DNA of 64,000 nt from Candidatus Nomurabacteria bacterium. Its GTDB lineage: Bacteria; Patescibacteriota; Patescibacteriia; HK-STAS-PATE-3. The notes under the pieces were generated by a model, which ran no database searches, was not told the DNA's origin, and saw only the letters and a list, made by a program, of their open reading frames with translations. The stretch lies in the NCBI GenBank assembly GCA_023898465.1, contig CP060223.1, forward strand, positions 256,001-320,000, in the 5' to 3' direction. Position 1 is the stretch's first letter; the number at the start of each line of letters is the position of its first letter. The translations under genes were made by a program, and so were the position numbers. Below, in pieces: positions 1 through 64,000 of the stretch.

Positions 1-5
1 TAGTT

Positions 6-365
6 ATGAGCACACATTTAATGCACAAACAAGCAAAATTACAGCGACGAAAGCGCCGAGTTCGCGCGCGAGTTTCTGGCACTGCTGAACGACCTCGTTT
101 AAGCGTCAGCCGCAGCGTGAAACACGTGCTTGTTCAGTTAATTGATGACACTACGCATCGCACACTTTTAACTATGACTGATCGTGGAGCAAAAGATATC
201 ACCGGTACGAAGACCGAACGAGCTCGCGAATTAGGAAAGCGTTTTGCCAAGGCCGCCCAAGAAAAGGGTCTTACCCAAGCAGTTTTTGATCGAGGCGGAC
301 GACTTTATCACGGCCGTGTCCAAGCAATCGCTGAAGGCGCCCGAGAAGCCGGACTTAAATTATAA
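6..365 (+). CDS. rplR: 50S ribosomal protein L18 (uL18)
   Basis: 119-aa ORF with a basic N-terminus and a C-terminal FDRGGRLYHGRVQAIAEGAREAGLKL typical of uL18. It lies directly upstream of S5, as in the spc operon. Confidence 0.9.
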   Translation: MSTHLMHKQAKLQRRKRRVRARVSGTAERPRLSVSRSVKHVLVQLIDDTTHRTLLTMTDRGAKDITGTKTERARELGKRFAKAAQEKGLTQAVFDRGGRLYHGRVQAIAEGAREAGLKL

Positions 366-369
366 GACT

Positions 370-885
370 ATGAGCAATCAGCAACGACGATCTCGACGAG
401 ATGTAGAACAAAAAGACCGCGAATTTGAGCAGCGGGTTGTAGAAATTAGTCGTGTTACCCGTGTGGTAGCCGGCGGTAAGCGCATGCGATTTCGTGCTAC
501 GGTTGTGTTGGGTGATGCCAAGGGTCGGGTTGGTTACGGTACTCGGAAAGGTCTCGATGTCAGTGGTGCAGTCAGTAAGGCTTCTGCGGCAGCGCGTAAA
601 ACCATGATGCGAGTTCCGATGCAAGAGACTACCATTCCTCATGAAGTAAATACGCATTACGGTGCCGCTCATGTGCTTTTGAAGCCAGCTCCAGCCGGTC
701 GTGGTGTTATTGCTGGTGGTGCGGTCCGCATTGTCATGGAATTAGCAGGCGTTAAGGATGTGGTGGCAAAAATGTTTGGCTCACGTAATAAATTGAACAA
801 CATTAAGGCTACGTTCCGTGCCTTAGAGCAACTCCGTCCACCAAAGCCAAAGAAGACGGAAGAGAAGGAGAAGTCACATGACTAA
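370..885 (+). CDS. rpsE: 30S ribosomal protein S5 (uS5)
   Basis: The ORF track gives 244..885. The S5-like sequence starts at the ATG at 370 (MSNQQRRSRR..VVEISRVTRVVAGGKRMRFRATVVLGD..GYGTRKG), just after the L18 stop. The upstream extension overlaps rplR. Confidence 0.9.
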   Translation: MSNQQRRSRRDVEQKDREFEQRVVEISRVTRVVAGGKRMRFRATVVLGDAKGRVGYGTRKGLDVSGAVSKASAAARKTMMRVPMQETTIPHEVNTHYGAAHVLLKPAPAGRGVIAGGAVRIVMELAGVKDVVAKMFGSRNKLNNIKATFRALEQLRPPKPKKTEEKEKSHD

Positions 886-1357
886 AGGTTTGCACACACT
901 TCGCCAACCAAAAGGTGCTAAGTCTGGCAAGCGACGAGGTCGCGGTCATGGCAGCGGTTTAGGTACCTATTCCGGACGCGGTATGAAGGGTCAGCGAGCT
1001 CGTACTGGTGGACGCCAAGGAACCCTGCGACGTACCATGAAGCAGTTGATTGCTCGCATACCAAAGACGCGAGGTTTTTCCAGCGGCAAAAAAGCAGCAA
1101 CTGAAGTATACCTCAGTCAGCTCAATGTTTTTCCTGAGGGCAGTGAAGTATATCCTGGCTTATTGAAGAAACAGGGGATTATTCAGAGTGATCGACTCGT
1201 GAAGGTGATCGGCAACGCTGGATTGGAAAAAAGGCTTGATGTGAAGGCACATCGCTTTTCTGAAGGTGCTCGACGTGCTATAACTGAAAAAGGTGGCAAA
1301 GTTGTTCTCCTTCCTTTACCAATCGGTCCGCAACCAAAGCGACATCAAAGCTCATAG
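878..1357 (+). CDS. rplO: 50S ribosomal protein L15 (uL15)
   Basis: 159 aa with a glycine/arginine-rich N-terminus (GKRRGRGHGSGLGTYSGRGMKGQRAR) typical of uL15. Overlaps the S5 3' end by 8 nt. Confidence 0.9.
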   Translation: MTKGLHTLRQPKGAKSGKRRGRGHGSGLGTYSGRGMKGQRARTGGRQGTLRRTMKQLIARIPKTRGFSSGKKAATEVYLSQLNVFPEGSEVYPGLLKKQGIIQSDRLVKVIGNAGLEKRLDVKAHRFSEGARRAITEKGGKVVLLPLPIGPQPKRHQSS

Positions 1358-1360
1358 CCC

Positions 1361-2638
1361 ATGTGGGAAAAAATCTCACTCATCTGGCGAATTCCTGAAA
1401 TACGAAAAAAGATTCTGATTGTACTCGGACTCTTAGTTGTTTTTCGTGTCGCCGCACACATTCCAATTCCTGGCGTGAACACCTCTGAGTTGCAGAGTTT
1501 TTTTAATTCAAACCAATTCCTCGGACTCCTCAATATTTTTTCTGGAGGAGCCTTAGAGAATTTCTCCATTGTCATGTTGGGCGTAGGTCCATACATTACA
1601 GCTTCAATTATTTTCCAATTGTTGGTGATGATTATCCCTCGCTTAGAAGAGTTGCAAAAAGAAGGCGAGCGTGGACAGCAAAAAATCAACCAATGGACGC
1701 GTCTGCTTACTGTGCCGCTGGCCGTGTTGCAGGGCTATGCCACTATTACTTTTTTGAAACAGCAGCAGGGTGCCCAACTCATTGGCACACTCAGTAGCTT
1801 TGATCTCGTTGTTGCGCTTGTTACCGTTACTGCTGGTACTATTTTCTTAATGTGGATTGGTGAATTGATTTCTGAGCAGAAAGTAGGCAACGGTATTTCC
1901 TTACTTATTTTTGCCGGTATTGTTGCGCAAATTCCATTACAAATTCAACAACTCGCTGCCACCTTTGATGCAACCCAGATACTCAATGTTGGTGTCTTTG
2001 TCCTCATTGGACTTATCACCATCGCTGGGGTGGTCTATGTGACTGAAGCGCAACGAAACATTCCGGTGTCCTACGCTCGCCGCATTCGTGGTAATCGTAT
2101 GTTTGGTGGCGTCAATACCCATTTGCCTTTGCGCGTGAACCAGGCTGGTGTGATTCCAATCATCTTCGCAGTTTCGCTTGTGCTTTTTCCATCCTTGATT
2201 GCGCAGTTTTTTGTGAATTCAACTAATGCTACGGTGGCGGGTATTGCGCAATGGGTGACAACCGCTTTTCAAGGTGGATGGCTCTATGGCACTCTTTATT
2301 TCATCCTCGTGTTTGCCTTTACCTACTTCTACACCTCAGTAGTTTTCCATCCCAATCAGGTTGCAGAGAATTTGCAGAAGCAAGGCGGCTTTATTCCCGG
2401 CATCCGGCCTGGTCGACATACCGAAGAGTACCTAGGCTATGTTTCTAATCGCATCATTTTAGCCGGTGCGCTTTTCCTAGGTATCGTGGCAGTATTACCA
2501 ATTGCCCTCCAATCAGCCGCTCCATCTCAATCCCTCGTGATTGGTGGCACTAGCTTGCTGATTGTGGTAAGCGTGGTCATCGAAACCGTGCGACAAATTG
2601 AGTCCCAGTTGATTGTCCGGGACTACGAAGGATTTTAA
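1361..2638 (+). CDS. secY: Preprotein translocase subunit SecY
   Basis: 425-aa polytopic membrane protein. SecY motifs are present (GVNTSELQ, LGVGPYITASIIFQLL, GISLLIFAGI) and it holds the canonical position after rplO. Confidence 0.95.
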   Translation: MWEKISLIWRIPEIRKKILIVLGLLVVFRVAAHIPIPGVNTSELQSFFNSNQFLGLLNIFSGGALENFSIVMLGVGPYITASIIFQLLVMIIPRLEELQKEGERGQQKINQWTRLLTVPLAVLQGYATITFLKQQQGAQLIGTLSSFDLVVALVTVTAGTIFLMWIGELISEQKVGNGISLLIFAGIVAQIPLQIQQLAATFDATQILNVGVFVLIGLITIAGVVYVTEAQRNIPVSYARRIRGNRMFGGVNTHLPLRVNQAGVIPIIFAVSLVLFPSLIAQFFVNSTNATVAGIAQWVTTAFQGGWLYGTLYFILVFAFTYFYTSVVFHPNQVAENLQKQGGFIPGIRPGRHTEEYLGYVSNRIILAGALFLGIVAVLPIALQSAAPSQSLVIGGTSLLIVVSVVIETVRQIESQLIVRDYEGF

Positions 2639-2646
2639 CTACGCCT

Positions 2647-3246
2647 ATGGACACTACTTCAACGAGTGCGTCGTCTGAGCAGTCGAGTGCTTTGCATATT
2701 ATCATTTTAGGGCCGCAAGGTTCTGGCAAGGGCACCCAGGCTGAGGTGTTGGCGCAAAAGTATAACCTTTTTCACTTAGAAACAGGTAAATTAATGCGAG
2801 CAGCTGCTCAGGAAGAGAGCGACTTAGGTCGTCAGGTGAATGAATACATCAACGTGAAGGGAGAACTTGTGCCCTTCGATATTGTGATGGAAATTTTCCG
2901 GCGAGAAGTTGAACGTGTACCGCTCACTCAAGGAATTGTTTTTGATGGTACACCACGGCGAATGCCAGAAGTGGCATATTGGGATAAAGAGCTGCCCAAG
3001 TTGGGCCGGCGATTTACGCACATCTTTTCGCTGAGTTTATCCGAAGAGAAAACCATGGAGCGACTCATGCTGCGGAAACGAGAAGACGATACTGAGGAAA
3101 CTATTCGCAAGCGCTTGGATGAATACTATCGACAAACTGCTCCAGTATTAGCGCACTATAAAGAGGCAGGGGAGTTGATTGAAATTAACGGCGATCAAAG
3201 TATTGAAGAGGTATTTCGCGACCTTGAAAAGCATTTTCAAGTATGA
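2647..3246 (+). CDS. adk: Adenylate kinase
   Basis: P-loop ILGPQGSGKGTQ; 199 aa; canonical position after secY. There is no obvious zinc-binding lid. Confidence 0.9.
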   Translation: MDTTSTSASSEQSSALHIIILGPQGSGKGTQAEVLAQKYNLFHLETGKLMRAAAQEESDLGRQVNEYINVKGELVPFDIVMEIFRREVERVPLTQGIVFDGTPRRMPEVAYWDKELPKLGRRFTHIFSLSLSEEKTMERLMLRKREDDTEETIRKRLDEYYRQTAPVLAHYKEAGELIEINGDQSIEEVFRDLEKHFQV

Positions 3247-4016
3247 GTCAATTGAAGCAGCCAAATGAAATAAAGAAAATGGCTGCGTCTGGTCGTCAGC
3301 TGGCTGAGATATTAGACGAAGTCAAAAAGCATGTGCGGGTTGGGATAAGCACAGGCGAGCTTGATCGGATTGCCGCAAAACTGATGCAAGATGCCGGCGT
3401 GAAGCCAGCCTTCTTGGGATATCGCGGTTACCCCGGCGTATTGTGTACCTCACGCAATGAACAGGTGGTGCATGGAATTCCTTCAAACGATGAAATATTA
3501 CAGAACGGTGACTTACTGAGTATCGATATCGGCATAGTGAAAGAAGGTTGGTATGCTGACATGGCTGAAACGGTCGCAGTTGGGAACATAAGCTATGCGG
3601 CAGAGCGTTTAATGAGTACCACTCGCGAAGCGCTGCAACGTGGTATTGCCGCTTTAAAAATCGGTGAGCCATTAGGCAGGGTTGGTGCTGCGGTACAGAG
3701 CTTTAGCGAATCGCGTGGTTACGGAGTTGTGCGAGATCTTTGCGGACACGGCATTGGCCGAGCTATGCACGAGGATCCCATGGTGCCGAACTACGGTAGT
3801 GCGGAGAGTGGTCCTATTGTGCAGCCGGGTCTAGTTATTGCGATTGAGCCAATGATCACGGCAGGAAAATGGCAGGTAAAAACTTTAGCCGATGGATGGA
3901 CAGTGGTCACTGCCGATGGAGGCTTAAGCGCCCATTTTGAAAAAACAGTAGCGGTGACCGAACACGGTGTGGAGATATTAACCGGACTCAGCCATGGCAA
4001 GAATTCTCGCGCTTGA
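3243..4016 (+). CDS. map: Methionine aminopeptidase type I
   Basis: 257 aa. Metal-ligand context is present (DIGIVKEGWYADMA, GHGIGRAMHEDP, IEPMI). The start is an ATGA overlap with the adk stop. Confidence 0.9.
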   Translation: MSQLKQPNEIKKMAASGRQLAEILDEVKKHVRVGISTGELDRIAAKLMQDAGVKPAFLGYRGYPGVLCTSRNEQVVHGIPSNDEILQNGDLLSIDIGIVKEGWYADMAETVAVGNISYAAERLMSTTREALQRGIAALKIGEPLGRVGAAVQSFSESRGYGVVRDLCGHGIGRAMHEDPMVPNYGSAESGPIVQPGLVIAIEPMITAGKWQVKTLADGWTVVTADGGLSAHFEKTVAVTEHGVEILTGLSHGKNSRA

Positions 4017-4398
4017 TCTAGGTAAACAAAAGACCGGTCTTGCTTTATCAGACCCTGATCAGCGCTGGGCCTTTGGACGTGGTATCGTCAAGGGCAGTAT
4101 TGAAGATGTAGTAAAGGCGATTACTGACATTCGGACTACTGATGAGATTGAGCGCGTGGTAATTGGCTTACCGCTTTCTCTGCAAGGTACGGGTATAGGG
4201 GAGCAAGAGCAGTGGGTCCGCGAACAGGCTGAAAAGATTCGCCAAGGTGTGCAATTGCCCGTAGAGTTTATGGAAGAACGTTTTAGCAGCGAGATGGGGA
4301 GGCGTTTGCAGCAAGAGGCGGGCAAAAAAGGGGACGATGATGAGGCGGCAGCGAAAATTATTTTGCAGTCTTATTTAGATCAGCGTTTTCGCACATGA
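3994..4398 (+). CDS. ruvX: YqgF/RuvX-like putative pre-16S rRNA nuclease / Holliday junction resolvase
   Basis: 134 aa. The N-terminal ILALDLGKQKTGLALSD and later VIGLPLSLQG match the YqgF family pattern. Confidence 0.8.
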   Translation: MARILALDLGKQKTGLALSDPDQRWAFGRGIVKGSIEDVVKAITDIRTTDEIERVVIGLPLSLQGTGIGEQEQWVREQAEKIRQGVQLPVEFMEERFSSEMGRRLQQEAGKKGDDDEAAAKIILQSYLDQRFRT

Positions 4399-5495
4399 GT
4401 TTTTGGCTTGTCAACGGTATTTTTTTCCTAAGCAGTTTTGTGCTGGCTGCCTTGAGCACGCCGCTTTTTCGCCGGATCGCATATCGATTTCATTTACTTG
4501 ACACCCCGGCCAGCGCACCAGAACGAAAACTGCAGACTCAGCCAATTCCTTTACTTGGAGGTTGGGCGATTTTCTTTTCCTTTACCATGGTTATTCTTTT
4601 GGGTGCGTGGCTCGGCTGGTTTCAGGATGGAGTCATAAGCGCAAAAGCCTTGTATGGTGTGCTCCTCGGTGGTGGACTCATTATGGTTGGCGGTACAATA
4701 GATGATAAGTGGGGAGTAGGCCCGGCTAAGCAACTTATTTGGTCCTTCCTCGCTTGTGCTATTGTTGTGGTTTCAGGAATTGGCATCAGCTTCATTACCA
4801 ATCCATTTGGGGGTGAGTTACGCTTAGACACGCTTTCCTGGTCCGTGTTCACCATGAATGATATTTCTTATCAATTTGTGGTGTGGGCTGATCTGCTCAC
4901 TTTAGCTTGGCTCATGGGCATGATGTATACGACCAAGCTGCTTGATGGTTTAGATGGACTAGTGTCCGGAGTTGGTGCAATTGCCAGCCTTATTCTTTTT
5001 GGCGTCACCCAACTGCAAGATGTGCAGCAAGCGACCACGGGATATATTGCGCTCGCGCTGGCCGGGGCTTGTCTGGGTTTCCTTATATATAATTTTTCGC
5101 CAGCGAAGATATATTTGGGACAAGGTGGAAGTTTGCTTATCGGATTTTTCTTAGGTGTGCTTTCCATCGTGAGTGGAGGAAAAATTGCTACCGCACTTCT
5201 GGTGATGGGGATTCCGATACTGGATGTGGCGTGGGTGATTCTTCGTCGAGTGATTATCGAAAAGCGTTCGCCGCTCTCGGCAGATCGTAAGCATTTGCAT
5301 TTTCGTTTACTCGATGTTGGCTTTAGTCATCGCGGCGCCGTTCTTTTTCTCTATCTGCTCACAGCATTATTCGGTAGTGCGACATTATTCTTCCGAGGAG
5401 TGGCCAAGCTATACGCGCTCGGAGCGCTTCTCTTGGTTATGTGTGCCTTGGGTATCTGGCTCGTACGTCGATATCAAGGTTTCAATAAATCGTAG
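4395..5495 (+). CDS. Glycosyltransferase family 4 polyprenyl-phosphate HexNAc-1-phosphate transferase (WecA/MraY superfamily)
   Basis: 366-aa protein with about 10 TM helices. It has the DDKWG loop, TTKLLDGLDGL, and NFSPAKIYLGQGGSLLIG, characteristic of the MraY/WecA family. Confidence 0.75.
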   Translation: MSFWLVNGIFFLSSFVLAALSTPLFRRIAYRFHLLDTPASAPERKLQTQPIPLLGGWAIFFSFTMVILLGAWLGWFQDGVISAKALYGVLLGGGLIMVGGTIDDKWGVGPAKQLIWSFLACAIVVVSGIGISFITNPFGGELRLDTLSWSVFTMNDISYQFVVWADLLTLAWLMGMMYTTKLLDGLDGLVSGVGAIASLILFGVTQLQDVQQATTGYIALALAGACLGFLIYNFSPAKIYLGQGGSLLIGFFLGVLSIVSGGKIATALLVMGIPILDVAWVILRRVIIEKRSPLSADRKHLHFRLLDVGFSHRGAVLFLYLLTALFGSATLFFRGVAKLYALGALLLVMCALGIWLVRRYQGFNKS

Positions 5496-5498
5496 TCT

Positions 5499-5993
5499 AT
5501 GCAGCGACGTTTTTTCATTGGCCTCATTGTCGTGCTGCTAGGGCTGGCGGCCGGCATAGTTTGGTGGCTTTGGTTCGCGCCAGTGAGCACAAGCGGTACG
5601 CCGACGAGTGGCGATGGTCAGGCAAAGCTGACTATTCATGAACATGAGTTCCTTGTTGATCTAGCTATTCGATCAGAAACGCAAGCTACTGGCTTAGCCT
5701 ATCGTGATGATTTGGCGAGTGACAGGGGAATGTTGTTCCTTTTTACCGAGCCGCAGAGATTGAGTTTTTGGATGAAAGGTATGCGTTTTCCTCTTGATAT
5801 TATTTGGATACGAGATCAGCGGGTCATCGCTATTAGCCCTGAGGTCCCGCTAGCGCCTCGACGGGGCATTTTGCCAACCTATGCACCAAAAAGCCCAGCC
5901 GATGCCGTGCTTGAGGTCAGAGCGGGATTAGCAAAAAACCTAGGAATTTCGGTCGGTGACACAGTTTCTTGGGAGATATTGACGTCAGAGTGA
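5499..5993 (+). CDS. DUF192 domain protein (N-terminal membrane anchor)
   Basis: 164 aa with an N-terminal TM helix. It carries RGMLFLF..FWMKGMRFPLDIIWI, typical of DUF192. Confidence 0.7.
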   Translation: MQRRFFIGLIVVLLGLAAGIVWWLWFAPVSTSGTPTSGDGQAKLTIHEHEFLVDLAIRSETQATGLAYRDDLASDRGMLFLFTEPQRLSFWMKGMRFPLDIIWIRDQRVIAISPEVPLAPRRGILPTYAPKSPADAVLEVRAGLAKNLGISVGDTVSWEILTSE

Positions 5994-6016
5994 GTGCGTG
6001 CTAGCATACTGCCGTT

Positions 6017-6346
6017 ATGCCTAAAGAAGAAAACAAGCAACTCGCGGTTATTGCCCAGGGCGGACGTCAATATGTAGTTCGGCCAAACGCAAAAATTACG
6101 GTCAATTCTTTCACCCATGAAGGCGACACTGTCACGCTCGATAATGTGCTTTTAGTGCATGATGGAAAAACCACCAAGGTTGGTAAGCCTCAAGTGGAGG
6201 GTGCCACGGTTACCGCAAAAGTGCTGAAAGTAGGCAAAGGTAAAAAAGTAGTTATTCAAAAGTACAAGCCAAAGGTACGATACCGTCGCAAGACCGGTCA
6301 TCGCCAAGGTATTGTTGAATTGCAGATACAGGATATTCATTCCTAA
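6017..6346 (+). CDS. rplU: 50S ribosomal protein L21 (bL21)
   Basis: 109 aa. AVIAQGGRQYVV...KVLKVGKGKKVVIQKYKPKVRYRRKTGHRQ matches the bL21 pattern. Confidence 0.9.
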   Translation: MPKEENKQLAVIAQGGRQYVVRPNAKITVNSFTHEGDTVTLDNVLLVHDGKTTKVGKPQVEGATVTAKVLKVGKGKKVVIQKYKPKVRYRRKTGHRQGIVELQIQDIHS

Positions 6347-6382
6347 GCACGAAGTTCGAATTTCGAAACAATATTAAAACAC

Positions 6383-6407
6383 GAATGTTTCAAACATTCT
6401 GTTTTTT
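6383..6407. terminator. Bidirectional rho-independent terminator between rplU (+) and recR (-)
   Basis: GAATGTTT-C-AAACATTC hairpin flanked by a T-run on the plus strand (tgttttttg) and by a run of A residues on its 5' side (aaaac), which reads as a T-run downstream of the hairpin on the minus strand. Confidence 0.6.
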
Positions 6408-6434
6408 GTAATAAAGCTTGTTAGTATTTCGAGA

Positions 6435-7058
6435 TTAGGAATTTTGAGTTTGGTCAGCCTGCATGGCACTTCTCCCTTTTATCGCATTGGAGAGCGTTAC
6501 CTCGTCAGTGTATTCCAAATCGCTTCCCATTGGTAAGCCACGGGCCAGGCGGGTGACTTTTACATGCAGGGGTTTTAACTGCTGATGAAGATATAAGCCG
6601 GTTGCCTCACCCTCCATATCGGGGTTTGTAGCGATAATAAGTTCCTCGATAGATTCTTTCTGCACTCGATCAAGGAGTTGAGTCACGCGCAGTTGCTCAG
6701 GACCGATGCCGTCAATTGGATTGAGTACGCCGCCTAAAACATGATAGCGTCCCTGATACTCACCAGTACTCTCAATAGCCAGCATGTCAGCGCTGGTTGC
6801 TACTACACAGAGGGTATGCAAATCGCGTTGCGTGTCACGGCAAATGCGACAGGGAGAGGATTCAGTATAGGTTCCACAGATCTCGCAGCTGCGCACCTGC
6901 TCTTTAAGCACGCGCAAACTATCCACCAGATGTTCAATCTGTTCCGGGGGCCGAGTGAGGAGATAGAGCACATAGCGCTCGGCGGTTTTACGACCAACAC
7001 CGGGCAGACGAGCAAAATCCTCGATCAAATCATGAATCGGGGCGGGGAATTGCGTCAT
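6435..7058 (-). CDS. recR: Recombination protein RecR
   Basis: 207 aa with an HhH region (LPGVGRKTAERY), a C4 zinc finger (CEICGTYTESSPCRIC) and a Toprim region. Confidence 0.9.
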   Translation of the reverse strand: MTQFPAPIHDLIEDFARLPGVGRKTAERYVLYLLTRPPEQIEHLVDSLRVLKEQVRSCEICGTYTESSPCRICRDTQRDLHTLCVVATSADMLAIESTGEYQGRYHVLGGVLNPIDGIGPEQLRVTQLLDRVQKESIEELIIATNPDMEGEATGLYLHQQLKPLHVKVTRLARGLPMGSDLEYTDEVTLSNAIKGRSAMQADQTQNS

Positions 7059-7067
7059 ACACGTACG

Positions 7068-7364
7068 CTAGCCTAAGCCAGGGATCTGCATGCCTGAGGA
7101 ACGCATTTTCATTGCTACAGCTTTTTGTACTTTTTTTGTAGCCTCAGAAAAAAGTTCCTTGAGAGCCTTTTCCAGTTCATCCTTTTTCTCAGGATTGAGA
7201 AATTCCGGATCAATGGATAGGGAGAGCACTTCTTGATTTCCATCCATGACCAGGGAGATTTTTCCACCCTTTACGTCGTGGTGGATAGTTTCTTGTGCCA
7301 GCATATTTTGCAGCACTTTTGCTTGGTCTCGGAGGTCTTTGATTTGCTTGAGTTTGTTGAACAT
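7068..7364 (-). CDS. ybaB: YbaB/EbfC nucleoid-associated protein
   Basis: 98 aa; KQAKVLQNMLAQ...GGKISLVMDGNQEVLSLSIDPE. Shows the conserved pairing upstream of recR. Confidence 0.85.
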   Translation of the reverse strand: MFNKLKQIKDLRDQAKVLQNMLAQETIHHDVKGGKISLVMDGNQEVLSLSIDPEFLNPEKKDELEKALKELFSEATKKVQKAVAMKMRSSGMQIPGLG

Positions 7365-7436
7365 AGTATGGGAAGTTTAGCAAAAATACCCAATTCTGTC
7401 ACTCTGAAACAAGTTCAGGGTGACAACTGCTTGTGT

Positions 7437-8786
7437 TTAAAATGGTTCCTGAACTCGGGTTTCGAGGTTTTTGAAACTCACCGTGTTCTCATCGAAGAAC
7501 ATTTGCACGATGCCGGTAGGGCCATTACGGTGCTTGGCAATGTGAATTTCAGCCACATTGCGTCGGTCGGTCTCGGGCTTATAGAGTGCTTCACGATAGA
7601 TAAACATCACCACGTCGGCATCTTGCTCAATAGAACCGGATTCGCGCAGGTCGGCCAGCTTTGGTATCGGAGGAGTGCGGGATTCCACTGCACGAGAAAG
7701 CTGAGAAAGTGCTAAGACCGGCACATCGAGCTCTTTTGCAATACCCTTGAGTCCACGCGTGATTTCCGCAACCTGCTGCACACGGCTCTCTGAATCAACA
7801 CGTCCTTCCATTAACTGGAGGTAGTCGACAACAAGTAAGCCGAGGCCGTGTTCAGTTTTGAGGCGACGGGCCTTGGTGCGCATTTCCATGACCGAGGTCA
7901 CTGCTGAGTCATCGATGAAAATTTGTGCTTCGGATAGCGTACCAATCGCGTGGCCAATGCGAGGGAAGTCATCATCCTGTTCATCAGATGAGAGTTTACC
8001 AGTACGCATTTTCCAAAGGCTAACACCAGCTTCAGCACAGATCATACGATCGACCAATTGCTCCTTGGACATTTCTAAGCTGAAAATGCCAACCGGTTGC
8101 TTGCTCTTAATCGCCACATTACGGGCCAGGTCCATTGCCAGCGAAGTTTTACCAACTGATGGACGGGCAGCTAAAATAATGAGGTCAGAACGTTGTAAGC
8201 CCGCCAGGATATTATCAAGATCAGTGTAGCCAGTTGGTAAACCGCGCAGAGTACCACTTTGCTTATGCAGCTCGTCGATGCGTTCAAAAGCATCTGATAG
8301 GGCGCTTTGCAGACTGATAAACTGCTGGCGCATGTATTTTTGCGAGACCTCGAAGAGTCGCTGTTCAGCTTGGTCCAGCAGAATATCAACCTCGTCGGTT
8401 TCTTTATAGCCCAGCGCATTAATTTCCTGAGAAGCACCAATCAAGCGACGCAGCGTAGCCTTGCGTTGCACAATATTGGAATGATGCACGATATTTGAGG
8501 CAGTTGCTACGGCGTTAGAAAGTTCCGCCAAATAACTACGTCCGCCAATCATCTCGAGCTGTTTTCGCTCATTCAGGCGATTGGTGAGCGAGAGGATGTC
8601 GATAGGCTCCTGCTTGGCATAGAGCTCCAACATAGCCTCAAAAATCATTCGATGCGTGTCCTTATAAAAGTCCTCTGGCCGCAGCTGGTCCGCAATCTTA
8701 ATAATGGCGTCTTTATCTATAAGTAGACTGCCAAGAGTGGCCTGCTCTGCTTCGATATTCTGGGGTGGGATGATTTCCTGTGGCAT
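7437..8786 (-). CDS. dnaB: Replicative DNA helicase DnaB
   Basis: 449 aa with PQNIEAEQATLGSLL at the N-terminus, Walker A (ARPSVGKTS), and VVDYLQLM. No intein is present. Confidence 0.95.
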   Translation of the reverse strand: MPQEIIPPQNIEAEQATLGSLLIDKDAIIKIADQLRPEDFYKDTHRMIFEAMLELYAKQEPIDILSLTNRLNERKQLEMIGGRSYLAELSNAVATASNIVHHSNIVQRKATLRRLIGASQEINALGYKETDEVDILLDQAEQRLFEVSQKYMRQQFISLQSALSDAFERIDELHKQSGTLRGLPTGYTDLDNILAGLQRSDLIILAARPSVGKTSLAMDLARNVAIKSKQPVGIFSLEMSKEQLVDRMICAEAGVSLWKMRTGKLSSDEQDDDFPRIGHAIGTLSEAQIFIDDSAVTSVMEMRTKARRLKTEHGLGLLVVDYLQLMEGRVDSESRVQQVAEITRGLKGIAKELDVPVLALSQLSRAVESRTPPIPKLADLRESGSIEQDADVVMFIYREALYKPETDRRNVAEIHIAKHRNGPTGIVQMFFDENTVSFKNLETRVQEPF

Positions 8787-8914
8787 AGGCGTGGGTTGAT
8801 TGTAGGCTGAGCCGGCGGCAAAGGCAAGTCAGCGCTCCACAGCTTTTTCCCCATAATTTTCCCCTGTTTCTCCTGCTTGAAAAGGTGGGAGCTCTTCAGT
8901 ATAATGATCCGGTT

Positions 8915-9442
8915 ATGGGGCAAAATAATCTTGAACTCGTCGTCCTGGATGTAGAAACATCAGGCATGCGGCCAGAAGATGGTCATTGCGTGATTGAATT
9001 GGGCGCCCAACGCTTACGGGGCACCGAAATATTGGCGTCTTTTGATTATCTTATCAAGCCCTCACGTCCATTAGACCCTGAGTCGCAGGCCGTGCACGGT
9101 ATTACCGAAGCGGAATTGCTAGAAAAGGGGAGAGAGCCGGCCGAGGTCTTTGCAGAGTTTCGGGAATTTAGCAAGGATGCAGTTTTAGTGGGACACAATG
9201 TAGGTTTTGATCTTGCCTTCATAAATGCTGAATATCGCCGTTTAGGGCAGGAAGCCTTAACAAACGAAATTCTCGATACTATTGCCTTAGCACGACGTTA
9301 TCTTATTTTACCAAGCTACAGCTTAAAAAACGTCGCAGCATATTTGAAAGTGCCTCAACCAAGCGCCCACCGAGCCTTAGCCGACGTGCAAACAACAACC
9401 GAAGTGCTACTCAAATTGATTGAGCGGGCGAAGCAGCGTTGA
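8915..9442 (+). CDS. DnaQ-like DEDDh 3'-5' exonuclease (DNA polymerase III epsilon family)
   Basis: Exo motifs are present: VVLDVETSG, GHNVGFDLAFI, HRALADV. The ORF track starts at the GTG at 8885; the ATG at 8915 is preferred. Confidence 0.8.
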   Translation: MGQNNLELVVLDVETSGMRPEDGHCVIELGAQRLRGTEILASFDYLIKPSRPLDPESQAVHGITEAELLEKGREPAEVFAEFREFSKDAVLVGHNVGFDLAFINAEYRRLGQEALTNEILDTIALARRYLILPSYSLKNVAAYLKVPQPSAHRALADVQTTTEVLLKLIERAKQR

Positions 9443-9523
9443 GAGAGGTTTCCCTTGCTAGGACTTGAAAAAATATCAGCATTTTGCTATGTTCCCTACG
9501 ATTTAAGGGAAACATAAGAATCT

Positions 9524-9598
9524 GGGTCCATAGCTCAATGGTAGAGCAACTGCCTTTTAAGCAGTGGGTTGGTGGTTCGAGCCCACCTGGACCCACCA
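9524..9598 (+). tRNA. tRNA-Lys (anticodon UUU), CCA encoded
   Basis: Cloverleaf read by eye. Acceptor GGGTCCA/TGGACCC, anticodon stem ACTGC/GCAGT with loop CTTTTAA, T-arm GGTGG-TTCGAGC-CCACC, discriminator A plus CCA. Confidence 0.9.
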
Positions 9599-9662
9599 GT
9601 CATATCGCGCTTTTTGCATACCCAAGAAGCGAGACCCAGCATAGCGTGGGTCTCGTGTGAGT

Positions 9663-10079
9663 TCAGACGCCTTTGCGGGCGTGGGGATTGTGGCGATAGA
9701 TCGCCATTCCCGGCTTTGCGGTACTGGGAACCTCGATCAGGATATCTCCGCTAGCACCGAAGACGTTTCGCGTCGTTGCCCCGAGGTCAACACGCAGGGT
9801 TGTCAGAGGCGCTGCTCCGAGCGGATCCCCGAGACAAATAATGTCTCGATCATGCAGCGTCACTCCTTGTTTGAGGCTGGCCGTATGCGTTCGTTGGAAC
9901 TGCACACTGCCGAGTACGCCAATCTTGATCCAGTCGGTCTGCGTAGCCGCTTGCGTCGACATAGTACCCCCATTCTTCCAGTGAAAGGCACGCACGGATC
10001 TCATCCTGAGAATGTGCAAATCTTGCCACGGAGTGTAGCGCTGTGGATTTTCTTTGTCAAGCAAAACGGACACACTCAA
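9663..10079 (-). CDS. Hypothetical protein (GC-rich island)
   Basis: The 138-aa ORF starts at a TTG. An internal ATG at 9962 (MSTQAATQTDWIKIG...) has a G-rich Shine-Dalgarno-like sequence and may be the real start. A 9-bp hairpin at 9631-9657 lies downstream. I recognised no family. Confidence 0.4.
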   Translation of the reverse strand: MSVSVLLDKENPQRYTPWQDLHILRMRSVRAFHWKNGGTMSTQAATQTDWIKIGVLGSVQFQRTHTASLKQGVTLHDRDIICLGDPLGAAPLTTLRVDLGATTRNVFGASGDILIEVPSTAKPGMAIYRHNPHARKGV

Positions 10080-10100
10080 GTGAGGTGTCCGTAGTTGGGG

Positions 10101-10898
10101 TTAGTTGACGGAGGCGATCTCTTCATCAGGGATTGCGGCTATCAAGCGTCCGAGCGCCTTTTGCAGCGAAAGATTAGAGCGGGCTAAGCGTTCATCATAT
10201 CGGAAGAAGTGAAAGGGGATAGCAGAGGGGTCGGTCAACGCCATTTGTCCAAGCGCTCCAAGCTGCTGGAATACTGCCCCAAGATCGAGTTCGAGGTCGA
10301 ACAGGAGCTCCCAATCAATGCAAGATCGAAGCGCTTCCCAGGGTAGTGGCTCTTCCATGCAGCATGAGCGCCCGGCCAGCATTCTGACAAAGTGGCAGAG
10401 CCCAGGGTTGAAGAAGCTTTTTCTCCTTTGATCAGTCAGCAAGGTGCTTCTTGGGTCAAAGGGGTACACGGTGTCGTCCTCTCCCTGCATGAGCCATCCC
10501 TTGAGCAGCTCAAGATCAACCACGCTGGTGACCAAATCTTGGGTGGCGAGGGCCTTGCGATCAAAGCTCACGATGTCGCCCCAGGGGATCGGCAGACAGA
10601 TTGAGGCAACAAGTTCCACCCAAGCACCTAGTGTGTCTTGGCGATCCTCTGGGACAACCAAGAGAAAAGAATCAAGAGTTCTGGGAAGTGCCATAGCACC
10701 AAGGGCGGAGAGAAAGTTCCCGGCTTTTTTTCCTACAGCGTCGATGATGAGGCTTCGTATAGGCTCACCATCAGTATCTTCCAAGATGCTTTGAGAATCC
10801 TCAAGACTTGAGCAGACGGTGATGGTGTGGCAGTTGATCCGAGCTGCCAAATGGCGGGCTCGTTTCTGACTACCAGAAAAAACCAAGAGGTGTGCCAT
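10101..10898 (-). CDS. Hypothetical protein with receiver-like (CheY-fold-like) N-terminus
   Basis: 265 aa. The N-terminal pattern LLVFSG...ITVCSS...SLIIDAVG resembles the beta1/beta2/beta3 pattern of REC domains. The C-terminal 150 aa are unrecognised. Divergent from the CHAP lipoprotein gene. Confidence 0.5.
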   Translation of the reverse strand: MAHLLVFSGSQKRARHLAARINCHTITVCSSLEDSQSILEDTDGEPIRSLIIDAVGKKAGNFLSALGAMALPRTLDSFLLVVPEDRQDTLGAWVELVASICLPIPWGDIVSFDRKALATQDLVTSVVDLELLKGWLMQGEDDTVYPFDPRSTLLTDQRRKSFFNPGLCHFVRMLAGRSCCMEEPLPWEALRSCIDWELLFDLELDLGAVFQQLGALGQMALTDPSAIPFHFFRYDERLARSNLSLQKALGRLIAAIPDEEIASVN

Positions 10899-10972
10899 AC
10901 TCAGACCTCCGTTGAGTTATGAAGGTGCTTCCTCCTATAGAGAAGTGTAGACGCATTGCGCATCTTCGACAA

Positions 10973-11391
10973 TACTTGACAACCCACTTCACAGGAGTAC
11001 ACTAAATGCACAATTGGTGGCGATCTCTGCCTGGCACTGACCAGGTTGTCCGGAGACGCCATGTTTTTGTATGCGCGTGTTCTTCCTCCTTGCCGCAGGG
11101 TGTAGCTCGGCTCCGCTCGCTACCCATTTCTCGGCATCGGTCTCTTTGCGATGATCGAAACGAAGAGCGTCTTTTTCTACTCTCCTGCAGGGGCGGTGCG
11201 GGAGCGCGGAATAGTTCCGGGCTTCATTTCCTCACATGAGGAAAGCGGCTTTGTTGCCGTTTTGCACCTTGAAATGCATGGAGGTTCGCCATGACTTGGC
11301 GTTTCCGACTCTTCCTGCTCATGGCCATCGCGTTGACCATGACACCCCTCGCTTTCATGACCGGCTGCCAGGAGCTGCCGACGGAGGGGGA
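10973..11391 (+). repeat. Copy A of a duplicated promoter + leader + lipoprotein signal-peptide module
   Basis: Near-identical to 14570..14894, except for a block of about 94 nt present only in copy A and a few substitutions. It ends 33 codons into the downstream CDS. Confidence 0.9.
10976..11003 (+). promoter_or_regulatory. Sigma70-like promoter (TTGACA-N16-TACACT) of module copy A
   Basis: Consensus -35 hexamer and a near-consensus -10, conserved base for base in copy B (14573..14600). Confidence 0.5.
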
Positions 11392-12028
11392 TTCACAGGA
11401 TCAAGTGGTTGAGAGTCCGGAAGCTCAACCCGGTCCAGCGATTCAGTCTACTGGGCCCGAATGGTATAATCAGGTCGTAAGTGAAGCAAAGTACACATTG
11501 TGCCAGCTTCGAAACGGCACATCGCATGAGGTCTATCAGGGTAAGGCTATGGGTGATTGGCCCTACCCACATCAAGGGGATTGTTGTAACGCCCTTGGTG
11601 TAGTCCGTCAATATATGTACGGTGGTGGCTCTCCAGGACCGCTTGGCGAATGGAATGGCTTCCAGCAAGGCGGTTGGTGCAAGTTCTTTGTCAACTTGGT
11701 GCTCTACCGCTCTAGCTATGGCTACCCGGGCGGACATTTGCTCTTGCCCACTTCTACGTATCGTTACAATAATCCACGCCCGGTTTCCGAAGCACAACCT
11801 GGATGGATCTTGCAGTCAGAAACACTACCTCATACTGCGATCGTAGTAGAACGACTAGGCGGTGGCTTGGATGTAATCGATTCAAACTGGATCGGAACTT
11901 ACAAGCGTCCGGACGGAAGTTATTACTACTCATATGCCATCGCAAGGCATGAAATCACAAATACGGAGTTGGATCGCTACGATTTCATGGCATATCGTCC
12001 GCATGAGGCGTGCGTGCTGCATAACTAG
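11291..12028 (+). CDS. Lipoprotein, CHAP / NlpC-P60 superfamily peptidoglycan amidase/peptidase
   Basis: Signal peptide with lipobox (LAFMTGC). Candidate catalytic Cys in GGWCKFFVNLV and His in LPHTAIVVE...DVIDSNW, the CHAP-like Cys/His/polar arrangement. Shine-Dalgarno GGAGG lies 7 nt upstream. Confidence 0.75.
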   Translation: MTWRFRLFLLMAIALTMTPLAFMTGCQELPTEGDSQDQVVESPEAQPGPAIQSTGPEWYNQVVSEAKYTLCQLRNGTSHEVYQGKAMGDWPYPHQGDCCNALGVVRQYMYGGGSPGPLGEWNGFQQGGWCKFFVNLVLYRSSYGYPGGHLLLPTSTYRYNNPRPVSEAQPGWILQSETLPHTAIVVERLGGGLDVIDSNWIGTYKRPDGSYYYSYAIARHEITNTELDRYDFMAYRPHEACVLHN

Positions 12029-12101
12029 ATAGTGGGGGGTGCTGGAAAGTTTTTCAGTTCCCCCCACCTCCCACAAAGTCAATTATTTACTTCATAAGTA
12101 T

Positions 12102-12617
12102 ATGAAAAAAATCCAAATAGTCTTTCTCTTATTTTCAAGCATTGTTCTTGCGTCGGTGATTTTTTATTCCGGACATGCTATTTCATATAAAAATACAACC
12201 TACGGATATTCTTTTAGTACAATAAAAAAGTCTAATATTAAAGTTCTTGATCCAGCGCTTGTTCAAGTTTCAATTATAGGAGAAGAGGTTATTGAGGAGA
12301 GTCCAATAATAAACATATATGCTATTAAGTTGGAGCAAGATTCTTTGTCTGCAACCCAAGAACTTGAAACGTGGGTAGGGGAAGATCTTAATGGTTTCTC
12401 TGATATTAATATTCAGAGTACAACGACCGAAACAGAAAAAATAATTAACGTTACTTATACGGGAGGGGGGATGTCTGGAAGTATTAAATACGTCGGATTT
12501 TATGTTTTCAATCAGGAAGAAAAAACAATAATTAAGGTAGTAGCTTCTCAGTATAATGATAATATGGAATTGTTTGAGGCCTACAAAAAAATTCTTTCTT
12601 CCTTTCAGTTAATATAA
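12102..12617 (+). CDS. Hypothetical membrane-anchored/exported protein (AT-rich)
   Basis: The ORF track starts at the GTG at 12039. The ATG at 12102 gives MKKIQIVFLLFSSIVLASVIFYSG, a signal anchor. No family recognised. Confidence 0.55.
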   Translation: MKKIQIVFLLFSSIVLASVIFYSGHAISYKNTTYGYSFSTIKKSNIKVLDPALVQVSIIGEEVIEESPIINIYAIKLEQDSLSATQELETWVGEDLNGFSDINIQSTTTETEKIINVTYTGGGMSGSIKYVGFYVFNQEEKTIIKVVASQYNDNMELFEAYKKILSSFQLI

Positions 12618-13255
12618 TGACCACCACTCATCGTCTCCTCATATTACTCATTGTCGTAGTTGCCGCAGGCTTTCTCTATCTTGGATTAAGATCAGATTCC
12701 TCCGATGTAACAACGACGAACAAAACAGTCAACAAAGATTTCCGTGAACTTGAAATGCTCAGTTCAGCTGGTCACAAGGTGTTTCAATCAGAGAATTATG
12801 ATTTCACCTATACGATTGATCATGGTGTTGACTGGAGCGTTAGCGAGGCTGCAGAGCCGACTTTGCTCACCACTTGGTTTTCTTTACCAAATCCAAATAG
12901 TGAAGAGGAAGAAAGAGATGATATTCCGAATGGGTTTAATACCTTTGAAAAAAATAGTTTTCGACTTGATGTATATCCTAACTCAGGTTCAGTAAGTCCA
13001 AATGGAGAAGCGGAGCTAAAAGATTGGTTAAAAAATGATCTTAATAGTGAGTATATTCCTGGAAGCTTTTTAACCTTATCCATTGCAAGAAACCGTTTAT
13101 TCAAAGTAGTTGATTTTCAGGGGATTGATGTGCGAGAGGCGCATTATTATCTATTTGGCTCTGCATTTGTATATGTCTTTTCAAGCGGTGATTTCACTGA
13201 GCAAGAAATGCGCGAGTTTATTAGCGGTTTTACCTACGAAAGAGCGCCTTTATAA
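12617..13255 (+). CDS. Hypothetical membrane-anchored/exported protein (AT-rich)
   Basis: 212 aa with an N-terminal TM helix (LLILLIVVVAAGFLYLGL). The start is a TAATG overlap with the upstream gene. Confidence 0.55.
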   Translation: MTTTHRLLILLIVVVAAGFLYLGLRSDSSDVTTTNKTVNKDFRELEMLSSAGHKVFQSENYDFTYTIDHGVDWSVSEAAEPTLLTTWFSLPNPNSEEEERDDIPNGFNTFEKNSFRLDVYPNSGSVSPNGEAELKDWLKNDLNSEYIPGSFLTLSIARNRLFKVVDFQGIDVREAHYYLFGSAFVYVFSSGDFTEQEMREFISGFTYERAPL

Positions 13256-13462
13256 GCGCTTCATCTCATCTTTATTTCTTTACTTGACGCATCTCAGTAG
13301 TCCGAGCATAATCATTTTTGGGTAGTAACCCACGTTTTGATAAGCAGGAGAAGTACGGTAGATTCGATGGATGCGCCATGCGCACCCCATCTGCGTTGGA
13401 TTGTCACACTGAACCTCGGGTCAGGATAGCACCCTGACAAATCTGGAAAGAAAGGAGGCGTC

Positions 13463-14470
13463 ATGAACCGCCTGTTTGTCGTACTCGCGCTGATCACCAT
13501 CGGGGCTCTGGGTTTTGTTGGCTGCGGCGGTAAGGACGCCGCTACGAAGCCGGAAGAAATCCGCAGTCCAGATCAGATCGTGCAGTCTGAGATTGTCTAT
13601 ACCGTGAACCCAGACTACTCAGGGGTGAATGTTTCGTGGAAAACAAACATCCCGACAGTTGGAAGGGTGTACTATGGTAGGACTCCTCAACCAACTGACT
13701 ACGTCATCGAGGAGGTGAGCACTACTCAACATTTGTTGTGTGCACCTCGACTCAGGGGAGATGCGCTCTTCTACTTCCAAGTGCAATCATCCTTTTCCGA
13801 GGAAGTGATTAGCGCTCGGGAACCGAGCGAAGGCGATACACTTCGCACCCCACGATGGGTTGATTGGTCTCCACCTACCGTAAGATGGGTCGATCCTCGA
13901 GAAGGCGCAATAAAGGGCGGGACGATTGATCTCACTGTTTCGGCAAACGAATACGTTGTCAACGGGGTGGTAGAGGTGAAATTCTTTATCGATGGCAGGG
14001 TCATCGCTGTAGTGACTGAACCCGATGACGGTGATAAGATCTTCGTCGTGCATGACTTCAATACTACCCAGCTCACCGATGGCTTGCATAGCTTTCACGC
14101 GTTGGCAACAGATGTAAACGGTAACAGAGAGTCAAGGGGAATTACGGTCGACATCGACAACTCGAAGCCGGTCATCTATCGATGGGATGCTCCGAGAAAT
14201 CAGCGGGAGATCGGGAATTCTATCAATTTGCGAGTGGTGGCTCAGGACTTTCGTGGTGAACACGTCGATGATGTGTACATCACCCTCGATGGTCAACCAT
14301 TTGCGAGGCTTGAGGTGTGTGAACTGCGAGCTAGCGGCGTAGGAGATGTGTGGTGTAGAGACGTTGATACGTCGACGCTGTCACCCGGTCAGCACTACTT
14401 CGGTGCCGTTTCAGTAGATCATGCTGGCAACGAGTCAGATCCGGTCTACATCGGCGTCATCAAGCAGTAG
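13463..14470 (+). CDS. Lipoprotein with two tandem Ig-like (bacterial Ig / Big-like) domains
   Basis: Signal peptide with lipobox (LGFVGCGG). Two similar modules of about 90 aa (IDLTVSAN..VKFFIDG..TDGLHSFHALATDVNGN and INLRVVAQ..VYITLDG..SPGQHYFGAVSVDHAGN). Shine-Dalgarno AAGGAGG. Confidence 0.6.
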   Translation: MNRLFVVLALITIGALGFVGCGGKDAATKPEEIRSPDQIVQSEIVYTVNPDYSGVNVSWKTNIPTVGRVYYGRTPQPTDYVIEEVSTTQHLLCAPRLRGDALFYFQVQSSFSEEVISAREPSEGDTLRTPRWVDWSPPTVRWVDPREGAIKGGTIDLTVSANEYVVNGVVEVKFFIDGRVIAVVTEPDDGDKIFVVHDFNTTQLTDGLHSFHALATDVNGNRESRGITVDIDNSKPVIYRWDAPRNQREIGNSINLRVVAQDFRGEHVDDVYITLDGQPFARLEVCELRASGVGDVWCRDVDTSTLSPGQHYFGAVSVDHAGNESDPVYIGVIKQ

Positions 14471-14569
14471 CCTTTCCAGTCCGTCAGGAATCCAACAGAG
14501 CCTGGGATCATCGATCTCGGGCTCTTCTCTTTTTGATACGCTCCAGAATGAAAAAGTGAAGTTTACTAT

Positions 14570-14894
14570 TACTTGACAACCCACTTCACAGGAGTACACT
14601 AAATGCACAATTGGTGGCGATCTCTGCCTGGCACTGACCAGGATGTCTGGAGACGCCATGTTTTTGTATAGGCGTATTCCACCCTCCCTTGCCGTGGCGT
14701 TGGGGAGCGCGGAATAGTTCCGGGCTTCATTTCCTCACATGAGGAAAGCGGCTTTGTTGCCGTTTTGCACTTTGAAATGCATGGAGGTTCGCCATGACTT
14801 GGCGTTTCCGACTCTTCCTGCTCATGGCCATCGCGTTGACCATGACACCCCTCGCTTTCATGACCGGCTGTCAGGAGCTGCCGACGGAGGGGGA
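14570..14894 (+). repeat. Copy B of the duplicated promoter + leader + lipoprotein signal-peptide module
   Basis: See copy A. The two copies are offset by 3597 nt at the 5' end. The first 33 codons (MTWRFRLFLLMAIALTMTPLAFMTGCQELPTEG) are identical at protein level. Confidence 0.9.
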
Positions 14895-15492
14895 GACTTC
14901 GGTGATCTCTGATGAGTTGCCGGATGCTTCACCCTCAGCTCAGTCAAGCCCGATGACTTGGCCCTCTTCGATCCAGGATTTCAAACTCCCTTATGATGGG
15001 ATCCGGGATGCATGCGGGGGTCAGATTTGGAAGGTTGTTTGCGGGTACGGATGTGGTTATCATCACAACACAAACTACATGGCCGCCGCGTACCATTCGA
15101 TTGATCTTGTACGGCAGGATGCGCCGACCACTCATAGCGCAGTACTCGCTCCGGCGCGTGGCATCGTTTCGTTTGTCGGATGGAGGAATGGGTACGGTTG
15201 GTGCGTGGAGATGGATCATCGAAACGGCTGGAAGTCGCTTGTGGCCCATCTCGAAACGGATCCTTGGGAATTCGTCCATACCTATGACGACCTGCGGCAG
15301 GGGACTTTCCTGGGCTATGCAGGGAACAGCGGAGCGAGTACGACACCCCACATTCACTTCTCGGTGTGGCGGAACAACGTCACTCATACGCTCGATGGCG
15401 TATCGTTGATCAACCCGCGTCTAAATGGGCGATACAATTCCGGCAATGATTATGTTGCGCCACCGACGGGAAATCCGAACCCGATTCCTTAA
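14794..15492 (+). CDS. Lipoprotein, M23 (LytM/lysostaphin-type) metallopeptidase
   Basis: The N-terminal 33 aa are the same as in the CHAP protein. GNSGASTTPHIHFSV matches the M23 HxH motif. An upstream YHSIDL stands where HxxxD is expected, with spacing one residue short. Confidence 0.8.
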   Translation: MTWRFRLFLLMAIALTMTPLAFMTGCQELPTEGETSVISDELPDASPSAQSSPMTWPSSIQDFKLPYDGIRDACGGQIWKVVCGYGCGYHHNTNYMAAAYHSIDLVRQDAPTTHSAVLAPARGIVSFVGWRNGYGWCVEMDHRNGWKSLVAHLETDPWEFVHTYDDLRQGTFLGYAGNSGASTTPHIHFSVWRNNVTHTLDGVSLINPRLNGRYNSGNDYVAPPTGNPNPIP

Positions 15493-15498
15493 CACGAT

Positions 15499-15535
15499 AG
15501 CGGAGAAGGTTTTTCATTAGAAAGCCTTCTCCGCT
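15499..15535 (+). terminator. Hairpin terminator after the M23 gene
   Basis: 11-bp stem AGCGGAGAAGG/CCTTCTCCGCT with a weak T-rich tail. Confidence 0.45.
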
Positions 15536-15668
15536 GTCTCTCCTCTCTATGAATAGTCATGTTGCTATTCTTTCTGTTAGCGATCACCATCCTTTTAGTT
15601 GATTTAGGATTAAAACTATAATTACGTTATTCTGGAGCATTTTCTCATAATATCGTAATCTTACTACT

Positions 15669-16682
15669 ATGAATCGTTTTTCTATCTTCATCGCAGTGTT
15701 CGTTCTTATCAGCGCAGTGGTTTATGCTTTCTTTTTTGCTACATTATTTGGGGAAAAGAAAGCTATTGAAGGAGTGCAGGGACCTGCTTTTATGTTTGCA
15801 ACCCTGCCTGACTCAGATGCATCTGCCGCGATAAGCATTTTTGAGATTCCTACAATGTCGAAGCGAAAGGCTGAAGACACATCTTTGCCAATGCATTTTC
15901 TTAAAAAACTAGGAGATCCGAGAGAGTATTTTGATCCCATACTTTCTTCAAGTGGTGCATATTTGGCTTTTAATCGTAATATTGGGGAGCCGAAACAGGA
16001 TAAGACAAATTTAGTAATACTTGCAGCTGACGGAAAAGAAAGGAGCGTGGAGAGCGGCTCTGCTGGAGATATAGGAATAGGAATGCTCACGCCCTTGCAG
16101 TGGAGTGCTGATGAAAAAACGCTCTACGCTTTTTATACACACGCAACTGAAGGTAATATCGTAGGCCTGGTGGCAATTGATGTGGCAACTTTAAGCCAAC
16201 AACGAATTGAAAAAATTGATGATCTACGTGTAAGTAACTACGTCTTTGATGAAGTCGGAAATACCTACGGTTTTGAACCGCACTATCGATTCCGCCCTGA
16301 AGACGAGGCTCAAACAACCTTTTATCGAATTTCTTTGACTAGTGGCGAAACAAAAAGCTTTACACTCCAGCAATCGAGTTTGGACGATCTCTTGACCGTA
16401 GATCCAAGCGGGAGATACCTCGTGTACGCAAACGGAGATGATTTTAATTCTCGTAACATTTGGATGTATGACATGGAAACCGGTGAGGAGCGCGCGTTGA
16501 CTGAAAATGCTGTTGTTAATGAAATTTTGCCCTGGAAAGATGGATATTTGGTATTTCTGGAGGAAAGTGTAAACACCCCCGCAGAAAAAACACTTGTATC
16601 ATACGATGTAAATTCTGGCATTCGCAAAGTTCTTTTAGAAAATGTTACAGGGACGTTCCGGCTTCTTGGTTGGTATCCCTAA
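15669..16682 (+). CDS. Membrane-anchored beta-propeller-like protein (TolB/PD40-like repeats)
   Basis: 337 aa with an N-terminal TM helix. Repeated D-P-S-G-x-Y-L-(V/A)-(Y/F) type segments (LSSSGAYLAFN, DPSGRYLVYANGD...IWMYDMETGEERALT) resemble WD40-like/PD40 blades. Confidence 0.5.
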   Translation: MNRFSIFIAVFVLISAVVYAFFFATLFGEKKAIEGVQGPAFMFATLPDSDASAAISIFEIPTMSKRKAEDTSLPMHFLKKLGDPREYFDPILSSSGAYLAFNRNIGEPKQDKTNLVILAADGKERSVESGSAGDIGIGMLTPLQWSADEKTLYAFYTHATEGNIVGLVAIDVATLSQQRIEKIDDLRVSNYVFDEVGNTYGFEPHYRFRPEDEAQTTFYRISLTSGETKSFTLQQSSLDDLLTVDPSGRYLVYANGDDFNSRNIWMYDMETGEERALTENAVVNEILPWKDGYLVFLEESVNTPAEKTLVSYDVNSGIRKVLLENVTGTFRLLGWYP

Positions 16683-16940
16683 TTTCATATATCAGTTGGG
16701 AGGTTTTTATTAAACCTTGCCCCTCCCCTTAAAAAGTGGTATAGTCATTGAGCTATTCTGAATATCTCAATATTCTAGCAACCGCGTGAAAATGTCAGCA
16801 AAAACAGACATCGCGGAGGGGGAAATCACTCAAGAGCAGCACATACTCTTGTATACTCAAGCGTCCCTAGTAAAAAGGGATGTTTTTTGTGTGCAAAGTA
16901 GCCTCGTAGCTGCCACAAGTTCTGAAAGGAGCGAAGGCGC

Positions 16941-17600
16941 ATGTTAGGTTATCTTTTGCTCATTATATCGGTTGTAGAGTTTTTTATTGGCCTGTACCTT
17001 ATTTTTCGCTATGAAAAAAGCCAGGCAACAACATATTACGGTCTCTTTGCAATAAGTGTTGCGATCTATGTTGCCGCGAACGGTTTCGGATTTACCCGAG
17101 CTTCTGATAACGAGTTTATTTTTGAGCAACTTGCTTGGTTTGGCGGCTTACTTAGCGCCCCATTTATCCTTGGCTTCAGTTATAGCTTTCCTAGCCCTAA
17201 AAAATATCCCACTGAGCTATTTCCGTGGGTAATTTGGCCAGTAGTGTTATTTGGCGCAGGAATTTTTACTTCAAATATTTTCCTGGAGAAAACGTATATT
17301 TATTCCTTTGCCGAAGGCTACACTGCGCCAATCGGTGTCTTTTTCTGGTTCGCCATTGCAGTATTTGCGATGTATTGGATATGGGCAATACGAAACCTGC
17401 TGTATACGAGATTGCACACAAGCGGTTTTTATAGGAATTTTCTTACCATTGTGCTCATAGGGCTTTTTTCATCACTGCTTATTTCAGCAATTTTTGATAT
17501 TTACATTCCCTTAGTTTCAGTCACGCGCTACGGATATATTGGAGCATTATTCTCGTCTATTTGGCTGTTTACTACCGCGTATTTAATGGTGAGGAAGTAA
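16941..17600 (+). CDS. Stand-alone 7TM module, paralog 1 (histidine-kinase N-terminal 7TM-like)
   Basis: 219 aa with about 7 hydrophobic helices. Aligns by eye with the first 230 aa or so of the kinase at 23014. Ends ...TTAYLMVRK* where the kinase reads ...ISYAIIRHR and continues. Confidence 0.8.
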   Translation: MLGYLLLIISVVEFFIGLYLIFRYEKSQATTYYGLFAISVAIYVAANGFGFTRASDNEFIFEQLAWFGGLLSAPFILGFSYSFPSPKKYPTELFPWVIWPVVLFGAGIFTSNIFLEKTYIYSFAEGYTAPIGVFFWFAIAVFAMYWIWAIRNLLYTRLHTSGFYRNFLTIVLIGLFSSLLISAIFDIYIPLVSVTRYGYIGALFSSIWLFTTAYLMVRK

Positions 17601-17601
17601 G

Positions 17602-18261
17602 ATGATTGGATATATATTACTCATTATCTCAGTTGTTGAAGTAATACTCGGTTTTTATTTGATTTTTCGATATGTAAAAAGTCCAGCAACTATATATTAC
17701 GGCCTATTCGCGCTAAGTGTAGCACTCTATGTAGGTGCAAACGGGTATGGTTTTAGTCCGTTTTCAGAAAATGATATATGGCTGGAAATAATTGCCTGGA
17801 TTGGCGGGACCTTTACCGCTCCTTTTATTCTTGGCTTCAGTTACTCATTCCCTTATCCACGTAAGTCCAATAAGGAAATACTGTCTTTAGTTCTTAGTCC
17901 ACTCGTTTTTTTCTTCGTCGTAATACTTTTTTCTAATACTTTTGTAGATCATAATAGTGTTATCAGCTTTGATGAAGGATTTCAAAGACCTGTCGGGGAG
18001 TTACACTGGTTTGTATTATCAGTATTCTTTTTCTATTGGGTTTGGTCTTTTATTGAACTAGTAAAGAGTCGAAAAAAATCCGACGGCTTTAATAAGAATT
18101 TTCTTCTTATTTTAATTATAGGCTTAGTTTTTTCTTTGTTGGTTTCGGTATTTACTAACATCATTCATCCACTTGTCGATGTTTCAAAGTTAGGTTATAT
18201 GGGCCCCTTAGCCTCTTCAATCTGGCTATTTATTACTGGGTACTTGATATTGAGGAAGTAA
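17602..18261 (+). CDS. Stand-alone 7TM module, paralog 2
   Basis: 219 aa, collinear with paralog 1 (LLIISVVE..YLIFRY.KS.AT.YYGLFA, APFILGFSYSFP, SSIWLF). Starts 1 nt after the upstream stop. Confidence 0.8.
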   Translation: MIGYILLIISVVEVILGFYLIFRYVKSPATIYYGLFALSVALYVGANGYGFSPFSENDIWLEIIAWIGGTFTAPFILGFSYSFPYPRKSNKEILSLVLSPLVFFFVVILFSNTFVDHNSVISFDEGFQRPVGELHWFVLSVFFFYWVWSFIELVKSRKKSDGFNKNFLLILIIGLVFSLLVSVFTNIIHPLVDVSKLGYMGPLASSIWLFITGYLILRK

Positions 18262-18932
18262 TGAACACCTTTCATTTAGTTTTACTTTTTACACTTTTCT
18301 TTATTCACGCGACTCTCGCAATATGGATGTTGCGTAGATATGTGCAGACGCTATCCATTCGTTATTACTCAGGCTTTTTATTTGGACTAGCACTTATTGC
18401 ACTATTAAATGGTTTATTGCTGTTATTTGGCGGTCAGGAGAGTCAAACAGTCCTTCATAAGATCGGCTTTATCTCAGGCACCTTCACTTTTGTGATGTTC
18501 TTTATGTTTAGTAAGTACTTTCCAATTTCTACTGCAAGACCAAACTCCCGCGACATTCTTTTTTGGGTAATTCCGATTACATTTTTTATTCCATTCATAC
18601 TTTTTAATCAGCAGTTTATCCAGTCTGTGATTATAGAAAATGGAATAAGTAAGCCTACATTTGGAGTCTGGTATACACCATTTATGTTAGTTTTGGCCAC
18701 CTTTGTTCTGGGGGCTATCTATAATCTCATACAGAAATATAAAATAACCACTGAACTTGAAATTAGGAAGAACATTAGAGACATTACGGCAGTATTTTTC
18801 GTATCAGGACTCCTTGGCTTTTTGTTGGACGTTGTGTTGCCAAGGTTTAATGTTTATACGGCACATTACTTTGCCATTGAATCTTCACTTTTTGTTGCGC
18901 TAACTACTGCAATTATTATTGCAAAGAAGTAA
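18261..18932 (+). CDS. Stand-alone 7TM module, paralog 3 (divergent)
   Basis: 223 aa with the same helix layout. TAATG overlap with paralog 2. Ends ...AIIIAKK*. Confidence 0.75.
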   Translation: MNTFHLVLLFTLFFIHATLAIWMLRRYVQTLSIRYYSGFLFGLALIALLNGLLLLFGGQESQTVLHKIGFISGTFTFVMFFMFSKYFPISTARPNSRDILFWVIPITFFIPFILFNQQFIQSVIIENGISKPTFGVWYTPFMLVLATFVLGAIYNLIQKYKITTELEIRKNIRDITAVFFVSGLLGFLLDVVLPRFNVYTAHYFAIESSLFVALTTAIIIAKK

Positions 18933-18933
18933 G

Positions 18934-19605
18934 ATGAAAGAGTTTCTCATCATTGCAAATTATCTGGTTGGAATAGGGGAGTTGATGCTCGCTGGATATT
19001 TTTGGAAAACAAACAGCGGCAGCGCAATTCGGAAGGTGATGGTGTTGTTGGCGTTTTCGACTGGTATGTGGGTCATTTTTACCGGAACCTTTACCTACCG
19101 CTGGATTTTGCTTGATTACTTTGATCTCGGCATATCATTTGTATATTTCTTTGGAATTTTGTTCCTTACCGCCTTACTTCATTTAGTAATTCTCTTTCCT
19201 CACAAGATTTTCCCGTTTGATAGGCTACATACAGTTTTGTTGTATATTCCAACACTCATATTAGGTTTTGCCGCTTTTACTCCAGCGATAATTAAAGAAA
19301 ATATCACTCCGTCGAGCGGGTATACCACAAGTTATCCCGGACCAGCACATTGGATGTTTAATAGCTATCTTTTTCTCATGTATGCAATGGTGATAATCCT
19401 ACTCATTGTTAAGATCAAGCGTTTTGATGGATTTAGCAGAGATAACGCAAAAACTTTGCTTTGGGGTATTATTTTAGGCGGCCTACCCATCGTTTTCTTA
19501 GATTTGGTTTTGACAACTTTGGGCATCTACCCAAATGCTGCCGTTGCCAGCCTTTTCACAGTTGTCTGGCTTGGGTTTACTACTTACATAATTGTACGGA
19601 AATGA
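18934..19605 (+). CDS. Stand-alone 7TM module, paralog 4
   Basis: The ATG at 18934 lies 1 nt after the paralog 3 stop (ORF track start is 18919). Ends ...TTYIIVRK*. Confidence 0.75.
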   Translation: MKEFLIIANYLVGIGELMLAGYFWKTNSGSAIRKVMVLLAFSTGMWVIFTGTFTYRWILLDYFDLGISFVYFFGILFLTALLHLVILFPHKIFPFDRLHTVLLYIPTLILGFAAFTPAIIKENITPSSGYTTSYPGPAHWMFNSYLFLMYAMVIILLIVKIKRFDGFSRDNAKTLLWGIILGGLPIVFLDLVLTTLGIYPNAAVASLFTVVWLGFTTYIIVRK

Positions 19606-20288
19606 ACGGAGAAATAGTATTTTTTGATTTAATTTTACTTAGCGTTGTTGGATTATTAGAATTAGCCTTTGGGATTTATTTAATAGTCCGTTATGTGAGG
19701 ACAAGTTCGATAGTATTTTTTGCACTTTTCGTTTTCTTTCTTTCTTTGTGGGTGCTTACAAATGCGGCTGCTTTCGTAATACCAATACATAATGTCTTCT
19801 TTGATATTGATTCAAAGTTGAGTTTTGTTTTTGCAATATTACTTTTTCCAGCGCTATACTTATATGTAATTAATTTTCCCATCCCTACAATATTAATAAA
19901 TTGGCGTTTAATACTTTTTGTGTTTACTGCGCCAATACTTCTTAGTACAATGATTTTAGGGTCGGGAACGGTTGTATTTGGATTTGATAAATTGATAGAG
20001 AATCAGCCAACTATATTTGGAGAAGCTTTTTGGGCCTATTCTTTTTATATGTTGTTCATGTATGCAATTATTTTATTTGAATTAATAAGGCAGATTAATA
20101 AGTCCAAGGGTTCTCACAGATGGTATGCACAAATTTTATTTTTTGCTGTTTTCATTTCTGGCGCAATAGGGCTATTATTTAATCTTGTTCTGCCTTCGAT
20201 GTTCGATATTAGAATTGCTTATTGGATAGCCCCATCTAGTTCAATTATTTGGCTTGCTCTTGTTTGGTGGGCGACGCAGAGGAAATAA
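19602..20288 (+). CDS. Stand-alone 7TM module, paralog 5
   Basis: ATGA overlap with paralog 4. The ORF track start at 19461 runs inside paralog 4. Ends ...SSSIIWLALVWWATQRK*. Confidence 0.75.
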   Translation: MNGEIVFFDLILLSVVGLLELAFGIYLIVRYVRTSSIVFFALFVFFLSLWVLTNAAAFVIPIHNVFFDIDSKLSFVFAILLFPALYLYVINFPIPTILINWRLILFVFTAPILLSTMILGSGTVVFGFDKLIENQPTIFGEAFWAYSFYMLFMYAIILFELIRQINKSKGSHRWYAQILFFAVFISGAIGLLFNLVLPSMFDIRIAYWIAPSSSIIWLALVWWATQRK

Positions 20289-20290
20289 TT

Positions 20291-20959
20291 ATGGATTATG
20301 GTGTATACTTATTATTAGTTATTGCGGGCCTAGAACTTTGGTTGACAATATACATATTTACTCGCTACCAAAGAACAAAAGCTATTTTTTTCTTTGGACT
20401 CTTTACTGCTTGTGTGACTGGATGGGTGCTAACTAATTCTATTCCGCTTCTTTTTTCCTATTCAAGTTGGCAATCTGATTTTTTGCAACGCCTCTCGTTT
20501 TCTTTTGCTGCATTTATTTTTCCTTTTCTTTATTATTATATTCTTTTACATCCATTTCCAAGCATTGATATCAACAAGCGATTCATATTATTCACATCCC
20601 TCCCGGCCTTCTTTGTTTCTATTGCCACTCTCTTTGATAAAAACTTTGTTATAGGATTCTATGATACCTCAGTAAGGGCAACAATATACGGCGACTCTTT
20701 TTGGATGTATGCGGTAGTTATGTTGCTATTTGCAATTCTTATTCCTGTGGAAATAATTTTAAAAAGAAGAAGACTGGATGGATATTATCGCTACCAATTC
20801 AAATTATTATTCAGCGCCTATTTGTTTTCAGCGGCAGTAGGATTACTAATTAATTTAATATTGCCATATTTTTTCGACTTAAAAATTAACTATTGGCTTG
20901 GGCCCGCGTCATCGATTATTTGGGTGAGTATGGTTTGGTGGGTTATTAATAGAAGGTAA
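20291..20959 (+). CDS. Stand-alone 7TM module, paralog 6
   Basis: The ATG lies 2 nt after the paralog 5 stop. Closest to paralog 5 (..ASSIIWVSMVWWVINRR*). Confidence 0.75.
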   Translation: MDYGVYLLLVIAGLELWLTIYIFTRYQRTKAIFFFGLFTACVTGWVLTNSIPLLFSYSSWQSDFLQRLSFSFAAFIFPFLYYYILLHPFPSIDINKRFILFTSLPAFFVSIATLFDKNFVIGFYDTSVRATIYGDSFWMYAVVMLLFAILIPVEIILKRRRLDGYYRYQFKLLFSAYLFSAAVGLLINLILPYFFDLKINYWLGPASSIIWVSMVWWVINRR

Positions 20960-20981
20960 TGTTTAATTGCGATTTTCAAAA

Positions 20982-21641
20982 ATGACAATAGGACATGTAG
21001 TTGAAGAATTTAAAAGTCGGTATATTAAAAGACAACTAGATCATAATTTTATTGTTTTAGAGACTCAAAATAACAACCAACTAAATTTATCATATAGATT
21101 AAGATACGAAGTATATTGTCTAGAATGTAAATATTTAGACGTGAATAATTATCCCAATAGGTCTGAAAAGGATGAGTATGATGATTGTTCAATACATTTC
21201 ATCGCAATAAATAAAAAGACAAAAAATGTTGTTGGCACAATTCGACTTATTAAACGCACTAATAGGAATTTGCCAATAGAGCATGATTTTGGAATTTCTC
21301 TGAATGGATCAATTAGTTCTAAAAAAGTTGTGGAGATTTCTAGACTAGCGGTTGATAAAAAATTTAGGAAGTCGAGTTTAAAGCATCCAAGTATTATGTT
21401 AGGTTTATTAAAAGCATGCTATAGATACGCCGAAGAAAATGGAATTGCAATGTTTGTAGCGGCAATAGATCAAAATGTATATAATATGTTAAAAAAGTTT
21501 CGTTTTTCATTTAATTTATTAGGGGAACCAAAACATTATATGGGTTCAATCTCAGTACCCGTGTTAATTGATATCGAAAAAGAATCGCAGTGGTTAAAAA
21601 TAGTAAATCCTGGACTATGGACATTTCTTTCAAGCAATTAG
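20982..21641 (+). CDS. GNAT-fold N-acyl amino acid / acyl-homoserine-lactone-synthase-like acyltransferase (FeeM / PEP-CTERM-associated acyltransferase-like)
   Basis: LSYRLRYEVYCLECKYLD, IHFIAI...VVGTIRLI, VVEISRLAVDKKFR and MFVAAID follow the pattern I recall for the LuxI-related Acetyltransf_5/N-acyl amino acid synthase family. The ORF track starts at the TTG at 20967; the ATG at 20982 is preferred. Confidence 0.55.
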   Translation: MTIGHVVEEFKSRYIKRQLDHNFIVLETQNNNQLNLSYRLRYEVYCLECKYLDVNNYPNRSEKDEYDDCSIHFIAINKKTKNVVGTIRLIKRTNRNLPIEHDFGISLNGSISSKKVVEISRLAVDKKFRKSSLKHPSIMLGLLKACYRYAEENGIAMFVAAIDQNVYNMLKKFRFSFNLLGEPKHYMGSISVPVLIDIEKESQWLKIVNPGLWTFLSSN

Positions 21642-22276
21642 CTCATAAAATTGTATTATTCTATTTAAGACGGGCTAGCCACAAAAAATACCTAACATTT
21701 AGCTTTAGCGATCTTATTATACTCTGTCCCCCAAACGTGTTCCCGCCTAATTCGTTTACCACTGACCTAATGGCTAAGTGGCTAGTAAACGAAGAGATGG
21801 AAGGTAAACAGGTTTTAGAGATGGGTTGTGGAAGTGGATACATTTCGATTATTGCCGCACGAAAAGGGGCAAAAGTAATTGCAAGCGACATCAGCCCTAT
21901 CGCGGTTGATGCCGCAAAAATCAATACCATAATAAATAAGATAAAAAATGTCGAATGTTATTGCTCGGACTTATTTTCTAACTTAGAAGGAAAGTTTGAT
22001 TTAATTCTCTTCAACGCACCTTTTTTTCATGGAGAACCCACTTCTTTATTAGATAACAATTGGATGAGTAAGGATGGGGAGGTGGTCAGTAAATTTTTTA
22101 AAGACGCAAGAGAATATATTAATCCAATGGGGAAGGTAGTTATTACTAGTTCGACTCTAGTTAATCAAGATGCTCTGAAAATATTAATTAAAGAAAGCGG
22201 ATTTAATATTGAAAACGTGAAAACAAAAAATATTATTATTGAAAAATTTTTCTTGTATGAATGTAGAGCTTTTTAA
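21617..22276 (+). CDS. Class I SAM-dependent methyltransferase (HemK/PrmC-like amino-methyltransferase pattern)
   Basis: Motif I is VLEMGCGSGYISI, the acidic loop is ASDIS, and motif IV is FNAPFF (an NPPY-like variant). The start is ambiguous (GTG at 21590 or ATG at 21617) and overlaps the upstream gene. Confidence 0.7.
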   Translation: MDISFKQLAHKIVLFYLRRASHKKYLTFSFSDLIILCPPNVFPPNSFTTDLMAKWLVNEEMEGKQVLEMGCGSGYISIIAARKGAKVIASDISPIAVDAAKINTIINKIKNVECYCSDLFSNLEGKFDLILFNAPFFHGEPTSLLDNNWMSKDGEVVSKFFKDAREYINPMGKVVITSSTLVNQDALKILIKESGFNIENVKTKNIIIEKFFLYECRAF

Positions 22277-23021
22277 TAGAAATCAACCATTTATAACTAA
22301 AAAAGAACAAAAAATTCTCACAAAACAGAAAGTTTGTTTTATTGGATGTGGTCTTGCAAGTCAAGCCGCACTCCTTATTGCCAGGACAGGTATTGGAAAA
22401 ATAGTACTTTGTGATGGAGACAAGGTCGAGTTGAGTAATCTTAACAGGCAAGCATTTGACATTGGTGATATTGGAGAAAACAAAGCAGAAAGCTTAATGA
22501 GAAAGATATTAAGCATCAATTCAAATATTGAAGTGGAGCAGTATCCGGTTTTTTTAAAAAAATCGATTATTTCAAATGTAATAAAAGATTCAGATATTGT
22601 AGTGAGCACAGTTGATGCGGGTCCTTTATATTTTGAAATTCAGGAATATATTAATAAAAAAGGCATTATGGGAATATTCCCCATGAATATTGCCTTTGGA
22701 TCACTCGTATTCGTATCAAAAAATGGAAAGGGTGATTTTAAATCGTTATTTGGGGAGAAATTACCTGAAAATAATTCTGAATTTTTTTATCAACTTTACA
22801 ATAAACTTAAACAAAATGTACCAAGCTATTTATCTCCTCATATTGAAATCTTATTAAGTGGATTTAAAACAAACAGTCCAATTCCACAGCTAGGATTAAC
22901 GACTTTACTTACCGCATCTTTGATTACTGAGATAATACTGGCTGGGAACAGGGCTGAGCAATTATTGTTAACTCCAAGATTCTATTATTTTGATATTCGT
23001 GAATTCGTTCGAAATGGATAA
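22257..23021 (+). CDS. ThiF/MoeB/HesA-family E1-like adenylyltransferase
   Basis: KVCFIGCGLASQAALLIARTGIGKIVLCDGDKVELSNLNRQ carries the canonical ThiF nucleotide-binding signature. The protein is about 254 aa with no rhodanese or CxxC tail. It overlaps both neighbours. Confidence 0.75.
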   Translation: MNVELFNRNQPFITKKEQKILTKQKVCFIGCGLASQAALLIARTGIGKIVLCDGDKVELSNLNRQAFDIGDIGENKAESLMRKILSINSNIEVEQYPVFLKKSIISNVIKDSDIVVSTVDAGPLYFEIQEYINKKGIMGIFPMNIAFGSLVFVSKNGKGDFKSLFGEKLPENNSEFFYQLYNKLKQNVPSYLSPHIEILLSGFKTNSPIPQLGLTTLLTASLITEIILAGNRAEQLLLTPRFYYFDIREFVRNG

Positions 23022-25785
23022 ATTGCTAATCCCACAAAATTTAGCACTTATTATATTGCTCTTCGGATATTTAAGTCTGATAATTCTTCTTTTGAGACGC
23101 GAGAACACAAGTAGTAGATTATTTGGTGCTACCGTTATTACTCTCTCTCTTTGGATATTATCAATTTTACTTTTAAATATCAGCTCCTCAAAAGAAGAAA
23201 TTTTATTCTTTTCGCGATCGTCATTTATCGGGCCAATTATTCTCATACCAACATTCCTTCTTTTTTCTTGGTATTTTCCGAAAAAAACTATACATCTAAG
23301 GAAAAGTATTATTATTGTCGTTTCTTTAACGGCATGCTTCTTTTTAATTGCGACGTTTACGCCGTATGTAATTCAAGATGTCACAATAAAAGTAGGTGAA
23401 GGAGTCAGTCTAACCTATCAACTTGGAACACTATATTTTTTCCAATTTATTTTTTTAGCATTCTCATTACTTTATTCTTTTTTTATTCTTTATAAAAAAT
23501 ATAAAAAATCAAAAGGCCTAGAAAAATTACAAATTAGATATCTTTTTCTTGGCACCGTTATTACTGCAGTATTGACCTTGAGTACTAACGTAATTTTACC
23601 AATTTTTAATTTTTCATCTCTTGCTGGATTTGGCCCTCTTAGTACTCTATTTCTCTTATTTTTTATTTCATATGCCATCATCCGCCACCGCCTCCTCGAC
23701 ATCCGTCTTGTTATCACGCGTTCCTTAATTTATTTTTTCCTTATCCTGTTCGTCGCAGGATCATTTACTGGAATTACCTTACTCGCAAAGTTATTATTTG
23801 AAGAATTTGTTGGTGAAATAACCGCTACAATACTTGTTTCTCTCATCATCGTTATTGGTTTCGAGCCATTGAAGCGATGGGTCTCTCGTTCTACTGACTC
23901 GGTTTTTTATAAGGCAAAAATTGACTACGCTGATGTGTTGCGGGAAATCAGCGAAATTATTAACCGTGAAATTGTCCTGGATCCGCTCGTCACCTCCATC
24001 AGCGCCACGCTTGAGAGTAGGCTCAAGCTCAAGCACGCGGGCATTGCATTGAAAAGCGCCAAGGGGGATTTTGTTGAATACATAAACCACGATCACTTTG
24101 ATCCCAAAACCTTTTCCAGCCGATCCGGTATGATCGGATTCTTACGTTTCACATCTCGTATCACCATTTTAGAATCGCTCGAGCGCAAAATTCAGGACAC
24201 GAGCGAAGGGGACGAATTAAAAGAGTTGAAGCGATCGCGCGAGGAAATGGAAACGAACCACATTGCCTTAGCTGCTCCGATTGTGGCGCAAGGCAAATTC
24301 AACGCAGTCCTCATCCTGGGGCCGAAACTTTCCGGTGATAGCTTCTCGACCGAAGAGTTGAAGATGATTGAAACGTTGACTCCGCAGATCGGATCAGCGA
24401 TTGAGAAATCCATGCTCTTCGAAGAGGTGAAGAACTTCTCCAGTCAATTAAAGGTGAAAGTTGATGAGGCGACAAAGGAGTTGAAAGAGCGCAATCGTTT
24501 CCTTGGCGCTTTGCAGGATATCACGAGCACCATTACGCACTCTCTTGATTACAAAAAAGTAGGACAGGACATTGTGGACGGAGTAGCCAAGAAGCTCGGT
24601 TACATCGGTGCCGTGCTCCTGCTCTATGATCCAAAGACTGGCCAGTCATGGGCTGAGGCAATTACGCAAACGCCGGTTACTCGCGCGGCAATGAAATTAC
24701 TGCCCAAGCCGGTGAACGAATACCATGGGCACGTGGATGAGAATTCCATGACCGACCAAGTTATTTTGACTGGTGAAATGCGCGAAAGTGATTCACTAGC
24801 TGAATTCTTAGCACCGGCCGTGCCTAAAGCTTTTTGTTTCGCCATGCAGAAGTTGATTCGCGCAAAGTATATTGTGGCAGTGCCAATCTATGCCGAGGGT
24901 GAAATTCTCGGTGCCTTGGTTTTTGTGCTCGGGAAGAAGAAAGAGGAGATCAGTAGTCAGGAGCGGGCTATGATGATCGCTTTAGGTGACCAGGCCGGAA
25001 TCGTGCTGCACAATATTAAACTCTTTGATCGCATCCAGGATACGAATAAGCAGTTGGAGCAGGCGAATGAACACTTGAAGCAGCTTGATCAAGCTAAGTC
25101 GGAATTCGTCTCCATTGCCTCGCACCAATTACGCACGCCGATGACTGGCATTATGGGCTATCTTTCCATGATGGTGCAGGGGGATTTCGGTAAAATGGAG
25201 CCGGAGCACACCAAACTGCTGACTGAATTGTTGAGTGAGAGTCAGCGCATGATTCGTCTCATCAACCTCTTCTTGAACGTCTCAAAGATTGAGTCAGGTA
25301 AGATGACGATTAACAAGCAGCCGACGCAGATTAAGGATCTCATTGACCAACAGATTAAGGATCAGAAAAAGCCAGCCGAGGATAAAGGATTGGTGCTGAA
25401 AGTGGAAGTTGATAAAGAGCTGCCGATAATTGAAGCTGACGGTGATAAGCTCATGAACGTGGTGCAGAACCTGATTGATAACGCTATCAAATATACAGAG
25501 CGGGGAAGCGTGACTGTTCGCGCCTTTCAGACCGATGGCCATATCCAGGTAGAAATTCAAGACACTGGCGTTGGTATTAAGCGCGAAGATGTGCATGAAC
25601 TCTTTGGTAAGTTTGTGCGCGGGTCTGGCATTGCGCAGATCAATCCTGATGGCTCCGGTCTCGGACTCTTTATTGCCAAGTCAATTGTGGAAATGCACGG
25701 CGGTAAGATTTGGGTAGAATCAGAAGGTGAAGGGAAAGGTACTAAATTCGCATTCACGATACCAATTACACAGCCGAAAAAATGA
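23014..25785 (+). CDS. Sensor histidine kinase: N-terminal 7TM module + GAF-like regions + HisKA + HATPase_c
   Basis: About 230 aa of 7TM region, then long soluble GAF-like regions. H-box FVSIASHQLRTPMT, N-box NLIDNAIKYT, G-boxes DTGVGI and GSGLGL. The ATG at 23014 overlaps the ThiF stop by 8 nt. Confidence 0.9.
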   Translation: MDKLLIPQNLALIILLFGYLSLIILLLRRENTSSRLFGATVITLSLWILSILLLNISSSKEEILFFSRSSFIGPIILIPTFLLFSWYFPKKTIHLRKSIIIVVSLTACFFLIATFTPYVIQDVTIKVGEGVSLTYQLGTLYFFQFIFLAFSLLYSFFILYKKYKKSKGLEKLQIRYLFLGTVITAVLTLSTNVILPIFNFSSLAGFGPLSTLFLLFFISYAIIRHRLLDIRLVITRSLIYFFLILFVAGSFTGITLLAKLLFEEFVGEITATILVSLIIVIGFEPLKRWVSRSTDSVFYKAKIDYADVLREISEIINREIVLDPLVTSISATLESRLKLKHAGIALKSAKGDFVEYINHDHFDPKTFSSRSGMIGFLRFTSRITILESLERKIQDTSEGDELKELKRSREEMETNHIALAAPIVAQGKFNAVLILGPKLSGDSFSTEELKMIETLTPQIGSAIEKSMLFEEVKNFSSQLKVKVDEATKELKERNRFLGALQDITSTITHSLDYKKVGQDIVDGVAKKLGYIGAVLLLYDPKTGQSWAEAITQTPVTRAAMKLLPKPVNEYHGHVDENSMTDQVILTGEMRESDSLAEFLAPAVPKAFCFAMQKLIRAKYIVAVPIYAEGEILGALVFVLGKKKEEISSQERAMMIALGDQAGIVLHNIKLFDRIQDTNKQLEQANEHLKQLDQAKSEFVSIASHQLRTPMTGIMGYLSMMVQGDFGKMEPEHTKLLTELLSESQRMIRLINLFLNVSKIESGKMTINKQPTQIKDLIDQQIKDQKKPAEDKGLVLKVEVDKELPIIEADGDKLMNVVQNLIDNAIKYTERGSVTVRAFQTDGHIQVEIQDTGVGIKREDVHELFGKFVRGSGIAQINPDGSGLGLFIAKSIVEMHGGKIWVESEGEGKGTKFAFTIPITQPKK

Positions 25786-26216
25786 AACAGGTAAGGGGGA
25801 AACAACCAAAACGCATCCTACTTGTCGAGGACGAGCCGCTCTTAGCAACGATGTATATGTTGGCGTTGCAGCAACGAGTAAAGGCTGAGGTGTACGGGGC
25901 TAAGACACGCGAAGAAGCGGAGCGCATTATTGAGCGTGTGAAGCCGGATTTAGTGCTGCTTGATCTCATGATTCCCTCGATTACCATCCAAGACACGGAG
26001 CAGGATTTTCATCATCCAGTAGGGCTGCAATTCTTAGCCCAAATTCGGAAGAGTCCAAAGACGCGTTCAATCAAGGTAATGATTCTCTCCAACCTTGATG
26101 CGGATGAGCAACGCAAGCGGGCCATTGATTTAGGTGCCGAGGATTACCTATTAAAAGCCAGTCTGCAGCCGCACGCGATTGTGGAAAAGGTAAAGCATAG
26201 TTTAGGGATAAAATAA
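25782..26216 (+). CDS. Stand-alone response-regulator receiver (CheY-like) protein
   Basis: ILLVEDEP, DLVLLDLMIP and a lysine in ..LLKAS. There is no output domain. ATGA overlap with the kinase stop. Confidence 0.85.
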   Translation: MKQVRGKQPKRILLVEDEPLLATMYMLALQQRVKAEVYGAKTREEAERIIERVKPDLVLLDLMIPSITIQDTEQDFHHPVGLQFLAQIRKSPKTRSIKVMILSNLDADEQRKRAIDLGAEDYLLKASLQPHAIVEKVKHSLGIK

Positions 26217-26333
26217 GCCAGTCAATAATCTCATCCTTGACAGAGCCGGTGGTTTTTGTATACTTTCTGGCCCTGTTCTTTCCCATCGCGAATATCGGCA
26301 ACGGCCTCATTCTTAACATGTTTGGGAGGCCGT

Positions 26334-26531
26334 ATGTCGATTGCGTTTACTCCCACTGAGCTTATTCTCCTCGGAGGATTTCTCGTCTGGATCATGGCCC
26401 AAATCTATGCTCCAATGAAAGGTCGCCGCAAAGCTGTCAGCTTCGGCGCCATCGAGATTGTCTTCCTGCTCGTGGGTCTCGCGGTATTGCTCCTCGGAGC
26501 AATCACCCTTGCACAGAATCCTGCCTTCTAG
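26334..26531 (+). CDS. Small two-TM membrane protein, hypothetical
   Basis: 65 aa from an ATG with GGGAGG 5 nt upstream. Preceded by TTGACA-N16-TATACT (26236-26263). The ORF track start at 26256 is less likely. Confidence 0.5.
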   Translation: MSIAFTPTELILLGGFLVWIMAQIYAPMKGRRKAVSFGAIEIVFLLVGLAVLLLGAITLAQNPAF

Positions 26532-26547
26532 GCGGGATTCTTTTTTT
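26516..26547 (+). terminator. Rho-independent terminator
   Basis: GAATCCTGCC / GGCGGGATTC stem followed by TTTTTTT. Confidence 0.7.
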
Positions 26548-26568
26548 AAAAGATGCTAGAGTATAGCT

Positions 26569-27003
26569 ATGAAAAATATTTTTCCAAAAGGGGTCGAGGT
26601 AGTAGCGGGGGTAATAATATTCCATAAAGGGAAGATTCTGATTGCACGCTCACCGAAGTGGTCAGATAAATGGACATTGCCGGGCGGCCATATTGATCCC
26701 GGAGAAACAATTGCAGAGGCGGCTATGCGAGAAGCGGAAGAAGAGACGGGCTTAAAGGTTCATCCACTTGGTTTTGTGAAAGCAGGTGAACTTATTTATT
26801 CAAAGGATTTTCACCGGCCTGCGCATTTTCTCTATTTTGATTATGCTGTTGAAGCAGATGATGGTAATGCAACACTTGATAAGCGCGAATTAACGGAAAT
26901 GCAATGGTGTTCTCCAAAAGAAGCGCTCCAGATGGACTTAGCAGAAAGTTTTTCTGAATCAATCCAAGCTTTTTTAGAAAAGTTTCCGCAATACGCCGGG
27001 TAG
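26569..27003 (+). CDS. NUDIX hydrolase
   Basis: Nudix box GGHIDPGETIAEAAMREAEEETGL. Confidence 0.85.
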   Translation: MKNIFPKGVEVVAGVIIFHKGKILIARSPKWSDKWTLPGGHIDPGETIAEAAMREAEEETGLKVHPLGFVKAGELIYSKDFHRPAHFLYFDYAVEADDGNATLDKRELTEMQWCSPKEALQMDLAESFSESIQAFLEKFPQYAG

Positions 27004-27045
27004 TGCTGCTTTTCTGAAGCGCGAAAAAATGGTATAGTAGGGCGC

Positions 27046-29721
27046 ATGACAGGGGGGCAAACCTGGCACAAATACAGCACAAAAGACACAATACAAAAAC
27101 TGCGGGGGAGCCGACAGGGTCTTCGTTCTAAGCAAGCGCAGCAACGGCTCAAGCAGTACGGACCAAATGTGTTACCCGCGGCAGCTGGACGTACCGCGCT
27201 GCAAATTTGGGGTAGGCAATTTGCCAGTCCATTGATGTTGTTATTGATCGCGGCAGCTGGAGTGAGCTTTGCCCTGCGCGATACCATCGATGCACAAGTA
27301 ATTCTCGCCGCAGTTGTTTTAAATGTGGTGGTAGGATTTATCCAGGAGTATCGAGCCGAACGTACTTTGGAATCTTTGCGCAAGGTGGTTACTTTTGATG
27401 CGCTGGTGTTGCGCGATGGAGTAGAGCGGAGCGTGGCGGCGCAGGATATTGTGCCCGGTGATGTTTTGGTAGTGCGGGCCGGGATGCGAGTGGTGGCTGA
27501 TGCGCGTCTTCTCGAAGTAAATGATTTGCAGGTAAATGAAGCAAGTCTCACCGGTGAAAGCACGCCAGTAGAGAAAATACATAGTGCCCTCGACGGACAT
27601 TTGGGTTTAGGCGACCAGCACAACATGCTTTTTAACGGAACAACGGTTATTGCCGGTTCAGGTCAGGCAATAGTCGTAGCGACCGGCACCTCGACCGAGT
27701 TCGGTCAAATTGCTCAAACCGTGCAGAATGTAAAAGAGGATGCGACACCCTGGCAGCAGCGTTTGCAACGATTTAGCCGTTTTATTACCCTGGTCGTCCT
27801 GGGCGTTGCGGCAGCAATTTTCATATTAGGTGCTTTTACTGGCCGTTCCTTGCCTGAAATGTTTGCTGTGTCGGTAGCCATCGCTGTTGCCGCAATTCCG
27901 GAGGGTTTGGCTATTGGGGTAACTGTGGTGCTGGTGATTGGCATGCGACGTATTTTGCAGCAGCAAGCGCTGACTCGACAGCTGGTCGCCGTGGAAACGC
28001 TCGGTGCAATCAGTGTGCTGTGCTTTGATAAGACAGGCACGGTGACTGAAGGCAACATGGCTGTAGTGCGCGTGGTAACCGAAAACCATGATCTGCACGC
28101 CTCCTCCGACGAGCTGCACGCGCATAGTAAAGATGTGGCTTCAACCAAGAGCACTGTCCGACTTTTCAAAATCGCTCTGCTCTGCAATGACGCGCATATT
28201 GAAAATGAAGATAAAGCGCTGGAGCATCGCCTGGTCACGGGTAATCCCACTGAGCGCGCGCTCGTAAATGCAGCCCACGCTCTAGGATTGACTCGACATG
28301 CCCTCGAATCTGACGCGCCTCGAGTCGCCAGCATACCCTTTAGCTCAAATCGTAAATTCATGCTAACCGTGCATCATGATGCGCAAGGCGATGTGGCCTA
28401 TGCAAAAGGCGCGCCAGAGGTAATTTTACAGGCCACGCATGCTATAGATTTGGATGGGAAGGAAGTAAAGATACACAATGATCGTCGTCGTGAGCTTCTC
28501 CAACGCGCTGAGACTTTGAGTCGCGAAGGCCTCCGCGTCCTCGCTTTTGCCTATGCACGCTTGCCTGATCATAAGAATGACGAGCCAAGTGCGCTGCCGC
28601 AACTCACCTTTGTCGGATTTGCCGGCTTAAAAGATCCACTCCGCGCTGAGGCAAAAACAGCTGTGCAGGCGCTCCAACACGCTGGCATTCACGCTGCCAT
28701 GATTACCGGTGATCACAAATTTACTGCTCAGGCAATTGCGAAAGAGTTAGGCTTACCCATTGCGGCAAAACACATCCTAACTGGCCAGGACCTAGAGCGA
28801 CTCAGCGATGCGGACCTGCAAAAGAAAATTCGCGGCATCCATGTGTACGCTCGCGTGTCGGCAAAAGACAAGATACGCATTGTAAAAGCCTGGAAAGCCT
28901 TAGGCGAGGTGGTGGCTATGACCGGCGATGGTATCAACGACGCCGCAGCCTTGAAAGCAGCTGACGTTGGCATTGGTTTAGGGTCAGGTACTGAGGTAGC
29001 CAAAGAAGCTGCTAAGGTAATTCTGCTCAACGATAATATTCAAACGATTGAGTCAGCAGTGGAGCAGGGGAGGATAATTTTTGAAAATATTAAAAAGGTG
29101 ACGCTGTATTTACTTTCCGATGCCTTTTCCGCAGTTATTTTAGTCGCACTCAGTTTACTTGGCGGTTTACCACTGGCGCTTTCAGCTGCGCAGATACTCT
29201 GGATAAACCTTGTTACCGACGGCCTGCCAAACATGGCCCTGACTATTGAGCCAAAGGAGCGTAATGTGATGGCAGAAAAACCGCGTCCACGCAGCGAGCC
29301 ACTGCTTGATCAGACCGGTAAAATCTTTGTCGCCAGTATCAGTGCAGTTACGGGCGTGTTGTCTTTCATACTCTTCTTCATTGTGTTGCGGGAAAGTGGC
29401 AATGAAATTCTGGCTCGCTCGGTTGCCTATGCCGCCTTAGGCACTACGACTTTGCTATACGCCTTTAGCCTGCGTCATATCCGACAAGGCTTATTTAGTG
29501 GTAATCCATTTCAGAATCGTTGGCTCAATCTCGCGGTCGGTGTTGGACTCATTCTCCAAATCGGCGTGTTGTATTGGGCTCCTTTGCAGCATTTCCTTGG
29601 CACAACTGCGATTGACTGGACGCATTGGAAGTTAATTTTTGTTATGAATATCACGGTCTTGCTCTTTATTGAAGCGTTGAAGCTTTTTGTCCACAGTGGA
29701 AAGAAAAAGGCAGCTGCGTAG
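27046..29721 (+). CDS. P-type cation-transporting ATPase (type II, Ca2+/Mg2+-like)
   Basis: 891 aa with TGES, the phosphorylation site CFDKTGTVT, MITGDH and GDGINDAAALKAADVG. Confidence 0.9.
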   Translation: MTGGQTWHKYSTKDTIQKLRGSRQGLRSKQAQQRLKQYGPNVLPAAAGRTALQIWGRQFASPLMLLLIAAAGVSFALRDTIDAQVILAAVVLNVVVGFIQEYRAERTLESLRKVVTFDALVLRDGVERSVAAQDIVPGDVLVVRAGMRVVADARLLEVNDLQVNEASLTGESTPVEKIHSALDGHLGLGDQHNMLFNGTTVIAGSGQAIVVATGTSTEFGQIAQTVQNVKEDATPWQQRLQRFSRFITLVVLGVAAAIFILGAFTGRSLPEMFAVSVAIAVAAIPEGLAIGVTVVLVIGMRRILQQQALTRQLVAVETLGAISVLCFDKTGTVTEGNMAVVRVVTENHDLHASSDELHAHSKDVASTKSTVRLFKIALLCNDAHIENEDKALEHRLVTGNPTERALVNAAHALGLTRHALESDAPRVASIPFSSNRKFMLTVHHDAQGDVAYAKGAPEVILQATHAIDLDGKEVKIHNDRRRELLQRAETLSREGLRVLAFAYARLPDHKNDEPSALPQLTFVGFAGLKDPLRAEAKTAVQALQHAGIHAAMITGDHKFTAQAIAKELGLPIAAKHILTGQDLERLSDADLQKKIRGIHVYARVSAKDKIRIVKAWKALGEVVAMTGDGINDAAALKAADVGIGLGSGTEVAKEAAKVILLNDNIQTIESAVEQGRIIFENIKKVTLYLLSDAFSAVILVALSLLGGLPLALSAAQILWINLVTDGLPNMALTIEPKERNVMAEKPRPRSEPLLDQTGKIFVASISAVTGVLSFILFFIVLRESGNEILARSVAYAALGTTTLLYAFSLRHIRQGLFSGNPFQNRWLNLAVGVGLILQIGVLYWAPLQHFLGTTAIDWTHWKLIFVMNITVLLFIEALKLFVHSGKKKAAA

Positions 29722-29784
29722 TCATTAGGGTAAAGTTGACGTTTCGCTTCAGAATAAGTACAATTTTAAGGTATTTACTGAACT

Positions 29785-31077
29785 ATGCCGACACTTCGGA
29801 TATCGGATATTGCTGAGCGTACCGGAGAGGAAATCACGCTCAAGGGTTGGGTAGCGAACCTGCGTTCCTCAGGTTCCATACTTTTTGTGCAGTTTCGTGA
29901 CGGAAGCGGCTTATTGCAGGCAATAGTGAGCAAAGACGCAGTTGGCGAGGAGCTTTTTCAGCAGGCAAAAACACTTACCATAGAGTCGTCCCTTAGCTTA
30001 ACCGGCGTCGTGCAGCAGGATGATCGCGCTCCGGGCGGCTATGAAATGCAGGTAAGTGCCTTGCACATCGTGCAGGTAGGTCAGGAATACCCCATAGGTA
30101 AAAAGGAGCACGGCGTTGATTTCCTCATGGATCATCGCCATTTGTGGCTGCGTTCACCGCGTCAGACTGCGATTTTGCGTATTCGCGACGAGATTATTTG
30201 GCAGTTGCGCAAATGGATGAAGGAAAACGGTTTTGTGTTAACTGATACGCCGATTCTCACTCCAACCTCTTGCGAAGGAACTACTACGCTTTTTGAAACT
30301 GATTACTTTGGCGAACCAGCGTATCTCGCACAGTCAGGTCAACTCTATTTAGAGGCAACCACTGCGGCCTTTGGGCGCGCCTATGACTTTGGACCGACCT
30401 TCCGGGCAGAAAAATCCAAAACCCGTCGCCATTTAACCGAATTCTGGATGCTCGATGCTGAAGCGGCTTTTGTGGACTTTGCCGGCAACATGGAAATTCA
30501 AGAGCAAATGATTTCGGCGGTCGTGCAAAATGTGTTACGGGAGCGTCAAAGTGATTTTGCCTTACTTGAACGCGATACCAGCTTCCTCGAAAAAGTAAAA
30601 GCGCCATTTCCACGACTCCGTTACGACGATGCCGTGAAAAAACTTCAGGAATTAGGAAATCCCATTAAAGTTGGTGACGATATTGGGGCTGACGAGGAAA
30701 TGCTTTTAACTAAGGAGTACGACACACCTTTCTTCCTCACGCATTTCCCCGCAGCGATTAAGGGATTTTATTTCCAGCCTGAGGAGGGGAACCCAGAGCG
30801 CGTCTTGGGCAGTGATTTACTCGCTCCTGAGGGTTATGGAGAGATTATTGGCGGCGCCCAGCGTATTCATGATCTCGCTTTACTCGAACAAAAAATGAAG
30901 GAATATAAGTTGCCGGTCAAAGACTACCAATGGTATCTCGACCTGCGTCGCTATGGTTCTTTCCCACATTCCGGTTTTGGACTCGGCTTGGAGCGAGTTG
31001 TGGCCTGGATGTGTGGATTGGATCACGTGCGAGAGAGTATTCCTTTTCCTCGACTCTTAACCAGACTACGCCCATGA
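29785..31077 (+). CDS. asnS: Asparaginyl-tRNA synthetase
   Basis: 430-aa class IIb enzyme. [27 protein letters not shown] matches AsnRS rather than archaeal-type AspRS. Motif 3 is GFGLGLERV. Confidence 0.8.
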
Positions 31078-31487
31078 ACAAACAATGGATCATCTCCATC
31101 GTGAGTATTGCAGTTCTTTCTTTTGCTGCTGGCGTTTTCTTACTTGCTCGCGAGCAAAATAACTCTATCGATGCAGAAGTGCGCGGAGCAACCGATACGC
31201 GCGGTGTGTACAGTGTCTTAGTGCAAGCACATAGCCAAACAAGCGCTGATTTAAGCGGAATTCAGATTGAGGCGAGTCAATTAGGGACTGTGCAAGGTGA
31301 AAATCCTTTTTCTCAAATCTTAGCGATTGATACACAAAACGAGATTGTTTTTTCTCTTCCTGAAGGCAAATATTTACTGCATCCGGTGGATCAGGAATCC
31401 TATGCCGGTAGCACAGTTGTCGAGTTAAAGGGAAATACTACGGTTGATTTACGACTTGTTATGAAAACCCAAGAGGAAGCGCAATGA
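31074..31487 (+). CDS. Hypothetical membrane-anchored protein
   Basis: 137 aa from an ATG in an ATGA overlap with the asnS stop. N-terminal TM helix ([21 protein letters not shown]). Its own stop overlaps the aspS start, again as ATGA. Confidence 0.5.
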
Positions 31488-32893
31488 ATCGACGATTAAC
31501 TCGGGAAACGCCGGAACTTGTTGGCGAGGAAATAGTCTTAAAAGGATGGGTACATGCTCGCCGAAACATGGGTAAGCTTGTGTTTGTAGATTTGCGCGAC
31601 CGCTCTGGACTTGTACAGCTGGTTTTTTCGCAGGAAAACGCTGAGGTATACGCGATTGGTAAAAGTTTCCGCTCTGAGTTTGTGGTGAGCGTGCAAGGCA
31701 AGGTAGTGGAAAGAGAGGCAAATCGCGTTTCTGATGCGCCAAATGGTAAAGTTGAGGTGCTAGTGGAAAAAGCCGAGATTATCAGCCAATCTGAAACGCC
31801 TCCCTTTGAAATCGTGAATGAGGATCGCCAGGCAAATGACGAGCTGCGCTTGCAATATCGCTATCTAGATTTGCGACATGAACGCATGCAGCGAAATATC
31901 AAGAAGCGACATCAGATGGCACAGTTTGTTCGCCGCTATTTAAGCGAGCAGGATTTCACTGAAATTCACACGCCGATTTTATCGAAATCGACTCCAGAAG
32001 GCGCTCGTGACTTCCTGGTGCCGTCGCGATTACAAGCTGGTAAATTTTTTGCCCTACCGCAGTCTCCTCAACAGTATAAGCAGCTTTTGATGGTAGCCGG
32101 CTTTGAGCGCTATTTCCAAATCGCTCCATGCTTCCGCGATGAAGATGCTCGAGTCGATCGAGCGCCGGGCGACTTTTATCAAATTGATATGGAGTTGTCG
32201 TTTGTGACCCAGGATGAAATCCTTCGCTTGACTGAGGAAATGTTCACCAAGCTAATCGCTGAAGTATTTCCAGAAAAGAAAATCCTGCAATCGCCCTGGC
32301 CGCGGCTCACACACGCTGAGGTGATGGAGAAATACGGCACGGACAAACCTGATTTGCGTAAGAATAAAGACGACGATAATGAGCTGGCTTTTGCCTGGGT
32401 GCTTGATTTCCCGCTTTTTGTCACGCAGTCTGAGGAAGATTTCTTTCACGGTTCTGGGAAATCTCGTTACGCGCCTTCGCACCACATGTTCACCGCGCCC
32501 AAGGAAGAGGATATTCCTATGCTCGACAGCGATCCTGGCAAAGTGCGCTCATACCAGCATGATTTAGTGCTGAATGGCTTTGAAGTCGGTGGGGGAAGTA
32601 TGCGTATTCATCAACCAGAGATTCAGGAAAAAGTGTTTGACATCATTGGTTTTACCAAGGAGCAAAAAAAAGAATTCCGTCACTTACTCACTGCGTTTAA
32701 ATACGGCGTGCCTCCGCACGGTGGTATTGCTCCAGGCTTTGATCGCTTACTTTTCCGTTTATTGGGCGAGACAAGCATTCGGGAAATTATTCCTTTCCCG
32801 CTCACGTCAGATGGCCGTGATCCAATGATGGGATCGCCTTCAAAAGTCGCTCCAAATCAACTTCGCGATTTACATATTCGTGTAGAGAAGTAA
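31484..32893 (+). CDS. aspS: Aspartyl-tRNA synthetase, bacterial type lacking the GAD insertion domain
   Basis: QSPQQYKQLLMVAGFERYFQIAPCFRDEDARVDRAPGDFYQIDMELSF and GGIAPGFDRL are present. At 469 aa, the sequence runs from DKPDLR almost straight into FAWVLDFPLF. Confidence 0.9.
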   Translation: MNRRLTRETPELVGEEIVLKGWVHARRNMGKLVFVDLRDRSGLVQLVFSQENAEVYAIGKSFRSEFVVSVQGKVVEREANRVSDAPNGKVEVLVEKAEIISQSETPPFEIVNEDRQANDELRLQYRYLDLRHERMQRNIKKRHQMAQFVRRYLSEQDFTEIHTPILSKSTPEGARDFLVPSRLQAGKFFALPQSPQQYKQLLMVAGFERYFQIAPCFRDEDARVDRAPGDFYQIDMELSFVTQDEILRLTEEMFTKLIAEVFPEKKILQSPWPRLTHAEVMEKYGTDKPDLRKNKDDDNELAFAWVLDFPLFVTQSEEDFFHGSGKSRYAPSHHMFTAPKEEDIPMLDSDPGKVRSYQHDLVLNGFEVGGGSMRIHQPEIQEKVFDIIGFTKEQKKEFRHLLTAFKYGVPPHGGIAPGFDRLLFRLLGETSIREIIPFPLTSDGRDPMMGSPSKVAPNQLRDLHIRVEK

Positions 32894-32895
32894 GT

Positions 32896-33228
32896 ATGGG
32901 CCTCTCGCGCCTGCAGAAATATATCCTGAGGGAATTGGCGCAGACTCGACAAAAACAGGTGCCGAGCCAGCAGTTTCGTAAGTATTACACGAAGCAGTCA
33001 GCCAAGCCCAAGCAGAACGACATCGTTTCCATTGTCAGCACTTCCATTGAGCGTTTAATTGAGAGGGGGCTAGTCGTTGGCTACGGACGTCGCACCAAAG
33101 AGAAGTGGTTTATTGAAACGATTAGTCTGACTCCGAACGGTCGACATATCGCCAGAGCCTTACTCGGTCAACAACAGCGCTTGCCGCTCTTCCGCAGAAA
33201 AAAACATTCATCATCTTCCCATGCCTAA
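32896..33228 (+). CDS. Hypothetical basic protein (possible winged-helix)
   Basis: 110 aa, lysine/arginine/glutamine-rich. No family recognised. Confidence 0.4.
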   Translation: MGLSRLQKYILRELAQTRQKQVPSQQFRKYYTKQSAKPKQNDIVSIVSTSIERLIERGLVVGYGRRTKEKWFIETISLTPNGRHIARALLGQQQRLPLFRRKKHSSSSHA

Positions 33229-33814
33229 AAAAACTCCAAAGATTCCTCCCAAAGTAGATCGTTACCTTAGCCAAGCTGAATATCGCTTCGAGGCTTTTGT
33301 ACACCGAACGGTTTTTACGGCCTATGATTTAGCGCAGACCCTGAAATTTCCTTTAGAGAAAATCGCGAAAGTATTGCTGGTGCGGGCTGATAAGGACTTC
33401 GCGCTTATTGTGGTGGCAGCTAAGCGACGCCTGGACATGGCCAAAATCAAGAAGGCGCTCAAAGTAAAAAGCGTGAAAATTGCCAGCGAGAAAGATATGG
33501 TGAAGTACTTTAAGGTAAAAGCCGGTGCGATGACTGCCTTTGCCAAACTGCACGGCATTACCATGGCGCTGGATCGCGGATTAGCCAAAGAGTCGCAGGT
33601 GCTTTTCCCCAGTGGTGATTTTCAAATCGCCTTGCGGCTTTCTCCTAAGCAAGTGGTGAAGAATGAAGAGGCTATCCTGGCTGATTTGAGCGTTGCCACT
33701 AATCTGAAACTGCAGACACCCAAAAAGCCTCAGAAGAAATCCCGCCCAAAGAAAAAGGCGCGTCCCAGCAAAAAGAAAGTTTCATCGCCTAAACGGAAGA
33801 AGGGGAAGCGCTAG
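33221..33814 (+). CDS. YbaK/ProX-type aminoacyl-tRNA deacylase domain protein with polybasic C-terminal tail
   Basis: The core (KVLLVRADKDFALIVVAAKRRLDMAKIKKAL...GAMTAF) resembles the YbaK/EbsC family. The last 35 aa or so are PKKPQKKSRPKKKARPSKKKVSSPKRKKGKR. Confidence 0.65.
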   Translation: MPKKTPKIPPKVDRYLSQAEYRFEAFVHRTVFTAYDLAQTLKFPLEKIAKVLLVRADKDFALIVVAAKRRLDMAKIKKALKVKSVKIASEKDMVKYFKVKAGAMTAFAKLHGITMALDRGLAKESQVLFPSGDFQIALRLSPKQVVKNEEAILADLSVATNLKLQTPKKPQKKSRPKKKARPSKKKVSSPKRKKGKR

Positions 33815-34533
33815 TGTATCAAATCAAGCTGCAGCAATTTGAAGGGCCGCTTGATCTGCTTTTGCGTTTGATTGAGCAGAATCAGCTGGATATTTCTCAA
33901 TTAGCCCTGGCGGAAGTCACCGAGCAGTTTATTGCAGAGATTGAAGCGGCTGAGTATATGAGTCCGGAGGAGCTGGCTGACTTCTTAGTCGTGGCTGCTA
34001 AACTGCTCTACATCAAGTCAAAAATACTCTTACCGCGTGATGAAGAGGATGAGGAAGAAGACCCGGGCATTTCCTTAGAGCAGCAGCTACGTCTTTACCG
34101 AGCCTACATTGATGCAGCCAAGCATATTGCCGAGCGCTGGCAAAAAGGCGATCGTATGTTTGTGCGCGAGCAGGCTAGTTTGCCTGAATCAATTTTCTTA
34201 CCACCACCGGGTGTGACACCAACCTTGCTCCAAGAGTTACTCTTGCACGTGATTGCCGGTATTGAGCCGATTGTGAATGTGAACGAAGGTGTGGTGCGCG
34301 CCACCGTAAACATCCGCGAAAAAATTACGCAAATTCGCGACATGCTGACTGCACAGCCCGACATTCGCTTCAATTCCTTGCTCGAAAAAATTACCACCAA
34401 GACTGAACTCGTTGTTACCTTCTTAGCCATGCTGGAGTTGGTCAAGCAGCGTTCAGTATTGCTGCACCAAGAAGATAATTTTTCCGACATTGTTATTTCC
34501 AGTTATAATGAAAGTCCTAACGAAAACGTATGA
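33814..34533 (+). CDS. scpA: Segregation and condensation protein A
   Basis: GTG start. FEGPLDLLLRLIEQNQLDISQLALAEVTEQF is the typical ScpA N-terminus. Confidence 0.85.
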   Translation: MYQIKLQQFEGPLDLLLRLIEQNQLDISQLALAEVTEQFIAEIEAAEYMSPEELADFLVVAAKLLYIKSKILLPRDEEDEEEDPGISLEQQLRLYRAYIDAAKHIAERWQKGDRMFVREQASLPESIFLPPPGVTPTLLQELLLHVIAGIEPIVNVNEGVVRATVNIREKITQIRDMLTAQPDIRFNSLLEKITTKTELVVTFLAMLELVKQRSVLLHQEDNFSDIVISSYNESPNENV

Positions 34534-35237
34534 CACTTGAAGCCCAAATCGAAGCATTACTTTTTGCCAGCGCCCGATCTATCAGCCTGAAAAAAATCAG
34601 CGAGCTTACGCAGCAAGACACTGAGAAGGTGCAAAGCGCGGTAGAGCAGCTTATTGAAAAATATCGCAGCGAAGAGCGAGGGATTCGACTTATTCGTCAG
34701 GCGCAATCCGTCCAAATGGCCACCAGCGCTGAGGCCAGCGACATTGTCACCGCTCTGGTAAAGGATGATCAGCGGGCTGAGCTGACCAAACCGGCCCTGG
34801 AAACACTCACCATCATTGCTTACCGTGGACCGATTACCAAGGCAGAGCTCGACACTATCCGTGGTGTGAACTGCAGTTTGATTCTCCGCAACCTGATGAT
34901 TAAGGGCTTGGTGGAAACAGCGGAACGCGGACAAAAAATAATGACGAGCTATCAAGTGACCAATGATTTTCTGAGCTTCCTTGGATTGGAAAATATTGAT
35001 CAACTGCCTGACTATGCTACCTTGCATAGTGAAGAGCACATGAATAAGCTCCTGGAAAACGACGCAAAAGCCGCTACAGAAGCAGAAAAGACTGCTGAGG
35101 AAGGCGAGGACAAGCCTCAGGAGCAGTCTGAAGAGCCGACTCAAGCTATAGAGGACGAGACAAGCTCCAGTGAACATGCTTCATCAGATGGAAACGATGA
35201 GGCGAGCGAAGGGGAACATGATCAAAACACCAACTGA
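34530..35237 (+). CDS. scpB: Segregation and condensation protein B with acidic C-terminal tail
   Basis: IEALLFAS, LETLTIIAYRGPITKAELDTIRGV. The C-terminal region is glutamate/aspartate/serine-rich. Confidence 0.85.
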   Translation: MTLEAQIEALLFASARSISLKKISELTQQDTEKVQSAVEQLIEKYRSEERGIRLIRQAQSVQMATSAEASDIVTALVKDDQRAELTKPALETLTIIAYRGPITKAELDTIRGVNCSLILRNLMIKGLVETAERGQKIMTSYQVTNDFLSFLGLENIDQLPDYATLHSEEHMNKLLENDAKAATEAEKTAEEGEDKPQEQSEEPTQAIEDETSSSEHASSDGNDEASEGEHDQNTN

Positions 35238-36051
35238 ATTTACCAAGCGCAATGAGCCCTTCTTTGTGTTGGGCAATTGGAAAATGCATTTACGCGCCAG
35301 TGAGAGTGCGCGCATAGCCAAGGGTTTGGTGAGCACGGCCAAGCGCGTGCAGGGCAAGGTGACGACGGTGGTCTTCCCTAGCTTTCCCGCATTAGAGAAG
35401 GTCCACACCCAGGTAAAAAAGAGCGCGGTGCAGCTGGGAGCGCAAAATATGTCTTGGGAACTAGATGCCAGTGATACTGGTGAGGTTTCGGCTGAGCAGA
35501 TTAAGGAATTTGGTGCGTCCTGGGTTATTATTGGCCATTCTGAACGGCGCTTAAAACTGGCTGAGTCAGATGAAATGATAGAGCGTAAATTGGCTGCAGC
35601 GCTTTTGCGCGGGTTGCAGCCGGTCTTATGCGTGGGCGAGTCTGCACTTGAGCGTAACCAAGGCAGGGGATTATTGCATATCATGCATCAAGTTGAATCA
35701 GCCATGCGTTACGTGCAGCCGCAAAAAGATCAGGTGATTACCATTGCCTATGAGCCAATCTGGGCTATTTCACCTGGTAAACCCTGCGAGCCGGCTGATG
35801 CTGATGAAATGACGCAAAATATCCGACAAGTTCTCATTGACCGCTACGGGGTAAAACCAGCCTACCAACATTTCCGGATTCTCTATGGCGGGAGCGTCGA
35901 TGCCAACAATATTGCCTCGTATTTACGCTTAGATGAAGTTTCCGGCGTACTTGTCGGCAGCGCCTCGCTGAAAATTCCTTCATTTCGTGCTATGCTAGTG
36001 AAAGCTGCTCAGCTTCGGCAGTCGTTAGTAAAGAAGCGCACTCATTCCTAA
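35218..36051 (+). CDS. tpiA: Triosephosphate isomerase
   Basis: GNWKMH, IIGHSERR, YEPIWAI, YGGSV. The ATG at 35218 has GAAGGGGA upstream; the ORF track starts at 35170. Confidence 0.85.
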   Translation: MIKTPTEFTKRNEPFFVLGNWKMHLRASESARIAKGLVSTAKRVQGKVTTVVFPSFPALEKVHTQVKKSAVQLGAQNMSWELDASDTGEVSAEQIKEFGASWVIIGHSERRLKLAESDEMIERKLAAALLRGLQPVLCVGESALERNQGRGLLHIMHQVESAMRYVQPQKDQVITIAYEPIWAISPGKPCEPADADEMTQNIRQVLIDRYGVKPAYQHFRILYGGSVDANNIASYLRLDEVSGVLVGSASLKIPSFRAMLVKAAQLRQSLVKKRTHS

Positions 36052-36064
36052 TACTCCCGTATCC

Positions 36065-37090
36065 ATGCCACGTAAGACTTCTGCAAAACGACGACTCGCC
36101 ATTAACGGATTTGGCCGAATTGGACGAGCTGCTTTTAAAATTGCTTTAGAAAGTAAAAAGTTTGATATTGTCGCGATTAACGACCTGACTGATACCGAAA
36201 GTCTGGCCATGCTCCTGAAGCATGATTCGGTGTATCGCAACTTCAATCACAAGGTTGGCTTTACCAAGGATTCCCTTATTGTGGATGGTAAAAAAATTCG
36301 CATTCTGGCTGAAAAAGATCCGGCTATGTTGCCTTGGAAGCGTCTGAAGATTGACGTGGTGCTCGAATGTACTGGCCGCTTTGTGAAGGATGGCGCTGCC
36401 CGGGCCCATATCAAAGCAGGTGCCAAAGCAGCTGTCGTTTCTGCGCCAACCAAGGGCGGAGACATCCCAACAGCCTTACTCGGTGTGCGTCAACCAAAGC
36501 CCGGCGAGCAGGTCGTTTCTAACGCTTCTTGCACTACGAATAACGTCGCACCGGTCACTCGAGTGATTATGGAGAATTTCGGCGTGTTGCGAGCAGCCAT
36601 GACCACGATTCACTCCTACACGGCTGAGCAAAACTTGGTTGACGGCCCACCGCCACCATTGCACCGCGATTTACGACGTATGCGAGCTGCTGCGGTTAAC
36701 CTCGTACCAACCACTTCTGGCGCGGCTATTGCCACGACCGAGGTGATTCCTGAGCTTAAGGGCTCCTTTGATGGTTTTGCTATTCGCGTGCCAACACCAG
36801 TGGTGTCCTTGTCTGACTTCACTTTCCTGGTAAAGAAAAAGACCACTATCGAAGAAGTAAACCGAGCCATGAAAAAGGCGGCTGAGGATCCTTCCTACAA
36901 AAATGTGCTGGCCGTAAATGAAGAACCACGCGTCTCTAGCGACTTTATTGGCGACCCACATTCTGCAATAGTTGACTTACCGCTCACGAATGTGATAGGT
37001 GGCGACCTTGTCAAAATCGTGGCTTGGTATGATAATGAATGGGGATATTCAACGCGGCTGGTAGAGATGGCACAGAAAGTGCATATCTAA
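36065..37090 (+). CDS. gap: Glyceraldehyde-3-phosphate dehydrogenase
   Basis: INGFGRIGR, the active site SNASCTTN, and WYDNEWGYS. Confidence 0.95.
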   Translation: MPRKTSAKRRLAINGFGRIGRAAFKIALESKKFDIVAINDLTDTESLAMLLKHDSVYRNFNHKVGFTKDSLIVDGKKIRILAEKDPAMLPWKRLKIDVVLECTGRFVKDGAARAHIKAGAKAAVVSAPTKGGDIPTALLGVRQPKPGEQVVSNASCTTNNVAPVTRVIMENFGVLRAAMTTIHSYTAEQNLVDGPPPPLHRDLRRMRAAAVNLVPTTSGAAIATTEVIPELKGSFDGFAIRVPTPVVSLSDFTFLVKKKTTIEEVNRAMKKAAEDPSYKNVLAVNEEPRVSSDFIGDPHSAIVDLPLTNVIGGDLVKIVAWYDNEWGYSTRLVEMAQKVHI

Positions 37091-37126
37091 AAGCACGCAA
37101 AAAACGAAAGGGGGTGTATTCCGTAC

Positions 37127-37312
37127 ATGTTACAGCTTAATTCATCAATGCTCGCCAGAGCCTTTCTCTGGTTCGGCCTCGTTTGTGGGTTGTTTGCCGT
37201 ATTAACCCAGCTGTCTGGTAAGACTTTCTTTGCCAGCTCGTTTTTCTATCTACAGGCCGGTATTTTAGGCGTCTTAGCCAGCATTGCCGTCCGAATGGAT
37301 AAGAATAAGTAG
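37127..37312 (+). CDS. Small two-TM membrane protein, hypothetical
   Basis: 61-aa hydrophobic ORF. Confidence 0.35.
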   Translation: MLQLNSSMLARAFLWFGLVCGLFAVLTQLSGKTFFASSFFYLQAGILGVLASIAVRMDKNK

Positions 37313-37381
37313 TTTGAGCAGGGCCATAATGAAGGGCTTGGCGAATTGCGTAGTTTTTGTTACCCTACGCTGGTATTTCGG

Positions 37382-37456
37382 GGCCCTATCGTCTAGTGGC
37401 TAGGACGCATGGTTCTCATCCATGTAACAGGGGTTCGATTCCCCTTAGGGCTACCA
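37382..37456 (+). tRNA. tRNA-Glu (anticodon CUC), CCA encoded
   Basis: Acceptor GGCCCTA/TAGGGCT (G1-U72), D-stem GTCT/GGAC, anticodon stem CATGG/CCATG with loop TTCTCAT, T-arm AGGGG-TTCGATT-CCCCT, and ACCA. Confidence 0.85.
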
Positions 37457-37522
37457 GCCCGCTTAGCGGGCTCTGCTGATAAGGATAGAAGAAAGTAAAA
37501 GTGGAATGTTTAGCATGTTGTT

Positions 37523-37860
37523 TTATAAGTTAAGGAATCGAACGGGCGAGGACGTCTGCCAGCGGCAGGCGACCGCAAGCCCCGGCCTGAAGTCCCGATA
37601 GGGACGGAATGGTCGATTCCCCTTAGGGCTACCACGGGCCATTGCGCCGTGCGGACTGCGTCCGACCAGGTCGGACTCCGCCCTTACGGCGCATGTCCCT
37701 TTCCCCATTGCAAACAGTCCCTCTCGGCAGCCTCGAGGTCCTTGGTTTGCAACGGGGGCCCCGATAAGAGTGCGGGCCCAAGTGCTCGGCATTACAAAGC
37801 GTCCCAGAAAAAATGCCAGACACAAGTCTTCGGCATTTAATGAGAAGAAGACGTAGGTCA
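37523..37860 (+). other. GC-rich, hairpin-dense noncoding segment (candidate structured RNA or remnant of foreign DNA)
   Basis: Only overlapping, low-complexity ORFs on both strands. Successive strong hairpins include GTCCC-GATA-GGGAC and a stem of about 19 bp at 37642-37690. Strand assignment is tentative. Confidence 0.3.
37613..37634 (+). repeat. Exact 22-nt direct repeat of the tRNA-Glu 3' end (att-like)
   Basis: TCGATTCCCCTTAGGGCTACCA occurs at 37435-37456 (inside the tRNA) and again at 37613-37634. The second copy has no upstream tRNA body. Confidence 0.85.
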
Positions 37861-37927
37861 ACTTCAGAGTGAGTCACCACAAACATCGTCGCTGCGCTAG
37901 AGGCAGCATAATTCAGGAGGAAAAAAT

Positions 37928-38467
37928 ATGTCACGTAGCGTACTCATTTTCATCGTACTCCTCGTTATCCTCGCAGTAGGCGGTGGAATTGTTTGGTGGA
38001 TGGTCACCAACCCAAGCGAAAATAGCAACACAAATAATGCCGTTGTCGCGAATACCAACACTGAGGTGAATGCAAATGCTGCACCGAATATTGATGTACA
38101 GGCCGGTGCGGTGGATGTAGGACGAGAAGCCTTGCTGACCAGTGCGAACTTCCGCGCCAGCTCAGCTTCATTGCTCAGCGAATTTGACGGCCTAAGCGCC
38201 GCTGAAGATAAAAGCTACCTGGTTGTCTATTACATGTTGACGCCTTACGAAGGATCAAGCGAAAACGTGCCAAATCTGAACGATCAAAACGTTTCAGTCA
38301 GCAGCGGTGACACTTCCTATACACTGCAAGCAATTGGCACCACCCAGAGCGAAACTGATGGCGAAGAACTTGGCTATCTGCGTTTCGAAGTGCCTGTTGA
38401 CGCAAGCGGATTTGTCCTAACGATTTTAGACGGCGACATAGAGCAGACGATTGATCTGGGCTTTTAA
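37928..38467 (+). CDS. Hypothetical membrane-anchored exported protein
   Basis: 179 aa with an N-terminal TM helix and an asparagine/threonine-rich linker. Shine-Dalgarno AGGAGG. Confidence 0.55.
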   Translation: MSRSVLIFIVLLVILAVGGGIVWWMVTNPSENSNTNNAVVANTNTEVNANAAPNIDVQAGAVDVGREALLTSANFRASSASLLSEFDGLSAAEDKSYLVVYYMLTPYEGSSENVPNLNDQNVSVSSGDTSYTLQAIGTTQSETDGEELGYLRFEVPVDASGFVLTILDGDIEQTIDLGF

Positions 38468-38520
38468 CCTATTGAGTGCCGGGTGAGTAACGGGGGATTG
38501 GCATTAGCGCAGGAGATGGC

Positions 38521-39633
38521 ATGAAGATTGGCATAGTTACGCAGAGCTTTTTCCCCATTCGCGGAGGTGTCGCAGAACACGTCTATCATACAGCGCATGC
38601 TTTAGAGCGGCGCGGACACGAGGTCGTTATTATTACGGCCAATTTTAGTCGTTTTGATGAGGATAGGGGATGTCGGGTCGAGCGCATCGGCCGCGATTTA
38701 ACCATTCCCTTTAATCAGGCTTTTGTAAACCTGACCATTAGCTGGAATATCCCGCAGGAGTTACGCCACCTAGAGCGCAAGTACGGCTTCGACGTGGTGC
38801 ATATTCACGGACCCTACGAACCATTTTTACCTGCCCTGGCGCTGAAGAATATCGAGTGCCCAAAGGTTGGCACTTTTCATGCCTTTAACGCGCATCCCTC
38901 GTTGGGCTATCGCGTGTTTGAAAATTACATCCGAACCTTTAAGGATCGTTTGTCAGCCCGCATCGCGGTTTCGCAAGCCGCTAAGGACTTTATCTCGCAT
39001 CATTTCCCGGATGATTATGAAATCATCCCAAACGGCGTGGATGTGCAGCGCTTTAGTCCGCAGGTCAAACCCTTCCCTTGGTATAACCCAGAGAAATTCA
39101 CCATCCTCTTTGTCGGTCGTATGGATCCGCGCAAAGGTTTGAAATATCTCTTACGCGCCTTCACCATGATCGCGTCCGAGTTCCCGCAGGCCGAGGTGGT
39201 GGTTGTCGGCAATGGTATATTGCGTCGCTATTACGAAACCTTTTTAGAGCCGAGCCTGAAAGATCGCGTGCGTTTCGAGGGCTTTGTCTCGGCTGCAGAT
39301 TTACCGCGCTACTATGCCTCCAGCGATGTGTATGTGTCGCCAGCCACCGGCAATGAGAGTTTCGGCATTGTCTTGCTCGAGGGTATGGCCAGCGGCAAGC
39401 CGGTGATTGCGTCGGATATTGACGGGTATCGGGATGTGATTCGCCATGGCCAGGATGGGATTTTGGTGCCAAAATCTGACCCAGCCGCCCTAGCCCAGGC
39501 TCTCCGCACCCTGGCCCGTGACCCGCAAGAAAGAGCAAAATACCAGCAGGCCGGCCGTCAGCGGGCTGAGGAATTCTCCTGGGAGTCTATTACTGACCGC
39601 TTGGAGGAGGTGTATAGGAGGGTGGTGTATTGA
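38521..39633 (+). CDS. Glycosyltransferase family 4 (GT-B, PimA-like)
   Basis: GGVAEHVYHTAHAL at the N-terminus. The C-terminal E-x7-E region is PATGNESFGIVLLEGMASGKPVIASD. Confidence 0.85.
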   Translation: MKIGIVTQSFFPIRGGVAEHVYHTAHALERRGHEVVIITANFSRFDEDRGCRVERIGRDLTIPFNQAFVNLTISWNIPQELRHLERKYGFDVVHIHGPYEPFLPALALKNIECPKVGTFHAFNAHPSLGYRVFENYIRTFKDRLSARIAVSQAAKDFISHHFPDDYEIIPNGVDVQRFSPQVKPFPWYNPEKFTILFVGRMDPRKGLKYLLRAFTMIASEFPQAEVVVVGNGILRRYYETFLEPSLKDRVRFEGFVSAADLPRYYASSDVYVSPATGNESFGIVLLEGMASGKPVIASDIDGYRDVIRHGQDGILVPKSDPAALAQALRTLARDPQERAKYQQAGRQRAEEFSWESITDRLEEVYRRVVY

Positions 39634-39666
39634 ACGTAGCAATGGAAGAATTATTAAAGTAAAAGA

Positions 39667-42600
39667 ATGGACTCTGCCCCATTAACACTACAAACGAAGA
39701 CACTGCAGAGGTCTTCCGATCTAAATAATTACAGACTCTATCGCGCAGCTCTTGAATGGGAGTTGATTGATCCTATTGTCATAGAAGACCGGGATGACAT
39801 GCATTCCGAAAGTAGTTGGCGTGATCGTCTTGAGCCGTATCATCATCAAGTAACTAACCTAATAACTTTTTGTCGTCGCCTACCTGTTACTTTACTGGCG
39901 GATGATGTCGGGTTAGGAAAAACAATTAGTGCTGGCCTAGTTTTAAGCGAGTTAATTTCGCGCGGGAGAATTTCAAAAATATTAATAGTTTGCCCAAAAA
40001 TACTTCGAGATCAGTGGAAAGAAGAATTGGAAATAAAGTTCCGAATTCCGTCCACAATTGTGACAGGAAGAGAATTAATTACGGCAAAGCCTCCTGAAGA
40101 ACCAGGAGCGGTAATTACCACATACAATACGGCCAGACTGTATTTAGATAGAATTGACCAGAATGGTTTTGAAATATTGATACTTGATGAGGCGCATAAA
40201 TTGCGGAATCTATATGGTGTTGACCCAACACCTCAAGTTGCAATTAAATTCCGTAAAGCTCTGGCTGACCGGATGTTTAAGTACGTATTAATGTTAACTG
40301 CAACGCCGATCCAGAACAGACTATGGGATCTCTACTCGTTGGTTGACTTATTAACCGTTGCACGCGGCCATGAAAATCCCTTTGGAACGCCAGGTATTTT
40401 TGCGAGAAAATTTATTGCAGATAGTCGCACACAAGCGCGTCAGCTTAATCCGGAGATGCGGGATGAGTTTCGCTCAATTATTTACGGTTATATGTCTCGG
40501 GTTCGTCGTGGAGATGCAAAACTCCACTTCCCAGAGCGGGTAGTACAGTTGCATAAAGTTGACCCAACACCAGAAGAATTGCAGTTGATCGGTGTGGTCG
40601 GAAAATCTATACAACAACTGAATGCGCTTACACAAATTGTAATCCTCCAAGCTTTGGTGAGTAGTCCAGAAGCGCTAATAAAGATGTTAGAAGGAATGGC
40701 TAAAAAAGGAACCGTACCGCGTGAGGTGTTGGCGAACGTTAAGGAATCAGCCAAAGAAATTCAAATCACTACAAAACTAAAAGGTTTGGGCGCGTTAGTT
40801 GAAAAACTTAGAAAGGAGCAACCCAATACTTGGCGGGTGGTAGTTTTTACAAGATGGCGAGAAACTCAAACAACTATCGAAACTTTTCTTGAAAAGCAAG
40901 GAGTAAAATGCGGCTTGATAAATGGCGATTCAAGTAAGCGAAATCAGGAAACAATCCAAAGATTTAAAAAAGACTTACCAGACATTAATGTAATTATTTC
41001 TACTGAAGCAGGTTCGGAGGGCGTTAACCTTCAGGCCGCTAATGTTTTGGTTAATTACGATCTCCCCTGGAATCCAATGATAGTGGAACAAAGAATAGGT
41101 CGTATTCAAAGACTTGCTTCTAATTATGCAAATGTTTCTATTTTTAATATTGTTTTGCAAAATACCTTTGAAGAATATATTGTAGGGCGCTTGATGGAAA
41201 AGTTGCAGATGGCTTCTCATGCAATTGGGGATATTGAAGCACTATTGGAAGCATCCGGCATTGATGAAGGTGAAGAAAATGGCTCAAGTGGTTTTGAAGA
41301 AAAAATTCGCCAGTTAGTAGTTGCATCTTTAGCTGGAAAAGATGTTGAGCAGGCAACTCGTAAAGCTGAACAGAGTATTTCAGAAGCTAAAACAGAATTA
41401 GACCATGAAGAAAAGAACATTAATGCTTTACTTGGGGGGATGAGTGATTCTCTAGATTCTGGTCCAAGATGTCCGAAGCTTCCTCAAACTACTAAGTCGA
41501 TGGATGTCCGTGATTTTACTACGGCTGCTCTTATGAGCTTAGGCGCGGAACTACATCCAAAAAAGGATGGTTTATTAGTTTCACAACTTGCTGGGAAAAA
41601 AGAATTAATCCGATTTGATAATAACACTCTGAGCAGTGAAGAGGAGAGTGTCTTATATGCACCGGGAACTTCAACTTTTGAACGCTTAGTCCATAAAGTT
41701 GCAAATGTAGGAAAACACATTGTTGAAGACCTTGATAAAAACCCCCAACAGCAAATTGAGAAAGTAAGTCGTCAATGGGTCGAAAGTTTTGGCGGAGACT
41801 TCGAAAATGTAACGGTAGAGGACGTTTCTCGATGTTTTGCAGGAGTAGCAATAATTCGTGCAAGATCAACAGTAGCTCACGATAGTTATGAGCGTCTCAT
41901 TGAGGTTTCGTGCGCTCCCACTGAGCATTTCAGTTTTGTGACAAGAACGGGATTGGAACCCATCGGAGACTATATTGAAAATCCGACATCTGTTGGTGCG
42001 CTTTCAGAAAAATTAATTGAAAAAGCCAGCCAAGACTCGAGTATTCTTGAGTTCTGTAGATTTTATTTAGAACGAAGATCTCAAGAAATTGCCTCCGCAG
42101 GAAATGACGAAAGAAAAAAGAAAAAGCTTGAGGATGAGTTTACGCCCCGTCTTGAATTTTCCCTAGTCGGTCTTGAGGGCAAGGTTCATCGGATAGTTAA
42201 AAATCAGGTCTCTTATAGAATTGAACGTGAGGGCCAATACAAAAGTACCCTCATGATAACCCCCTCTTCTGGGCAAGTTGATATGCCGGGGATGGGACAA
42301 TGCATGAAAACAGGTAAGACTGTACCGAGCGATTGCTTAGCAAAGTGCGAAATAAGCGGACTTATAGTATTGCGGCATTTTCTTGATCAATCAGAGATCA
42401 GTAATCGACTGGCGCTCCCTGAGCACATCGTTTTATGTACGTTAAGCAACAAGCGAGTGCTAGCGGACGAAGCTATAAAATCAGATGTTACGGGCAAACT
42501 AGTCGCAAAGAAGTTTTTAAAAACATCTTCTCTGAGTGGCAAATTCGCTGAACCACAGTTCATTAACACTTGTGAGTTTACAAAAACAGAAGTTCTGGAA

Positions 42601-43194
42601 AGCGAAATTGCGGTCAGCCAGATTTCAGGAAAAAGATATCGCATTGATGAGCAACTTAAATCCGCAGTTTCAGGAAAACTAGGCCATCGACAAGAATTTG
42701 TAGCAAGTAGTATTTCATCAGCCCCACTTCTTGAAGAAGAAGCCATTCGTTCGGTCACTGGAAAATTTTGTGCACCAATGGAAGCGAGGCCCTGCACTTG
42801 GAGTGGTCGAAAGTGTCACCCCGAAGACCTTAGGACTTGCGAGTTGACCGGAGTCCAAATTCATTCAGAGTACGTAACGCTCGAACCACCAATTCGTTTA
42901 GAAACCCTAAATAATCTTTTGAATGGCACGAGGAGCAAATCTGACAAATTGGAAGTATGGCCTTCACTTTCAAATAGCGTTACAGCTTTATTAAAAGCAA
43001 AACGTTGTAAAATTGAAACAGCAGAAGTTTCACCTAGTGACGATATTTTGGCCGCTTCTATAGAGCTTCGAACTTTTCTAGGCCTGCGCGTGAGTCACAT
43101 TGGCGTACTTTATTCAATAAAGGATGGATCCGTAGTCGGGCGTGTTGCTAGAGGCAAGCGTGGTGATAAGGGCTGGAATCAAACTAAGAACTAA
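39667..43194 (+). CDS. SNF2-family helicase/translocase with a long C-terminal extension containing 15-residue repeats
   Basis: Motif I LADDVGLGKT, motif II LILDEAHKLRN, motif III LMLTATPIQN, helicase-C STEAGSEGVNLQ and QRIGRIQRL. About 650 further aa follow. AT-rich relative to the flanks. Confidence 0.85.
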   Translation: MDSAPLTLQTKTLQRSSDLNNYRLYRAALEWELIDPIVIEDRDDMHSESSWRDRLEPYHHQVTNLITFCRRLPVTLLADDVGLGKTISAGLVLSELISRGRISKILIVCPKILRDQWKEELEIKFRIPSTIVTGRELITAKPPEEPGAVITTYNTARLYLDRIDQNGFEILILDEAHKLRNLYGVDPTPQVAIKFRKALADRMFKYVLMLTATPIQNRLWDLYSLVDLLTVARGHENPFGTPGIFARKFIADSRTQARQLNPEMRDEFRSIIYGYMSRVRRGDAKLHFPERVVQLHKVDPTPEELQLIGVVGKSIQQLNALTQIVILQALVSSPEALIKMLEGMAKKGTVPREVLANVKESAKEIQITTKLKGLGALVEKLRKEQPNTWRVVVFTRWRETQTTIETFLEKQGVKCGLINGDSSKRNQETIQRFKKDLPDINVIISTEAGSEGVNLQAANVLVNYDLPWNPMIVEQRIGRIQRLASNYANVSIFNIVLQNTFEEYIVGRLMEKLQMASHAIGDIEALLEASGIDEGEENGSSGFEEKIRQLVVASLAGKDVEQATRKAEQSISEAKTELDHEEKNINALLGGMSDSLDSGPRCPKLPQTTKSMDVRDFTTAALMSLGAELHPKKDGLLVSQLAGKKELIRFDNNTLSSEEESVLYAPGTSTFERLVHKVANVGKHIVEDLDKNPQQQIEKVSRQWVESFGGDFENVTVEDVSRCFAGVAIIRARSTVAHDSYERLIEVSCAPTEHFSFVTRTGLEPIGDYIENPTSVGALSEKLIEKASQDSSILEFCRFYLERRSQEIASAGNDERKKKKLEDEFTPRLEFSLVGLEGKVHRIVKNQVSYRIEREGQYKSTLMITPSSGQVDMPGMGQCMKTGKTVPSDCLAKCEISGLIVLRHFLDQSEISNRLALPEHIVLCTLSNKRVLADEAIKSDVTGKLVAKKFLKTSSLSGKFAEPQFINTCEFTKTEVLESEIAVSQISGKRYRIDEQLKSAVSGKLGHRQEFVASSISSAPLLEEEAIRSVTGKFCAPMEARPCTWSGRKCHPEDLRTCELTGVQIHSEYVTLEPPIRLETLNNLLNGTRSKSDKLEVWPSLSNSVTALLKAKRCKIETAEVSPSDDILAASIELRTFLGLRVSHIGVLYSIKDGSVVGRVARGKRGDKGWNQTKN

Positions 43195-43195
43195 T

Positions 43196-44686
43196 ATGAA
43201 CCCTCTACTTACAAAAACCGATTATCTTCTTTACCGGGAATGCCCAAAGAATGTTTGGTATAAAATCCAAAAACCTGAATTGTATGCTACATCGGAGCTA
43301 ACAGAGTTTGAAAAATCGATAATGGAAACAGGTAATGAGGTTGAAAAGATTGCAAGGCAACTTTTTCCAAACGGGGTGTTAGTAACTTATCGTGATGCGC
43401 GCGGTCAAGCTGAGACACAAAAGCTATTGGCGGAGAACAAGGATGTGATTTTTCAGCCAGTTTTTGTCAAAAATAACTTTTTGGCTGCTATTGATGTTCT
43501 ACAAAAAGAAAAGAATGGCAAGGGCTACAATGTTTACGAAATAAAATCGACTAGTGATGTAGATAAGAAAACACATTTTCACGACCTAGCATTTCAAGTA
43601 AACGTTCTCAGAATGACAGGCCTGGGAATTAATAAATCATTTGTCATTCATCTAAACTCTGAATATATTCGAAAGGGAGAAATTGAGCTGGATCAGTTAT
43701 TTAAAGTATCAGATGTGACGGATGAAGTAGAAAGTCTTTTACCGGATGTTGCGACTGAGGCGGAAGAAGCATTGAAGTATATTAGCCAAACTTCTGAACC
43801 AGAGGGGTACTGCTGCTGTATTTATAAAGGTCGATCAAGGCATTGTTCAACCTTTCAGCTAGCGAACCCCGAAGTACCCGAATATAGTGTCCACGATATT
43901 TCTAGGATAGGGGTAAGCAAGGCTAAATTAAAAGAGCTAATTGACGGAAGTATTTTTCACCTGGACAAGATTCCGCCACACATTAAATTAAGCGAAATTC
44001 AACAAGGTCAAGTTGAAACCTATAAATTGAATAAGGTATTAGTAGATAAGGAAAGAATTGCGGAAGAATTTAGTGGTCTCACATTCCCACTTTATTTTCT
44101 TGATTATGAAACATTTCCATCAGCAATACCAAGATATGATGGCTTTTCACCATATAAACAAATTCCGTTCCAGTATTCTGTTTACAAACTAGATTCAGTC
44201 GAGAGTGAGCCAACTCATTTTGATTTTTTGTACTCTGGTCCCGAAGACCCCAGCAAGCACTTTGCCGAGTCTTTAAGGGAACATATCGGGGATAAAGGCT
44301 CGATCATCGTTTGGCATAAAGACTTCGAGTGTGGCAGAAATAATGAAATAGGTAGTCGAATTCCTACTTCGAAGGCTTTTTTTGACTCTGTTAATCAGCG
44401 AGTATACGATCTCGAAGACATTTTCAAGAAACAATACCACGTTCATCGAGATTATAAGGGAAGCACATCTATTAAAAACGTATTGCCTGTTTTAGTGCCA
44501 GAATTAACGTATAAAGACCTTGAAATTCGTGATGGTGGCAGTGCAGCGGATAGTTGGGACAAAATAATTAGTGGTGTATATAACGAGACAGAGAAAGAAA
44601 AGGTAATAAAAGATTTAAAGATTTATTGTGGTCTTGATACATTTGCAATGTATGCTATTTGGAATTGCTTGAACAAGCTACTCTAA
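43196..44686 (+). CDS. DUF2779-like dual nuclease (N-terminal Cas4/RecB-like PD-(D/E)XK with Cys cluster + C-terminal DEDD-type exonuclease-like half)
   Basis: The ATG lies 1 nt after the SNF2 stop. YRECPKNVW ... AAIDVL ... VYEIKS ... GYCCCIYKGRSRHC gives a D..ExK motif plus four Cys. The C-terminal half has YFLDYET, WHKDFE, and YCGLDTFAMY. Confidence 0.65.
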   Translation: MNPLLTKTDYLLYRECPKNVWYKIQKPELYATSELTEFEKSIMETGNEVEKIARQLFPNGVLVTYRDARGQAETQKLLAENKDVIFQPVFVKNNFLAAIDVLQKEKNGKGYNVYEIKSTSDVDKKTHFHDLAFQVNVLRMTGLGINKSFVIHLNSEYIRKGEIELDQLFKVSDVTDEVESLLPDVATEAEEALKYISQTSEPEGYCCCIYKGRSRHCSTFQLANPEVPEYSVHDISRIGVSKAKLKELIDGSIFHLDKIPPHIKLSEIQQGQVETYKLNKVLVDKERIAEEFSGLTFPLYFLDYETFPSAIPRYDGFSPYKQIPFQYSVYKLDSVESEPTHFDFLYSGPEDPSKHFAESLREHIGDKGSIIVWHKDFECGRNNEIGSRIPTSKAFFDSVNQRVYDLEDIFKKQYHVHRDYKGSTSIKNVLPVLVPELTYKDLEIRDGGSAADSWDKIISGVYNETEKEKVIKDLKIYCGLDTFAMYAIWNCLNKLL

Positions 44687-44690
44687 ACCT

Positions 44691-45392
44691 ATGAGCTTTC
44701 TTAAGATTTTTAGTGATGATTCTAAAGACAAGCCAAAAGAAAATGATAGTCGGAAACCTGAATGTCCATACTGTCAGGGCGTTTTAGTTAAAATTCCTGC
44801 TAGAAAAACAAAATGTTTTCACTGTGGGAAATATATTTTTGTACGAACACAGACAAAGGACAGAAAGCTCGTTTTGGTTACTGAAGAAAATTCGGCCGCG
44901 ATAGACTCTGAATGGGAGTCAAAACAAGCCGCTACGATCACTTCATTGGTGGAGAAAGTAGATTTTACAAAGAAAAAAGAAGGTCTGCGCGAAGGGTTTG
45001 GGGACAAGGAACCCTCCGTTAGTGACATAAAGTGGGGCTTGTGGAACAAGAGGCTTCAGGAAGCAATGAAACGCAATGATTTTTCAGAACTTTCAGGAAT
45101 ATATTTTCAAATGGCTCTGCGCTTGCACGAAAGTGGAAAAGACAGCTTTAAACTTCAGGGCCAGGCTCAAAAAATGTTTTTGTTTAAAGAAAAGCAAAGC
45201 GGTGTTGTTTCTAGCGTAGAGGTTTTTTCTAGAGATGGCTGTGAAGAATGTAAGAAAATAAACGGAAAGAAATTTGTTATTTTTGAAGCACTAAAACTCA
45301 TGCCACTACCCGTTCAATCCTGCACAAACAAACTGAATAAGAATGCGCCCAATGGTTGGTGTCGATGCACTTTTCTTCCTTTTATAGATTAA
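44691..45392 (+). CDS. Hypothetical protein with N- and C-terminal zinc-ribbon-like Cys motifs
   Basis: CPYCQG-x17-CFHCGK at the N-terminus. CEECKK ... SCTN ... GWCRCTF at the C-terminus. The middle is predicted helical. Confidence 0.5.
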   Translation: MSFLKIFSDDSKDKPKENDSRKPECPYCQGVLVKIPARKTKCFHCGKYIFVRTQTKDRKLVLVTEENSAAIDSEWESKQAATITSLVEKVDFTKKKEGLREGFGDKEPSVSDIKWGLWNKRLQEAMKRNDFSELSGIYFQMALRLHESGKDSFKLQGQAQKMFLFKEKQSGVVSSVEVFSRDGCEECKKINGKKFVIFEALKLMPLPVQSCTNKLNKNAPNGWCRCTFLPFID

Positions 45393-45546
45393 GACTTTGC
45401 CACCAATACTTTTGTTTCGGTCGCTGAGCATCCACCCTTTTTATCCCCCTCTGCCGATCTTCTAAAAAGAAACGGGAATTTAATCACGTAAAAAATAAAG
45501 AGGACCCATTATAACCCCTTGCCTCCGTCATTCGCGAACGACGGGG

Positions 45547-45575
45547 TTGACAGGGCTTTTTTGTTATACTATTCT
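45547..45575 (+). promoter_or_regulatory. Putative sigma70-type promoter of the hrcA operon (TTGACA-N17-TATTCT)
   Basis: A consensus -35 sits 17 nt from TATTCT. CIRCE begins 5 nt downstream. Confidence 0.4.
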
Positions 45576-45579
45576 TGTT

Positions 45580-45606
45580 TTAGCACTCAAATATTGAGAG
45601 TGCTAA
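45580..45606 (+). promoter_or_regulatory. CIRCE operator (HrcA binding site)
   Basis: A perfect TTAGCACTC-N9-GAGTGCTAA inverted repeat lies 10 nt upstream of the hrcA start. Confidence 0.9.
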
Positions 45607-45615
45607 TTCAAGCCC

Positions 45616-46341
45616 ATGAAGCTCTCAGAACGACAACAACACATATTACAGGCCGTGATTCAAGAACACCTGGTGCAGGGGAAGCCGGTTGGTTCGCAGC
45701 AACTGGTGACGGCCGGTGGATTCGACGTGTCGAGCGCGACTATGCGCAATGAAATGGCTGAATTAGAGGAAAAGGGCTTTTTAACGCATCCCCACACCTC
45801 AGCCGGTCGGATTCCGACGGAGCAGGGTTGGCGCTACTACCTCGACCATATCATTGAAAAAAAAGAGCTAAGTAAAAAGGAAGAAAGCTATCTGCAGCAG
45901 CAAGTGAAAAGCAGCGAGCCAGCTGGTCCGCAAAAAGTGAAAACCTTAGCCAAAGCACTGGCTGAGCTGTCAGAAGAAGCCATCATGATCGGTTTCGCGC
46001 CAAATGATGTGTACTACACCGGCTTGCGTAACCTTTTCTCTAAACCGGAATTCCAGGATTTTGCCGTGGTGACGCAGTTGTCTGAAGTGATTGACCATTT
46101 GGACGAGGCCTTGTCTCGCTTATTTCTACGAAAAGAAAAGTCCCAGCAGGATGTAACAGTATTAGTGGGACAGGAGCATCCTTTTGGCGCTGACTGCAGT
46201 GTCATTATGACGCAGATTCCGGTGGCCAAGGGGAATGCGACCGGTATACTCGGTATCCTGGGCCCGATGCGGCAGCAATATGCAGACAACATTGCTCGAT
46301 TAGATTATTCTCGTCATTTACTTACTGAATTATTTTCCTAA
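45616..46341 (+). CDS. hrcA: Heat-inducible transcription repressor HrcA (short form, 241 aa)
   Basis: LSERQQHILQAVIQEHLVQGKPVGSQ...SSATMRNEMAELEEKGFLTHPHTSAGRIPT is the canonical HrcA N-terminus. It is about 100 aa shorter than typical HrcA. Confidence 0.85.
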   Translation: MKLSERQQHILQAVIQEHLVQGKPVGSQQLVTAGGFDVSSATMRNEMAELEEKGFLTHPHTSAGRIPTEQGWRYYLDHIIEKKELSKKEESYLQQQVKSSEPAGPQKVKTLAKALAELSEEAIMIGFAPNDVYYTGLRNLFSKPEFQDFAVVTQLSEVIDHLDEALSRLFLRKEKSQQDVTVLVGQEHPFGADCSVIMTQIPVAKGNATGILGILGPMRQQYADNIARLDYSRHLLTELFS

Positions 46342-46344
46342 AGC

Positions 46345-46848
46345 ATGAGCACGAACGAAAACGAAGTCCAAGAAGACACTTCACCTGAAATGAGCACCCT
46401 GCAAAAGAAGGCGGAAGAGTACCTAGCCGGCTGGCAGCGCGCCAAGGCAGACTATCAAAACCTGAAGCGTCAGAATGAAAAAGAGCGCGAAGAGCTCATG
46501 AGTATGACCACTGGTGCGCTCATCCTCGACCTCCTGCCCGTGAAAACCAACTTTGACCTAGCCTGGCAACATCTGCCAGAGGATCTGAAAGACCACGCCT
46601 GGGTAAAGGGCATGGAACACGTGCAAAAGCAGTTTACCGAATTTTTACAAACCCTGGGTATTAGTTCCTATCAACCATCACATGAAGCCTTTGACCCCAG
46701 TAGCATGGAAGCGATCGAGCACACGGCTGACGCAGAAGTGCCCGAGGGTCAGGTGATCCGCACCACTGAGCCAGGCTATCGGATGCGCGACAAAGTCATC
46801 CGTCCGGCCAAAGTGGTGGTCAGCTCAGGTCCTAGTCAAGAATCGTAA
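46345..46848 (+). CDS. grpE: Nucleotide exchange factor GrpE
   Basis: RAKADYQNLKRQNEKE and the C-terminal beta domain GYRMRDKVIRPAKVVV. Confidence 0.9.
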   Translation: MSTNENEVQEDTSPEMSTLQKKAEEYLAGWQRAKADYQNLKRQNEKEREELMSMTTGALILDLLPVKTNFDLAWQHLPEDLKDHAWVKGMEHVQKQFTEFLQTLGISSYQPSHEAFDPSSMEAIEHTADAEVPEGQVIRTTEPGYRMRDKVIRPAKVVVSSGPSQES

Positions 46849-46883
46849 TCTTCTCTCAACATTAACCCTTAAGGAGAAACACT

Positions 46884-47294
46884 ATGGCAATTATCAAATG
46901 GAGTCCTTTTGCAGACATGCTTGGCGAAGATTTCTTCGAAGACATGCCGCTGGCTCGTAATTATCGCTTTGTCCCGGCCCTCGACATTTATGAGGATAAG
47001 GACAACATCGTAGTAGAAACCCCACTCTCGGGCATTGATCCAAACAAAGTAAATATTGAGATCGAGGACAACATCCTCAAAATCTCTGGATCAACCGAAA
47101 AGAAATCCGAAGTGGATGAAAAAAACTACTACCGCAAAGAAGTCCGCAGTGGACAATTCTTCCGCTCGGTTGCCCTGCCAAAAGCAGTGGATGCAGATAA
47201 GGCTGATGCGCAATATCACGACGGTATCCTGAAAATCACCGTGCCAAAGCGCGAAGAAGCCAAGCCAAAGACTATTTCCGTTCAAGTAAAGTAA
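46884..47294 (+). CDS. Hsp20/alpha-crystallin family small heat-shock protein
   Basis: PALDIYEDKDNIVVETPLSGIDP...FFRSVALP...A.YHDGILKITVPK. Confidence 0.9.
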   Translation: MAIIKWSPFADMLGEDFFEDMPLARNYRFVPALDIYEDKDNIVVETPLSGIDPNKVNIEIEDNILKISGSTEKKSEVDEKNYYRKEVRSGQFFRSVALPKAVDADKADAQYHDGILKITVPKREEAKPKTISVQVK

Positions 47295-47358
47295 ATTCGC
47301 CGTTTGAGCAGCCCCGCCTACGCTAAAAGCTTTGGCGGGGAACTGAGACGAGGAACCT

Positions 47359-47715
47359 ATGTCACAACAACGTATACCAGCCCCGCAATTTAATAACCCG
47401 CTCCTGCGGATGAATGGTCGCTGTCCGGTCTGCAATAGTTTGTACGACGTTCAGCAGCTGCGCATCCTGGCTGAAAAAGAGCAGTCTATCCTGGCGCACC
47501 TCGAGTGCAGCAACTGCTCAACCGCGGTGCTGTCTTATCTGCAGTTGAGCGGCATGGGCTTATCCAATCACGCATTGATTACGGATTTAACTCCGGATGA
47601 GGTGCACGATCGGATGGGAAGCTCGCCGCCTATTTCCAGCGATGACATCATTCTCTTCCACAGCTATCTGGAGAATGAGGTCAAGGCGACTGATCTCTAC
47701 AGTGAAGATAGCTAA
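47359..47715 (+). CDS. Hypothetical zinc-ribbon protein inside the heat-shock cluster
   Basis: 118 aa with CPVCNS...CSNCST. Confidence 0.45.
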   Translation: MSQQRIPAPQFNNPLLRMNGRCPVCNSLYDVQQLRILAEKEQSILAHLECSNCSTAVLSYLQLSGMGLSNHALITDLTPDEVHDRMGSSPPISSDDIILFHSYLENEVKATDLYSEDS

Positions 47716-47751
47716 CACTTATTTGTAAATCTCTTTAATCTCAACACACCT

Positions 47752-49686
47752 ATGGCAAAAATTCTCGGAATCGATCTCGGTACGACCAACTCAGCAATGG
47801 CTGTAGTGGAGGGTGGTGAACCGAAAATCATTGAAAACAACGAAGGCAATCGCACGACACCTTCTATGGTGGCGATGGCCAAAAACGGCGAGCGCTTAGC
47901 TGGACAGCTGGCCAAGCGACAAGCGGTTACCAATCCAGAAAACACAATTTTCTCGGTCAAGCGTTTAATTGGACGCCACTGGGATGATGCAGAAGTGCAG
48001 CGTGATGTAAAAACCATGCCCTACAAGATTACTCAGGGCGGTGAAGGCGTGAAAGTGAAGCTGGGTGATAAGGAATACACCCCGCAGGAAATTTCCGCCA
48101 TGATCCTGCAGAAGTTAAAGGCAGACGCTGAGGAGCGCTTGGGCGAAAAAATCACTGAAGCGGTCATTACGGTTCCAGCCTACTTTGATGACAGTCAGCG
48201 CCAAGCTACCAAAGACGCGGGTCGCATTGCCGGCTTTGACGTGAAGCGCATTATTAACGAGCCAACTGCTGCAGCCTTGGCCTATGGCTTTAACAAGAAA
48301 AAGGATGAGAAGATCGCCGTGTATGACCTTGGCGGCGGTACTTTTGACATCTCTATTCTCGAAGTGTCAGCTGACACGGTGGAAGTGAAATCCACCAATG
48401 GTGACACGCACTTGGGCGGTGATGACTTTGACCAAGTGATTATTCACTGGATCATTGATGAGTTTAAGAAACTGGAAGGCATTGATCTGTCTAAGGACAC
48501 CCAAGCGCTCCAACGCTTAAAGGATTCAGCAGAAAAAGCCAAGCATGAGCTTTCCACTGCTATGGAAACAGAAATCAGTCAGCCTTTCATCACCACTGAT
48601 GCCAGCGGTCCAAAGCACTTGAGCTTGAAATTGACCCGGGCCAAACTCGAAGGCCTGGTAGGCGAGCTGGTTGAAAAAACCCTGGTGCCGGTCAAGCAGG
48701 CGCTGAAGGATGCCGGCCTAGAAGCCAGCGATATCAATGAAGTCATTATGGTTGGTGGACAGACACGCATGCCTTTGGTGCAAAAAACCGTTGAGCAATT
48801 CTTTGGCAAGAAACCACACCTGGGCGTGAACCCTGACGAAGTGGTCGCCCTCGGTGCTGCAGTGCAGGCCGGCGTGCTCCAAGGTGATGTGAAAGACGTG
48901 CTGCTACTCGACGTCACACCTTTGACCCTTGGCTTAGAAACCCTGGGCGGTGTAGCGACTCCTTTAATCGAGCGTAACACGACTGTGCCGACCTCGAAGT
49001 CGCAAACCTTCTCCACCGCAGCTGATAATCAGACCTCAGTGGAAATCCATGTGCTGCAGGGTGAGCGACCAATGGCCAGCGATAACAAGACCTTAGGCAA
49101 ATTTATCCTCTCTGGTATTCCACCAGCTCCTCGAGGTGTGCCGCAGGTTGAAGTGACCTTTGATATTGACGCCAATGGTATCCTGAACGTGAAGGCAAAA
49201 GATAAGGCCTCGGGCAAAGAGCAGTCGATTACCATTACTGCTTCCACGCAGCTCTCCAAAGATGAAATTGAGCGCATGCGTACCGAAGCTGAGTCACATG
49301 CGGAAGAGGATAAGAAAAAGCGCGAGTCAATTGAGCTGAAGAACCAGGCTGAAACCCTTATCTACACGGCTGAGAAAGCGCTCAAAGACGCTGGCGATAA
49401 AGTTACTGATGATGTGAAAAAAGAAGTGCAAGAGAAGATTGATGCCCTGAAGAAGGCGCAAGAAAGTGATGACGCCGCGCAAATCCAGCCAGCCCTTGAT
49501 GTGCTCAATCAAAGCATGCAAAAAATCGGCCAAGCCATGTACGGCCAGCAGCAGCCAGGTCAGCCCGGCGCTGAACAAGCTGGTCAAGATGCTGGAGCAG
49601 CCGGTCAGGCCTCTGAAGAACCCAAAACTGATAACGCCAAAGATAGCGATACGGTAGAGGGGAACTACGAGGAAGTAAAAAAATAA
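47752..49686 (+). CDS. dnaK: Chaperone DnaK (Hsp70)
   Basis: [25 protein letters not shown]; 644 aa. Confidence 0.97.
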
Positions 49687-49755
49687 GCGCACTAACCCCG
49701 CCGTGTCTGCAAAGGCACGGCGGGATCGCAAATAATCTTCATAACTAGGAATACT

Positions 49756-50085
49756 ATGGCCAACAATTACAATATGCCCCCACAACAACAACGCCCGCAG
49801 ATTCAGATTAAGATTGCTGATGAGCAATTAAAAGGTGCTTACACCAACTCGGTGGCAGTTTTTCACTCCAAAGAGGAGTTTGTGCTTGATTTCATGAACG
49901 TGTATCCACCGCAAGGCATGGGCACGGTTGTCAGTCGCGTGATCACCAGCCCGGGACACATGAAGCGCCTCCTGGCAGCTCTGCAGGACAATATTGCCAA
50001 ATATGAGAAGCAACATGGTAAAATAGAAGAGGCAAAAACGCCTGACGCATCATTTGGCTTTAATACCGAAGAAAAGGATAAATAA
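49756..50085 (+). CDS. DUF3467-like protein
   Basis: 109 aa. GAYTNSVAVFHSKEEFVLDFMNV matches my recollection of the DUF3467 core. Confidence 0.6.
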   Translation: MANNYNMPPQQQRPQIQIKIADEQLKGAYTNSVAVFHSKEEFVLDFMNVYPPQGMGTVVSRVITSPGHMKRLLAALQDNIAKYEKQHGKIEEAKTPDASFGFNTEEKDK

Positions 50086-50337
50086 ATGGAAGAAGATAGT
50101 GAAAATAAATTAGTAAGCTGGAAAATAAAATTTATTTTTGGAGCCGTGATCGTGTCACTTTTTGCGGTTGAGGTAGGTGCTTTGTATGAACATGCGCCGA
50201 TGAATGATCATACAGGACCATGTAAGGTTATTGATTGCCATCAGGATCATACTGAAGAGTCTATATTTAACGGGGCAGTAAGTGGTATTTCTCCGTCAGG
50301 AACCATGGATTATACTGACCTTAACATTCCAAGCTAG
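50086..50337 (+). CDS. Small membrane-anchored hypothetical protein
   Basis: 83 aa with one TM helix. Its start abuts the upstream stop. Confidence 0.4.
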   Translation: MEEDSENKLVSWKIKFIFGAVIVSLFAVEVGALYEHAPMNDHTGPCKVIDCHQDHTEESIFNGAVSGISPSGTMDYTDLNIPS

Positions 50338-50351
50338 TAGTTATAGTTATT

Positions 50352-51419
50352 ATGGCCTCGAAGCAAAACAAAAAAAAGAAAGAAGAGCCAGTCGCGCCTT
50401 TGCAATACCATCAGCGTAATCGTTTGATAGGGATATACGCCTTTGCGATTCTTGCTTGGGCAGGCTTTTGGTGGCTCATCCGGACGGCCTTTGCTGCAGA
50501 GATGCTACTTAGCGCAGAAACGCTTTGGCTCGTCAGTGGTGCTTTTGTGCTGTTTGGGCTTTCCCTTGGACTCTTTGGCTTGATGGCGGCAGTTGTTCGC
50601 ATACCGCGTTGGGGCGTTCTCTATGCCGCCGGAGCTGGGCTATTGCCGATCGCGTTTTTCCCTTTGAACCTTTTTACTTTGGCCGGAGCTTTACTGCTCA
50701 TGGCAGTGTGGTTTCGCTATTGGGCCATGGTAACGGAGGAGTCTGAGCATCGCATTCGCTTCAATCTAGTAAAAAGTGTTACCCACGGACTTGGTACGAT
50801 AATTTACCTGACCGTATTAAGTGTGGCCGTGTTTTATCTGGCCGTGACCAGTCAGTCGAATCAAACAAGCACGACATTTATTGATAACGTAACAAACTCC
50901 GCCTCTGATGCCGTCTTAGCAGTGCTGGATAATCAGCTGCCGGAATTTGATGCACAAATGACTTTGGATGCATTTATTACGCAGTATAGCGACCAGGATA
51001 TCACCGCCCTTTTACCTGAAAACTTTTTACCGGAAGACGTAAATAAATCCTTATTGGAAGAAAACACGCAGCAGAATATTGAAAACCTGGACGAAACCGC
51101 GCGGCAAGCAGCTATTGAAGAAGCGCGTACGCAGTTATTGCAAGCCTTGAATATTCACGCTGAGGGTAGTGACAGTATGGAAACGGTGGTGCGTCGCTTA
51201 GTGGAAGATAAACTGCAGCCGTTACTTGAGCGTTATGATACTGTTATCCCGCCAGTGCTCGCCTTAGCACTTTTCTCAGTCCTTTCCATCCTGGGCCTGG
51301 TGTATTTCTGGTGGATCGTGTTGTGGGCTTTCATTTGCTATGGTATCCTGCGAATTCTTCGCTGGGTGGAATTTGTTGAACATACGCAGACCGTCACCCG
51401 CGCGGAAATAAAGAACTGA
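50352..51419 (+). CDS. Hypothetical polytopic membrane protein
   Basis: 355 aa with several TM helices flanking an acidic soluble loop. Confidence 0.55.
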
Positions 51420-51423
51420 AGCT

Positions 51424-52530
51424 ATGGCTAGAGATTATTACGAAATCCTCGGCGTCAGCCGCAACGCCTCGCAGGATGATATTAAAAAAGCATATCGCAA
51501 ATTAGCGCATCAACACCACCCAGATAAAAAGGGCGGGGATGAGGCAAAGTTTAAAGAGGTAAACGAGGCCTACCAGGTATTAGGCAACGCGGACAAACGG
51601 GCCAAGTACGATCAATTTGGCAGTGCTGTGTTCCAAGGTGGCGGAGCAGGCCCGGGCGGCGCCCAGTGGTCTGATTTCGCGCGCGGTGGTGGTTTCGGCG
51701 GCGGACAAGCCTATGGCAATGTTGATTTTGGTGACCTGGGAGATATTTTTGGCGACATTTTTGGTTTTGGTGGGCAGCGAGGCGGCCGCGGGAGTCGTCA
51801 GCAGCGCGGGAATGACGTGGAAACTGAAGTCCATATCTCCTTGAAAGACGCTGCTTTTGGTGTAAGTAAGTCTTTAGAGCTGACACAAGATTTGCCTTGC
51901 AGCACCTGTAAAGGAAACGGCGCTAAGCCAGGCTCAAAAGTGGATACCTGCTCGACCTGCGGAGGCAGCGGGCAAGTCGCTCAAGTGCGTAACACCTTAT
52001 TCGGTGCTATGCAGACCGTGGGTGCCTGTCCAAATTGCCAGGGCGAGGGGACTATCGTGAAAGAAGCCTGTACCACCTGCCGAGGCAGTGGAGTTGAGCG
52101 ACGGAAGCGCACACTAAAAGTACAGATCCCGGCCGGAATCGCTGATGGGCAGAGTATACGTTTGAACGGCGAAGGACAGGCAGGCAAGCGGGGAGTCGCA
52201 CCTGGAGATTTATATGTCCGAGTACGCGTTGATATGGATGCGAGTTTCGAGCGACAAGGCGATGATCTCTACATGCGCGTTCCCGTGTCGGTTTCCCAAG
52301 CTGCCTTAGGCGATAGCATTCAGATTGCCACCATCGATGGAGAAGTGAAGCTTGATATCCCGTCCGGTACGCAGCCAAATAGCAAGATACGCCTGAAGGG
52401 TAAGGGTATGACTCATCTGCGCTCCCGCGGCCGCGGCGATCTTTACGTTGTGGTGAAAGTGGAGATTCCAAAGAAGCTGAGCAAGGAAGCGAAAAAGGCG
52501 CTGGAGGTGTTGCGCGGCGAGGGGGTTTAG
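51424..52530 (+). CDS. dnaJ: Chaperone DnaJ (Hsp40), type I
   Basis: J-domain with HPD, a G/F region, and four CxxCxGxG zinc motifs. Confidence 0.95.
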
Positions 52531-52757
52531 TTTCATAGACAAGGCGTCCCGGCCTTGTCGTAGTTTTTTGTTATTCCATCCCGCCCTCACCGTGTTGTTA
52601 TAAGTAACTGCTCAAAGTACCACCTTTGAGCAGTAGTAGCGCTCCTCCCTGAACGTGGTAGTTCATGGAGTTGGGTAGTTCTTGCGTGAAGGTATGCGCT
52701 CTGCTACCATACGGGCGTTTTCACGTTCCTTAGGAGTGAATCAAGAGGAGGGAGCAC

Positions 52758-53081
52758 ATGTCCTGCACTTTTACCTTTCCCGTACCCAAGGGCGTCACGG
52801 AGTTTCGGATCACCACACCCAATTCTGAGAAACTGGCCGGCACCGGACCTCGCTGGGTGGAGGTCAAGGAAGGCTGGACCAGATCCTACAAGCCGATCGA
52901 GGGTGGGCCTGGTACCATCAGAGTGACCAAGGTTGGTCAGGTGCGAGGCGGACACCGTATGGTGACCGTCGAGCTGGTCGACATGACCGCCACCTACGAG
53001 GCGGTGCTGCACTGCAAGCCGGCACCGAGCCAGGCAGTGCAGGAGGCCAGACAGGAGGTCCCGGTCGCCCAAGCATCCTAG
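52758..53081 (+). CDS. Hypothetical protein in a GC-rich micro-island
   Basis: 107 aa. Shine-Dalgarno AGGAGGGAG upstream. A terminator-like hairpin (AACGGCC/GGCCGTT plus T-run) lies at about 53106-53140. Confidence 0.45.
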   Translation: MSCTFTFPVPKGVTEFRITTPNSEKLAGTGPRWVEVKEGWTRSYKPIEGGPGTIRVTKVGQVRGGHRMVTVELVDMTATYEAVLHCKPAPSQAVQEARQEVPVAQAS

Positions 53082-53199
53082 CTTCTCGACGCGCATAGTC
53101 CACAACGGCCTAGTATTGCACTGGGCCGTTTTCTTTTACGCGTTCATTGCAGCAGATTCGCGATTGTGGTATAATGCAAATAGATAAACACATACACAC

Positions 53200-53745
53200 A
53201 TGGGGGAAGCACAACAATTTGTCGCAAATATTGACTGGGCCACGCCTACTTGGGATTTATTCATCATCCTCTTCTTTGTGGTGGCTGGTTTGCTCTATGG
53301 TTTGAGTCTTGGTCGCGATCGCATTGTGGTTATCTTGGTGTCGATTTATATGGCTATGGCAGTGGCAACTACCGCGCCCTATATTGGCGAGTTAAATGCG
53401 CAAATCGGCATTCAGAATGTGTTTGTGTTCCAAATCTCCGCCTTCCTCGTTGCCTTTATTGCGCTTTTTCTGCTCTTGTCGCGCTCAGCCTTGCTCAAAA
53501 CAATTGCTGTTGGTGATGCGCAAGGCAGCTGGTGGCAGGTGCTGGTCTTCAGCATTCTCCATGTTGGCTTATTGGTGAGCATTACTTTGTCCTTTTTGCC
53601 GCCTGAAGCAGCTGAGGGTCTGTCACCACTCACACGTCAAATGTTTGCCTCCGAGGGCGCTCGCTTTGGCTGGATTATTGCGCCGATTATCTTAATGGTG
53701 CTCTTGCGCACGGATAACAAAAAGAAGTTTAAGTACGATATGTAG
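53200..53745 (+). CDS. Hypothetical 4-5 TM membrane protein (weak CvpA-like look)
   Basis: 181-aa hydrophobic ORF. Confidence 0.5.
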   Translation: MGEAQQFVANIDWATPTWDLFIILFFVVAGLLYGLSLGRDRIVVILVSIYMAMAVATTAPYIGELNAQIGIQNVFVFQISAFLVAFIALFLLLSRSALLKTIAVGDAQGSWWQVLVFSILHVGLLVSITLSFLPPEAAEGLSPLTRQMFASEGARFGWIIAPIILMVLLRTDNKKKFKYDM

Positions 53746-53829
53746 GAGAAATTCGAAATACTAATTTCGAAAATCAAAACAAATACTAAATCCGAATAAT
53801 ACAGAAGGAGGAATTGAGTCCCTAGAAAT

Positions 53830-54828
53830 TTATTTTTCCACTGCTGTGACCTCCTGCGGGAGGATTTTTTCTATTTGCTCAACTGATTCCACTTGTACGA
53901 GTTTTTGACGCAAGGCAGAGGCGCCTTCGATTCCGCGGATGTACCAGGTGAGATGCTTGCGAATTTCAAACATGCCGCGGCGTCCTTTTCGTTCATAGAG
54001 TAGTTCAGCATGTCGGAGCATGAGCGCGCGGATTTCCGGCCAGCTGATTGGATCGTAGGATCCACTTTCTAAATACTGACGCGTTTGACGGAAAATCCAC
54101 GCCTGTCCCTGGCTGCCACGGGCAATACCCACTCCATCAGCACCAGTTTGCTCGAGCATGCGTTTTGTATCCTCAGGTGTTTTAATACCCCCGTTCGCGA
54201 GTACTAATCCTTTGAAACGCTGCTTCACTGCTTGAATCATTTCAGTGTCTACTTCGCCACTATGACCCATTTCATATGAACGTCCGTGGATCATGATAGT
54301 GCTGACCGGGAGATCTTCAATTGCCTCGACGAGATCTAGGGCAGTATAACGCTCTTGGCATCCCGGGTCTTCTTCCTTACTTCGCTTGCGTATACTCGAA
54401 CGCACTTTAATAGAGAGGGGGATGGATACGCTGCCTAAAACAGATTCAATAAGCGCACGACAATAGGCTGGTTTGCGAAGCAGTGCCGCGCCAGAGCCGT
54501 GGCCCACCACCTTACGAGCCGGGCAGCCAAAGTTAATATCAATGCCGGAAAATCCGCGCGCCTCCACCTCTTTAGCTGCTTTTGCAAAAGCCTCGATGTC
54601 GTGTCCAAAGATTTGACAGACCACCGGTTGCTCAGCCGGATCAAAATCCATTTTCGCCAAAGCGGTGCGACCGCGATGTGCGATTGCGTCAGAAGAAATA
54701 AATTCGGTATATGCAACGGCAGCTCCTTGTTCGCGACAAAGCTGACGAAATGCCGAATCAGTCACGCCCTCCATGGGTGCCAGGGCGATAATCGGCTGCT
54801 TGAGTTGTGTCCAAAAGTTAGTAGCCAT
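53830..54828 (-). CDS. dusB: tRNA-dihydrouridine synthase
   Basis: LAPMEGVTDSAFR, DINFGCPARKV, and IMIHGR. Confidence 0.9.
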   Translation of the reverse strand: MATNFWTQLKQPIIALAPMEGVTDSAFRQLCREQGAAVAYTEFISSDAIAHRGRTALAKMDFDPAEQPVVCQIFGHDIEAFAKAAKEVEARGFSGIDINFGCPARKVVGHGSGAALLRKPAYCRALIESVLGSVSIPLSIKVRSSIRKRSKEEDPGCQERYTALDLVEAIEDLPVSTIMIHGRSYEMGHSGEVDTEMIQAVKQRFKGLVLANGGIKTPEDTKRMLEQTGADGVGIARGSQGQAWIFRQTRQYLESGSYDPISWPEIRALMLRHAELLYERKGRRGMFEIRKHLTWYIRGIEGASALRQKLVQVESVEQIEKILPQEVTAVEK

Positions 54829-54949
54829 ACGCAGATGCCCACTTTTCCTACCACGTTTTTGCTCTGCCGGTCAATACAAAGCGTGTGTGTCATTGACTTT
54901 TCGCTTGAGGCGAGTTAGCGTTTTGTTAGACCTTTACAGGGAGGGAAGT

Positions 54950-55216
54950 ATGGCTTCACTGCAGGTTTTTGTGCAAGAGGGCTCCAGGAAGCTCGTGCCT
55001 TTGGAAATCGTACTGGACGGAGGGCGTTTGACCTTCCGGGTGATTACCTCGCTCGGAGAAATGGGGGATACTGAGGCGCGCAGTGTGCTTGCCTCCTTGG
55101 TGGAGACCTGCCAAGGCGAGGGCTTGGCGTATACTCCAGAGTGCATTCGGGATGGAGATCGGCATGTGATCGACATGCTCTTTTTTACCCTGAATGCAAA
55201 GCCCACCACCTCGTGA
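54950..55216 (+). CDS. Hypothetical small protein in a GC-rich micro-island
   Basis: 88 aa from an ATG with AGGGAGGGA upstream. The longer ORF-track start at 54773 overlaps the dus 5' end. Confidence 0.4.
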   Translation: MASLQVFVQEGSRKLVPLEIVLDGGRLTFRVITSLGEMGDTEARSVLASLVETCQGEGLAYTPECIRDGDRHVIDMLFFTLNAKPTTS

Positions 55217-55264
55217 GTGGAGGAGATGATCAGAAACGTCTCGGTTATACCGGGGCGTTTTCCT

Positions 55265-56362
55265 TTAGACGTCGCGTACTCGGAATGACTTCCAGGCCAG
55301 TAAGAAGGACAGGAGAATCCAGCCACCCAGGATGCTGAACTCATAACCGAAGTCACTTATTGGGCTGCCATTTACTGCTACGCCACGTAAGACCTTGAGC
55401 AGTGAAGTGAGTGGCAAGAAGTCAACAATCCGTTCCACAGCTGGTGGTAACATGTCAGGCGAGAAAAAGACGCCAGACAAGAACATCATCGGCGTGGTGA
55501 AAGCATTAGACATTGCCTCAGCAGTATTCACTGTTTTTGCTTGTCCAGCCACAAAGAATCCGATGTTGAGGAAGACGATTGTGCCAATAAGTGTAACCAG
55601 AGTAAGCAGTAACAAGCTGCCGTGAATTTCGACACCAAAGACTAAGCGGGCCACGCTGAGAATTACCGTGATCTGCATTAAAGACAGCACGAGATAAGAT
55701 CCAACCTCAGCCACTAAGAAATTTCGTACCTTAATCGGCGTAGCTAATAAACGCTTGAGGATTTTTCGTTCACGATAGCGCGTAATGCCCACAGCAATAC
55801 CAATGATGGCCGAGAACATGATAGCCATGCCCAGGATGCCCGGGGTAAGGAAATCGAGGTATTTCACATCTTGACCCTGCACACCCTCGGTTGCCACGGT
55901 GAAAATAGGTTGGGCGCCCGCGATTTGCAGATTTACCTTATTTAAAAAGTCATTAAGCACGCTGACGATAATACCGCTCTGCTGATTTGTTTCATCCAGT
56001 ATAACGGTGAAGTTGAGCGGCTCAGTTACTTCATTTTGGGGGACTTGGCCATAGGCGTCTGGGATAACAATAATCCCATCGAGCTCACCATCTTTCATGC
56101 TTTGCACCGCCTCATCCTTATTCGTAATATCGGATTCAGTGAAAATTTCTAAGGAGAACATTTGCTCGCGCAGCATTTGAGAGGATTCAGTTTGTGCCTC
56201 ATCAATCACTGCAATATCAAAGGAGGCTGGAGCATCAAAATTAAATAAGCCAAAAATAACTAGGAAGAGCAGGGGAAAGACCAGCGACCAAAAGAGAGAC
56301 TGCCGGTCGCGAAACAGCATTTTGAGGTTGGAAAGGAAAAGCCTCCAGGTAGGGTTATTCAC
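55265..56362 (-). CDS. ABC-2 type transporter permease
   Basis: 365 aa: one N-terminal TM helix, a large external loop, then a C-terminal bundle of 5 TM helices. Overlaps the ATPase gene. Confidence 0.8.
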   Translation of the reverse strand: MNNPTWRLFLSNLKMLFRDRQSLFWSLVFPLLFLVIFGLFNFDAPASFDIAVIDEAQTESSQMLREQMFSLEIFTESDITNKDEAVQSMKDGELDGIIVIPDAYGQVPQNEVTEPLNFTVILDETNQQSGIIVSVLNDFLNKVNLQIAGAQPIFTVATEGVQGQDVKYLDFLTPGILGMAIMFSAIIGIAVGITRYRERKILKRLLATPIKVRNFLVAEVGSYLVLSLMQITVILSVARLVFGVEIHGSLLLLTLVTLIGTIVFLNIGFFVAGQAKTVNTAEAMSNAFTTPMMFLSGVFFSPDMLPPAVERIVDFLPLTSLLKVLRGVAVNGSPISDFGYEFSILGGWILLSFLLAWKSFRVRDV

Positions 56363-57296
56363 GGAGTTTGCTCCCGGTTAAGTGCAAGAAGACATCCTCC
56401 AAGGTTGCTCGAGTGACTTCAATATCTTCCAAGTGCATTTGATGCTGCTCAGCCCAACGGATGAGTGGAGGGAGTACGGCTGAGGCGTGAGTTATTTGTA
56501 ATCGGTATGAGTTTGGCTCACCGTTCATTTCAGCTTTGATGACACCTTCCATGTTAGTGAATTCACTCACTTCTACAGCCTGCGGTGTTTTAAAAGCAAG
56601 ATGGGCAGACGCGTCCAGCTGATCAATCAGTGCCTTAGGCGTATCCAAAGCTACAATCTTACCGTGATCTATGACGCCAATACGATCACAAAGCTCCTCA
56701 GCTTCTTCCATATAGTGGGTGGTGAGGACGACGGTCTTGCCTTGTTCCTTAATCTTGCGAATGAATTGCCACATATGCCGACGCGCCTGTGGGTCCAGAC
56801 CAGTGGTCGGCTCATCCAAGAATACAATCTCCGGATCATTCACTAGGCTAACGGCAATTGAGAAACGTTGCTGCTGACCGCCGGATAATTCCTTTACCAG
56901 TGCTTTTCGCTTTTCGTAGAGGTCAACAATCTTCAGTAGCTCCTCAGCATTTTTTTGCTTTGGGTAAAAAGTGCCAAACAGTTTCAAAATTTCTTCCAGT
57001 GACAGGTAATCGTAAAAAGATGATGACTGTAGTTGGATACCAATGCGTTGCTTTACTTTTTCTACCTCGTGATGAGAATCAAAGCCAAGCACCTTGGCTG
57101 AGCCTCGGGTGGGTACTTGCAGGCCTTCAATTATTTCCAGTGTGGTGGTTTTCCCGGCGCCATTAGGACCCAGGAAGCCAAAAATTTCACCTTGGGCCAC
57201 TTGGAAACTAATGCCGTCCACTGCAGTAAGTTTGCCTGAGCCTTTACCCGGGAGAGGAAATTCTTTGACTAGTTCTTGTACTTCGATGACAGACAT
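56355..57296 (-). CDS. ABC transporter ATP-binding protein
   Basis: Walker A GPNGAGKTT, signature LSGGQQQR, Walker B VFLDEP. The start is either the ATG at 57296 or the one at 57320. Confidence 0.9.
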   Translation of the reverse strand: MSVIEVQELVKEFPLPGKGSGKLTAVDGISFQVAQGEIFGFLGPNGAGKTTTLEIIEGLQVPTRGSAKVLGFDSHHEVEKVKQRIGIQLQSSSFYDYLSLEEILKLFGTFYPKQKNAEELLKIVDLYEKRKALVKELSGGQQQRFSIAVSLVNDPEIVFLDEPTTGLDPQARRHMWQFIRKIKEQGKTVVLTTHYMEEAEELCDRIGVIDHGKIVALDTPKALIDQLDASAHLAFKTPQAVEVSEFTNMEGVIKAEMNGEPNSYRLQITHASAVLPPLIRWAEQHQMHLEDIEVTRATLEDVFLHLTGSKLRE

Positions 57297-57409
57297 AAAG
57301 CAAAGGGGAGTGTAGTACATTCAAATGTGGGTGTAAAGGGAGCATTTGACATATTTTCATATTGTTTTATCCTTAGTCAGGATCTTTCGAAGAAATCAAT
57401 AGAGATGGC

Positions 57410-57818
57410 CTAACCCGCTCTTGGGGTTGAAGTCAACGTTGTTGCATTTCTCGGGTCCCTTTGGGACTCATGCAACCGATCGACAAACTGTTCTTCGGAA
57501 CAGGGGTCTGAGCCAAAACCAGTGTCGTGTACGTTGTACGACGTTGCGACTCTGGGGTTGTGGGGCATGCAGTAGAGTTCCGTACAGAAACTCATCGAGT
57601 AAGAAAATCGAGGGTTGAGAAGCCCCACGATCTCGACTAGCATGTACCCTGGACTTCGGTCCGCTGGGTGTTCGTCCCTTCGTGGTATATCGGCCTTCAT
57701 GGTCGAGCGCACATCCATGGCTAAACAATAGAAAGATCCTTTTGACCAGGACCTAGTCCTGTGCTCTCGAGGGGTGACACCACGTGTGCTCACCCCTCTC
57801 TTTCTTGCTTGTTTTCTG
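57410..57818 (+). ncRNA. Candidate structured RNA of unknown class ending in an intrinsic terminator
   Basis: Two UUCG-tetraloop hairpins on the plus strand (57488-57503 CTGTTC-TTCG-GAACAG; 57651-57662 GGAC-TTCG-GTCC). Nested helices (GTGGGGC 57560 / GCCCCAC 57622). A terminal 9-bp stem GAGGGGTGA/TCACCCCTC plus a T-rich tail. Only implausible ORFs overlap it. Confidence 0.35.
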
Positions 57819-57871
57819 CTTCTCGCCTAGACTGACCATAGCTCTTTTGTTTCGTCGATCGAGGAGGGACC

Positions 57872-58051
57872 ATGAGGTTGTTTCTTCTTTGTGTCACCAT
57901 CGTCGCCCTGCCAAGCATGTTTGGCTATGCGGTGCTATGGGCGAGTGCTCGAGGAGCAAAGGCCATCGAGGATGAGCTCCCTGACGACAGGGAAGGGCGG
58001 CGGGCAGCTCATTTGGCCAGATCGCTTGATCCACCTTTTCCTGACTACTAA
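57872..58051 (+). CDS. Unlisted 59-aa ORF, putative small membrane-anchored protein
   Basis: MRLFLLCVTIVALPSMFGYAVLWA... with GAGGAGGGA 2 nt upstream. A hairpin terminator (AGACGACT/AGTCGTCT plus TTTT) lies at about 58070-58098. It is below the 60-aa cutoff of the ORF track. Confidence 0.35.
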   Translation: MRLFLLCVTIVALPSMFGYAVLWASARGAKAIEDELPDDREGRRAAHLARSLDPPFPDY

Positions 58052-58147
58052 GTCAGGTGCATTCCATTGAGACGACTTTGCCCGGAGTCGTCTTTTCATA
58101 GCGTCTTTTCGAGAAAATTGCTATAGTGGAAGCTGAATTACGGGGGT

Positions 58148-59980
58148 ATGACGCAAAAATTTTCTTCATTAGAAAAAATAGCTGCCCAGCTTCGTTATGA
58201 TGTGCTCACCATGACGTCGCGGGCCGGATCAGGTCATCCATCATCTTGCTTATCCGCAGTCGAGATAATGACTGCTTTGTTTTTTGGAGGAGTATTTCAC
58301 GCTGATCTGACGAAGCCGGAGTATGCGAATAACGACCGACTTATTTTTTCAAAAGGTCATGCTGCTCCATTGCTCTATGCGCTCTACGCAAGTGCAGGTC
58401 AAGTAACGGAAAAAGAGCTGCTGAGTTTGCGTGCGTTCCAAAGTCCGCTGGAGGGGCACCCTAGTCGCGCTTTTCCTTACACTGAGGTGCCGACCGGATC
58501 GCTAGGACAAGGTTTATCCAATGGCATAGGTATGGCTGAGTACGCACACCGTCATCGTTTGTCGTATCACACCTATGTGCTTCTTGGTGACAGTGAAATG
58601 AGTGAAGGTTCAAACTGGGAGGCAATGGAGTATGCGGCCTCGCATAAGTTGAGTGCACTCGTGGCGCTTATTGACCTGAATGATTTAGGTCAAAGCATGC
58701 GCACTCTGCCACTCGCTAAGGCGGAACAATTAGCTGCTCGGATAAAGTCATTTGGATGGCAAGTCTATGTTGTTGATGGGCATACTATCCCACAACTCTT
58801 GTCCGTGTTGAGTAAGGCAAAAAAGAGTCTCCAAAAACCCGTAGCGATTATTGCTCGGACGGTAAAAGGGAAAGGCGTCTCTTTTATCGAGGGGCGTCAA
58901 GGCTGGCATGGAAAAGCGCTGAGCAATGAAGAGCTGGAAAAAGCTTTAAAAGAAATTCCGTATCCAAAAAATAGAGTGCGAGGAAAGCTAGCCCAGCCGC
59001 AGAAAAAATCCCTGCCAGAATCAACAGCACGTCCAGTGCCGAATTGCCAGTACCGTAAGAGCACTTCAGTTTCCACTCGACGGGCGGCTGCCCATGCACT
59101 TGTCCGATTGGCGCCAAAGTATCCGGAGCTGCTTGTCCTAGACACTGAGGTAGGAAACTCAACGCATACGGAAGACTTTGCCGAAGTGTATCCTGAGCGT
59201 TTTTTGCAGTGTGGCATAGCTGAACAAAATGCCGTTGGCATGGTTAATGGCTTAGCGCGTCGCGGCGCTTTACCAGTCTACGCTACCTTTAGCGCCTTTC
59301 TCACACGAGCCTTTGATCAGCTGCGCATGAATCAATACAGCGACACGCGTCAGGTGTATATTGGTACGCATTCGGGTGTTTCTATTGGCGCGGATGGTCC
59401 ATCGCAAATGGGTCTGCAGGACATTGCCATGTTTCGTTCGCTGGAAAAAAGCGTGGTGCTTTATCCATCTGATGCCTTTGCAGCTGAGCGCTTAGTTGAG
59501 GAGGCTATGAAGCAGAGCGGTATGGTCTATATCCGCGCGACCCGGCCTCGAGTACCTATACTGTACAGCGCAGGGACAAAGTTTATTGTCGGCGGCAGTC
59601 AGACTTTGCGTCAAAGTACAAATGATAAACTCACCATTCTCGCCGCTGGCATCACTGTGTTTGAGGCATTAAAAGCTGCTGATGCATTAGCTGGCAGGGG
59701 CGTTAAGGTGCGAGTGATCGACCTCTATAGTGTGAAGCCGCTTGATGTGTCAACCTTACGCAAGGCGGCTAAGCAAACGAAAGCCTTCATCGTTGTAGAG
59801 GATCATAACCCTGAGGGCGGTATTGCCGAAGCAGTGCGTAGTGCTTTTATCCAATGCCCAGTACCCATCTATAGCCTAGCGGTGCAAAAACGACCCAAGA
59901 GCGGAACGCCAGAAGAACTTTTAAAATATTGCAATATTGATGCCAGTGCCATACTTCGTAAAGCGCAGACACTCATATGA
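58148..59980 (+). CDS. tkt: Transketolase (single-chain)
   Basis: 610 aa with GHPSSCLS, SKGHAAP, GDSEMSEGSNWEA, and a C-terminal pyrimidine-binding region. Confidence 0.9.
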   Translation: MTQKFSSLEKIAAQLRYDVLTMTSRAGSGHPSSCLSAVEIMTALFFGGVFHADLTKPEYANNDRLIFSKGHAAPLLYALYASAGQVTEKELLSLRAFQSPLEGHPSRAFPYTEVPTGSLGQGLSNGIGMAEYAHRHRLSYHTYVLLGDSEMSEGSNWEAMEYAASHKLSALVALIDLNDLGQSMRTLPLAKAEQLAARIKSFGWQVYVVDGHTIPQLLSVLSKAKKSLQKPVAIIARTVKGKGVSFIEGRQGWHGKALSNEELEKALKEIPYPKNRVRGKLAQPQKKSLPESTARPVPNCQYRKSTSVSTRRAAAHALVRLAPKYPELLVLDTEVGNSTHTEDFAEVYPERFLQCGIAEQNAVGMVNGLARRGALPVYATFSAFLTRAFDQLRMNQYSDTRQVYIGTHSGVSIGADGPSQMGLQDIAMFRSLEKSVVLYPSDAFAAERLVEEAMKQSGMVYIRATRPRVPILYSAGTKFIVGGSQTLRQSTNDKLTILAAGITVFEALKAADALAGRGVKVRVIDLYSVKPLDVSTLRKAAKQTKAFIVVEDHNPEGGIAEAVRSAFIQCPVPIYSLAVQKRPKSGTPEELLKYCNIDASAILRKAQTLI

Positions 59981-60807
59981 ATATAGTTTTTGACATTGGT
60001 GGTACAAACATTCGCATTGCGCGAGTAAAAGGCACTCGCCTTGATCGAATTGAGAAATTTTCCACTCCCTCAAAGCCACAAGCTGCATTTACCTTGATGG
60101 TAAAGCACATTGATGCGCTTCGAGGTGAGGAAAAAGTCACACGGATTATCGGTGGCGTACCCGGGTCAGTGGATAGTACACGTCAACAGTTAGTCCGGGC
60201 AGCTAATTTAACGCAATGGAAAAAATTCGCCCTGGGAAAAAAACTTGCCCAGCATTATTCCGCTCGTGTACAACTTTATAATGATGCTGATCTCGCAGGA
60301 TTAGGTGAAGCATATTATGGCGCGGGAAAAGGCAAAGAAGTGTTTGCTTACCTTACCCTGAGCACCGGCATCGGCGGCACGAGAATCGTGAAAGGGAAAA
60401 TTGACCAGGCAAGTGGAACATTTGAACCTGGACACCACGTGATAGATGCTGCAACTGTCCTTCGGAAGGGCCCACGGTCAGAAGGCTATTGGGAAAAATT
60501 CGTTTCTGGTTCAGCTCTGCAGCGCCGCTTCCATAACCCAGCTGAAAAAATACATGATGCCAAAGTGTGGCAGGAATTTCATGCATATATTGCCCTGGGT
60601 TTGGTCAACGTCAGTATTTTTTGGTCACCGGAGGCCATAGTCTTAGGTGGCGCGCTTATGCAGAATACGCACGTTTCCATATCCCGTTTGCAAAAACTTT
60701 TACAAAAGTATTATTACATTTCCAGTCCTACACCCAAGCTCATCCGAGGCAAGTTAGGGGATAGAGCGGGCTTGTATGGCGCAATGAGTTTACTTCGTCA
60801 TATTTAA
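59977..60807 (+). CDS. ROK-family sugar kinase (glucokinase-like)
   Basis: FDIGGTNIRIA, NDADLAGLGE, and LSTGIGG. Confidence 0.75.
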   Translation: MNIVFDIGGTNIRIARVKGTRLDRIEKFSTPSKPQAAFTLMVKHIDALRGEEKVTRIIGGVPGSVDSTRQQLVRAANLTQWKKFALGKKLAQHYSARVQLYNDADLAGLGEAYYGAGKGKEVFAYLTLSTGIGGTRIVKGKIDQASGTFEPGHHVIDAATVLRKGPRSEGYWEKFVSGSALQRRFHNPAEKIHDAKVWQEFHAYIALGLVNVSIFWSPEAIVLGGALMQNTHVSISRLQKLLQKYYYISSPTPKLIRGKLGDRAGLYGAMSLLRHI

Positions 60808-60816
60808 GGAGCGTAT

Positions 60817-61251
60817 ATGCTTTATCTCGCATCCGACCACGGTGGATATCAACTCAAAGAGAAGTTAAAAAAACAATTAGGCAAGGCAAATATTTCTTTT
60901 GTCGACTTGGGTGCAAAAACAGTGAAGCCGGATGATGATTATCCCATCATTACCAAGCAGCTGGCCGAGGCGGTGGCAAAGTCCTCGAAGCATCAGGGCA
61001 TACTGGTCTGTCGATCTGGTACTGGGGTGTGCATTGCCGCGAATAAGATGAAAAAGATTCGAGCAGTGGCAGCGGGCGATGCGTGGACAGCCAGACGCGG
61101 CAAACGCGATGAAAATGCAAACGTGCTTTGTCTAGGATCTGAGCATCCTAATGCGGCCCAGAGCTGGAGCATTGTCCAGGCTTGGTTAAAGCAAGCATTT
61201 CGTAATAGCACTCGGGATAAGCGTCGCCTCATTCAGATAAGTACTTTGTAA
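60817..61251 (+). CDS. rpiB: Ribose-5-phosphate isomerase B
   Basis: ASDHGGYQLKEKL and GILVCRSGTGVCIAANK. Confidence 0.9.
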   Translation: MLYLASDHGGYQLKEKLKKQLGKANISFVDLGAKTVKPDDDYPIITKQLAEAVAKSSKHQGILVCRSGTGVCIAANKMKKIRAVAAGDAWTARRGKRDENANVLCLGSEHPNAAQSWSIVQAWLKQAFRNSTRDKRRLIQISTL

Positions 61252-61890
61252 ATGGCGAAGGTCCTGCTTACTCCATCAATTCTCACTGCCTCGATCGCGG
61301 TTGCGCAAAAGCAAGTAAAACTTTTTCATAGCTTTTGCCCTCGACTGCACTTGGATTTAATGGACGGCGTCTTTGTTGCGCAGCGATCATTCAGTCCGAA
61401 GCAGCTCATGAAGCTGCGTTTGCCGCGGCAGACAAGTGCGCATTTAATGGTGCATGATCCCAGCGAATGGATGAGCCAAGGGGTGCAGGCGGGGATTCGT
61501 AGTTTTATCTTACATACCAGCTCTGACTTCACTCCAGTCTTGTTACGCGAGTTGTCTGCGCAATATACATTGCGTCTGGCTGTCCGGCCGGGCGTTTCCT
61601 TGAGCGAGGTGAAGAAGCTGGCCAAGTATGCAAAAGGTCTACATGTGATGACAGTTGAGCCGGGCCGTCAGGGTGGACCCTTTTTGCCTGCTCAGATAAG
61701 CGTGCTGAGGCGTTTGCGTAAGCTTTATCCGCGCATGTCGATCAGCGTAGATGGACACATGAATGCTGATACCATACCACTCGCCGTTGAGGCAGGGGCA
61801 AACGAGATCATTTTAGGTTCAGTATTGACTCGGTCTCGTGAGCCAAAGAAAGTGTTTCACGCTTTGCAAAAAATAGCCCAGGCAGTTTAG
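61252..61890 (+). CDS. rpe: Ribulose-phosphate 3-epimerase (divergent)
   Basis: PSILTAS...HLDLMDG.F....F, HLMV, and the VDG.. pattern; 212 aa. Confidence 0.7.
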   Translation: MAKVLLTPSILTASIAVAQKQVKLFHSFCPRLHLDLMDGVFVAQRSFSPKQLMKLRLPRQTSAHLMVHDPSEWMSQGVQAGIRSFILHTSSDFTPVLLRELSAQYTLRLAVRPGVSLSEVKKLAKYAKGLHVMTVEPGRQGGPFLPAQISVLRRLRKLYPRMSISVDGHMNADTIPLAVEAGANEIILGSVLTRSREPKKVFHALQKIAQAV

Positions 61891-61932
61891 GAGATTGCGC
61901 CGCCGGCAGACTTCCAGTATAGTAGCCACTGT

Positions 61933-63807
61933 ATGAACGCCCAGTCTATTCGTAAGGAATTTCTAGAATATTTTGCGTCCAAAGGTCACGCGGTAGTGCC
62001 CTCATCTTCGCTCATACCAGATAATGATGCGTCAGTATTGCTGACCACGGCTGGAATGCAACAGTTTAAGCCATACTTCTTAGGGCAGCGTGATCCTAAA
62101 GAAGACTTTGGTGCGAATCGTCTTTGCTCGGTACAGAAGTGTTATCGCACGAGTGATATTGAGCCGGTCGGCGATGCCTCGCATCACACCTTTTTTGAAA
62201 TGCTGGGTAACTTCGCCATGCATGATTATTTTAAACCCGAAGCAATTGCTTTTGCCTGGGAGTTTCTGACCAAGAAAATGCACCTCCACAAGGATCGACT
62301 TTGGGCAACCTATTATGCCGGAGACGAGTTGGTGGGTGAGGATAGTGAGGCGGCAAAGCTATGGGAAGAGTATTTACCAAAAGAACGCATCCAGGGCTTT
62401 GGTCGCGATGCCAACTGGTGGGGTCCACCAGGTAATACCGGGTCTTGCGGTCCTTGCGCTGAGCTGCACTATGACATGACGGAAAAGGCCTGTGCCCTGG
62501 GAGAACAGTGTAAGCCAAACTGTGCCTGCGGTCGTTTCGTAGAGCTCTGGAATCTTGTGTTCACGGAGTACGAAAAAAATGAGAAAGGCGAATTCACTCC
62601 TTTGCCAACCAAGAATATTGATACCGGCATGGGTTTAGAGCGCCTGGCGACCGTTGTCCAAAAAAAGCAGAGCAACTACGAAACAGATTTATTTGCACCA
62701 ATTTTCGAGTTTCTAGAAAAAGACGAACACTTTGGTCAATTGGAATTTGCTTCAGAGAATTTGAAGCGCATGCGTATTGTGGCTGATCATATTCGAGGCG
62801 CGGTTTTCTTATTAGCTGATGGTGTGCGCTTTAGTAATAAGGATCGGGGATATGTGTTGCGTCGTGTGGTCCGTCGAGCAATTGATCAGTATGCATCGCT
62901 TGAACTTACTTTTGCCGGCATTGTTGAAACGATAGTGAGCATGTACGAAATGCCATATCCGTACTTGCGAGAGCATCAGTCAGAAATAGTGAGCTTGTTG
63001 GAAAAAGAGCTCGAAGGCTACCGTCGAGTATTAAAAGCTGATGTCACGGTGGTGTATAAGAAAGTGCAGAAGCAGCTTGGGTCGCAAGAGCTTGAAGAAA
63101 TGACAGAGCGGACACCGAGCGAACGGGACATAAGTGCTGAAGAAGCTTTTCGACTATTTACTAGCTACGGCTTTTCACCTGATCGATTAAAGAAAGAGGG
63201 CTATCGTTTTGATGAGGCAGCCTTCCAAGAGTTTCTCAAGCAGCATCAGGATGTTTCACGATCGCAGTCAGGGAAGGTGACTGGATTCCATGGAGGTTTA
63301 GCAGACACCAAGCCAAACACTGTGCGCGGGCATACTGCAACACACTTACTCCAAGCGGCTTTGCGTGAAGTGCTGGGGAATCATGTGGCACAAAAGGGAA
63401 GTAATATCACTACTGAACGCGTGCGTTTTGACTTCCTGCATCCTGATAAAATGACACCTGAGCAGATTCAGCAAGTTGAGCAGATTGTGAATGAAAAGAT
63501 CAAGGCGGATTTACCGGTCTATAAGAAGTGGTACACGGTAGCTGAAGCCAAAGAGATTGGCGCCTTAGGTTTATTTGAAGAGCGCTACGGCGATAAGGTG
63601 TCAGTATATTTAATGGGAAGTGAAGATCCGGCAAAAGTTTTTTCAAAAGAGTTTTGTGGAGGCCCTCACGTTGCGCACACCGGCTTAATCGGCAGCTTTA
63701 AAATAAGCAAGGAAGAATCTTCTAGTGCTGGGGTGCGCCGTATTAAAGCCTTGGTGGGGGAGAGTCTTGACCCTTCTTTGGCTGGAAAAGAAATCGAAAC
63801 GCTCTAA
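61933..63807 (+). CDS. alaS: Alanyl-tRNA synthetase, short form lacking the C-terminal C-Ala/DHHA1 region
   Basis: FFEMLGNF, WGPPGNTGSCGPCAELHYD, and the editing-domain motifs HTATHLL and CGGPHV. It ends at 624 aa. Confidence 0.9.
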   Translation: MNAQSIRKEFLEYFASKGHAVVPSSSLIPDNDASVLLTTAGMQQFKPYFLGQRDPKEDFGANRLCSVQKCYRTSDIEPVGDASHHTFFEMLGNFAMHDYFKPEAIAFAWEFLTKKMHLHKDRLWATYYAGDELVGEDSEAAKLWEEYLPKERIQGFGRDANWWGPPGNTGSCGPCAELHYDMTEKACALGEQCKPNCACGRFVELWNLVFTEYEKNEKGEFTPLPTKNIDTGMGLERLATVVQKKQSNYETDLFAPIFEFLEKDEHFGQLEFASENLKRMRIVADHIRGAVFLLADGVRFSNKDRGYVLRRVVRRAIDQYASLELTFAGIVETIVSMYEMPYPYLREHQSEIVSLLEKELEGYRRVLKADVTVVYKKVQKQLGSQELEEMTERTPSERDISAEEAFRLFTSYGFSPDRLKKEGYRFDEAAFQEFLKQHQDVSRSQSGKVTGFHGGLADTKPNTVRGHTATHLLQAALREVLGNHVAQKGSNITTERVRFDFLHPDKMTPEQIQQVEQIVNEKIKADLPVYKKWYTVAEAKEIGALGLFEERYGDKVSVYLMGSEDPAKVFSKEFCGGPHVAHTGLIGSFKISKEESSSAGVRRIKALVGESLDPSLAGKEIETL

Positions 63808-63827
63808 ATTTTTTCTTAAGAAAAAGT

Positions 63828-63850
63828 AAGCCCTCCCAAGGGCTTTTTTG
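63828..63850 (+). terminator. Rho-independent terminator after alaS
   Basis: AAGCCCT-CCCA-AGGGCTT followed by TTTT. Confidence 0.65.
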
Positions 63851-64000
63851 TATTGACGAAACCATTTTAAGTGATAAAATACTTGCGTAATAAGCCGTCG
63901 CATATAAAGCGCGACGGCGCACAAAAAAGAAATATTCGCTCTCTTACAAAGTTCTCAAAACATTTATTACAAAATCCGCGCCGTCGCAATGTGAGCGCCG

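What the first reader, a model, noticed from the sequence alone, without database searches (positions are those of the whole stretch)
20982..23021. Compact three-enzyme set embedded between sensor array and kinase: LuxI/FeeM-like acyl synthase, amino-methyltransferase-like enzyme, ThiF/E1-like adenylase
Three overlapping genes follow the array. The first has the sequence pattern of the GNAT-fold N-acyl amino acid / autoinducer-synthase-related family (RLRYEVYC.E..Y, EISRLAV). The second is a class I SAM methyltransferase with an NPPY-like FNAPFF motif, as seen in N-methylating HemK/PrmC-type enzymes. The third is a minimal ThiF-family carboxylate-adenylating enzyme (GCG..S, DxDxVxxSNLNRQ). Together they could build a modified N-acyl amino acid or small peptide derivative. 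Placement directly upstream of a sensor kinase suggests a self-produced signal. No ThiS/MoaD-like GG-terminated carrier ORF is apparent nearby, so the ThiF-like enzyme is probably not doing sulfur-carrier chemistry.
Basis: partly seen in the sequence, partly recalled or inferred. Interest (0 to 1): 0.7.

Follow-up and report, generated by a model that had tools for sequence, protein, structure and literature searches.

The report
Acyl-amino-acid signal cassette with sensor kinase
A tiny-genome (candidate phyla radiation) bacterium carries an imported operon whose three enzymes most likely build a methylated, ring-closed fatty-acyl amino acid, and the operon brings its own membrane sensor, so it looks like a self-made chemical signal wired to its receptor.

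Summary
Window 20982-23021 holds three overlapping genes. They encode a LuxI/FeeM-fold N-acyl amino acid synthase (NAS), a HemK2/Mtq2-type N-methyltransferase and a 254-aa ThiF-like adenylating enzyme. A HisKA_7TM histidine kinase and a receiver-only regulator follow.

The ThiF belongs to a distinct ~250-aa family. One member, AclA of Tenacibaculum discolor (PDB 9EGB, 2025), has been crystallised with a substrate.

I examined 47 non-redundant family loci. A NAS lies within 5 kb in 31, and a GH3-type amido synthetase in 3. A receptor gene is nearby in 42: a LuxR-type regulator in Bacteroidota, a histidine kinase elsewhere. A NAS-ThiF fusion protein exists.

The methyltransferase is not a conserved orthologue. 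However, unrelated methyltransferases recur beside or fused to these NAS genes.

The characterised precedent is the oxazolone pathway OxzAB/TyzABC. There NAS makes an N-acyl amino acid and ThiF cyclises it using ATP. The desaturase of that pathway is absent here.

The enzymes, six kinase-less 7TM paralogues and only the 7TM domain of the kinase share foreign low GC3 (0.22-0.43, against about 0.55). This implies that synthase and sensor were acquired together.

Verdict: a new variant of a known kind, probably a signal-and-receptor module. The product is unknown.

The parts
16941..17600 (+). 7TM paralogue 1 (219 aa), kinase-less HisKA_7TM-like membrane protein
   Evidence: PF16927 HisKA_7TM 34.6 bits. 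53% identical to paralogue 2. About 6-7 hydrophobic segments. GC3 0.40.
17602..18261 (+). 7TM paralogue 2 (219 aa)
   Evidence: 29% identical to the kinase's 7TM domain, E 3e-13. HisKA_7TM hit on record. GC3 0.31.
18261..18932 (+). 7TM paralogue 3 (223 aa), divergent
   Evidence: Weak but consistent BLAST links to paralogues 5 and 6 and to the kinase 7TM (E 6e-6 to 7e-4). GC3 0.36.
18985..19605 (+). 7TM paralogue 4 (206 aa by the contig's gene call; an upstream TTG at 18919 is possible)
   Evidence: Links to paralogues 5 and 2 (E about 1e-7 to 1e-6). Gene call. GC3 0.43.
19602..20288 (+). 7TM paralogue 5 (228 aa)
   Evidence: 39% identical to paralogue 6. Matches the 7TM part of the L010 478-aa protein. 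GC3 0.28.
20291..20959 (+). 7TM paralogue 6 (222 aa)
   Evidence: 39% identical to paralogue 5 and 28% to paralogue 2. GC3 0.32.
20982..21641 (+). N-acyl amino acid synthase (NAS), LuxI/FeeM fold, 219 aa
   Evidence: FeeM, Acetyltransf_5 and Autoind_synth all above Pfam cut-offs. TIGR03694 139.6 bits against a cut-off of 111.95. AF2 model pLDDT 94; nearest folds are BjaI, RpaI, TofI, LasI and FeeM. Family invariants R41, D64, D67, R88, E118, S120, R121. GC3 0.22.
21617..22276 (+). HemK2/Mtq2-type class I SAM-dependent N-methyltransferase, 219 aa; motif I LEMGCGSG, motif IV FNAPFF
   Evidence: MTS 70.9 bits; TIGR00537 108.8 bits against a cut-off of 87. Best solved relatives are N-methyltransferases (GenN, RsmC, PrmA). 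Nearest homologues (31-38% identity) carry FNAPYL or FNPPY[LVI]. GC3 0.33.
22257..23021 (+). AclA-family ThiF-like carboxylate-adenylating enzyme or cyclase, 254 aa
   Evidence: PF00899 102 bits. The family profile matches PDB 9egb (AclA) at E 1.8e-94. AF2 model pLDDT 91; top Foldseek hit 9egb with TM 0.85. Family invariants R8, N9, GxGxxS, DxDxVExSNLNRQ, K76, P210, Q211, P240. No CxxC motif. GC3 0.24.
23014..23823 (+). 7TM sensor domain (residues 1-270) of the histidine kinase, with foreign composition
   Evidence: PF16927 59.2 bits. GC3 0.26 against 0.56 for the rest of the gene. Best match is the 7TM of the kinase next to NAS-ThiF in L088 (36.5% over 189 aa, E 1e-29).
23824..25785 (+). Cytoplasmic part of the histidine kinase: two GAF regions, HisKA, HATPase_c, with native composition
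   Evidence: Pfam hits. GC3 0.56.
25782..26216 (+). Receiver-only response regulator (144 aa)
   Evidence: PF00072 59.7 bits with no output domain. Single-domain regulators of 122-134 aa also follow the kinases in L002/L018, L006/L089, L010 and L088.
16859..16885 (+). Terminator-like hairpin upstream of the gene string (weak evidence)
   Evidence: 10-bp stem followed by a T run. The total count of such sites does not exceed shuffled controls.
26515..26541 (+). Terminator-like hairpin downstream of the gene string (weak evidence)
   Evidence: 12-bp stem, 6 GC pairs, T7 tail.

Best explanation
The gene string 16941-26216 is one operon-like cassette that both makes and senses a small acylated amino-acid derivative.

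Proposed steps, with their status:
1. Inferred from family: the NAS transfers a fatty acyl group from acyl-ACP or acyl-CoA to the alpha-amino group of an amino acid.
2. Inferred from precedent and family: the AclA-family ThiF-like enzyme uses ATP to adenylate the free carboxylate. An internal nucleophile then closes a ring. This could be the amide oxygen, giving a 5(4H)-oxazolone as in OxzB and TyzB, or a side-chain N or O, giving an imide, lactam or lactone. The order of steps 1 and 2 is not known.
3. Inferred: the HemK2-type methyltransferase N-methylates the amino-acid part. This decoration is specific to this lineage.
4. Inferred from conserved linkage and co-inheritance: the product is released. 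It is detected in the membrane by the HisKA_7TM domain of the adjacent kinase, which signals through the receiver-only regulator. The six kinase-less 7TM paralogues would bind, tune or compete for the same class of ligand.

Shown here: the gene identities, the operon-like overlaps, the cross-phylum NAS-ThiF-receptor linkage, the NAS-ThiF fusion, and the shared foreign composition of the enzymes and the sensor domain.

Not shown: the amino acid, the acyl chain, the ring type, secretion, and ligand-receptor binding.
For: Start and stop codons overlap for NAS/MTase, MTase/ThiF and ThiF/kinase.

Linkage across the family:
- One search covers 44 ThiF representatives, non-redundant at 90% identity or less. 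A NAS lies within 5 kb in 28, a LuxR-type regulator in 32, and a histidine kinase in 7.
- In five of those seven the kinase directly follows the NAS-ThiF or ThiF-GH3 unit. In L018 a second kinase lies upstream on the opposite strand. In L092 the kinase and a 448-aa regulator lie upstream of the ThiF.
- A GH3-type amido synthetase takes the place of the NAS in three of the 44 (L089, L018, L008; Pfam GH3_M and GH3_C).
- Three further kinase-linked loci were retrieved separately: L171, L172 and L173. That gives 47 loci in total.
- Only 5 of the 47 have none of these partners, and 2 of those 5 are contig fragments.

The rest of the neighbourhood is not conserved. Among 134 other neighbours within 3.5 kb, no Pfam family recurs in more than 3 loci. 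The conserved unit is therefore receptor + NAS + ThiF.

Closest relatives:
- L088: NAS-ThiF-7TM kinase, then a regulator further on.
- L171 (Patescibacteria): NAS-ThiF-7TM/GAF kinase.
- L010 (Gammaproteobacteria): acyl-AMP ligase, 7TM protein, NAS, ThiF, 7TM/GAF kinase, regulator, alpha/beta hydrolase, AI-2E family transporter.

Fusion proteins among the top NAS relatives:
- P0099 is a NAS-ThiF fusion. Its ThiF part is 33% identical to the window enzyme over the full length.
- P0088, P0092, P0123 and P0139 are methyltransferase-NAS fusions.
- L173 has a NodS-type methyltransferase beside ThiF-NAS-kinase.

FeeM-type NAS and GH3 amido synthetases are non-homologous. Both make N-acyl amino acids (established knowledge of the two families). 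Their interchange beside the same ThiF points to an N-acyl amino acid intermediate.

Biochemical precedent: OxzA/OxzB and TyzA/TyzB make an N-acyl amino acid and then perform an ATP-dependent ThiF-type cyclisation to an oxazolone (PMC10404671; bioRxiv 10.1101/2020.06.11.147165; review PMC12596934).

Co-inheritance of synthase and sensor: GC3 is 0.22 for the NAS, 0.24 for ThiF, 0.33 for the MTase, 0.26 for the kinase 7TM domain and 0.28-0.43 for the array. It is 0.56 for the kinase core and 0.54 for the regulator. The window's 7TM domain is most similar to the 7TM domains of kinases that sit next to other NAS-ThiF pairs. A neighbour-joining tree separates a kinase-linked ThiF clade, which includes the window, from a LuxR-linked Bacteroidota clade that contains AclA.
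Against: - No product is known for any close relative that I could read about. I could not retrieve the paper behind AclA (9EGB), so the family's real substrate may differ from an N-acyl amino acid.
- Adjacent regulators are also common in ordinary biosynthetic clusters, so linkage to a receptor does not prove autoinduction.
- The desaturase that stabilises the known oxazolones is absent. A saturated 5(4H)-oxazolone is hydrolytically labile (chemical knowledge), so the ring type is uncertain.
- The methyltransferase is not conserved with the pair, and its nearest relatives are archaeal housekeeping genes.
- Low GC in the membrane genes is partly expected from hydrophobic codon usage. The soluble enzymes show it too, however.
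- The window operon has no exporter gene.
- The neighbour-joining tree is rough and has no support values.
Confidence: 0.55

Rival explanations
1. The enzymes are the same, but the purpose differs. The product would be a membrane lipid, surfactant or antimicrobial N-acyl amino acid derivative, like the tyrazolones, stieleriacines or FeeM products. The kinase or LuxR genes would be ordinary cluster-situated regulators that respond to some other cue and do not bind the product.
For: - The characterised relatives (Tyz, Oxz, stieleriacines) have no demonstrated signalling role. Tyrazolone was found in cell pellets (PMC10404671).
- PAS-LuxR and two-component regulators are frequent inside biosynthetic clusters.
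- Bacteroidota triads often sit beside radical-SAM, LanC-like and C39-ABC exporter genes.
Against: - The conserved unit is only receptor + NAS + ThiF, with variable flanks. This is the architecture of synthase and receptor pairs, not of a larger cluster.
- Receptor type tracks ThiF phylogeny.
- In the window only the sensor domain of the kinase shares the cassette's foreign composition.
- The 7TM domain has been amplified six-fold beside the enzymes.
Confidence: 0.25
2. The ThiF-like enzyme is an E1- or MccB-like enzyme acting on a ribosomal peptide or protein C-terminus. The target could be an unannotated short precursor or the Arg/Lys-terminated 7TM proteins. The GNAT and the methyltransferase would decorate that peptide, making this a RiPP-like system.
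For: - Most characterised secondary-metabolism ThiF-like enzymes act on peptides: MccB, PaaA, GrcB, EnfB, IndF (PMC12596934).
- PaaA and MccB are among the top structural neighbours.
- Some Bacteroidota loci neighbour RiPP machinery.
Against: - The enzyme has no RRE or peptide-clamp extension. It is 254 aa, against about 350 aa for MccB and PaaA.
- No GG-ending or other conserved short ORF was found.
- The conserved partner is a NAS or GH3 small-molecule acylating enzyme, and a NAS-ThiF fusion exists.
- The flanking RiPP genes are not conserved with the module.
Confidence: 0.08
3. The NAS is a true LuxI-type synthase that makes an acyl-homoserine lactone from SAM. ThiF and the methyltransferase would be accessory or unrelated.
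For: - Autoind_synth scores above the Pfam cut-off (47.3 against 24).
- The best structural neighbours are AHL synthases.
- Counterparts of LuxI-family conserved Arg, Asp, Glu and Arg positions are invariant (R41, D64, D67, R88, E118, R121). The mapping to LuxI numbering is from memory and was not tested.
Against: - NCBIfam AHL-synthase equivalogs score 44 and 40 bits against cut-offs of 250 and 292.
- FeeM and TIGR03694 score higher.
- A LuxI enzyme lactonises by itself. It would not need an obligately linked or fused ATP-dependent carboxylate activator.
- GH3 amido synthetases replace the NAS in three loci.
Confidence: 0.05
4. The methyltransferase is not part of the pathway. It would be a translation-factor or ribosomal glutamine/lysine methyltransferase that landed in the operon by chance.
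For: - Nearest relatives (31-38% identity) include archaeal genes next to KsgA, Pus10, L21e and Rpb4, and sources annotate several as release-factor glutamine methyltransferases.
- It is absent from every other ThiF-anchored locus. L088 and L171 have NAS directly abutting ThiF.
Against: - It overlaps both neighbours and has cassette-like GC3 of 0.33.
- Unrelated methyltransferases are fused to, or adjacent to, homologous NAS genes. This argues that methylation is a recurrent tailoring step.
- A bacterium would normally use PrmC, not an Mtq2-type enzyme (established knowledge). The PrmC equivalog scores 68.8 against a cut-off of 199.
Confidence: 0.15

Closest known systems
AclA of Tenacibaculum discolor (PDB 9EGB, 9EGC, 9EGD; released 2025-08-13) and its ~250-aa ThiF-like family
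   Same: - The window enzyme has the same family length and domain layout. The profile built from the window enzyme and its relatives hits AclA at E 1.8e-94 over the whole chain.
- The AF2 model superposes on AclA with TM 0.85.
- The family invariants are shared, including the C-terminal P-Q motif.
- Close relatives of AclA (66% identity) sit next to a homologous NAS gene.
   Different: - Identity to the window enzyme is only about 25-28%.
- AclA lies in the LuxR-linked Bacteroidota clade. The window enzyme lies in the kinase-linked clade.
- The Bacteroidota triads have no methyltransferase and no 7TM array.
- I could not read the AclA publication, so its substrate and product are unknown to me.
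Oxazolone synthetases OxzAB (Pseudoalteromonas rubra), TyzABC and TrzAS (Mycobacterium tuberculosis)
   Same: - A LuxI/FeeM-fold N-acyl amino acid synthase is encoded next to a ThiF-type enzyme that activates the carboxylate with ATP and cyclises the N-acyl amino acid (PMC10404671, PMC12856293, bioRxiv 10.1101/2020.06.11.147165).
- The substrate is a small molecule.
- No GG-terminated carrier protein is involved.
   Different: - Those systems always include a nitroreductase-superfamily desaturase, either fused (OxzB, TrzS) or separate (TyzC). None is present here or recurrent in the family.
- The window ThiF scores far below the Rv1355c-family model (56.7 against 476).
- No receptor linkage has been reported for those systems.
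Stieleriacine-type clusters (Stieleria neptunia and S. maiorica): NAS + methyltransferase + ThiF + nitroreductase
   Same: The enzyme combination NAS + methyltransferase + ThiF lies in one locus and is proposed to make methylated N-acyl (dehydro)tyrosines (PMC12479983).
   Different: - Those methyltransferases are O- or C-methyltransferases of other families (an SfmM2-like enzyme is named for S. maiorica). The one here is a HemK2/MTS-type N-methyltransferase.
- A nitroreductase is present there and absent here.
- No kinase or LuxR coupling is described there.
LuxI/LuxR acyl-homoserine-lactone quorum sensing
   Same: - The synthase fold is the same.
- The logic is the same: a synthase gene sits next to its receptor gene, and the signal is an acylated, ring-closed amino-acid derivative.
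- In Bacteroidota the neighbouring receptor is a LuxR-family (GerE HTH) protein.
   Different: - The synthase fails the AHL-synthase equivalog models.
- Ring closure would need a separate ATP-dependent ThiF enzyme.
- The LuxR-type partners showed only the GerE domain in Pfam, with no autoinducer-binding domain hit.
- In the window the receptor is a 7TM histidine kinase.
TIGR03694 PEP-CTERM/exosortase system-associated acyltransferase
   Same: The window NAS scores 139.6 bits, above the curated cut-off of 111.95. Its close relative P0067 and the NAS-ThiF fusion P0099 also pass.
   Different: - No exosortase or PEP-CTERM context appears in the 18 kb annotated around the locus.
- The adjacent kinase does not match PrsK TIGR02916.
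- The model's name probably does not describe this subgroup.
HemK2/Mtq2 (N6AMT1) glutamine-N5 protein methyltransferases
   Same: - TIGR00537 scores above its cut-off.
- The Rossmann motif I is present, and so is an N-x-P-[YF] motif IV. The window has NAPF; homologues have NAPY or NPPY.
   Different: - The gene is embedded by overlaps in a biosynthetic operon of a bacterium.
- Identity to the archaeal housekeeping genes is only 31-38%.
- The substrate is presumed to be a small molecule. This was not tested.

Membership tests
FeeM / Acetyltransf_5 N-acyl amino acid synthases (LuxI-like GNAT fold) | Profile score above the curated cut-off | tested here: met
   PF21926 58 bits against 27. PF13444 55.5 bits against 22.4.
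FeeM / Acetyltransf_5 N-acyl amino acid synthases (LuxI-like GNAT fold) | LuxI/FeeM three-layer alpha/beta/alpha fold | tested here: met
   AF2 model with pLDDT 94. Top PDB neighbours are BjaI, RpaI, TofI, FeeM and LasI, with TM 0.64-0.70.
FeeM / Acetyltransf_5 N-acyl amino acid synthases (LuxI-like GNAT fold) | Acyl-ACP- or acyl-CoA-dependent N-acylation of an amino acid | not testable with these tools
   This needs an enzyme assay.
LuxI-type AHL synthase | Score above the equivalog cut-off of the AHL-synthase models | tested here: not met
   NF052393 44.3 bits against 250. NF010408 40.3 bits against 292. Only the broad Pfam Autoind_synth model passes (47.3 against 24).
TIGR03694 PEP-CTERM/exosortase-associated acyltransferase | HMM score above the curated cut-off | tested here: met
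   139.6 bits against 111.95.
TIGR03694 PEP-CTERM/exosortase-associated acyltransferase | Occurrence with exosortase/PEP-CTERM genes and the PrsK/PrsR regulators | tested here: inconclusive
   No such Pfam families appear in the 18 kb around the locus. The kinase sensor part does not hit TIGR02916. The rest of the genome was not available.
HemK2/Mtq2 family methyltransferase | TIGR00537 score above cut-off, SAM motif I, and an NPPY-type motif IV | tested here: met
   108.8 bits against 87. LEMGCGSG is present. FNAPFF aligns with FNAPYL or FNPPY[LVI] of homologues, and N133 and P135 are invariant.
PrmC (bacterial release-factor methyltransferase) | TIGR03534 equivalog score | tested here: not met
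   68.8 bits against 199.1.
ThiF/MoeB sulfur-carrier adenylyltransferases | Equivalog score above cut-off | tested here: not met
   NF006395 98.8 against 159. TIGR02356 87.4 against 275. TIGR02355 52.7 against 377.
ThiF/MoeB sulfur-carrier adenylyltransferases | A nearby ThiS/MoaD-like carrier ending in Gly-Gly | tested here: not met
   No ORF of 40-130 aa ending in GG exists in the 64-kb window.
ThiF/MoeB sulfur-carrier adenylyltransferases | Zinc-binding CxxC pairs or a catalytic Cys in the C-terminal half | tested here: not met
   The only cysteines are at positions 27, 31 and 52.
AclA-like ~250-aa ThiF family | Full-length homology to AclA and shared family invariants | tested here: met
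   The family profile matches 9egb at E 1.8e-94 over profile positions 4-253. The structural TM-score is 0.85. Invariants are R8, N9, G30, G32, S35, D53 through Q65, K76, P210, Q211 and P240.
AclA-like ~250-aa ThiF family | Adjacent homologous NAS gene and adjacent receptor gene | tested here: met
   The window has NAS-MTase-ThiF-kinase. Across the family, a NAS lies within 5 kb in 31 of 47 loci and a receptor gene in 42 of 47.
AclA-like ~250-aa ThiF family | Same substrate and product as AclA | not testable with these tools
   The ligand of 9EGB and its publication could not be retrieved.
Oxazolone synthetase (OxzAB / TyzABC / TrzAS) | NAS and ThiF-type cyclase encoded together | tested here: met
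Oxazolone synthetase (OxzAB / TyzABC / TrzAS) | Nitroreductase-superfamily (FDO) desaturase, fused or adjacent | tested here: not met
   No nitroreductase family appears in the 18 kb around the locus. None is among the recurrent neighbours of 44 family loci. The ThiF is single-domain.
Oxazolone synthetase (OxzAB / TyzABC / TrzAS) | Membership of the Rv1355c-family model | tested here: not met
   NF005901 56.7 bits against 476.
HisKA_7TM sensor histidine kinase | N-terminal PF16927 domain plus HisKA and HATPase_c | tested here: met
   59.2, 58.2 and 101 bits, all above cut-offs.

The most novel reading that the evidence does not exclude
A candidate-phyla-radiation bacterium, with a genome of about 1 Mb, may run a private chemical communication circuit.

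- A plug-in cassette would encode the synthesis of a new N-methylated, ring-closed acyl amino acid. This would be an ATP/ThiF-made analogue of acyl-homoserine lactones.
- The cassette would also carry the cognate 7TM ligand-binding domain, grafted in frame onto a resident kinase core.
- Six kinase-less copies of that sensor domain would act as co-receptors, decoys or sinks.

More broadly, NAS + AclA-type ThiF + receptor would be a widespread family of autoinducer systems. The receptor would be LuxR-type in Bacteroidota and a histidine kinase in Patescibacteria, Chloroflexota and Gammaproteobacteria. To my knowledge this has not been described. If so, it could account for LuxI-less quorum sensing in Bacteroidota.
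Probability: 0.3. Interest if true: 0.8.

Novelty: new variant of a known kind. Interest (0 to 1): 0.6.

Why it matters
Until recently, ThiF-like enzymes acting on small molecules were known only from the oxazolone synthetases (PMC12596934).

This locus belongs to a separate and widespread NAS + ThiF family. That family lacks the desaturase. In nearly all loci examined it is encoded next to a receptor, either a LuxR-type regulator or a histidine kinase.

If the product is a signal, three things would follow:
- It would define a new chemical class of autoinducer and a new ligand class for the uncharacterised HisKA_7TM sensor domain.
- It would give a concrete, testable case of cell-cell or host-directed signalling in CPR/Patescibacteria, whose biology is mostly inferred.
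- It would show a sensor domain and its signal synthase moving together as one unit.

If the product is instead a lipid or an antibiotic, the locus is still a compact three-gene target for discovering a new methylated acyl-amino-acid heterocycle.

Tried and rejected
- **Exact-sequence look-ups.** Look-ups with the mechanical TTG start of ThiF and the ATG start of the NAS found nothing. The ATG form of ThiF found the source contig.
- **Homologue search for the NAS.** The word-indexed search returned only the query itself. The exhaustive representative search was needed.
- **Literature.** Searches for TIGR03694, HisKA_7TM, ThiF + LuxR, 9EGB and AclA + Tenacibaculum found nothing relevant. The AclA paper was not retrieved. 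The 2025 ThiF review and the tryptazolone paper do not mention it.
- **Anti-phage defence.** PADLOC gave only generic E1-domain and methyltransferase similarities. I rejected this reading.
- **PrsK/PEP-CTERM regulatory system.** The kinase sensor region does not match TIGR02916. I rejected this reading.
- **Sulfur-carrier or ubiquitin-like chemistry.** There is no GG-ending ORF, no CxxC motif, and all equivalog scores are below cut-off. I rejected this reading.
- **RNA elements.** No Rfam family matched in 15000-27500.
- **Promoter and terminator scans.** Counts did not exceed shuffled controls. Only the two strongest hairpins are mentioned, and only as weak evidence.
- **NCBIfam name for AclA-like ThiF or the Bacteroidota NAS.** None exists.
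- **Not done.** I ran no fold search against AFDB.

Full report
**1. What is in the sequence**

Window 16941-26216 is an uninterrupted string of eleven + strand genes:
- six ~220-aa polytopic membrane proteins (16941-20959);
- a 219-aa acyltransferase (20982-21641);
- a 219-aa methyltransferase (21617-22276);
- a 254-aa ThiF-like protein (22257-23021);
- a 923-aa histidine kinase (23014-25785);
- a 144-aa receiver-only response regulator (25782-26216).

The acyltransferase, methyltransferase, ThiF and kinase genes overlap by 25, 20 and 8 nt. The kinase and regulator also overlap.

The ThiF sequence is on record as 'ThiF family adenylyltransferase [Candidatus Nomurabacteria bacterium]' on a 1,082,586-bp contig. 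The host is therefore a CPR/Patescibacteria organism.

No ORF of 40-130 aa ending in Gly-Gly exists in the whole window.

**2. Identity of the three enzymes**

*Enzyme 1, the N-acyl amino acid synthase (NAS).*
- It passes the curated thresholds of FeeM, Acetyltransf_5, Autoind_synth and TIGR03694.
- It fails the AHL-synthase equivalogs (44 bits against 250).
- An AlphaFold model (pLDDT 94) is closest to the AHL synthases BjaI, RpaI, TofI and LasI and to FeeM.
- It is therefore a LuxI/FeeM-fold NAS, not a ribosomal-protein or aminoglycoside acetyltransferase.

*Enzyme 2, the methyltransferase.*
- It passes MTS and the HemK2/MTQ2 model TIGR00537.
- Its best solved relatives are N-methyltransferases: GenN, RsmC and PrmA.
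- Its FNAPFF motif aligns with FNAPYL or FNPPY[LVI] of homologues.
- Those homologues are only 31-38% identical. Where context was read, they are archaeal housekeeping genes next to KsgA, Pus10, L21e and Rpb4.

*Enzyme 3, the ThiF-like protein.*
- It passes only the general ThiF Pfam model. It is below every ThiF, MoeB, TcdA and Rv1355c equivalog cut-off.
- It has no CxxC pairs.

**3. The ThiF belongs to a distinct family with a solved member**

Full-length relatives of 250-285 aa and 24-39% identity form a coherent family. Its invariants are R8, N9, GxGxxS, DxDxVExSNLNRQ, K76, a C-terminal P-Q pair and P240.

A profile of this family hits PDB 9egb, 9egc and 9egd at E 1.8e-94 over the whole chain. 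The AlphaFold model of the window protein (pLDDT 91) has 9egb as its top structural match, with TM 0.85. That entry is titled 'AclA from Tenacibaculum discolor in complex with substrate' and was released on 2025-08-13. PaaA, ThiF and MccB follow.

I could not find the publication in the library. The identity of the AclA substrate remains unknown to me.

**4. Conserved gene context**

I retrieved 160 loci with the family profile from species-representative genomes and from metagenomes. I then called ORFs, built HMMs and removed ThiF sequences more than 90% identical. This left 44 non-redundant loci with a full-length family member.

Within 5 kb of the ThiF gene in these 44 loci:
- a homologue of the window NAS is present in 28;
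- a ~250-aa LuxR-family (GerE HTH) regulator is present in 32, usually divergently transcribed;
- a histidine kinase is present in 7;
- a GH3-type amido synthetase replaces the NAS in 3. L008 has the GH3_M, GH3_C and GH3 N-terminal domains.

Three further kinase-linked loci came from exact look-ups:
- L171 (Patescibacteria): NAS-ThiF-7TM/GAF kinase.
- L172: ThiF-NAS-PAS kinase.
- L173: NodS-type methyltransferase, ThiF, NAS, HisKA_7TM kinase.

That brings the total to 47 loci. A NAS is present in 31 of them and a receptor gene in 42. Only five have none of these partners, and two of those five are short contigs.

Among 134 other neighbours within 3.5 kb, no Pfam family recurs in more than three loci. 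No nitroreductase is among the recurrent ones. The conserved unit is therefore receptor + NAS (or GH3) + ThiF.

A rough neighbour-joining tree gives two clades. One is kinase-linked and includes the window, L088, L008, L089, L018, L010 and a fusion protein. The other is LuxR-linked, comes from Bacteroidota and contains AclA.

The closest relative, L088 (39-41% identity), has the NAS directly abutting ThiF, followed by a 7TM kinase and further on a receiver-only regulator.

**5. Fusions**

An exhaustive search with the NAS against 1.84 billion representative proteins gave 2,411 relatives at E of 1e-3 or better, and six at 1e-30 or better.

Among the top 150:
- P0099 is a NAS-ThiF fusion. Its ThiF half is 33% identical to the window enzyme over the full length and carries the family hallmarks.
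- P0088, P0092, P0123 and P0139 are methyltransferase-NAS fusions.

No homologue of the HemK2-like methyltransferase occurs in any other ThiF-anchored locus. All three activities are nonetheless repeatedly coupled, with methylation supplied by unrelated methyltransferases.

**6. Mechanistic precedent**

NAS + ThiF pathways have been reconstituted.
- OxzA or TyzA makes an N-acyl-Tyr or N-acyl-Phe. A nitroreductase-superfamily oxidase desaturates it. The ThiF-type enzyme (the OxzB domain, or TyzB) cyclises it with ATP to an acyl-oxazolone (bioRxiv 10.1101/2020.06.11.147165; PMC10404671; PMC12856293; review PMC12596934).
- Stieleria clusters combine NAS, methyltransferase, ThiF and nitroreductase (PMC12479983).

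FeeM-type NAS and GH3 amido synthetases are non-homologous routes to N-acyl amino acids (established family knowledge). Their interchange beside the same ThiF family argues that an N-acyl amino acid is the common intermediate. This is an inference.

I therefore propose the following sequence:
- N-acylation by the NAS;
- ThiF-catalysed adenylation of the carboxylate;
- intramolecular ring closure;
- N-methylation by the HemK2-type enzyme.

The ring type is open because the stabilising desaturase is absent. Candidates are:
- a saturated oxazolone;
- a cyclic imide or lactam formed through a side-chain nitrogen, by analogy with MccB, PaaA and EnfB;
- a lactone.

The HemK2 family's natural target is a glutamine side-chain amide. 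That makes an N-acyl-Gln or N-acyl-Asn-derived imide an attractive possibility, but it is untested.

**7. Link to the sensor**

GC3 values:

| Gene or region | GC3 |
|---|---|
| NAS | 0.22 |
| ThiF | 0.24 |
| Methyltransferase | 0.33 |
| Six 7TM genes | 0.28-0.43 |
| Kinase residues 1-270 | 0.26 |
| Rest of the kinase | 0.56 |
| Response regulator | 0.54 |
| P-type ATPase and AsnRS downstream | 0.50 |
| Two genes upstream of the cassette | 0.56-0.62 |

The step in GC lies at about 23,600-23,900.

The kinase is thus a compositional chimera. Its 7TM sensor domain belongs with the enzymes.

That domain is most similar to the 7TM domains of kinases next to other NAS-ThiF pairs. The matches are L088 at 36.5% with E 1e-29, then L010 and L018. 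It is also homologous to all six upstream paralogues.

Taken with section 4, this is the best available evidence that the product is the ligand of the sensor. It remains circumstantial.

L010 adds three relevant genes around the same core: an acyl-AMP ligase upstream, and an alpha/beta hydrolase and an AI-2E-family transporter downstream.

**8. Alternatives**

The main rival is that the product is a lipid or antimicrobial and that the regulators are ordinary cluster regulators. Peptide-directed (RiPP or E1-like) chemistry, a true AHL synthase, and an unrelated housekeeping methyltransferase are each less likely, for the reasons given under rivals. Defence-system, PrsK/PEP-CTERM and sulfur-carrier readings were tested and rejected.

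**9. Verdict**

The enzymology belongs to a known kind: a NAS plus a ThiF-like cyclase, with a crystallised family member. The locus is a new variant in five respects:
- it has no desaturase;
- it has a HemK2-type N-methyltransferase of archaeal affinity;
- it is coupled to a HisKA_7TM kinase;
- the sensor domain is amplified six-fold;
- the host is a CPR bacterium.

The cross-phylum NAS-ThiF-receptor module was not described in anything I could read. It is the most interesting lead.

Noticed in passing
window 16941-20959: Six tandem kinase-less paralogues of the kinase's HisKA_7TM sensor domain. Pairs 1/2 are 53% identical and pairs 5/6 are 39% identical. All end just after the last hydrophobic segment with R/K residues. 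Their role (co-receptor, decoy or transporter) is unknown. L010 also has a stand-alone 7TM-containing 478-aa protein directly upstream of its NAS.
   Followed up: partly
window 23014-25785 (boundary at about 23,600-23,900): The histidine kinase gene is a compositional chimera. The 7TM domain has GC3 0.26 and the GAF-HisKA-HATPase part has 0.56. This suggests in-frame replacement of the sensor module of a resident kinase by the imported cassette.
   Followed up: partly
window 26569-27003; L088 2964-4559; L002 5876-6319: NUDIX hydrolase genes recur near the kinase-linked NAS/GH3-ThiF loci. In L088 the gene is fused to an S-adenosylhomocysteine-hydrolase-like NAD domain and sits between the kinase and the regulator. 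This could be coincidence, or a nucleotide or adenylate housekeeping function.
   Followed up: no
window 14794-15492; L171 3465-4223; L006 3045-3743: A Peptidase_M23 gene lies a few kb upstream of the ThiF locus in three different CPR-like genomes. This hints at conserved synteny of the insertion site.
   Followed up: no
L029, L031, L032, L033, L068, L096, L097 (about 7100-12400 in each): ThiF sequences that fall in a single >90%-identity group, each in a LuxR-NAS-ThiF triad, occur in contigs assigned to different Bacteroidota genera (Allomuricauda, Cyclobacterium, Flagellimonas, Kriegella) and in TARA metagenomes. They sit beside an HTH_17 excisionase-like gene and an ATPase-like gene (resemblance judged by eye, not tested). 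Integrase and RteC families recur among neighbours. The module appears to ride on mobile elements.
   Followed up: partly
L015 12444-13823; L028 11128-12351; L049 10977-12461; L096 14904-17102: Bacteroidota triads are often next to radical-SAM, LanC-like and C39-peptidase ABC exporter genes. This would fit regulation of peptide natural-product or bacteriocin clusters by the module.
   Followed up: partly
window 21617-22276: The public annotation of the methyltransferase is a 168-aa 'DUF2431 domain-containing protein' (P0055). It starts at an internal Met and removes the conserved V41/P44 region. The 219-aa form fits the homologues.
   Followed up: yes
L010 6068-7741 and 13352-15274: The gammaproteobacterial version of the locus adds an AMP-binding acyl ligase upstream, and an alpha/beta hydrolase and an AI-2E family transporter downstream. 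These would be candidate acyl supply, turnover and export functions.
   Followed up: partly
L004/L009 about 8000-8771 (Gammaproteobacteria RIFCSPHIGHO2_12_FULL_35_23) and L090 (Opitutales): Two family members have no NAS, GH3 or receptor neighbour. The gammaproteobacterial one sits among Cucumopine_C-like, NAD_binding_9 and AsnC-regulator genes next to a leucine-biosynthesis-like set. These members may have a different substrate.
   Followed up: no
window 40001-46000 and 12001-14000: Two further stretches have lower GC (0.41-0.42) than the window average of about 0.49. The first includes ORFs of 1175 aa and 514 aa. I did not examine them.
   Followed up: no
window 26256-26531: A 91-aa hydrophobic ORF lies between the response regulator and the strong terminator-like hairpin at 26515-26541. 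It is called as a 65-aa gene on the source contig. It has no family hit and may belong to the operon.
   Followed up: no

What the first reader, a model, noticed from the sequence alone, without database searches (positions are those of the whole stretch)
23660..23720. Compositional breakpoint falls inside the kinase gene exactly at the 7TM/cytoplasmic junction
The first 690 nt or so of the kinase gene (the 7TM part) are as AT-rich as the upstream array. From about the codons for YAIIRHRLLD (23671-23700) onward, the gene and the following receiver gene have backbone-like composition. The kinase therefore looks chimeric. A resident GAF-HisKA-HATPase body appears to have acquired, or exchanged, its sensor module from the AT-rich block. 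That raises the possibility that the upstream free modules are a reservoir for such swaps. However, I see no conserved nucleotide repeat at the module ends that would drive site-specific exchange.
Basis: partly seen in the sequence, partly recalled or inferred. Interest (0 to 1): 0.55.

Follow-up and report, generated by a model that had tools for sequence, protein, structure and literature searches.

The report
Swappable sensor cassette boundary inside kinase
The jump in base composition inside this Nomurabacteria histidine-kinase gene is real and marks the right edge of an exchangeable cassette, made of small-molecule enzyme genes plus the kinase's membrane sensor, that related bacteria swap as a unit much like quorum-sensing "pherotype" loci.

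Summary
GC3 is 0.23 in the 7TM-coding part (23014-23664) and 0.56 in the body. The expectation from amino-acid content is 0.48 (z = -8). The best single break is nt 23674. Other polytopic membrane genes are not depressed, so TM codon bias is excluded.

The pattern is family-wide. 34 of 41 orthologous Patescibacteria kinases show it, and the 1-3 enzyme genes just upstream share the low GC3.

Comparative data show cassette replacement. Kinase pairs 95-97% identical in the catalytic part have 7TM domains only 28-30% identical and non-homologous upstream enzymes. Other pairs share the 7TM domain (62-89%) and the enzymes (51-76%) but have more divergent bodies. Shared cassettes have 2-3-fold lower dS than the body of the same gene. 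Enzymes co-vary with the sensor (7/7 versus 0/14 pairs).

The enzymes include LuxI/FeeM-type synthases (here 20982-21641), CqsA-like acyltransferases and methyltransferases. The most likely reading is an agr/comQXP-like signal-synthase/sensor specificity cassette. That function is inferred, not shown.

The "free 7TM modules as reservoir" is not: they are at most 36% identical to any kinase sensor, vertically inherited, and have dN/dS of 0.09.

The parts
16941..20959 (+). Array of six free ~220-aa 7TM ORFs (16941-17600, 17602-18261, 18261-18932, 18934-19605, 19605-20288, 20291-20959). This is the conserved left flank of the variable cassette, not part of it.
   Evidence: Three of the six reach Pfam HisKA_7TM, and all six match a family HMM. 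GC3 is 0.23-0.40. They end at T-x-Y-I-I-x-R-K-stop, the first half of the kinase junction motif. Orthologues in relatives have dN/dS 0.09 and backbone-like dS.
20982..21641 (+). LuxI/FeeM-type N-acyl synthase homologue (GNAT). First gene of the AT-rich variable cassette.
   Evidence: Pfam FeeM 58 bits, Autoind_synth 47 bits, both above cut-off. NCBIfam TIGR03694 139.8 bits, above cut-off 111.95. A profile of 9 such cassette GNATs hits solved autoinducer synthases: 5w8c 3e-10, 6wn0 3e-9, LasI 1.7e-5, FeeM 1.4e-3. GC3 0.19, z = -8.5.
21617..22276 (+). SAM-dependent methyltransferase (start uncertain; the ORF begins at 21590). Cassette gene.
   Evidence: Pfam MTS 1.3e-19. GC3 0.30. It has no counterpart in the closest relatives L001, L087 and L002.
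22239..23021 (+). ThiF/E1-type adenylyltransferase. Cassette gene. Its stop overlaps the kinase ATG by 8 nt.
   Evidence: Pfam ThiF 3.8e-29. GC3 0.22, z = -8.2. The overlap is read directly from the sequence.
23014..23664 (+). Kinase HisKA_7TM sensor domain: the variable, AT-rich 5' part of the kinase gene.
   Evidence: Pfam HisKA_7TM 6.7e-16. GC3 0.226 against 0.48 expected. It is 28-31% identical to the closest orthologues, whose HK part is 80-83% identical. The maximum is 37% identity among 1.84 billion representatives.
23665..23754 (+). Conserved juxtamembrane motif (ISYAIIRHRLLDIRLVITRSLIY...). Site of the best single compositional break (nt 23674) and of the jump in conservation.
   Evidence: GC3 0.60. 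It is a family consensus motif with near-invariant residues. Identity to L001 and L087 rises to 0.90-0.93 here. L083/L084 nucleotide homology resumes at the equivalent codon.
23755..23844 (+). TM8-TM9 hairpin. A second, short variable and AT-rich patch.
   Evidence: GC3 0.17 (5 of 30 codons), p = 1.8e-5 against the body. The family mean GC3 is 0.31-0.33 here. It is swapped independently in L013/L029: 50-57% identical while the 7TM is 97% and the body 93-100%.
23845..25785 (+). Conserved kinase body: linker, GAF, GAF, HisKA, HATPase_c. Right-hand homologous anchor.
   Evidence: Pfam GAF x2, HisKA, HATPase_c. GC3 0.563. The HK part is 80-83% identical to L001, L002 and P0002. Solved-structure matches cover only residues 645-920.
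25782..26216 (+). Stand-alone receiver-domain response regulator, overlapping the kinase stop.
   Evidence: Pfam Response_reg 3.8e-16. GC3 0.54. It is conserved downstream of the kinase in L001, L002, L083, L084 and L087.

Best explanation
The compositional break marks the right-hand boundary of a horizontally exchangeable, AT-rich allelic cassette that sits in a conserved two-component locus of Patescibacteria.

In this genome the cassette is about 20.97-23.66 kb, with a short outlier at 23.755-23.845 kb. It carries a LuxI/FeeM-type N-acyl synthase, a SAM methyltransferase, a ThiF-type adenylating enzyme and the kinase's own 7TM membrane sensor. The kinase body (GAF-GAF-HisKA-HATPase) and the receiver gene on the right are conserved flanks. 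So is the array of free 7TM genes on the left.

Shown:
- Related genomes carry unrelated cassettes between the same flanks.
- Distant genomes share cassettes.
- The enzyme genes and the sensor domain travel together.
- The cassette is AT-rich at synonymous sites in nearly every member.

Inferred:
- Replacement happens by homologous recombination, with crossovers in the conserved flanks. One crossover falls at or just after the conserved YAIIRHRLLD motif.
- The enzymes make or modify a small, probably lipid-like, molecule that the co-inherited membrane sensor detects. Each cassette would then be a signal/receptor specificity type, working like the agrB-agrD-agrC(sensor) or comQ-comX-comP(5') pherotype regions.
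- The low GC3 reflects membership of a shared, mobile accessory gene pool rather than the resident genome. The exact cause of the AT bias is unresolved.
For: 1. The break is real. See the observation check.

2. The pattern is family-wide.
- In 41 full-length orthologues the mean GC3 is 0.25 for the sensor, 0.48 for the body, 0.26 for the adjacent enzymes and 0.34 for the free modules.
- 34 of 41 have sensor GC3 below body GC3 minus 0.1. Wilcoxon p = 1e-11.
- The slope of sensor GC3 on body GC3 is 0.30.
- The positional profile steps up at the same place.

3. Replacement is seen between close relatives.
- L083/L084: backbone proteins are 83-91% identical, free modules 85-88%, and the kinase HK part 95%. 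The genes between array and kinase are non-homologous (methyltransferase plus FeeM-GNAT versus two unknown ORFs). The sensor is ~30% identical.
- blastn homology stops at the end of the last free module and resumes at kinase codon ~223.
- The same holds for L019/L085 and L026/L034.

4. The reverse incongruence also occurs.
- L041/L086: sensor 89% and four enzymes 57-76%, against HK 72% and GAF1 60%.
- L007/L013: sensor 62% and three enzymes 51-63%, against GAF1 36% and no shared flanks.

5. The cassette is younger than the body of the same gene.
- L013/L029: dS is 0.40 for the sensor and 0.29 for an enzyme, against 0.89 for the body.
- L026/L033: dS is 0.28 against 0.85.
- Shared sensors are under purifying selection, dN/dS 0.03-0.12.

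6. The enzymes co-vary with the sensor, not with the body. 7 of 7 pairs with sensor identity of at least 45% share enzyme homologues at 40% or more. 0 of 14 pairs with HK of at least 80% but different sensors do.

7. The enzyme types suit signal synthesis.
- Of 72 cassette ORFs, 13 are SAM methyltransferases, 9 are FeeM/LuxI-like, 6 are class I/II aminotransferase-fold (one tested, L002, matches BioF/Kbl/CqsA-type enzymes including CAI-1 autoinducer synthase at 5e-30), 3 are PlsC acyltransferases and 3 are ThiF.
- The GNAT profile matches solved autoinducer synthases over nearly its full length.

8. Independent literature has noted LuxI and CqsA homologues next to sensory kinases in CPR genomes as candidate complete quorum-sensing systems (PMC7567580). 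The analogous hypervariable regions of agr and comQXP are documented (PMC10482373; PMC6334282).
Against: - No close relative of this particular genome is available, so the swap at this locus is inferred from the family.
- No ligand, secretion step or peptide precursor is identified. The enzymes could act on envelope lipids rather than on a diffusible signal.
- Many cassette ORFs have no recognisable function.
- The free modules and the gene at 15669-16682 also have lowered GC3 although they are inherited vertically. Recent transfer therefore cannot be the whole explanation of AT-richness.
- Within the cytoplasmic body there is a weak general correlation between conservation and GC3 (rho 0.25).
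- The right boundary is not at one fixed codon across the family. Change points cluster at the junction, at about +40-70 codons and at about +200-270 codons.
- The dS comparison could be biased by skewed composition, although pS of 0.23-0.31 against 0.51 is far from saturation.
Confidence: 0.6

Rival explanations
1. One reading: the free 7TM modules upstream are a reservoir, and the kinase acquires its sensor from them by cassette shuffling or gene conversion, as in pilE/pilS-type systems.
For: The free modules belong to the same domain family as the sensor. They lie in tandem just upstream and stop exactly at the first half of the junction motif. Module number varies between relatives, with indels between L083 and L084.
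Against: No attached sensor matches any free module above ~36% identity, in 86 attached against 74 free. In the window the figure is 24-30%. The free modules are intact and translationally coupled ORFs, with dN/dS 0.09 and backbone-like dS. There are no shared nucleotide tracts or flanking repeats. The segment that actually differs between close relatives starts after the last free module.
Confidence: 0.05
2. There is no exchange. The sensor simply evolves very fast in place, under relaxed or diversifying selection, and drifts toward the AT-rich mutational equilibrium.
For: The sensor is the least conserved part of the family, with column conservation 0.16-0.33. Even 'close' pairs have body dS of 0.9-1.6, so much time has passed. 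There is a weak positive correlation between conservation and GC3 in the body.
Against: The adjacent enzyme genes are replaced by non-homologous genes, which point mutation cannot do. Sensors can be more similar than bodies: 89% against 72%, and 62% against 36% for GAF1. Shared cassettes have lower dS than the body. Shared sensors are under strong purifying selection, dN/dS 0.03-0.12. Equally variable cytoplasmic stretches (conservation 0.15-0.26) keep GC3 at ~0.53.
Confidence: 0.08
3. The cassette is exchanged as described, but it is an envelope-modification or self-recognition locus under phage- or host-driven diversifying selection. The enzymes would alter a membrane or surface lipid and the 7TM domain would monitor it. 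It would not be a diffusible-signal communication system.
For: The cassettes include PlsC-type acyltransferases, transglutaminase-like proteins and methyltransferases. The window's GNAT passes the NCBIfam model named for exosortase/EPS-associated acyltransferases. The L083 sensor plus GAF is distantly similar to PrsK, an exopolysaccharide-system kinase (44 bits, far below cut-off). Patescibacteria are thought to be epibionts, for which surface variation matters (general knowledge).
Against: The best structural-sequence matches of the GNATs are true autoinducer synthases. CqsA-type synthase homologues occupy the same slot. No glycosyltransferase or exosortase genes were seen in the cassettes examined.
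Confidence: 0.2
4. The low GC3 is a by-product of coding for transmembrane helices or of translational tuning for membrane insertion.
For: The AT-rich parts of the kinase are its membrane parts, including the TM8-9 relapse.
Against: The expectation conditioned on amino acids is 0.48 against 0.21 observed. Other polytopic proteins in the window and in other loci are not depressed. The soluble cassette enzymes are equally or more AT-rich, at 0.19-0.30.
Confidence: 0.02
5. Assembly or binning chimera joining two organisms inside a conserved kinase gene.
For: The window comes from a metagenome-assembled genome.
Against: The contig is 1.08 Mb. The reading frame is continuous. The same pattern recurs in more than 30 independent assemblies from different studies.
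Confidence: 0.01

Closest known systems
agr locus hypervariable region of staphylococci (agrB-agrD-agrC sensor half)
   Same: It is a polymorphic block covering the signal-producing genes and the membrane-sensor half of the histidine kinase, with the catalytic half and the response regulator conserved (PMC10482373). Here the variable block likewise ends inside the kinase at the sensor/cytoplasm junction, and producer genes co-vary with the sensor.
   Different: No protein is homologous. Here there is a HisKA_7TM sensor, two GAF domains, and LuxI/FeeM, methyltransferase and ThiF enzymes. No peptide precursor gene is evident. The receiver has no DNA-binding domain. Cassettes differ in enzyme class, not just in allele. 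Exchange is seen across deep lineages. Specificity has not been tested.
comQXPA pherotype locus of Bacillus subtilis
   Same: [quoted passage not shown] The gene order is the same: modifying enzyme, then kinase with a variable 5' sensor, then regulator.
   Different: The components are unrelated. The signal in Bacillus is an isoprenylated peptide. Nothing there corresponds to the free 7TM array.
LuxI- and CqsA-homologue/sensory-kinase gene pairs reported in CPR genomes (Bernard et al. 2020, PMC7567580)
   Same: The phylum-level group and gene adjacency are the same. That paper reports 18 LuxI homologues and 51 CqsA homologues next to sensory kinases and proposes them as complete quorum-sensing systems. 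These are probably the same loci.
   Different: In the passages retrieved, that survey does not describe the cassette polymorphism, the breakpoint inside the kinase, the compositional signature, the alternation of synthase classes at one orthologous kinase, or the free 7TM array. Its supplementary tables were not checked.
PrsK/PrsR two-component system with the exosortase-associated acyltransferase family (TIGR03694)
   Same: The window's GNAT scores above the curated cut-off of TIGR03694. PrsK is a multi-TM histidine kinase with a sensor of unknown specificity (PMC1569441). The L083 orthologue aligns weakly to PrsK over the membrane plus GAF region.
   Different: The kinase match is far below the cut-off (44 against 300 bits) and is absent for the window's kinase. 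The receiver here is not a sigma-54 activator. No exosortase or PEP-CTERM genes were seen.
Low-GC hypervariable loci bounded by conserved genes (for example O-antigen/capsule clusters)
   Same: An AT-rich, horizontally exchanged block with recombination end-points in conserved flanking sequence (general knowledge, not tested here).
   Different: Here one end-point lies inside a gene at a domain boundary, and the content is a signalling module.

Membership tests
HisKA_7TM-type sensor histidine kinase (Pfam PF16927 + GAF + HisKA + HATPase_c) | N-terminal 7TM domain matching PF16927 above the gathering score | tested here: met
   59.2 bits against a cut-off of 28.6, residues 20-238 of the 931-aa ORF.
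HisKA_7TM-type sensor histidine kinase (Pfam PF16927 + GAF + HisKA + HATPase_c) | Phospho-acceptor H-box and catalytic ATPase domain | tested here: met
   HisKA 58 bits and HATPase_c 101 bits. The SIASHQLRTP histidine is invariant in 35 orthologues. The catalytic core matches solved kinases at 1e-37.
LuxI/FeeM superfamily N-acyl synthase (window 20982-21641) | Sequence membership above curated thresholds | tested here: met
   Pfam FeeM 58 (cut-off 27) and Autoind_synth 47.3 (cut-off 24). NCBIfam TIGR03694 139.8 (cut-off 111.95). The equivalog AHL-synthase models fall far below cut-off (44 against 250), so it is not a canonical TraI/LuxI orthologue.
LuxI/FeeM superfamily N-acyl synthase (window 20982-21641) | Similarity to solved autoinducer synthases over the catalytic fold | tested here: met
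   A profile of 9 cassette GNATs hits 5w8c at 2.9e-10 over positions 36-197, 6wn0 at 3e-9, LasI at 1.7e-5 and FeeM at 1.4e-3. The invariant columns R41, D64, D67, R88, E118 and R121 resemble the conserved charged residues of LuxI enzymes. That resemblance is from memory and was not tested.
LuxI/FeeM superfamily N-acyl synthase (window 20982-21641) | Makes an N-acyl homoserine lactone or N-acyl amino acid | not testable with these tools
   Needs expression and mass spectrometry. The single-sequence structure model was unusable (pLDDT 36).
Pherotype-type polymorphic quorum-sensing locus (agr / comQXPA kind) | Producer genes, sensor kinase and regulator adjacent and co-oriented | tested here: met
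   Window 20982-26216, all on the + strand with overlapping stops and starts. The arrangement is conserved in L001, L083 and L087.
Pherotype-type polymorphic quorum-sensing locus (agr / comQXPA kind) | Hypervariable block spans the producer genes and the sensor half of the kinase, while the catalytic half and regulator are conserved | tested here: met
   Shown in the relatives L083/L084, L019/L085 and L026/L034. For the window it is shown only against 57%-identical relatives.
Pherotype-type polymorphic quorum-sensing locus (agr / comQXPA kind) | Producer and sensor alleles co-vary | tested here: met
   7 of 7 against 0 of 14 pairs.
Pherotype-type polymorphic quorum-sensing locus (agr / comQXPA kind) | Secreted signal with allele-specific activation of the cognate receptor | not testable with these tools
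No precursor-peptide gene is evident in the tightly packed cassette.
Pherotype-type polymorphic quorum-sensing locus (agr / comQXPA kind) | Homology to AgrB/AgrC or ComQ/ComP | tested here: not met
   Pfam and NCBIfam scans give no such families. The resemblance is in organisation and evolution only.
   24-30% amino-acid identity in the window and at most ~36% family-wide. There are no nucleotide repeats linking modules to the kinase.
   They are full ORFs with their own start codons and are translationally coupled. Purifying selection gives dN/dS 0.09. Expression itself was not tested.

The most novel reading that the evidence does not exclude
One orthologous Patescibacteria two-component locus acts as a docking site for interchangeable communication 'languages'. 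Whole cassettes move between lineages through a shared AT-rich allele pool. Each cassette pairs a different class of signal synthase (LuxI/FeeM-like, CqsA-like, methyltransferase-based and unknown types) with its matched 7TM sensor. The conserved array of kinase-less 7TM proteins next to it would serve as co-receptors or decoys that bind non-self signals or heteromerise with the kinase sensor.
Probability: 0.3. Interest if true: 0.8.

Novelty: new variant of a known kind. Interest (0 to 1): 0.66.

Why it matters
Patescibacteria (CPR) are uncultured, reduced-genome bacteria, and almost nothing is known experimentally about how they sense their surroundings.

Earlier work listed LuxI- and CqsA-like genes beside kinases in CPR genomes (PMC7567580). 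The present analysis adds that these genes and the kinase's membrane sensor form a single exchangeable unit. That unit has a sharp boundary inside the kinase gene, a family-wide compositional signature, and co-inheritance of enzyme and sensor.

If the signal/receptor reading is right, CPR bacteria have pherotype-like specificity groups. That would bear on kin or host discrimination in epibiotic life, and it gives a concrete pairing of enzymes and sensors to test in heterologous systems.

More generally, an intragenic GC3 step can be used to find domain-level allelic replacement in metagenome-assembled genomes.

Tried and rejected
- A word-index protein search with the sensor domain alone returned nothing, not even the source protein. 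This was a method failure on a TM-rich query. It was replaced by the exhaustive HMMER search, which found no relative above 37% identity.
- The last word-index search, with the GNAT, found only itself. No alignment was therefore available for structure prediction. The single-sequence AlphaFold model had pLDDT 36 and was discarded without a fold search.
- Scans of IMG/VR viral contigs for the kinase family and the GNAT found no relatives. There is thus no evidence that phages carry the cassette.
- Tortosa et al. 2001 (PMC94899) is not held. Whether the comQXP variable region is also compositionally deviant could not be checked.
- A repeat search over 16800-24000 found only paralogue similarity between modules 1 and 2 and short chance matches. 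This argues against site-specific recombination. A diversity-generating retroelement would also be expected to leave a template/variable repeat pair, and none was seen.
- TM codon bias, an assembly chimera and in-place hyper-divergence were considered and rejected (see the rival explanations).
- A first change-point run using the longer ORF and a 30-codon minimum segment put the optimum at codon 284. Re-running from the annotated start put it at nt 23674. The likelihood surface is bimodal, so both values are reported.
- PrsK membership was tested and not met.


Full report
**What is there**

The window is from a Candidatus Nomurabacteria (Patescibacteria/CPR) metagenome-assembled genome on a 1.08-Mb contig. 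The + strand between 16.9 and 26.2 kb carries these genes:
- six free ~220-aa 7TM ORFs of the HisKA_7TM family (16941-20959);
- a LuxI/FeeM-type GNAT (20982-21641);
- a SAM methyltransferase (about 21617-22276);
- a ThiF-type adenylyltransferase (22239-23021);
- a 923-aa histidine kinase (23014-25785) with HisKA_7TM, two further TM helices, two GAF domains, HisKA and HATPase_c;
- a stand-alone receiver (25782-26216).

Adjacent genes overlap or abut. For example, the ThiF stop overlaps the kinase ATG by 8 nt.

**Checking the observation**

GC3 is 0.226 in 23014-23664 and 0.563 in 23845-25782 (Fisher p = 1.6e-18).

With backbone codon usage applied to the actual amino-acid sequence, the expected GC3 of the 7TM part is 0.48. 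The observed value is 0.21, z = -8.

Backbone polytopic membrane genes in the window have GC3 of 0.43-0.53: a SecY-like gene, a P-type ATPase and others. Polytopic ORFs in related loci average 0.52 against a background of 0.51. The three soluble enzyme genes upstream are as AT-rich as the sensor, at 0.19-0.30. TM codon bias is therefore excluded.

A near-equal optimum lies near 23840, and the support interval is 23662-23973. LLR is 35.9 against a permutation maximum of 11.3.

The fine structure is as follows:

| Segment | What it is | GC3 |
|---|---|---|
| 23014-23664 | 7TM sensor | 0.226 |
| 23665-23754 | conserved motif ISYAIIRHRLLDIRLVITR | 0.60 |
| 23755-23844 | TM8-TM9 hairpin | 0.17 |
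| 23845-25782 | kinase body | 0.563 |

BIC marginally prefers the two-segment model, so the TM8-9 dip in this one gene is suggestive rather than required.

**The pattern belongs to the family, not to this genome**

The full-length architecture is conserved in many Patescibacteria at 45-57% identity.

The two nearest contexts fetched showed the same gene order: free 7TM ORFs, then one to three enzyme genes, then the kinase, then the receiver. They also showed the same intragenic GC3 step.

A scan of one genome per species returned 80 further loci. Across the 41 full-length orthologues analysed:
- mean GC3 is 0.25 for the sensor, 0.48 for the body, 0.26 for the adjacent enzymes and 0.34 for the free modules;
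- 34 of 41 have sensor GC3 below body GC3 minus 0.1;
- the only two reversals are in genomes already at GC3 of about 0.2.

Loci without any free modules show the step too.

A positional profile over 24 loci gives GC3 of 0.24-0.32 up to the motif, 0.39 at the motif, 0.31-0.33 over TM8-9, and a rise to 0.53 within about 40 codons. Cytoplasmic stretches that are equally poorly conserved keep GC3 at about 0.53. Low conservation alone is therefore not the cause.

**Evidence for exchange**

Sensor identity is decoupled from body identity. It stays at 0.21-0.28 while HK identity ranges from 0.44 to 0.97. Spearman is 0.23, against 0.89 for GAF1 versus HK.

The extreme pairs are:
- L019/P0023: HK 0.97, GAF1 0.98, sensor 0.28;
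- P0018/P0030 (the L083 and L084 loci): HK 0.95, sensor 0.30.

L083 and L084 are syntenic, with backbone proteins 83-91% identical.
- blastn homology (about 84%) ends at the stop codon of the last free module.
- It resumes at kinase codon ~223.
- The intervening genes are non-homologous: a methyltransferase plus a FeeM-GNAT in one, two unknown ORFs in the other.
- Two of three free modules are 85-88% identical.

Identity profiles show full recovery only after TM9, at about codon 270-285.

The reverse case also exists.
- L041/L086 share the sensor at 89% and four enzymes at 57-76%, but have HK 72% and GAF1 60%.
- L007/L013 share the sensor at 62% and three enzymes at 51-63%, but have GAF1 36% and no common flanks.

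Where a cassette is shared, its dS is two- to three-fold lower than that of the kinase body in the same pair: 0.40 and 0.29 against 0.89, and 0.28 against 0.85. The shared sensor is under purifying selection, dN/dS 0.03-0.12.

Enzyme genes follow the sensor, not the body. 7 of 7 pairs with similar sensors share enzyme homologues, against 0 of 14 pairs with similar bodies but different sensors.

In L013/L029 the TM8-9 hairpin alone differs, at 50-57% identity. The gene is therefore a finer mosaic.

The four kinases of the window's own clade (window, L001, L087, L002) have HK 80-83% identical. They carry four different cassettes:
- window: GNAT plus methyltransferase plus ThiF;
- L001: GNAT plus ThiF;
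- L087: GNAT plus a 570-aa protein;
- L002: an aminotransferase-fold enzyme.

**The free modules are not the donors**

Across 86 attached sensors and 74 free modules, attached sensors find their best matches among other attached sensors (40-97%). They never match free modules above about 36%. The three higher values are 460-aa 7TM proteins that were classed inconsistently.

In the window the sensor is 24-30% identical to the free modules, while modules 1 and 2 are 53% identical to each other.

The free modules have dN/dS of 0.09 and dS like the backbone.

No repeats link them to the kinase.

They end at T-x-Y-I-I-x-R-K-stop, the first half of the kinase motif, so they are precise stand-alone versions of the domain. 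Their role is unknown. Co-receptor or decoy functions are speculation.

**What the cassette probably does**

A Pfam census of 72 cassette ORFs gives:
- 13 SAM methyltransferases;
- 9 FeeM/LuxI-like GNATs;
- 6 class I/II aminotransferase-fold enzymes;
- 4 transglutaminase-like proteins;
- 3 PlsC-type acyltransferases;
- 3 ThiF proteins;
- many unknowns.

A profile of the GNATs matches solved autoinducer synthases nearly end to end: 5w8c at 2.9e-10, 4-coumaroyl-HSL synthase at 3e-9, LasI at 1.7e-5 and FeeM at 1.4e-3. The window's GNAT also passes the NCBIfam model TIGR03694.

The L002 enzyme belongs to the BioF/Kbl family, which includes the CAI-1 autoinducer synthase CqsA (5e-30; NF005526 at 1.4e-57, below cut-off).

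A published survey had already noted 18 LuxI and 51 CqsA homologues beside sensory kinases in CPR genomes and proposed complete quorum-sensing systems (PMC7567580).

Taken together, the organisation and evolution resemble two known cases:
- the agr hypervariable region, agrB-agrD-agrC (PMC10482373);
- the comQ-comX-5'comP polymorphism (PMC6334282).

None of the proteins is homologous to those systems. No ligand has been shown. The signalling function is therefore inferred.

**Why AT-rich?**

Sensor GC3 follows host GC3 only weakly, with a slope of 0.30. This fits a shared allele pool that is only partly ameliorated.

The vertically inherited free modules and the gene at 15669-16682 are also moderately AT-rich. 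A second factor must therefore contribute, and it remains unresolved. Candidates are weaker selection for GC-ending codons, or less recombination-linked GC bias in divergent segments.

No viral carriage was found.

**Limits**

This genome has no close relative in the collections searched. The swap at this exact locus is inferred from the family.

Gene calls in the loci are ORF-based. dS estimates use Nei-Gojobori with Jukes-Cantor correction on compositionally skewed sequence.

**Verdict**

The 'chimeric kinase' interpretation is supported. More precisely, the break is the boundary of an exchangeable enzyme-plus-sensor cassette.

The 'free modules as reservoir' idea is not supported.

It is a new variant of a known kind of system, the polymorphic signal/sensor locus, found in a phylum where none has been characterised.

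Noticed in passing
window 39667-45392 (+): A second AT-rich island (GC3 0.33-0.35 against ~0.5). It encodes an SNF2/helicase protein of 1175 aa, a DUF2779 protein of 514 aa and an unknown 233-aa protein. It looks like an accessory or defence-type insertion.
   Followed up: partly
window 12039-13255 (+): Two adjacent ORFs of 192 and 212 aa have GC3 of 0.29-0.33 and no Pfam match. They form a small AT-rich patch in otherwise backbone-like sequence.
   Followed up: partly
window 24490-25060 (kinase GAF2, ORF codons ~501-690): GAF2 is also phylogenetically incongruent. It is 39-44% identical to the relatives with the closest catalytic domain (HK 80-83%). It is 54-58% identical to P0006, P0015 and P0017, whose HK is only 59-63% identical. 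There is no compositional signal here.
   Followed up: partly
L013 and L029, kinase codons 226-285: The TM8-TM9 hairpin is only 50-57% identical between two kinases whose 7TM domains are 97% and whose bodies are 93-100% identical. The hairpin is a separately exchangeable or hypervariable element.
   Followed up: partly
window 15669-16682 (+): A 337-aa protein with an N-terminal TM helix and no Pfam match lies just upstream of the 7TM array and has lowered GC3 (0.34-0.36). In L083 and L084 the gene in the same position also has GC3 of ~0.36 against a backbone of 0.62-0.72, yet it is 83% conserved between them.
   Followed up: partly
database proteins P0121-P0128, P0127, P0163: Proteins of 1000-1560 aa contain two to four tandem HisKA_7TM-like stretches. 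These are fused versions of what appears here as separate free modules.
   Followed up: no
window 16941-18261: Free modules 1 and 2 are recent paralogues, 53% identical at the amino-acid level with 74-79% nucleotide tracts. Modules 5 and 6 are 39% identical. This indicates lineage-specific tandem duplication within the array.
   Followed up: partly
L002 8453-9667; also L016, L022, L034: At the slot occupied by the LuxI-like GNAT in the window, some relatives carry a BioF/Kbl/CqsA-family PLP-dependent acyltransferase instead. The class of putative synthase, not just its allele, changes between cassettes.
   Followed up: partly

What the first reader, a model, noticed from the sequence alone, without database searches (positions are those of the whole stretch)
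37435..37634. 22-nt exact duplication of the tRNA-Glu 3' end 156 nt downstream of the gene: an att-like scar
TCGATTCCCCTTAGGGCTACCA (T-loop 3' half, acceptor 3' strand and CCA) occurs in the tRNA (37435-37456) and again at 37613-37634 without a tRNA body. This is the signature left by elements that integrate into tRNA 3' ends (attL/attR). The intervening 156 nt hold only a small hairpin and an AT-rich stretch, so most of any element has been lost. Alternatively, the GC-rich DNA just downstream is its remnant.
Basis: partly seen in the sequence, partly recalled or inferred. Interest (0 to 1): 0.5.

Follow-up and report, generated by a model that had tools for sequence, protein, structure and literature searches.

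The report
Leftover insertion scar beside tRNA-Glu
The last 22 bases of a glutamate tRNA gene are repeated 156 bases downstream inside about 350 bases of GC-rich, non-coding DNA that related genomes lack, which is the usual footprint of foreign DNA that once inserted into the tRNA gene and has since decayed.

Summary
TCGATTCCCCTTAGGGCTACCA occurs exactly twice, at 37435-37456 (end of tRNA-Glu CTC) and 37613-37634; shuffles expect none. Two relatives with the same gene order have the same tRNA followed by only 63 or 95 AT-rich bases. The window therefore carries about 350-400 extra, GC-rich, non-coding bases (37457-~37810). A distant Kerfeldbacteria genome has the same layout at the same tRNA. 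Its own, different 22-mer is repeated 162 nt downstream and followed by a truncated serine recombinase gene.

The att-scar reading is supported, but the anatomy is less simple than proposed:
- The extra DNA lies on both sides of copy 2.
- Half of the 156-nt spacer is GC-rich and highly structured.
- A 10-nt inverted copy of the T-loop lies 79 nt (85 nt in the other genome) before copy 2. Ordinary phage att sites lack this.

The 64-kb window has no integrase, transposase or reverse transcriptase, and no Rfam family matches the block. The two genomes' inserted DNA is not demonstrably homologous.

Verdict: a decayed, non-autonomous integration remnant at a tRNA hot spot. It is a new member of a known kind and of modest interest.

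The parts
37382..37456 (+). tRNA-Glu (anticodon CTC), intact, CCA encoded; the integration target
   Evidence: ARAGORN; Rfam tRNA 62.5 bits. Orthologous tRNA at the same position in L086, L091 and L005.
37435..37456 (+). Copy 1 of the 22-mer (tRNA positions 55-76); attL-type copy inside the functional tRNA
   Evidence: Exact match.
37457..37533 (+). Part A: 77 nt, lower GC, beginning with the hairpin GCCCGCTTAGCGGGC directly after CCA
   Evidence: Sequence; composition. Absent from empty sites L086 and L091. No similarity to L005 part A (p = 0.88).
37534..37543 (+). Inverted copy of the T-loop region (GGAATCGAAC = reverse complement of tRNA G53-C62); pairs with the start of copy 2 in predicted folds
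   Evidence: the repeat finder I9, 10/10 complementary; folds; shuffle p = 0.0175. Same feature in L005 at 6111-6120. Absent from 12 ordinary viral att-type sites.
37534..37612 (+). Part B: 79 nt, GC-rich; two hairpins enclosed by the stem formed by the inverted T-loop segment and copy 2. Folds well only on the + strand.
   Evidence: With copy 2: -47.1 kcal/mol, z = -2.77 on +; z = +0.20 on -. No Rfam hit. Not similar to the tRNA body (p = 0.19).
37613..37634 (+). Copy 2 of the 22-mer: displaced tRNA 3' fragment (attR-type, or the attL of an older element)
   Evidence: Exact match. No tRNA body upstream.
37635..37810 (.). Part C: about 176 nt, GC-rich, two long near-perfect hairpins (37643-37693 and 37703-37757). 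Extra DNA relative to relatives; may be a separate older remnant or a separate hairpin element. Right boundary approximate (about +/-20 nt).
   Evidence: Inverted repeats I1 and I4. Fold z = -6.61 on the - strand and -4.09 on the + strand. Part of the GC-richest stretch of the window, the island at 37517-37810 (peak 0.70 vs mean 0.465), which also covers part B and copy 2. No Pfam hit for overlapping ORFs. No Rfam hit. No viral relatives.
37127..37312 (+). Left chromosomal flank: small membrane protein gene, conserved next to tRNA-Glu in L005, L086, L091 and L094
   Evidence: Alignment A1; called genes.
37928..38467 (+). Right chromosomal flank: 179-aa membrane protein gene, orthologous to the gene that directly follows the tRNA in the empty sites
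   Evidence: BLASTP E = 1e-19 (L091), 9e-18 (L086), 5e-11 (L005).

Best explanation
The repeat is the footprint of site-specific integration into the T-loop/3' part of the tRNA-Glu(CTC) gene.

An incoming element carried its own copy of tRNA positions 55-76. Recombination in the T-loop rebuilt a functional tRNA (copy 1) and displaced the other copy downstream (copy 2). What remains in this genome is about 354 nt of non-coding, GC-rich foreign DNA (37457-~37810) with no recombinase, so it is dead or at best mobilisable in trans.

It is most likely layered. Part C, to the right of copy 2, would be the stump of an older element that once abutted the tRNA at copy 2. The 156-nt A+B piece would be what is left of, or all there ever was of, a later arrival that pushed the older one outward.

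Shown: the duplication; the presence/absence polymorphism among relatives; the foreign composition; the parallel case with a recombinase remnant.

Inferred: the recombination mechanism, the order of events, and that the element was once larger.
For: - Exact 22-nt terminal 3' fragment, same orientation, downstream, starting in the T-loop. This is the tDNA plus displaced-fragment signature and a known crossover sublocation (PMC4383910).
- Empty sites in two syntenic relatives: 63 and 95 nt between tRNA and next gene, against 471 nt here. Flanking genes are orthologous.
- The block is the GC-richest 300 nt of the window (0.70 vs 0.465) and has no coding signal.
- L005 (Kerfeldbacteria, GAPDH 63% identical) has its own 22-mer TCGAATCCCCATGGCGGTACCA duplicated 162 nt downstream of the orthologous tRNA. 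This lies within about 1.8 kb of extra DNA. That DNA includes a truncated Resolvase-domain ORF 126 nt after copy 2.
- Intact-looking copies of that ORF start 139 nt after a tRNA's CCA in other CPR genomes. This fits copy 2 having been the tRNA end when that element arrived.
- L087 has a 15-nt 3' end of a different tRNA-Glu allele 45 nt after its tRNA, showing that incoming DNA carries tRNA ends.
- Contigs of several assemblies break at or next to this tRNA or at the block.
- Successive integrations that push older, decaying elements outward and leave partial tRNAs and fragmented integrases are documented for tycheposons (10.1101/2020.12.28.424599).
Against: - No integrase, transposase or RT anywhere in the 64-kb window, and no intact element of this kind was found anywhere.
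- The classical model predicts ancestral chromosome to the right of the displaced fragment, but part C is also extra. The same holds in L005, and neither locus has a third copy marking an older right end.
- Both loci keep a similarly small inter-copy piece (156 and 140 nt) with an inverted T-loop segment at -79 and -85. That is odd for independent random decay.
- No sequence homology could be shown between the inserted DNAs of the two genomes.
- The nearest relatives are distant (GAPDH 73-74%), so part C could be lineage-specific resident DNA and not foreign.
Confidence: 0.62

Rival explanations
1. A+B+copy 2 is a complete miniature element and not a random stump. It would carry a folded (hairpin-type) attachment site, or a target-matching module made of an inverted T-loop segment plus a direct copy of the tRNA end. 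It would insert at tRNA-Glu by a non-classical route: recombination of a folded single strand, as with integron attC or CTXphi attP, or some guide-like recognition, with help from a recombinase supplied in trans.
For: - The inverted T-loop 10-mer is perfectly complementary to each genome's own tRNA and lies at -79 and -85 from copy 2 (p about 0.015 per locus).
- Apart from the window (and L001, the same strain) and L005, the only hits among 882 tRNAs for a downstream inverted T-loop copy were palindromic-loop artefacts or a few phage tRNA islands. None of 12 ordinary viral att-type sites has it.
- It closes an 89-96-nt folded unit in independent MFE predictions, a size within the attC range.
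- The inter-copy piece is nearly the same size in both genomes (156 vs 140 nt).
- In both loci the extra DNA is not bounded by the two copies.
Against: - There are only two examples.
- B units are not significantly similar once the 10-mer is removed (p = 0.10), and there is no shared consensus fold.
- The boxes ATCGAAC/GTTCGAT do not fit the integron R-box consensus, and the interior is branched, not one long stem.
- No integron-type or any other recombinase is in the window.
- The architecture was not found in viral contigs.
Confidence: 0.13
2. The block, or part of it, is a functional non-coding RNA. One version is a + strand RNA co-transcribed with tRNA-Glu that carries a tRNA-like 3' end. 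Another is a - strand RNA whose 22 nt are antisense to the tRNA-Glu 3' end, acting as a tRNA-binding regulator or primer-binding site.
For: - Stable structure: z = -3.4 and -3.2 for 301 nt.
- Part B folds well only on the + strand (z = -2.8 vs +0.2). Part C folds better on the - strand (z = -6.6).
- A promoter-like site on the - strand at 37934-37905 points into the block.
- The repeat includes CCA.
Against: - No Rfam family at gathering threshold or at E up to 10.
- Strand preference is inconsistent between parts B and C and absent in L005.
- No common fold or covariation with L005.
- The block is absent from the closest syntenic relatives, so it is dispensable.
- No T-stem 5' strand before copy 2, so there is no tRNA-like arm.
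- No reverse transcriptase in the window.
Confidence: 0.1
3. The duplication arose locally, by slippage or break repair that copied the tRNA end, with no mobile element involved. The GC-rich hairpins would be resident lineage-specific DNA.
For: No recombinase and no recognisable mobile-element gene in the window. The relatives used as empty sites are distant (GAPDH 73-74%).
Against: - The same 22-nt extent, starting at tRNA position 55, recurs independently in L005 with a different sequence and beside a recombinase remnant.
- L087 has a heterologous tRNA-Glu end.
- The composition of B and C is strongly atypical for this genome.
Confidence: 0.08
4. Assembly artefact: a chimeric join at a short repeat.
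For: Several assemblies break near this tRNA.
Against: Two assemblies (the NCBI MAG contig and the Logan contig L001) agree base for base across tRNA, A, B, copy 2 and C. A 22-nt repeat is shorter than usual assembly k-mers.
Confidence: 0.02

Closest known systems
Genomic islands and prophages integrated into tRNA genes by tyrosine integrases (Islander signature; T-loop / T-acceptor junction sublocation; Williams 2002, PMC100330 as cited in PMC4383910)
   Same: An intact tRNA plus a same-orientation terminal 3' fragment downstream. The fragment starts in the T-loop and runs to the 3' end (22 nt). The site is empty in relatives. The composition is foreign.
   Different: Only 156 nt lie between the copies, and there is no integrase. 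Islander would reject it on both its length and integrase filters. Extra DNA continues beyond the displaced fragment. An inverted T-loop segment lies inside the inter-copy piece.
Tandem or successive integrations and degenerate remnants at island tRNAs (tycheposons of Prochlorococcus, 10.1101/2020.12.28.424599)
   Same: Newer arrivals push older elements away from the tRNA. Partial tRNAs and fragmented recombinase genes are left behind. L005 shows exactly this, with a recombinase fragment beyond copy 2.
   Different: Different phylum (Patescibacteria). The only recombinase trace, in L005, is of the serine family, not the tyrosine family. No intact element was seen. The remnant in the window has no gene at all.
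Non-autonomous att-bounded elements (CIMEs, i.e. cis-mobilisable elements derived from ICEs; named from my own knowledge, not checked in the library)
   Same: att sites on both sides, no integrase, potentially mobilisable in trans.
   Different: CIMEs are kilobases long and carry genes. Here there are 156 nt of non-coding DNA, and mobility is untested.
Folded single-strand attachment sites (integron attC; CTXphi attP(+)) (from my own knowledge)
   Same: Two short inverted boxes 70-80 nt apart that can pair to mimic the duplex target. Unit size 89-96 nt. Geometry: target remainder, cargo, inverted box, loop, target.
   Different: Box sequences do not fit the attC consensus. The interior is branched. 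No integron integrase or Xer-type evidence. Only two examples.

Membership tests
tRNA-gene integration scar (tDNA + displaced fragment) | Intact tRNA gene plus a fragment of the same gene in the same orientation on the 3' side | tested here: met
   tRNA 37382-37456; fragment 37613-37634, + strand, downstream.
tRNA-gene integration scar (tDNA + displaced fragment) | The fragment is a terminal fragment beginning at a known crossover sublocation (anticodon loop, T-loop, or T/acceptor junction) and reaching the gene's 3' end | tested here: met
   Identity covers tRNA positions 55-76 including CCA. Same boundary in L005. Sublocations as described in PMC4383910.
tRNA-gene integration scar (tDNA + displaced fragment) | Site unoccupied in related genomes | tested here: met
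   L086 and L091: same gene order, 63 and 95 nt after the tRNA, no copy. Caveat: the relatives are distant (GAPDH 73-74%).
tRNA-gene integration scar (tDNA + displaced fragment) | An integrase gene within the interval between the copies | tested here: not met
   The interval is 156 nt. No recombinase of any family in the 64 kb. This is why I call it a remnant and not an island.
tRNA-gene integration scar (tDNA + displaced fragment) | DNA beyond the displaced fragment is ancestral chromosome | tested here: inconclusive
   Part C (37635-~37810) is GC-rich and absent from L086 and L091. It could be an older remnant or lineage-specific DNA.
Known structured RNA genes (tmRNA, RNase P RNA, group I/II introns, SRP, 6S, T-box and the rest of Rfam 15) | Match to the family covariance model at or near its gathering score | tested here: not met
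   Only the two tRNAs pass in the window. Nothing credible at E up to 10 in 37300-37950. ARAGORN finds no tmRNA.
tmRNA (one-piece or permuted) | tRNA-like domain with a canonical T arm and a G3:U70 alanine identity pair | tested here: not met
   Copy 2 has no 5' T-stem strand (AATGG in place of AGGGG), and position 70 is G.
Integron attC-type folded recombination site | Imperfect palindrome of 57-141 nt with complementary R''/R' boxes (RYYYAAC / GTTRRRY) and a nearby integron integrase or cassette array | tested here: not met
   Unit size (89 nt) and complementary boxes are present. But ATCGAAC/GTTCGAT break the consensus, the interior is branched, and there is no integrase or array. The consensus is recalled from my own knowledge.
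Serine-recombinase (resolvase/large serine recombinase) mobile element | Gene with the Resolvase catalytic domain next to the att site | tested here: not met
   Absent from the window (tblastn; Pfam). Present only as a 37-residue remnant in L005.
RNA-guided homing (CRISPR-associated transposon spacer, omega/bridge RNA) | Guide next to a conserved repeat or scaffold, with the cognate nuclease or recombinase gene | tested here: not met
   No conserved scaffold shared between the window and L005. No cas, tnpB, iscB or IS110-type gene.

The most novel reading that the evidence does not exclude
A+B+copy 2 (about 180 nt) is a complete, self-contained miniature mobile element of candidate-phyla-radiation bacteria. 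It would recognise tRNA-Glu through two built-in copies of its target: an inverted T-loop segment and a direct copy of the tRNA 3' end. These would fold into a hairpin-type attachment site. The element would be moved by a recombinase supplied in trans, possibly of the serine family, whose fragments litter tRNA-adjacent sites in these genomes.
Probability: 0.1. Interest if true: 0.7.

Novelty: new member of a known kind. Interest (0 to 1): 0.3.

Why it matters
Integration scars at tRNA genes are textbook biology, so the main finding is ordinary. It does mark tRNA-Glu(CTC) as a recombination hot spot in a group of ultra-small, little-studied bacteria (Patescibacteria/CPR) in which few mobile elements have been mapped.

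Two side results could matter more if they hold up:
- The recurring inverted T-loop segment inside a tiny att-bounded unit hints at a miniature element or an unusual attachment-site architecture.
- A highly conserved serine-recombinase N-terminal fragment is spread across many CPR lineages and sits next to tRNA genes. As of PMC4383910 (2014), tRNA-gene targeting was known only for tyrosine integrases.

Tried and rejected
- **Known RNA gene containing the 22-mer.** Rfam at gathering threshold and at E up to 10 found nothing, and ARAGORN found no tmRNA. The tmRNA features are absent.
- **Copy 2 as the end of a decayed second tRNA.** The left flank and part B do not resemble the tRNA body (p = 0.19 and 0.42).
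- **Coding remnant in the GC block.** The three overlapping ORFs have no Pfam hit.
- **Homology of the window insertion with anything held.** blastn against all loci, phages and plasmids found nothing. A vs A (p = 0.88), C vs C (p = 0.61) and B vs B without the 10-mer (p = 0.10) are not significant. The earlier p of about 0.01 for B vs B was driven by the shared T-loop complement.
- **Shared RNA fold for window and L005.** RNAalifold gave only -7.9 kcal/mol, so I built no covariance model.
- **attP in viruses.** The window 22-mer occurs once in IMG/VR, inside a jumbo-phage tRNA gene. A degenerate 22-mer gave 24 non-tRNA att-type sites, none with the inverted segment. Two architecture patterns gave 31 loci, none with a duplicated tRNA end. 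Hairpin cores of parts B and C gave only chance 17-23-nt palindromes or nothing.
- **Metagenome scan with the small membrane protein.** One locus, no tRNA.
- **Other GC-rich parts of the window.** The region after tRNA-Lys looks like an ordinary minus-strand gene from its ORF layout only. The island at 52.8-53.1 kb is a small protein-coding gene.
- **Retroviral-type primer-binding site or guide-RNA readings.** No RT, cas, tnpB or IS110-type gene in the 64 kb.

Full report
**Observation.** The window encodes tRNA-Glu(CTC) at 37382-37456 (ARAGORN; Rfam 62.5 bits). Its last 22 nt are TCGATTCCCCTTAGGGCTACCA. They cover tRNA positions 55-76: six of the seven T-loop bases, the 3' strands of the T stem and acceptor stem, the discriminator and the encoded CCA. 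They recur exactly at 37613-37634. No other match with up to three mismatches exists in 64 kb, and none appeared in 100 shuffles. Copy 2 has no tRNA body. ARAGORN finds no second gene, and the sequence to its left does not resemble the tRNA beyond chance (p = 0.19). A separate Logan assembly (L001) is identical across the whole arrangement.

**Anatomy.** The tRNA is followed by four parts.
- Part A (37457-37533) has lower GC and starts with a hairpin directly after CCA.
- Part B (37534-37612) is GC-rich. It starts with GGAATCGAAC, the exact reverse complement of tRNA positions 53-62 (I9). In predicted folds this segment pairs with the start of copy 2 and encloses two hairpins.
- Copy 2 follows.
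- Part C (37635-~37810) is GC-rich and made of two long, nearly perfect hairpins (I1 and I4).

The block is the GC-richest stretch of the window, peaking at 0.70 against a mean of 0.465 with SD 0.071. It matches no Rfam family at gathering score or at E up to 10. ORFs overlapping it have no Pfam hit.

**Context.** The genes around it are ordinary chromosome: asnS, aspS, scpA/B, tpiA, gap, a small membrane protein, then the tRNA, a 179-aa membrane protein, a GT4 glycosyltransferase, and further on hrcA-grpE-dnaK-dnaJ. A Pfam/PHROGs inventory of the window's larger ORFs (about 55 of the 64 in a non-overlapping set of at least 110 aa) found no integrase, recombinase, transposase or reverse transcriptase. 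The organism is a Patescibacteria (CPR) MAG labelled Candidatus Nomurabacteria. Its nearest relatives in the protein collection have GAPDH only 68-74% identical.

**Empty sites.** Two relatives, L086 and L091, keep exactly the same gene order. Their tRNA-Glu(CTC) is followed by only 63 and 95 AT-rich nt before the orthologue of the 179-aa gene (orthology E = 9e-18 and 1e-19). They have no second copy and no GC-rich block. The window has 471 nt in that interval, so about 350-400 nt are extra. That extra DNA lies on both sides of copy 2.

**A parallel case.** L005 (Kerfeldbacteria, GAPDH 63% identical) has the orthologous small membrane protein and tRNA-Glu(CTC), with a different acceptor stem and T-loop. 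Its own last 22 nt, TCGAATCCCCATGGCGGTACCA, recur exactly 162 nt downstream, and there is no third copy. The repeat starts at the same tRNA position (55).
- A 10-nt perfect complement of L005's own T-loop region lies 85 nt before copy 2, against 79 nt in the window (p about 0.015 per locus by shuffling).
- None of 12 ordinary att-type tRNA-end copies on viral contigs has such a segment within 220 nt.
- Among 882 tRNAs I held, the other hits were palindromic-loop artefacts or a few phage tRNA islands.
- In L005 the orthologue of the 179-aa gene lies about 1.8 kb after the tRNA. Nearly all of that extra DNA is to the right of copy 2.
- 126 nt after copy 2 starts an ORF whose first 37 residues match the Resolvase catalytic domain (E = 2e-4), after which the similarity stops.

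**The recombinase fragment.** A search with that fragment returned about 100 proteins. All are 36-77 aa, come from many CPR lineages, and share the first 37-53 residues at 75-92% identity before diverging at different points. In contigs I could fetch, the fragment travels with a 445-aa and an 89-aa ORF in at least four different neighbourhoods. It is repeatedly next to tRNA genes: its ATG is 139 nt after the CCA of tRNA-Leu in L197 and L205, and it points at the 3' end of an antisense tRNA-Arg in L207-L210. None of those loci has a duplicated tRNA end. The 126-nt spacing in L005, with the same start region CAAAACTATGAAATAC, suggests that copy 2 was the tRNA end when that element arrived, and that the 140-nt piece now between tRNA and copy 2 came later. 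This is inference.

**Other signs of a hot spot.**
- L087 has CCGGTGGGGCTACCA 45 nt after its tRNA-Glu. This is the 3' end of a different tRNA-Glu allele (the type seen in L088), so DNA carrying foreign tRNA ends has landed there.
- Contigs from several assemblies end inside or just after this tRNA. L094 ends in the T-loop, L095 24 nt after the tRNA and L092 56 nt after.
- Two assemblies of the window's own strain start inside or just right of part C.

**Interpretation.** The data fit the classical picture. An element carrying a copy of the tRNA 3' end recombines in the T-loop, regenerates the tRNA and displaces a terminal fragment (PMC4383910). The layered form of that picture is documented for tycheposons: later arrivals push older, decaying elements away from the tRNA, leaving partial tRNAs and fragmented recombinase genes (10.1101/2020.12.28.424599). 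I rate this at 0.62. It needs the older element's right-hand att copy to have been lost in both genomes. It also does not by itself explain why both keep a similarly small inter-copy piece with an inverted T-loop segment.

**What remains unexplained, and the rivals.**
- Miniature element (0.13). The inverted segment plus the direct copy enclose an 89-96-nt foldable unit. This recalls folded single-strand attachment sites (integron attC, CTXphi), or a target-matching module, and would make A+B+copy 2 a complete miniature element. Against it: there are two examples only; the B units are not significantly similar once the 10-mer is removed (p = 0.10); RNAalifold finds no shared fold; the boxes do not fit the attC consensus; no recombinase is nearby; and the architecture was not found in IMG/VR.
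- Functional RNA (0.10). This is weakened by inconsistent strand preference. Part B favours the + strand and part C the - strand, and L005 shows no preference. It is also weakened by absence from the closest relatives.
- Local duplication without a mobile element (0.08) does not explain the independent recurrence in L005 or the heterologous end in L087.
- An assembly artefact (0.02) is contradicted by two concordant assemblies.

**Limits.** I had one scan each of the genome and metagenome collections and used the second poorly. No closer relative and no intact element was found. I cannot show homology between the window's insertion and L005's, so I do not call them one family. The right boundary of the insertion (~37810) is set by composition only.

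**Verdict.** It is a decayed, non-autonomous integration remnant at a tRNA hot spot in a CPR genome. That makes it a new member of a known kind, of modest interest (0.3). One loose end is worth a systematic survey: the inverted T-loop segment together with the two-sided extra DNA.

Noticed in passing
L005 6345-6542; P0121-P0224; loci L197-L210: A serine-recombinase N-terminal fragment (first 37-53 residues, 75-92% identical) occurs as about 100 short ORFs (36-77 aa) across many CPR lineages. No full-length protein appeared among the hits. It is truncated at different codons and is often next to tRNA genes (139 nt after tRNA-Leu; facing the 3' end of an antisense tRNA-Arg). Some tails back-translate to T-arm-like DNA. 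In L207 it is flanked by inverted copies of a motif (AAAAGTCAA...CGCTCGGCGRCCAA), which is MITE-like.
   Followed up: partly
L197 2914-4736 (also L198, L205, L206): The 62-aa recombinase fragment, a 445-aa ORF (weak BNR/Asp-box hit only) and an 89-aa ORF move together as a unit through at least four different genomic contexts. L198 also has a full-length 553-aa large serine recombinase whose 3' end overlaps a tRNA-Thr called on the opposite strand (4324-4398).
   Followed up: partly
L084 4611-4684 (IMGVR_UViG_3300033405_000002, 332 kb): A jumbo-phage-like contig carries its own tRNA-Glu(CTC) whose acceptor stem and T arm (last 22 nt) are identical to the window's tRNA, while the D and anticodon arms differ. 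It sits in a tRNA island next to an HNH-like ORF (labelled by eye from the translation). Possibly a phage of this lineage.
   Followed up: partly
window 39667-45392: An SNF2-family helicase (1175 aa), a DUF2779 protein (514 aa) and a 233-aa zinc-ribbon-like protein lie between GT4 and hrcA. In L091, GT4 is followed directly by hrcA-grpE. This is therefore a separate insertion of about 5.7 kb, possibly a defence-type module.
   Followed up: partly
L087 5994-6053: 45 nt after tRNA-Glu (acceptor type GCCGCC) lies CCGGTGGGGCTACCA, the 3' end of a different tRNA-Glu allele (as in L088). It is followed by several small ORFs without family hits.
   Followed up: partly
L005 5728-6003: A GIY-YIG nuclease ORF (Pfam E = 2e-15) ends inside the 5' end of tRNA-Glu and is preceded by about 400 nt of GC-rich non-coding DNA. 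Neither is present in the window.
   Followed up: no
window 52758-53081: The second-strongest GC island of the window (0.67) is a 107-aa ORF with an RBS and a terminator-like hairpin. It has no PHROGs hit (Pfam was not run on it) and looks horizontally acquired.
   Followed up: partly
window 10973-11391 and 14570-14894: Two direct repeats (192 nt at 99% and 110 nt at 95%) about 3.5 kb apart, lying upstream of or overlapping the starts of ORFs 11291-12028 and 14794-15492 (the latter an M23 peptidase).
   Followed up: no
window 16941-18932: Three tandem paralogous ORFs of about 219 aa (661-671-nt period). The first has a HisKA_7TM-like membrane domain.
   Followed up: no
L094 end; L095 end; L092 end; L002 and L003 starts: Contigs from five independent assemblies break inside or within about 60 nt after tRNA-Glu(CTC), or at the right edge of the window's GC block. 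This suggests strain-level heterogeneity at the site.
   Followed up: no
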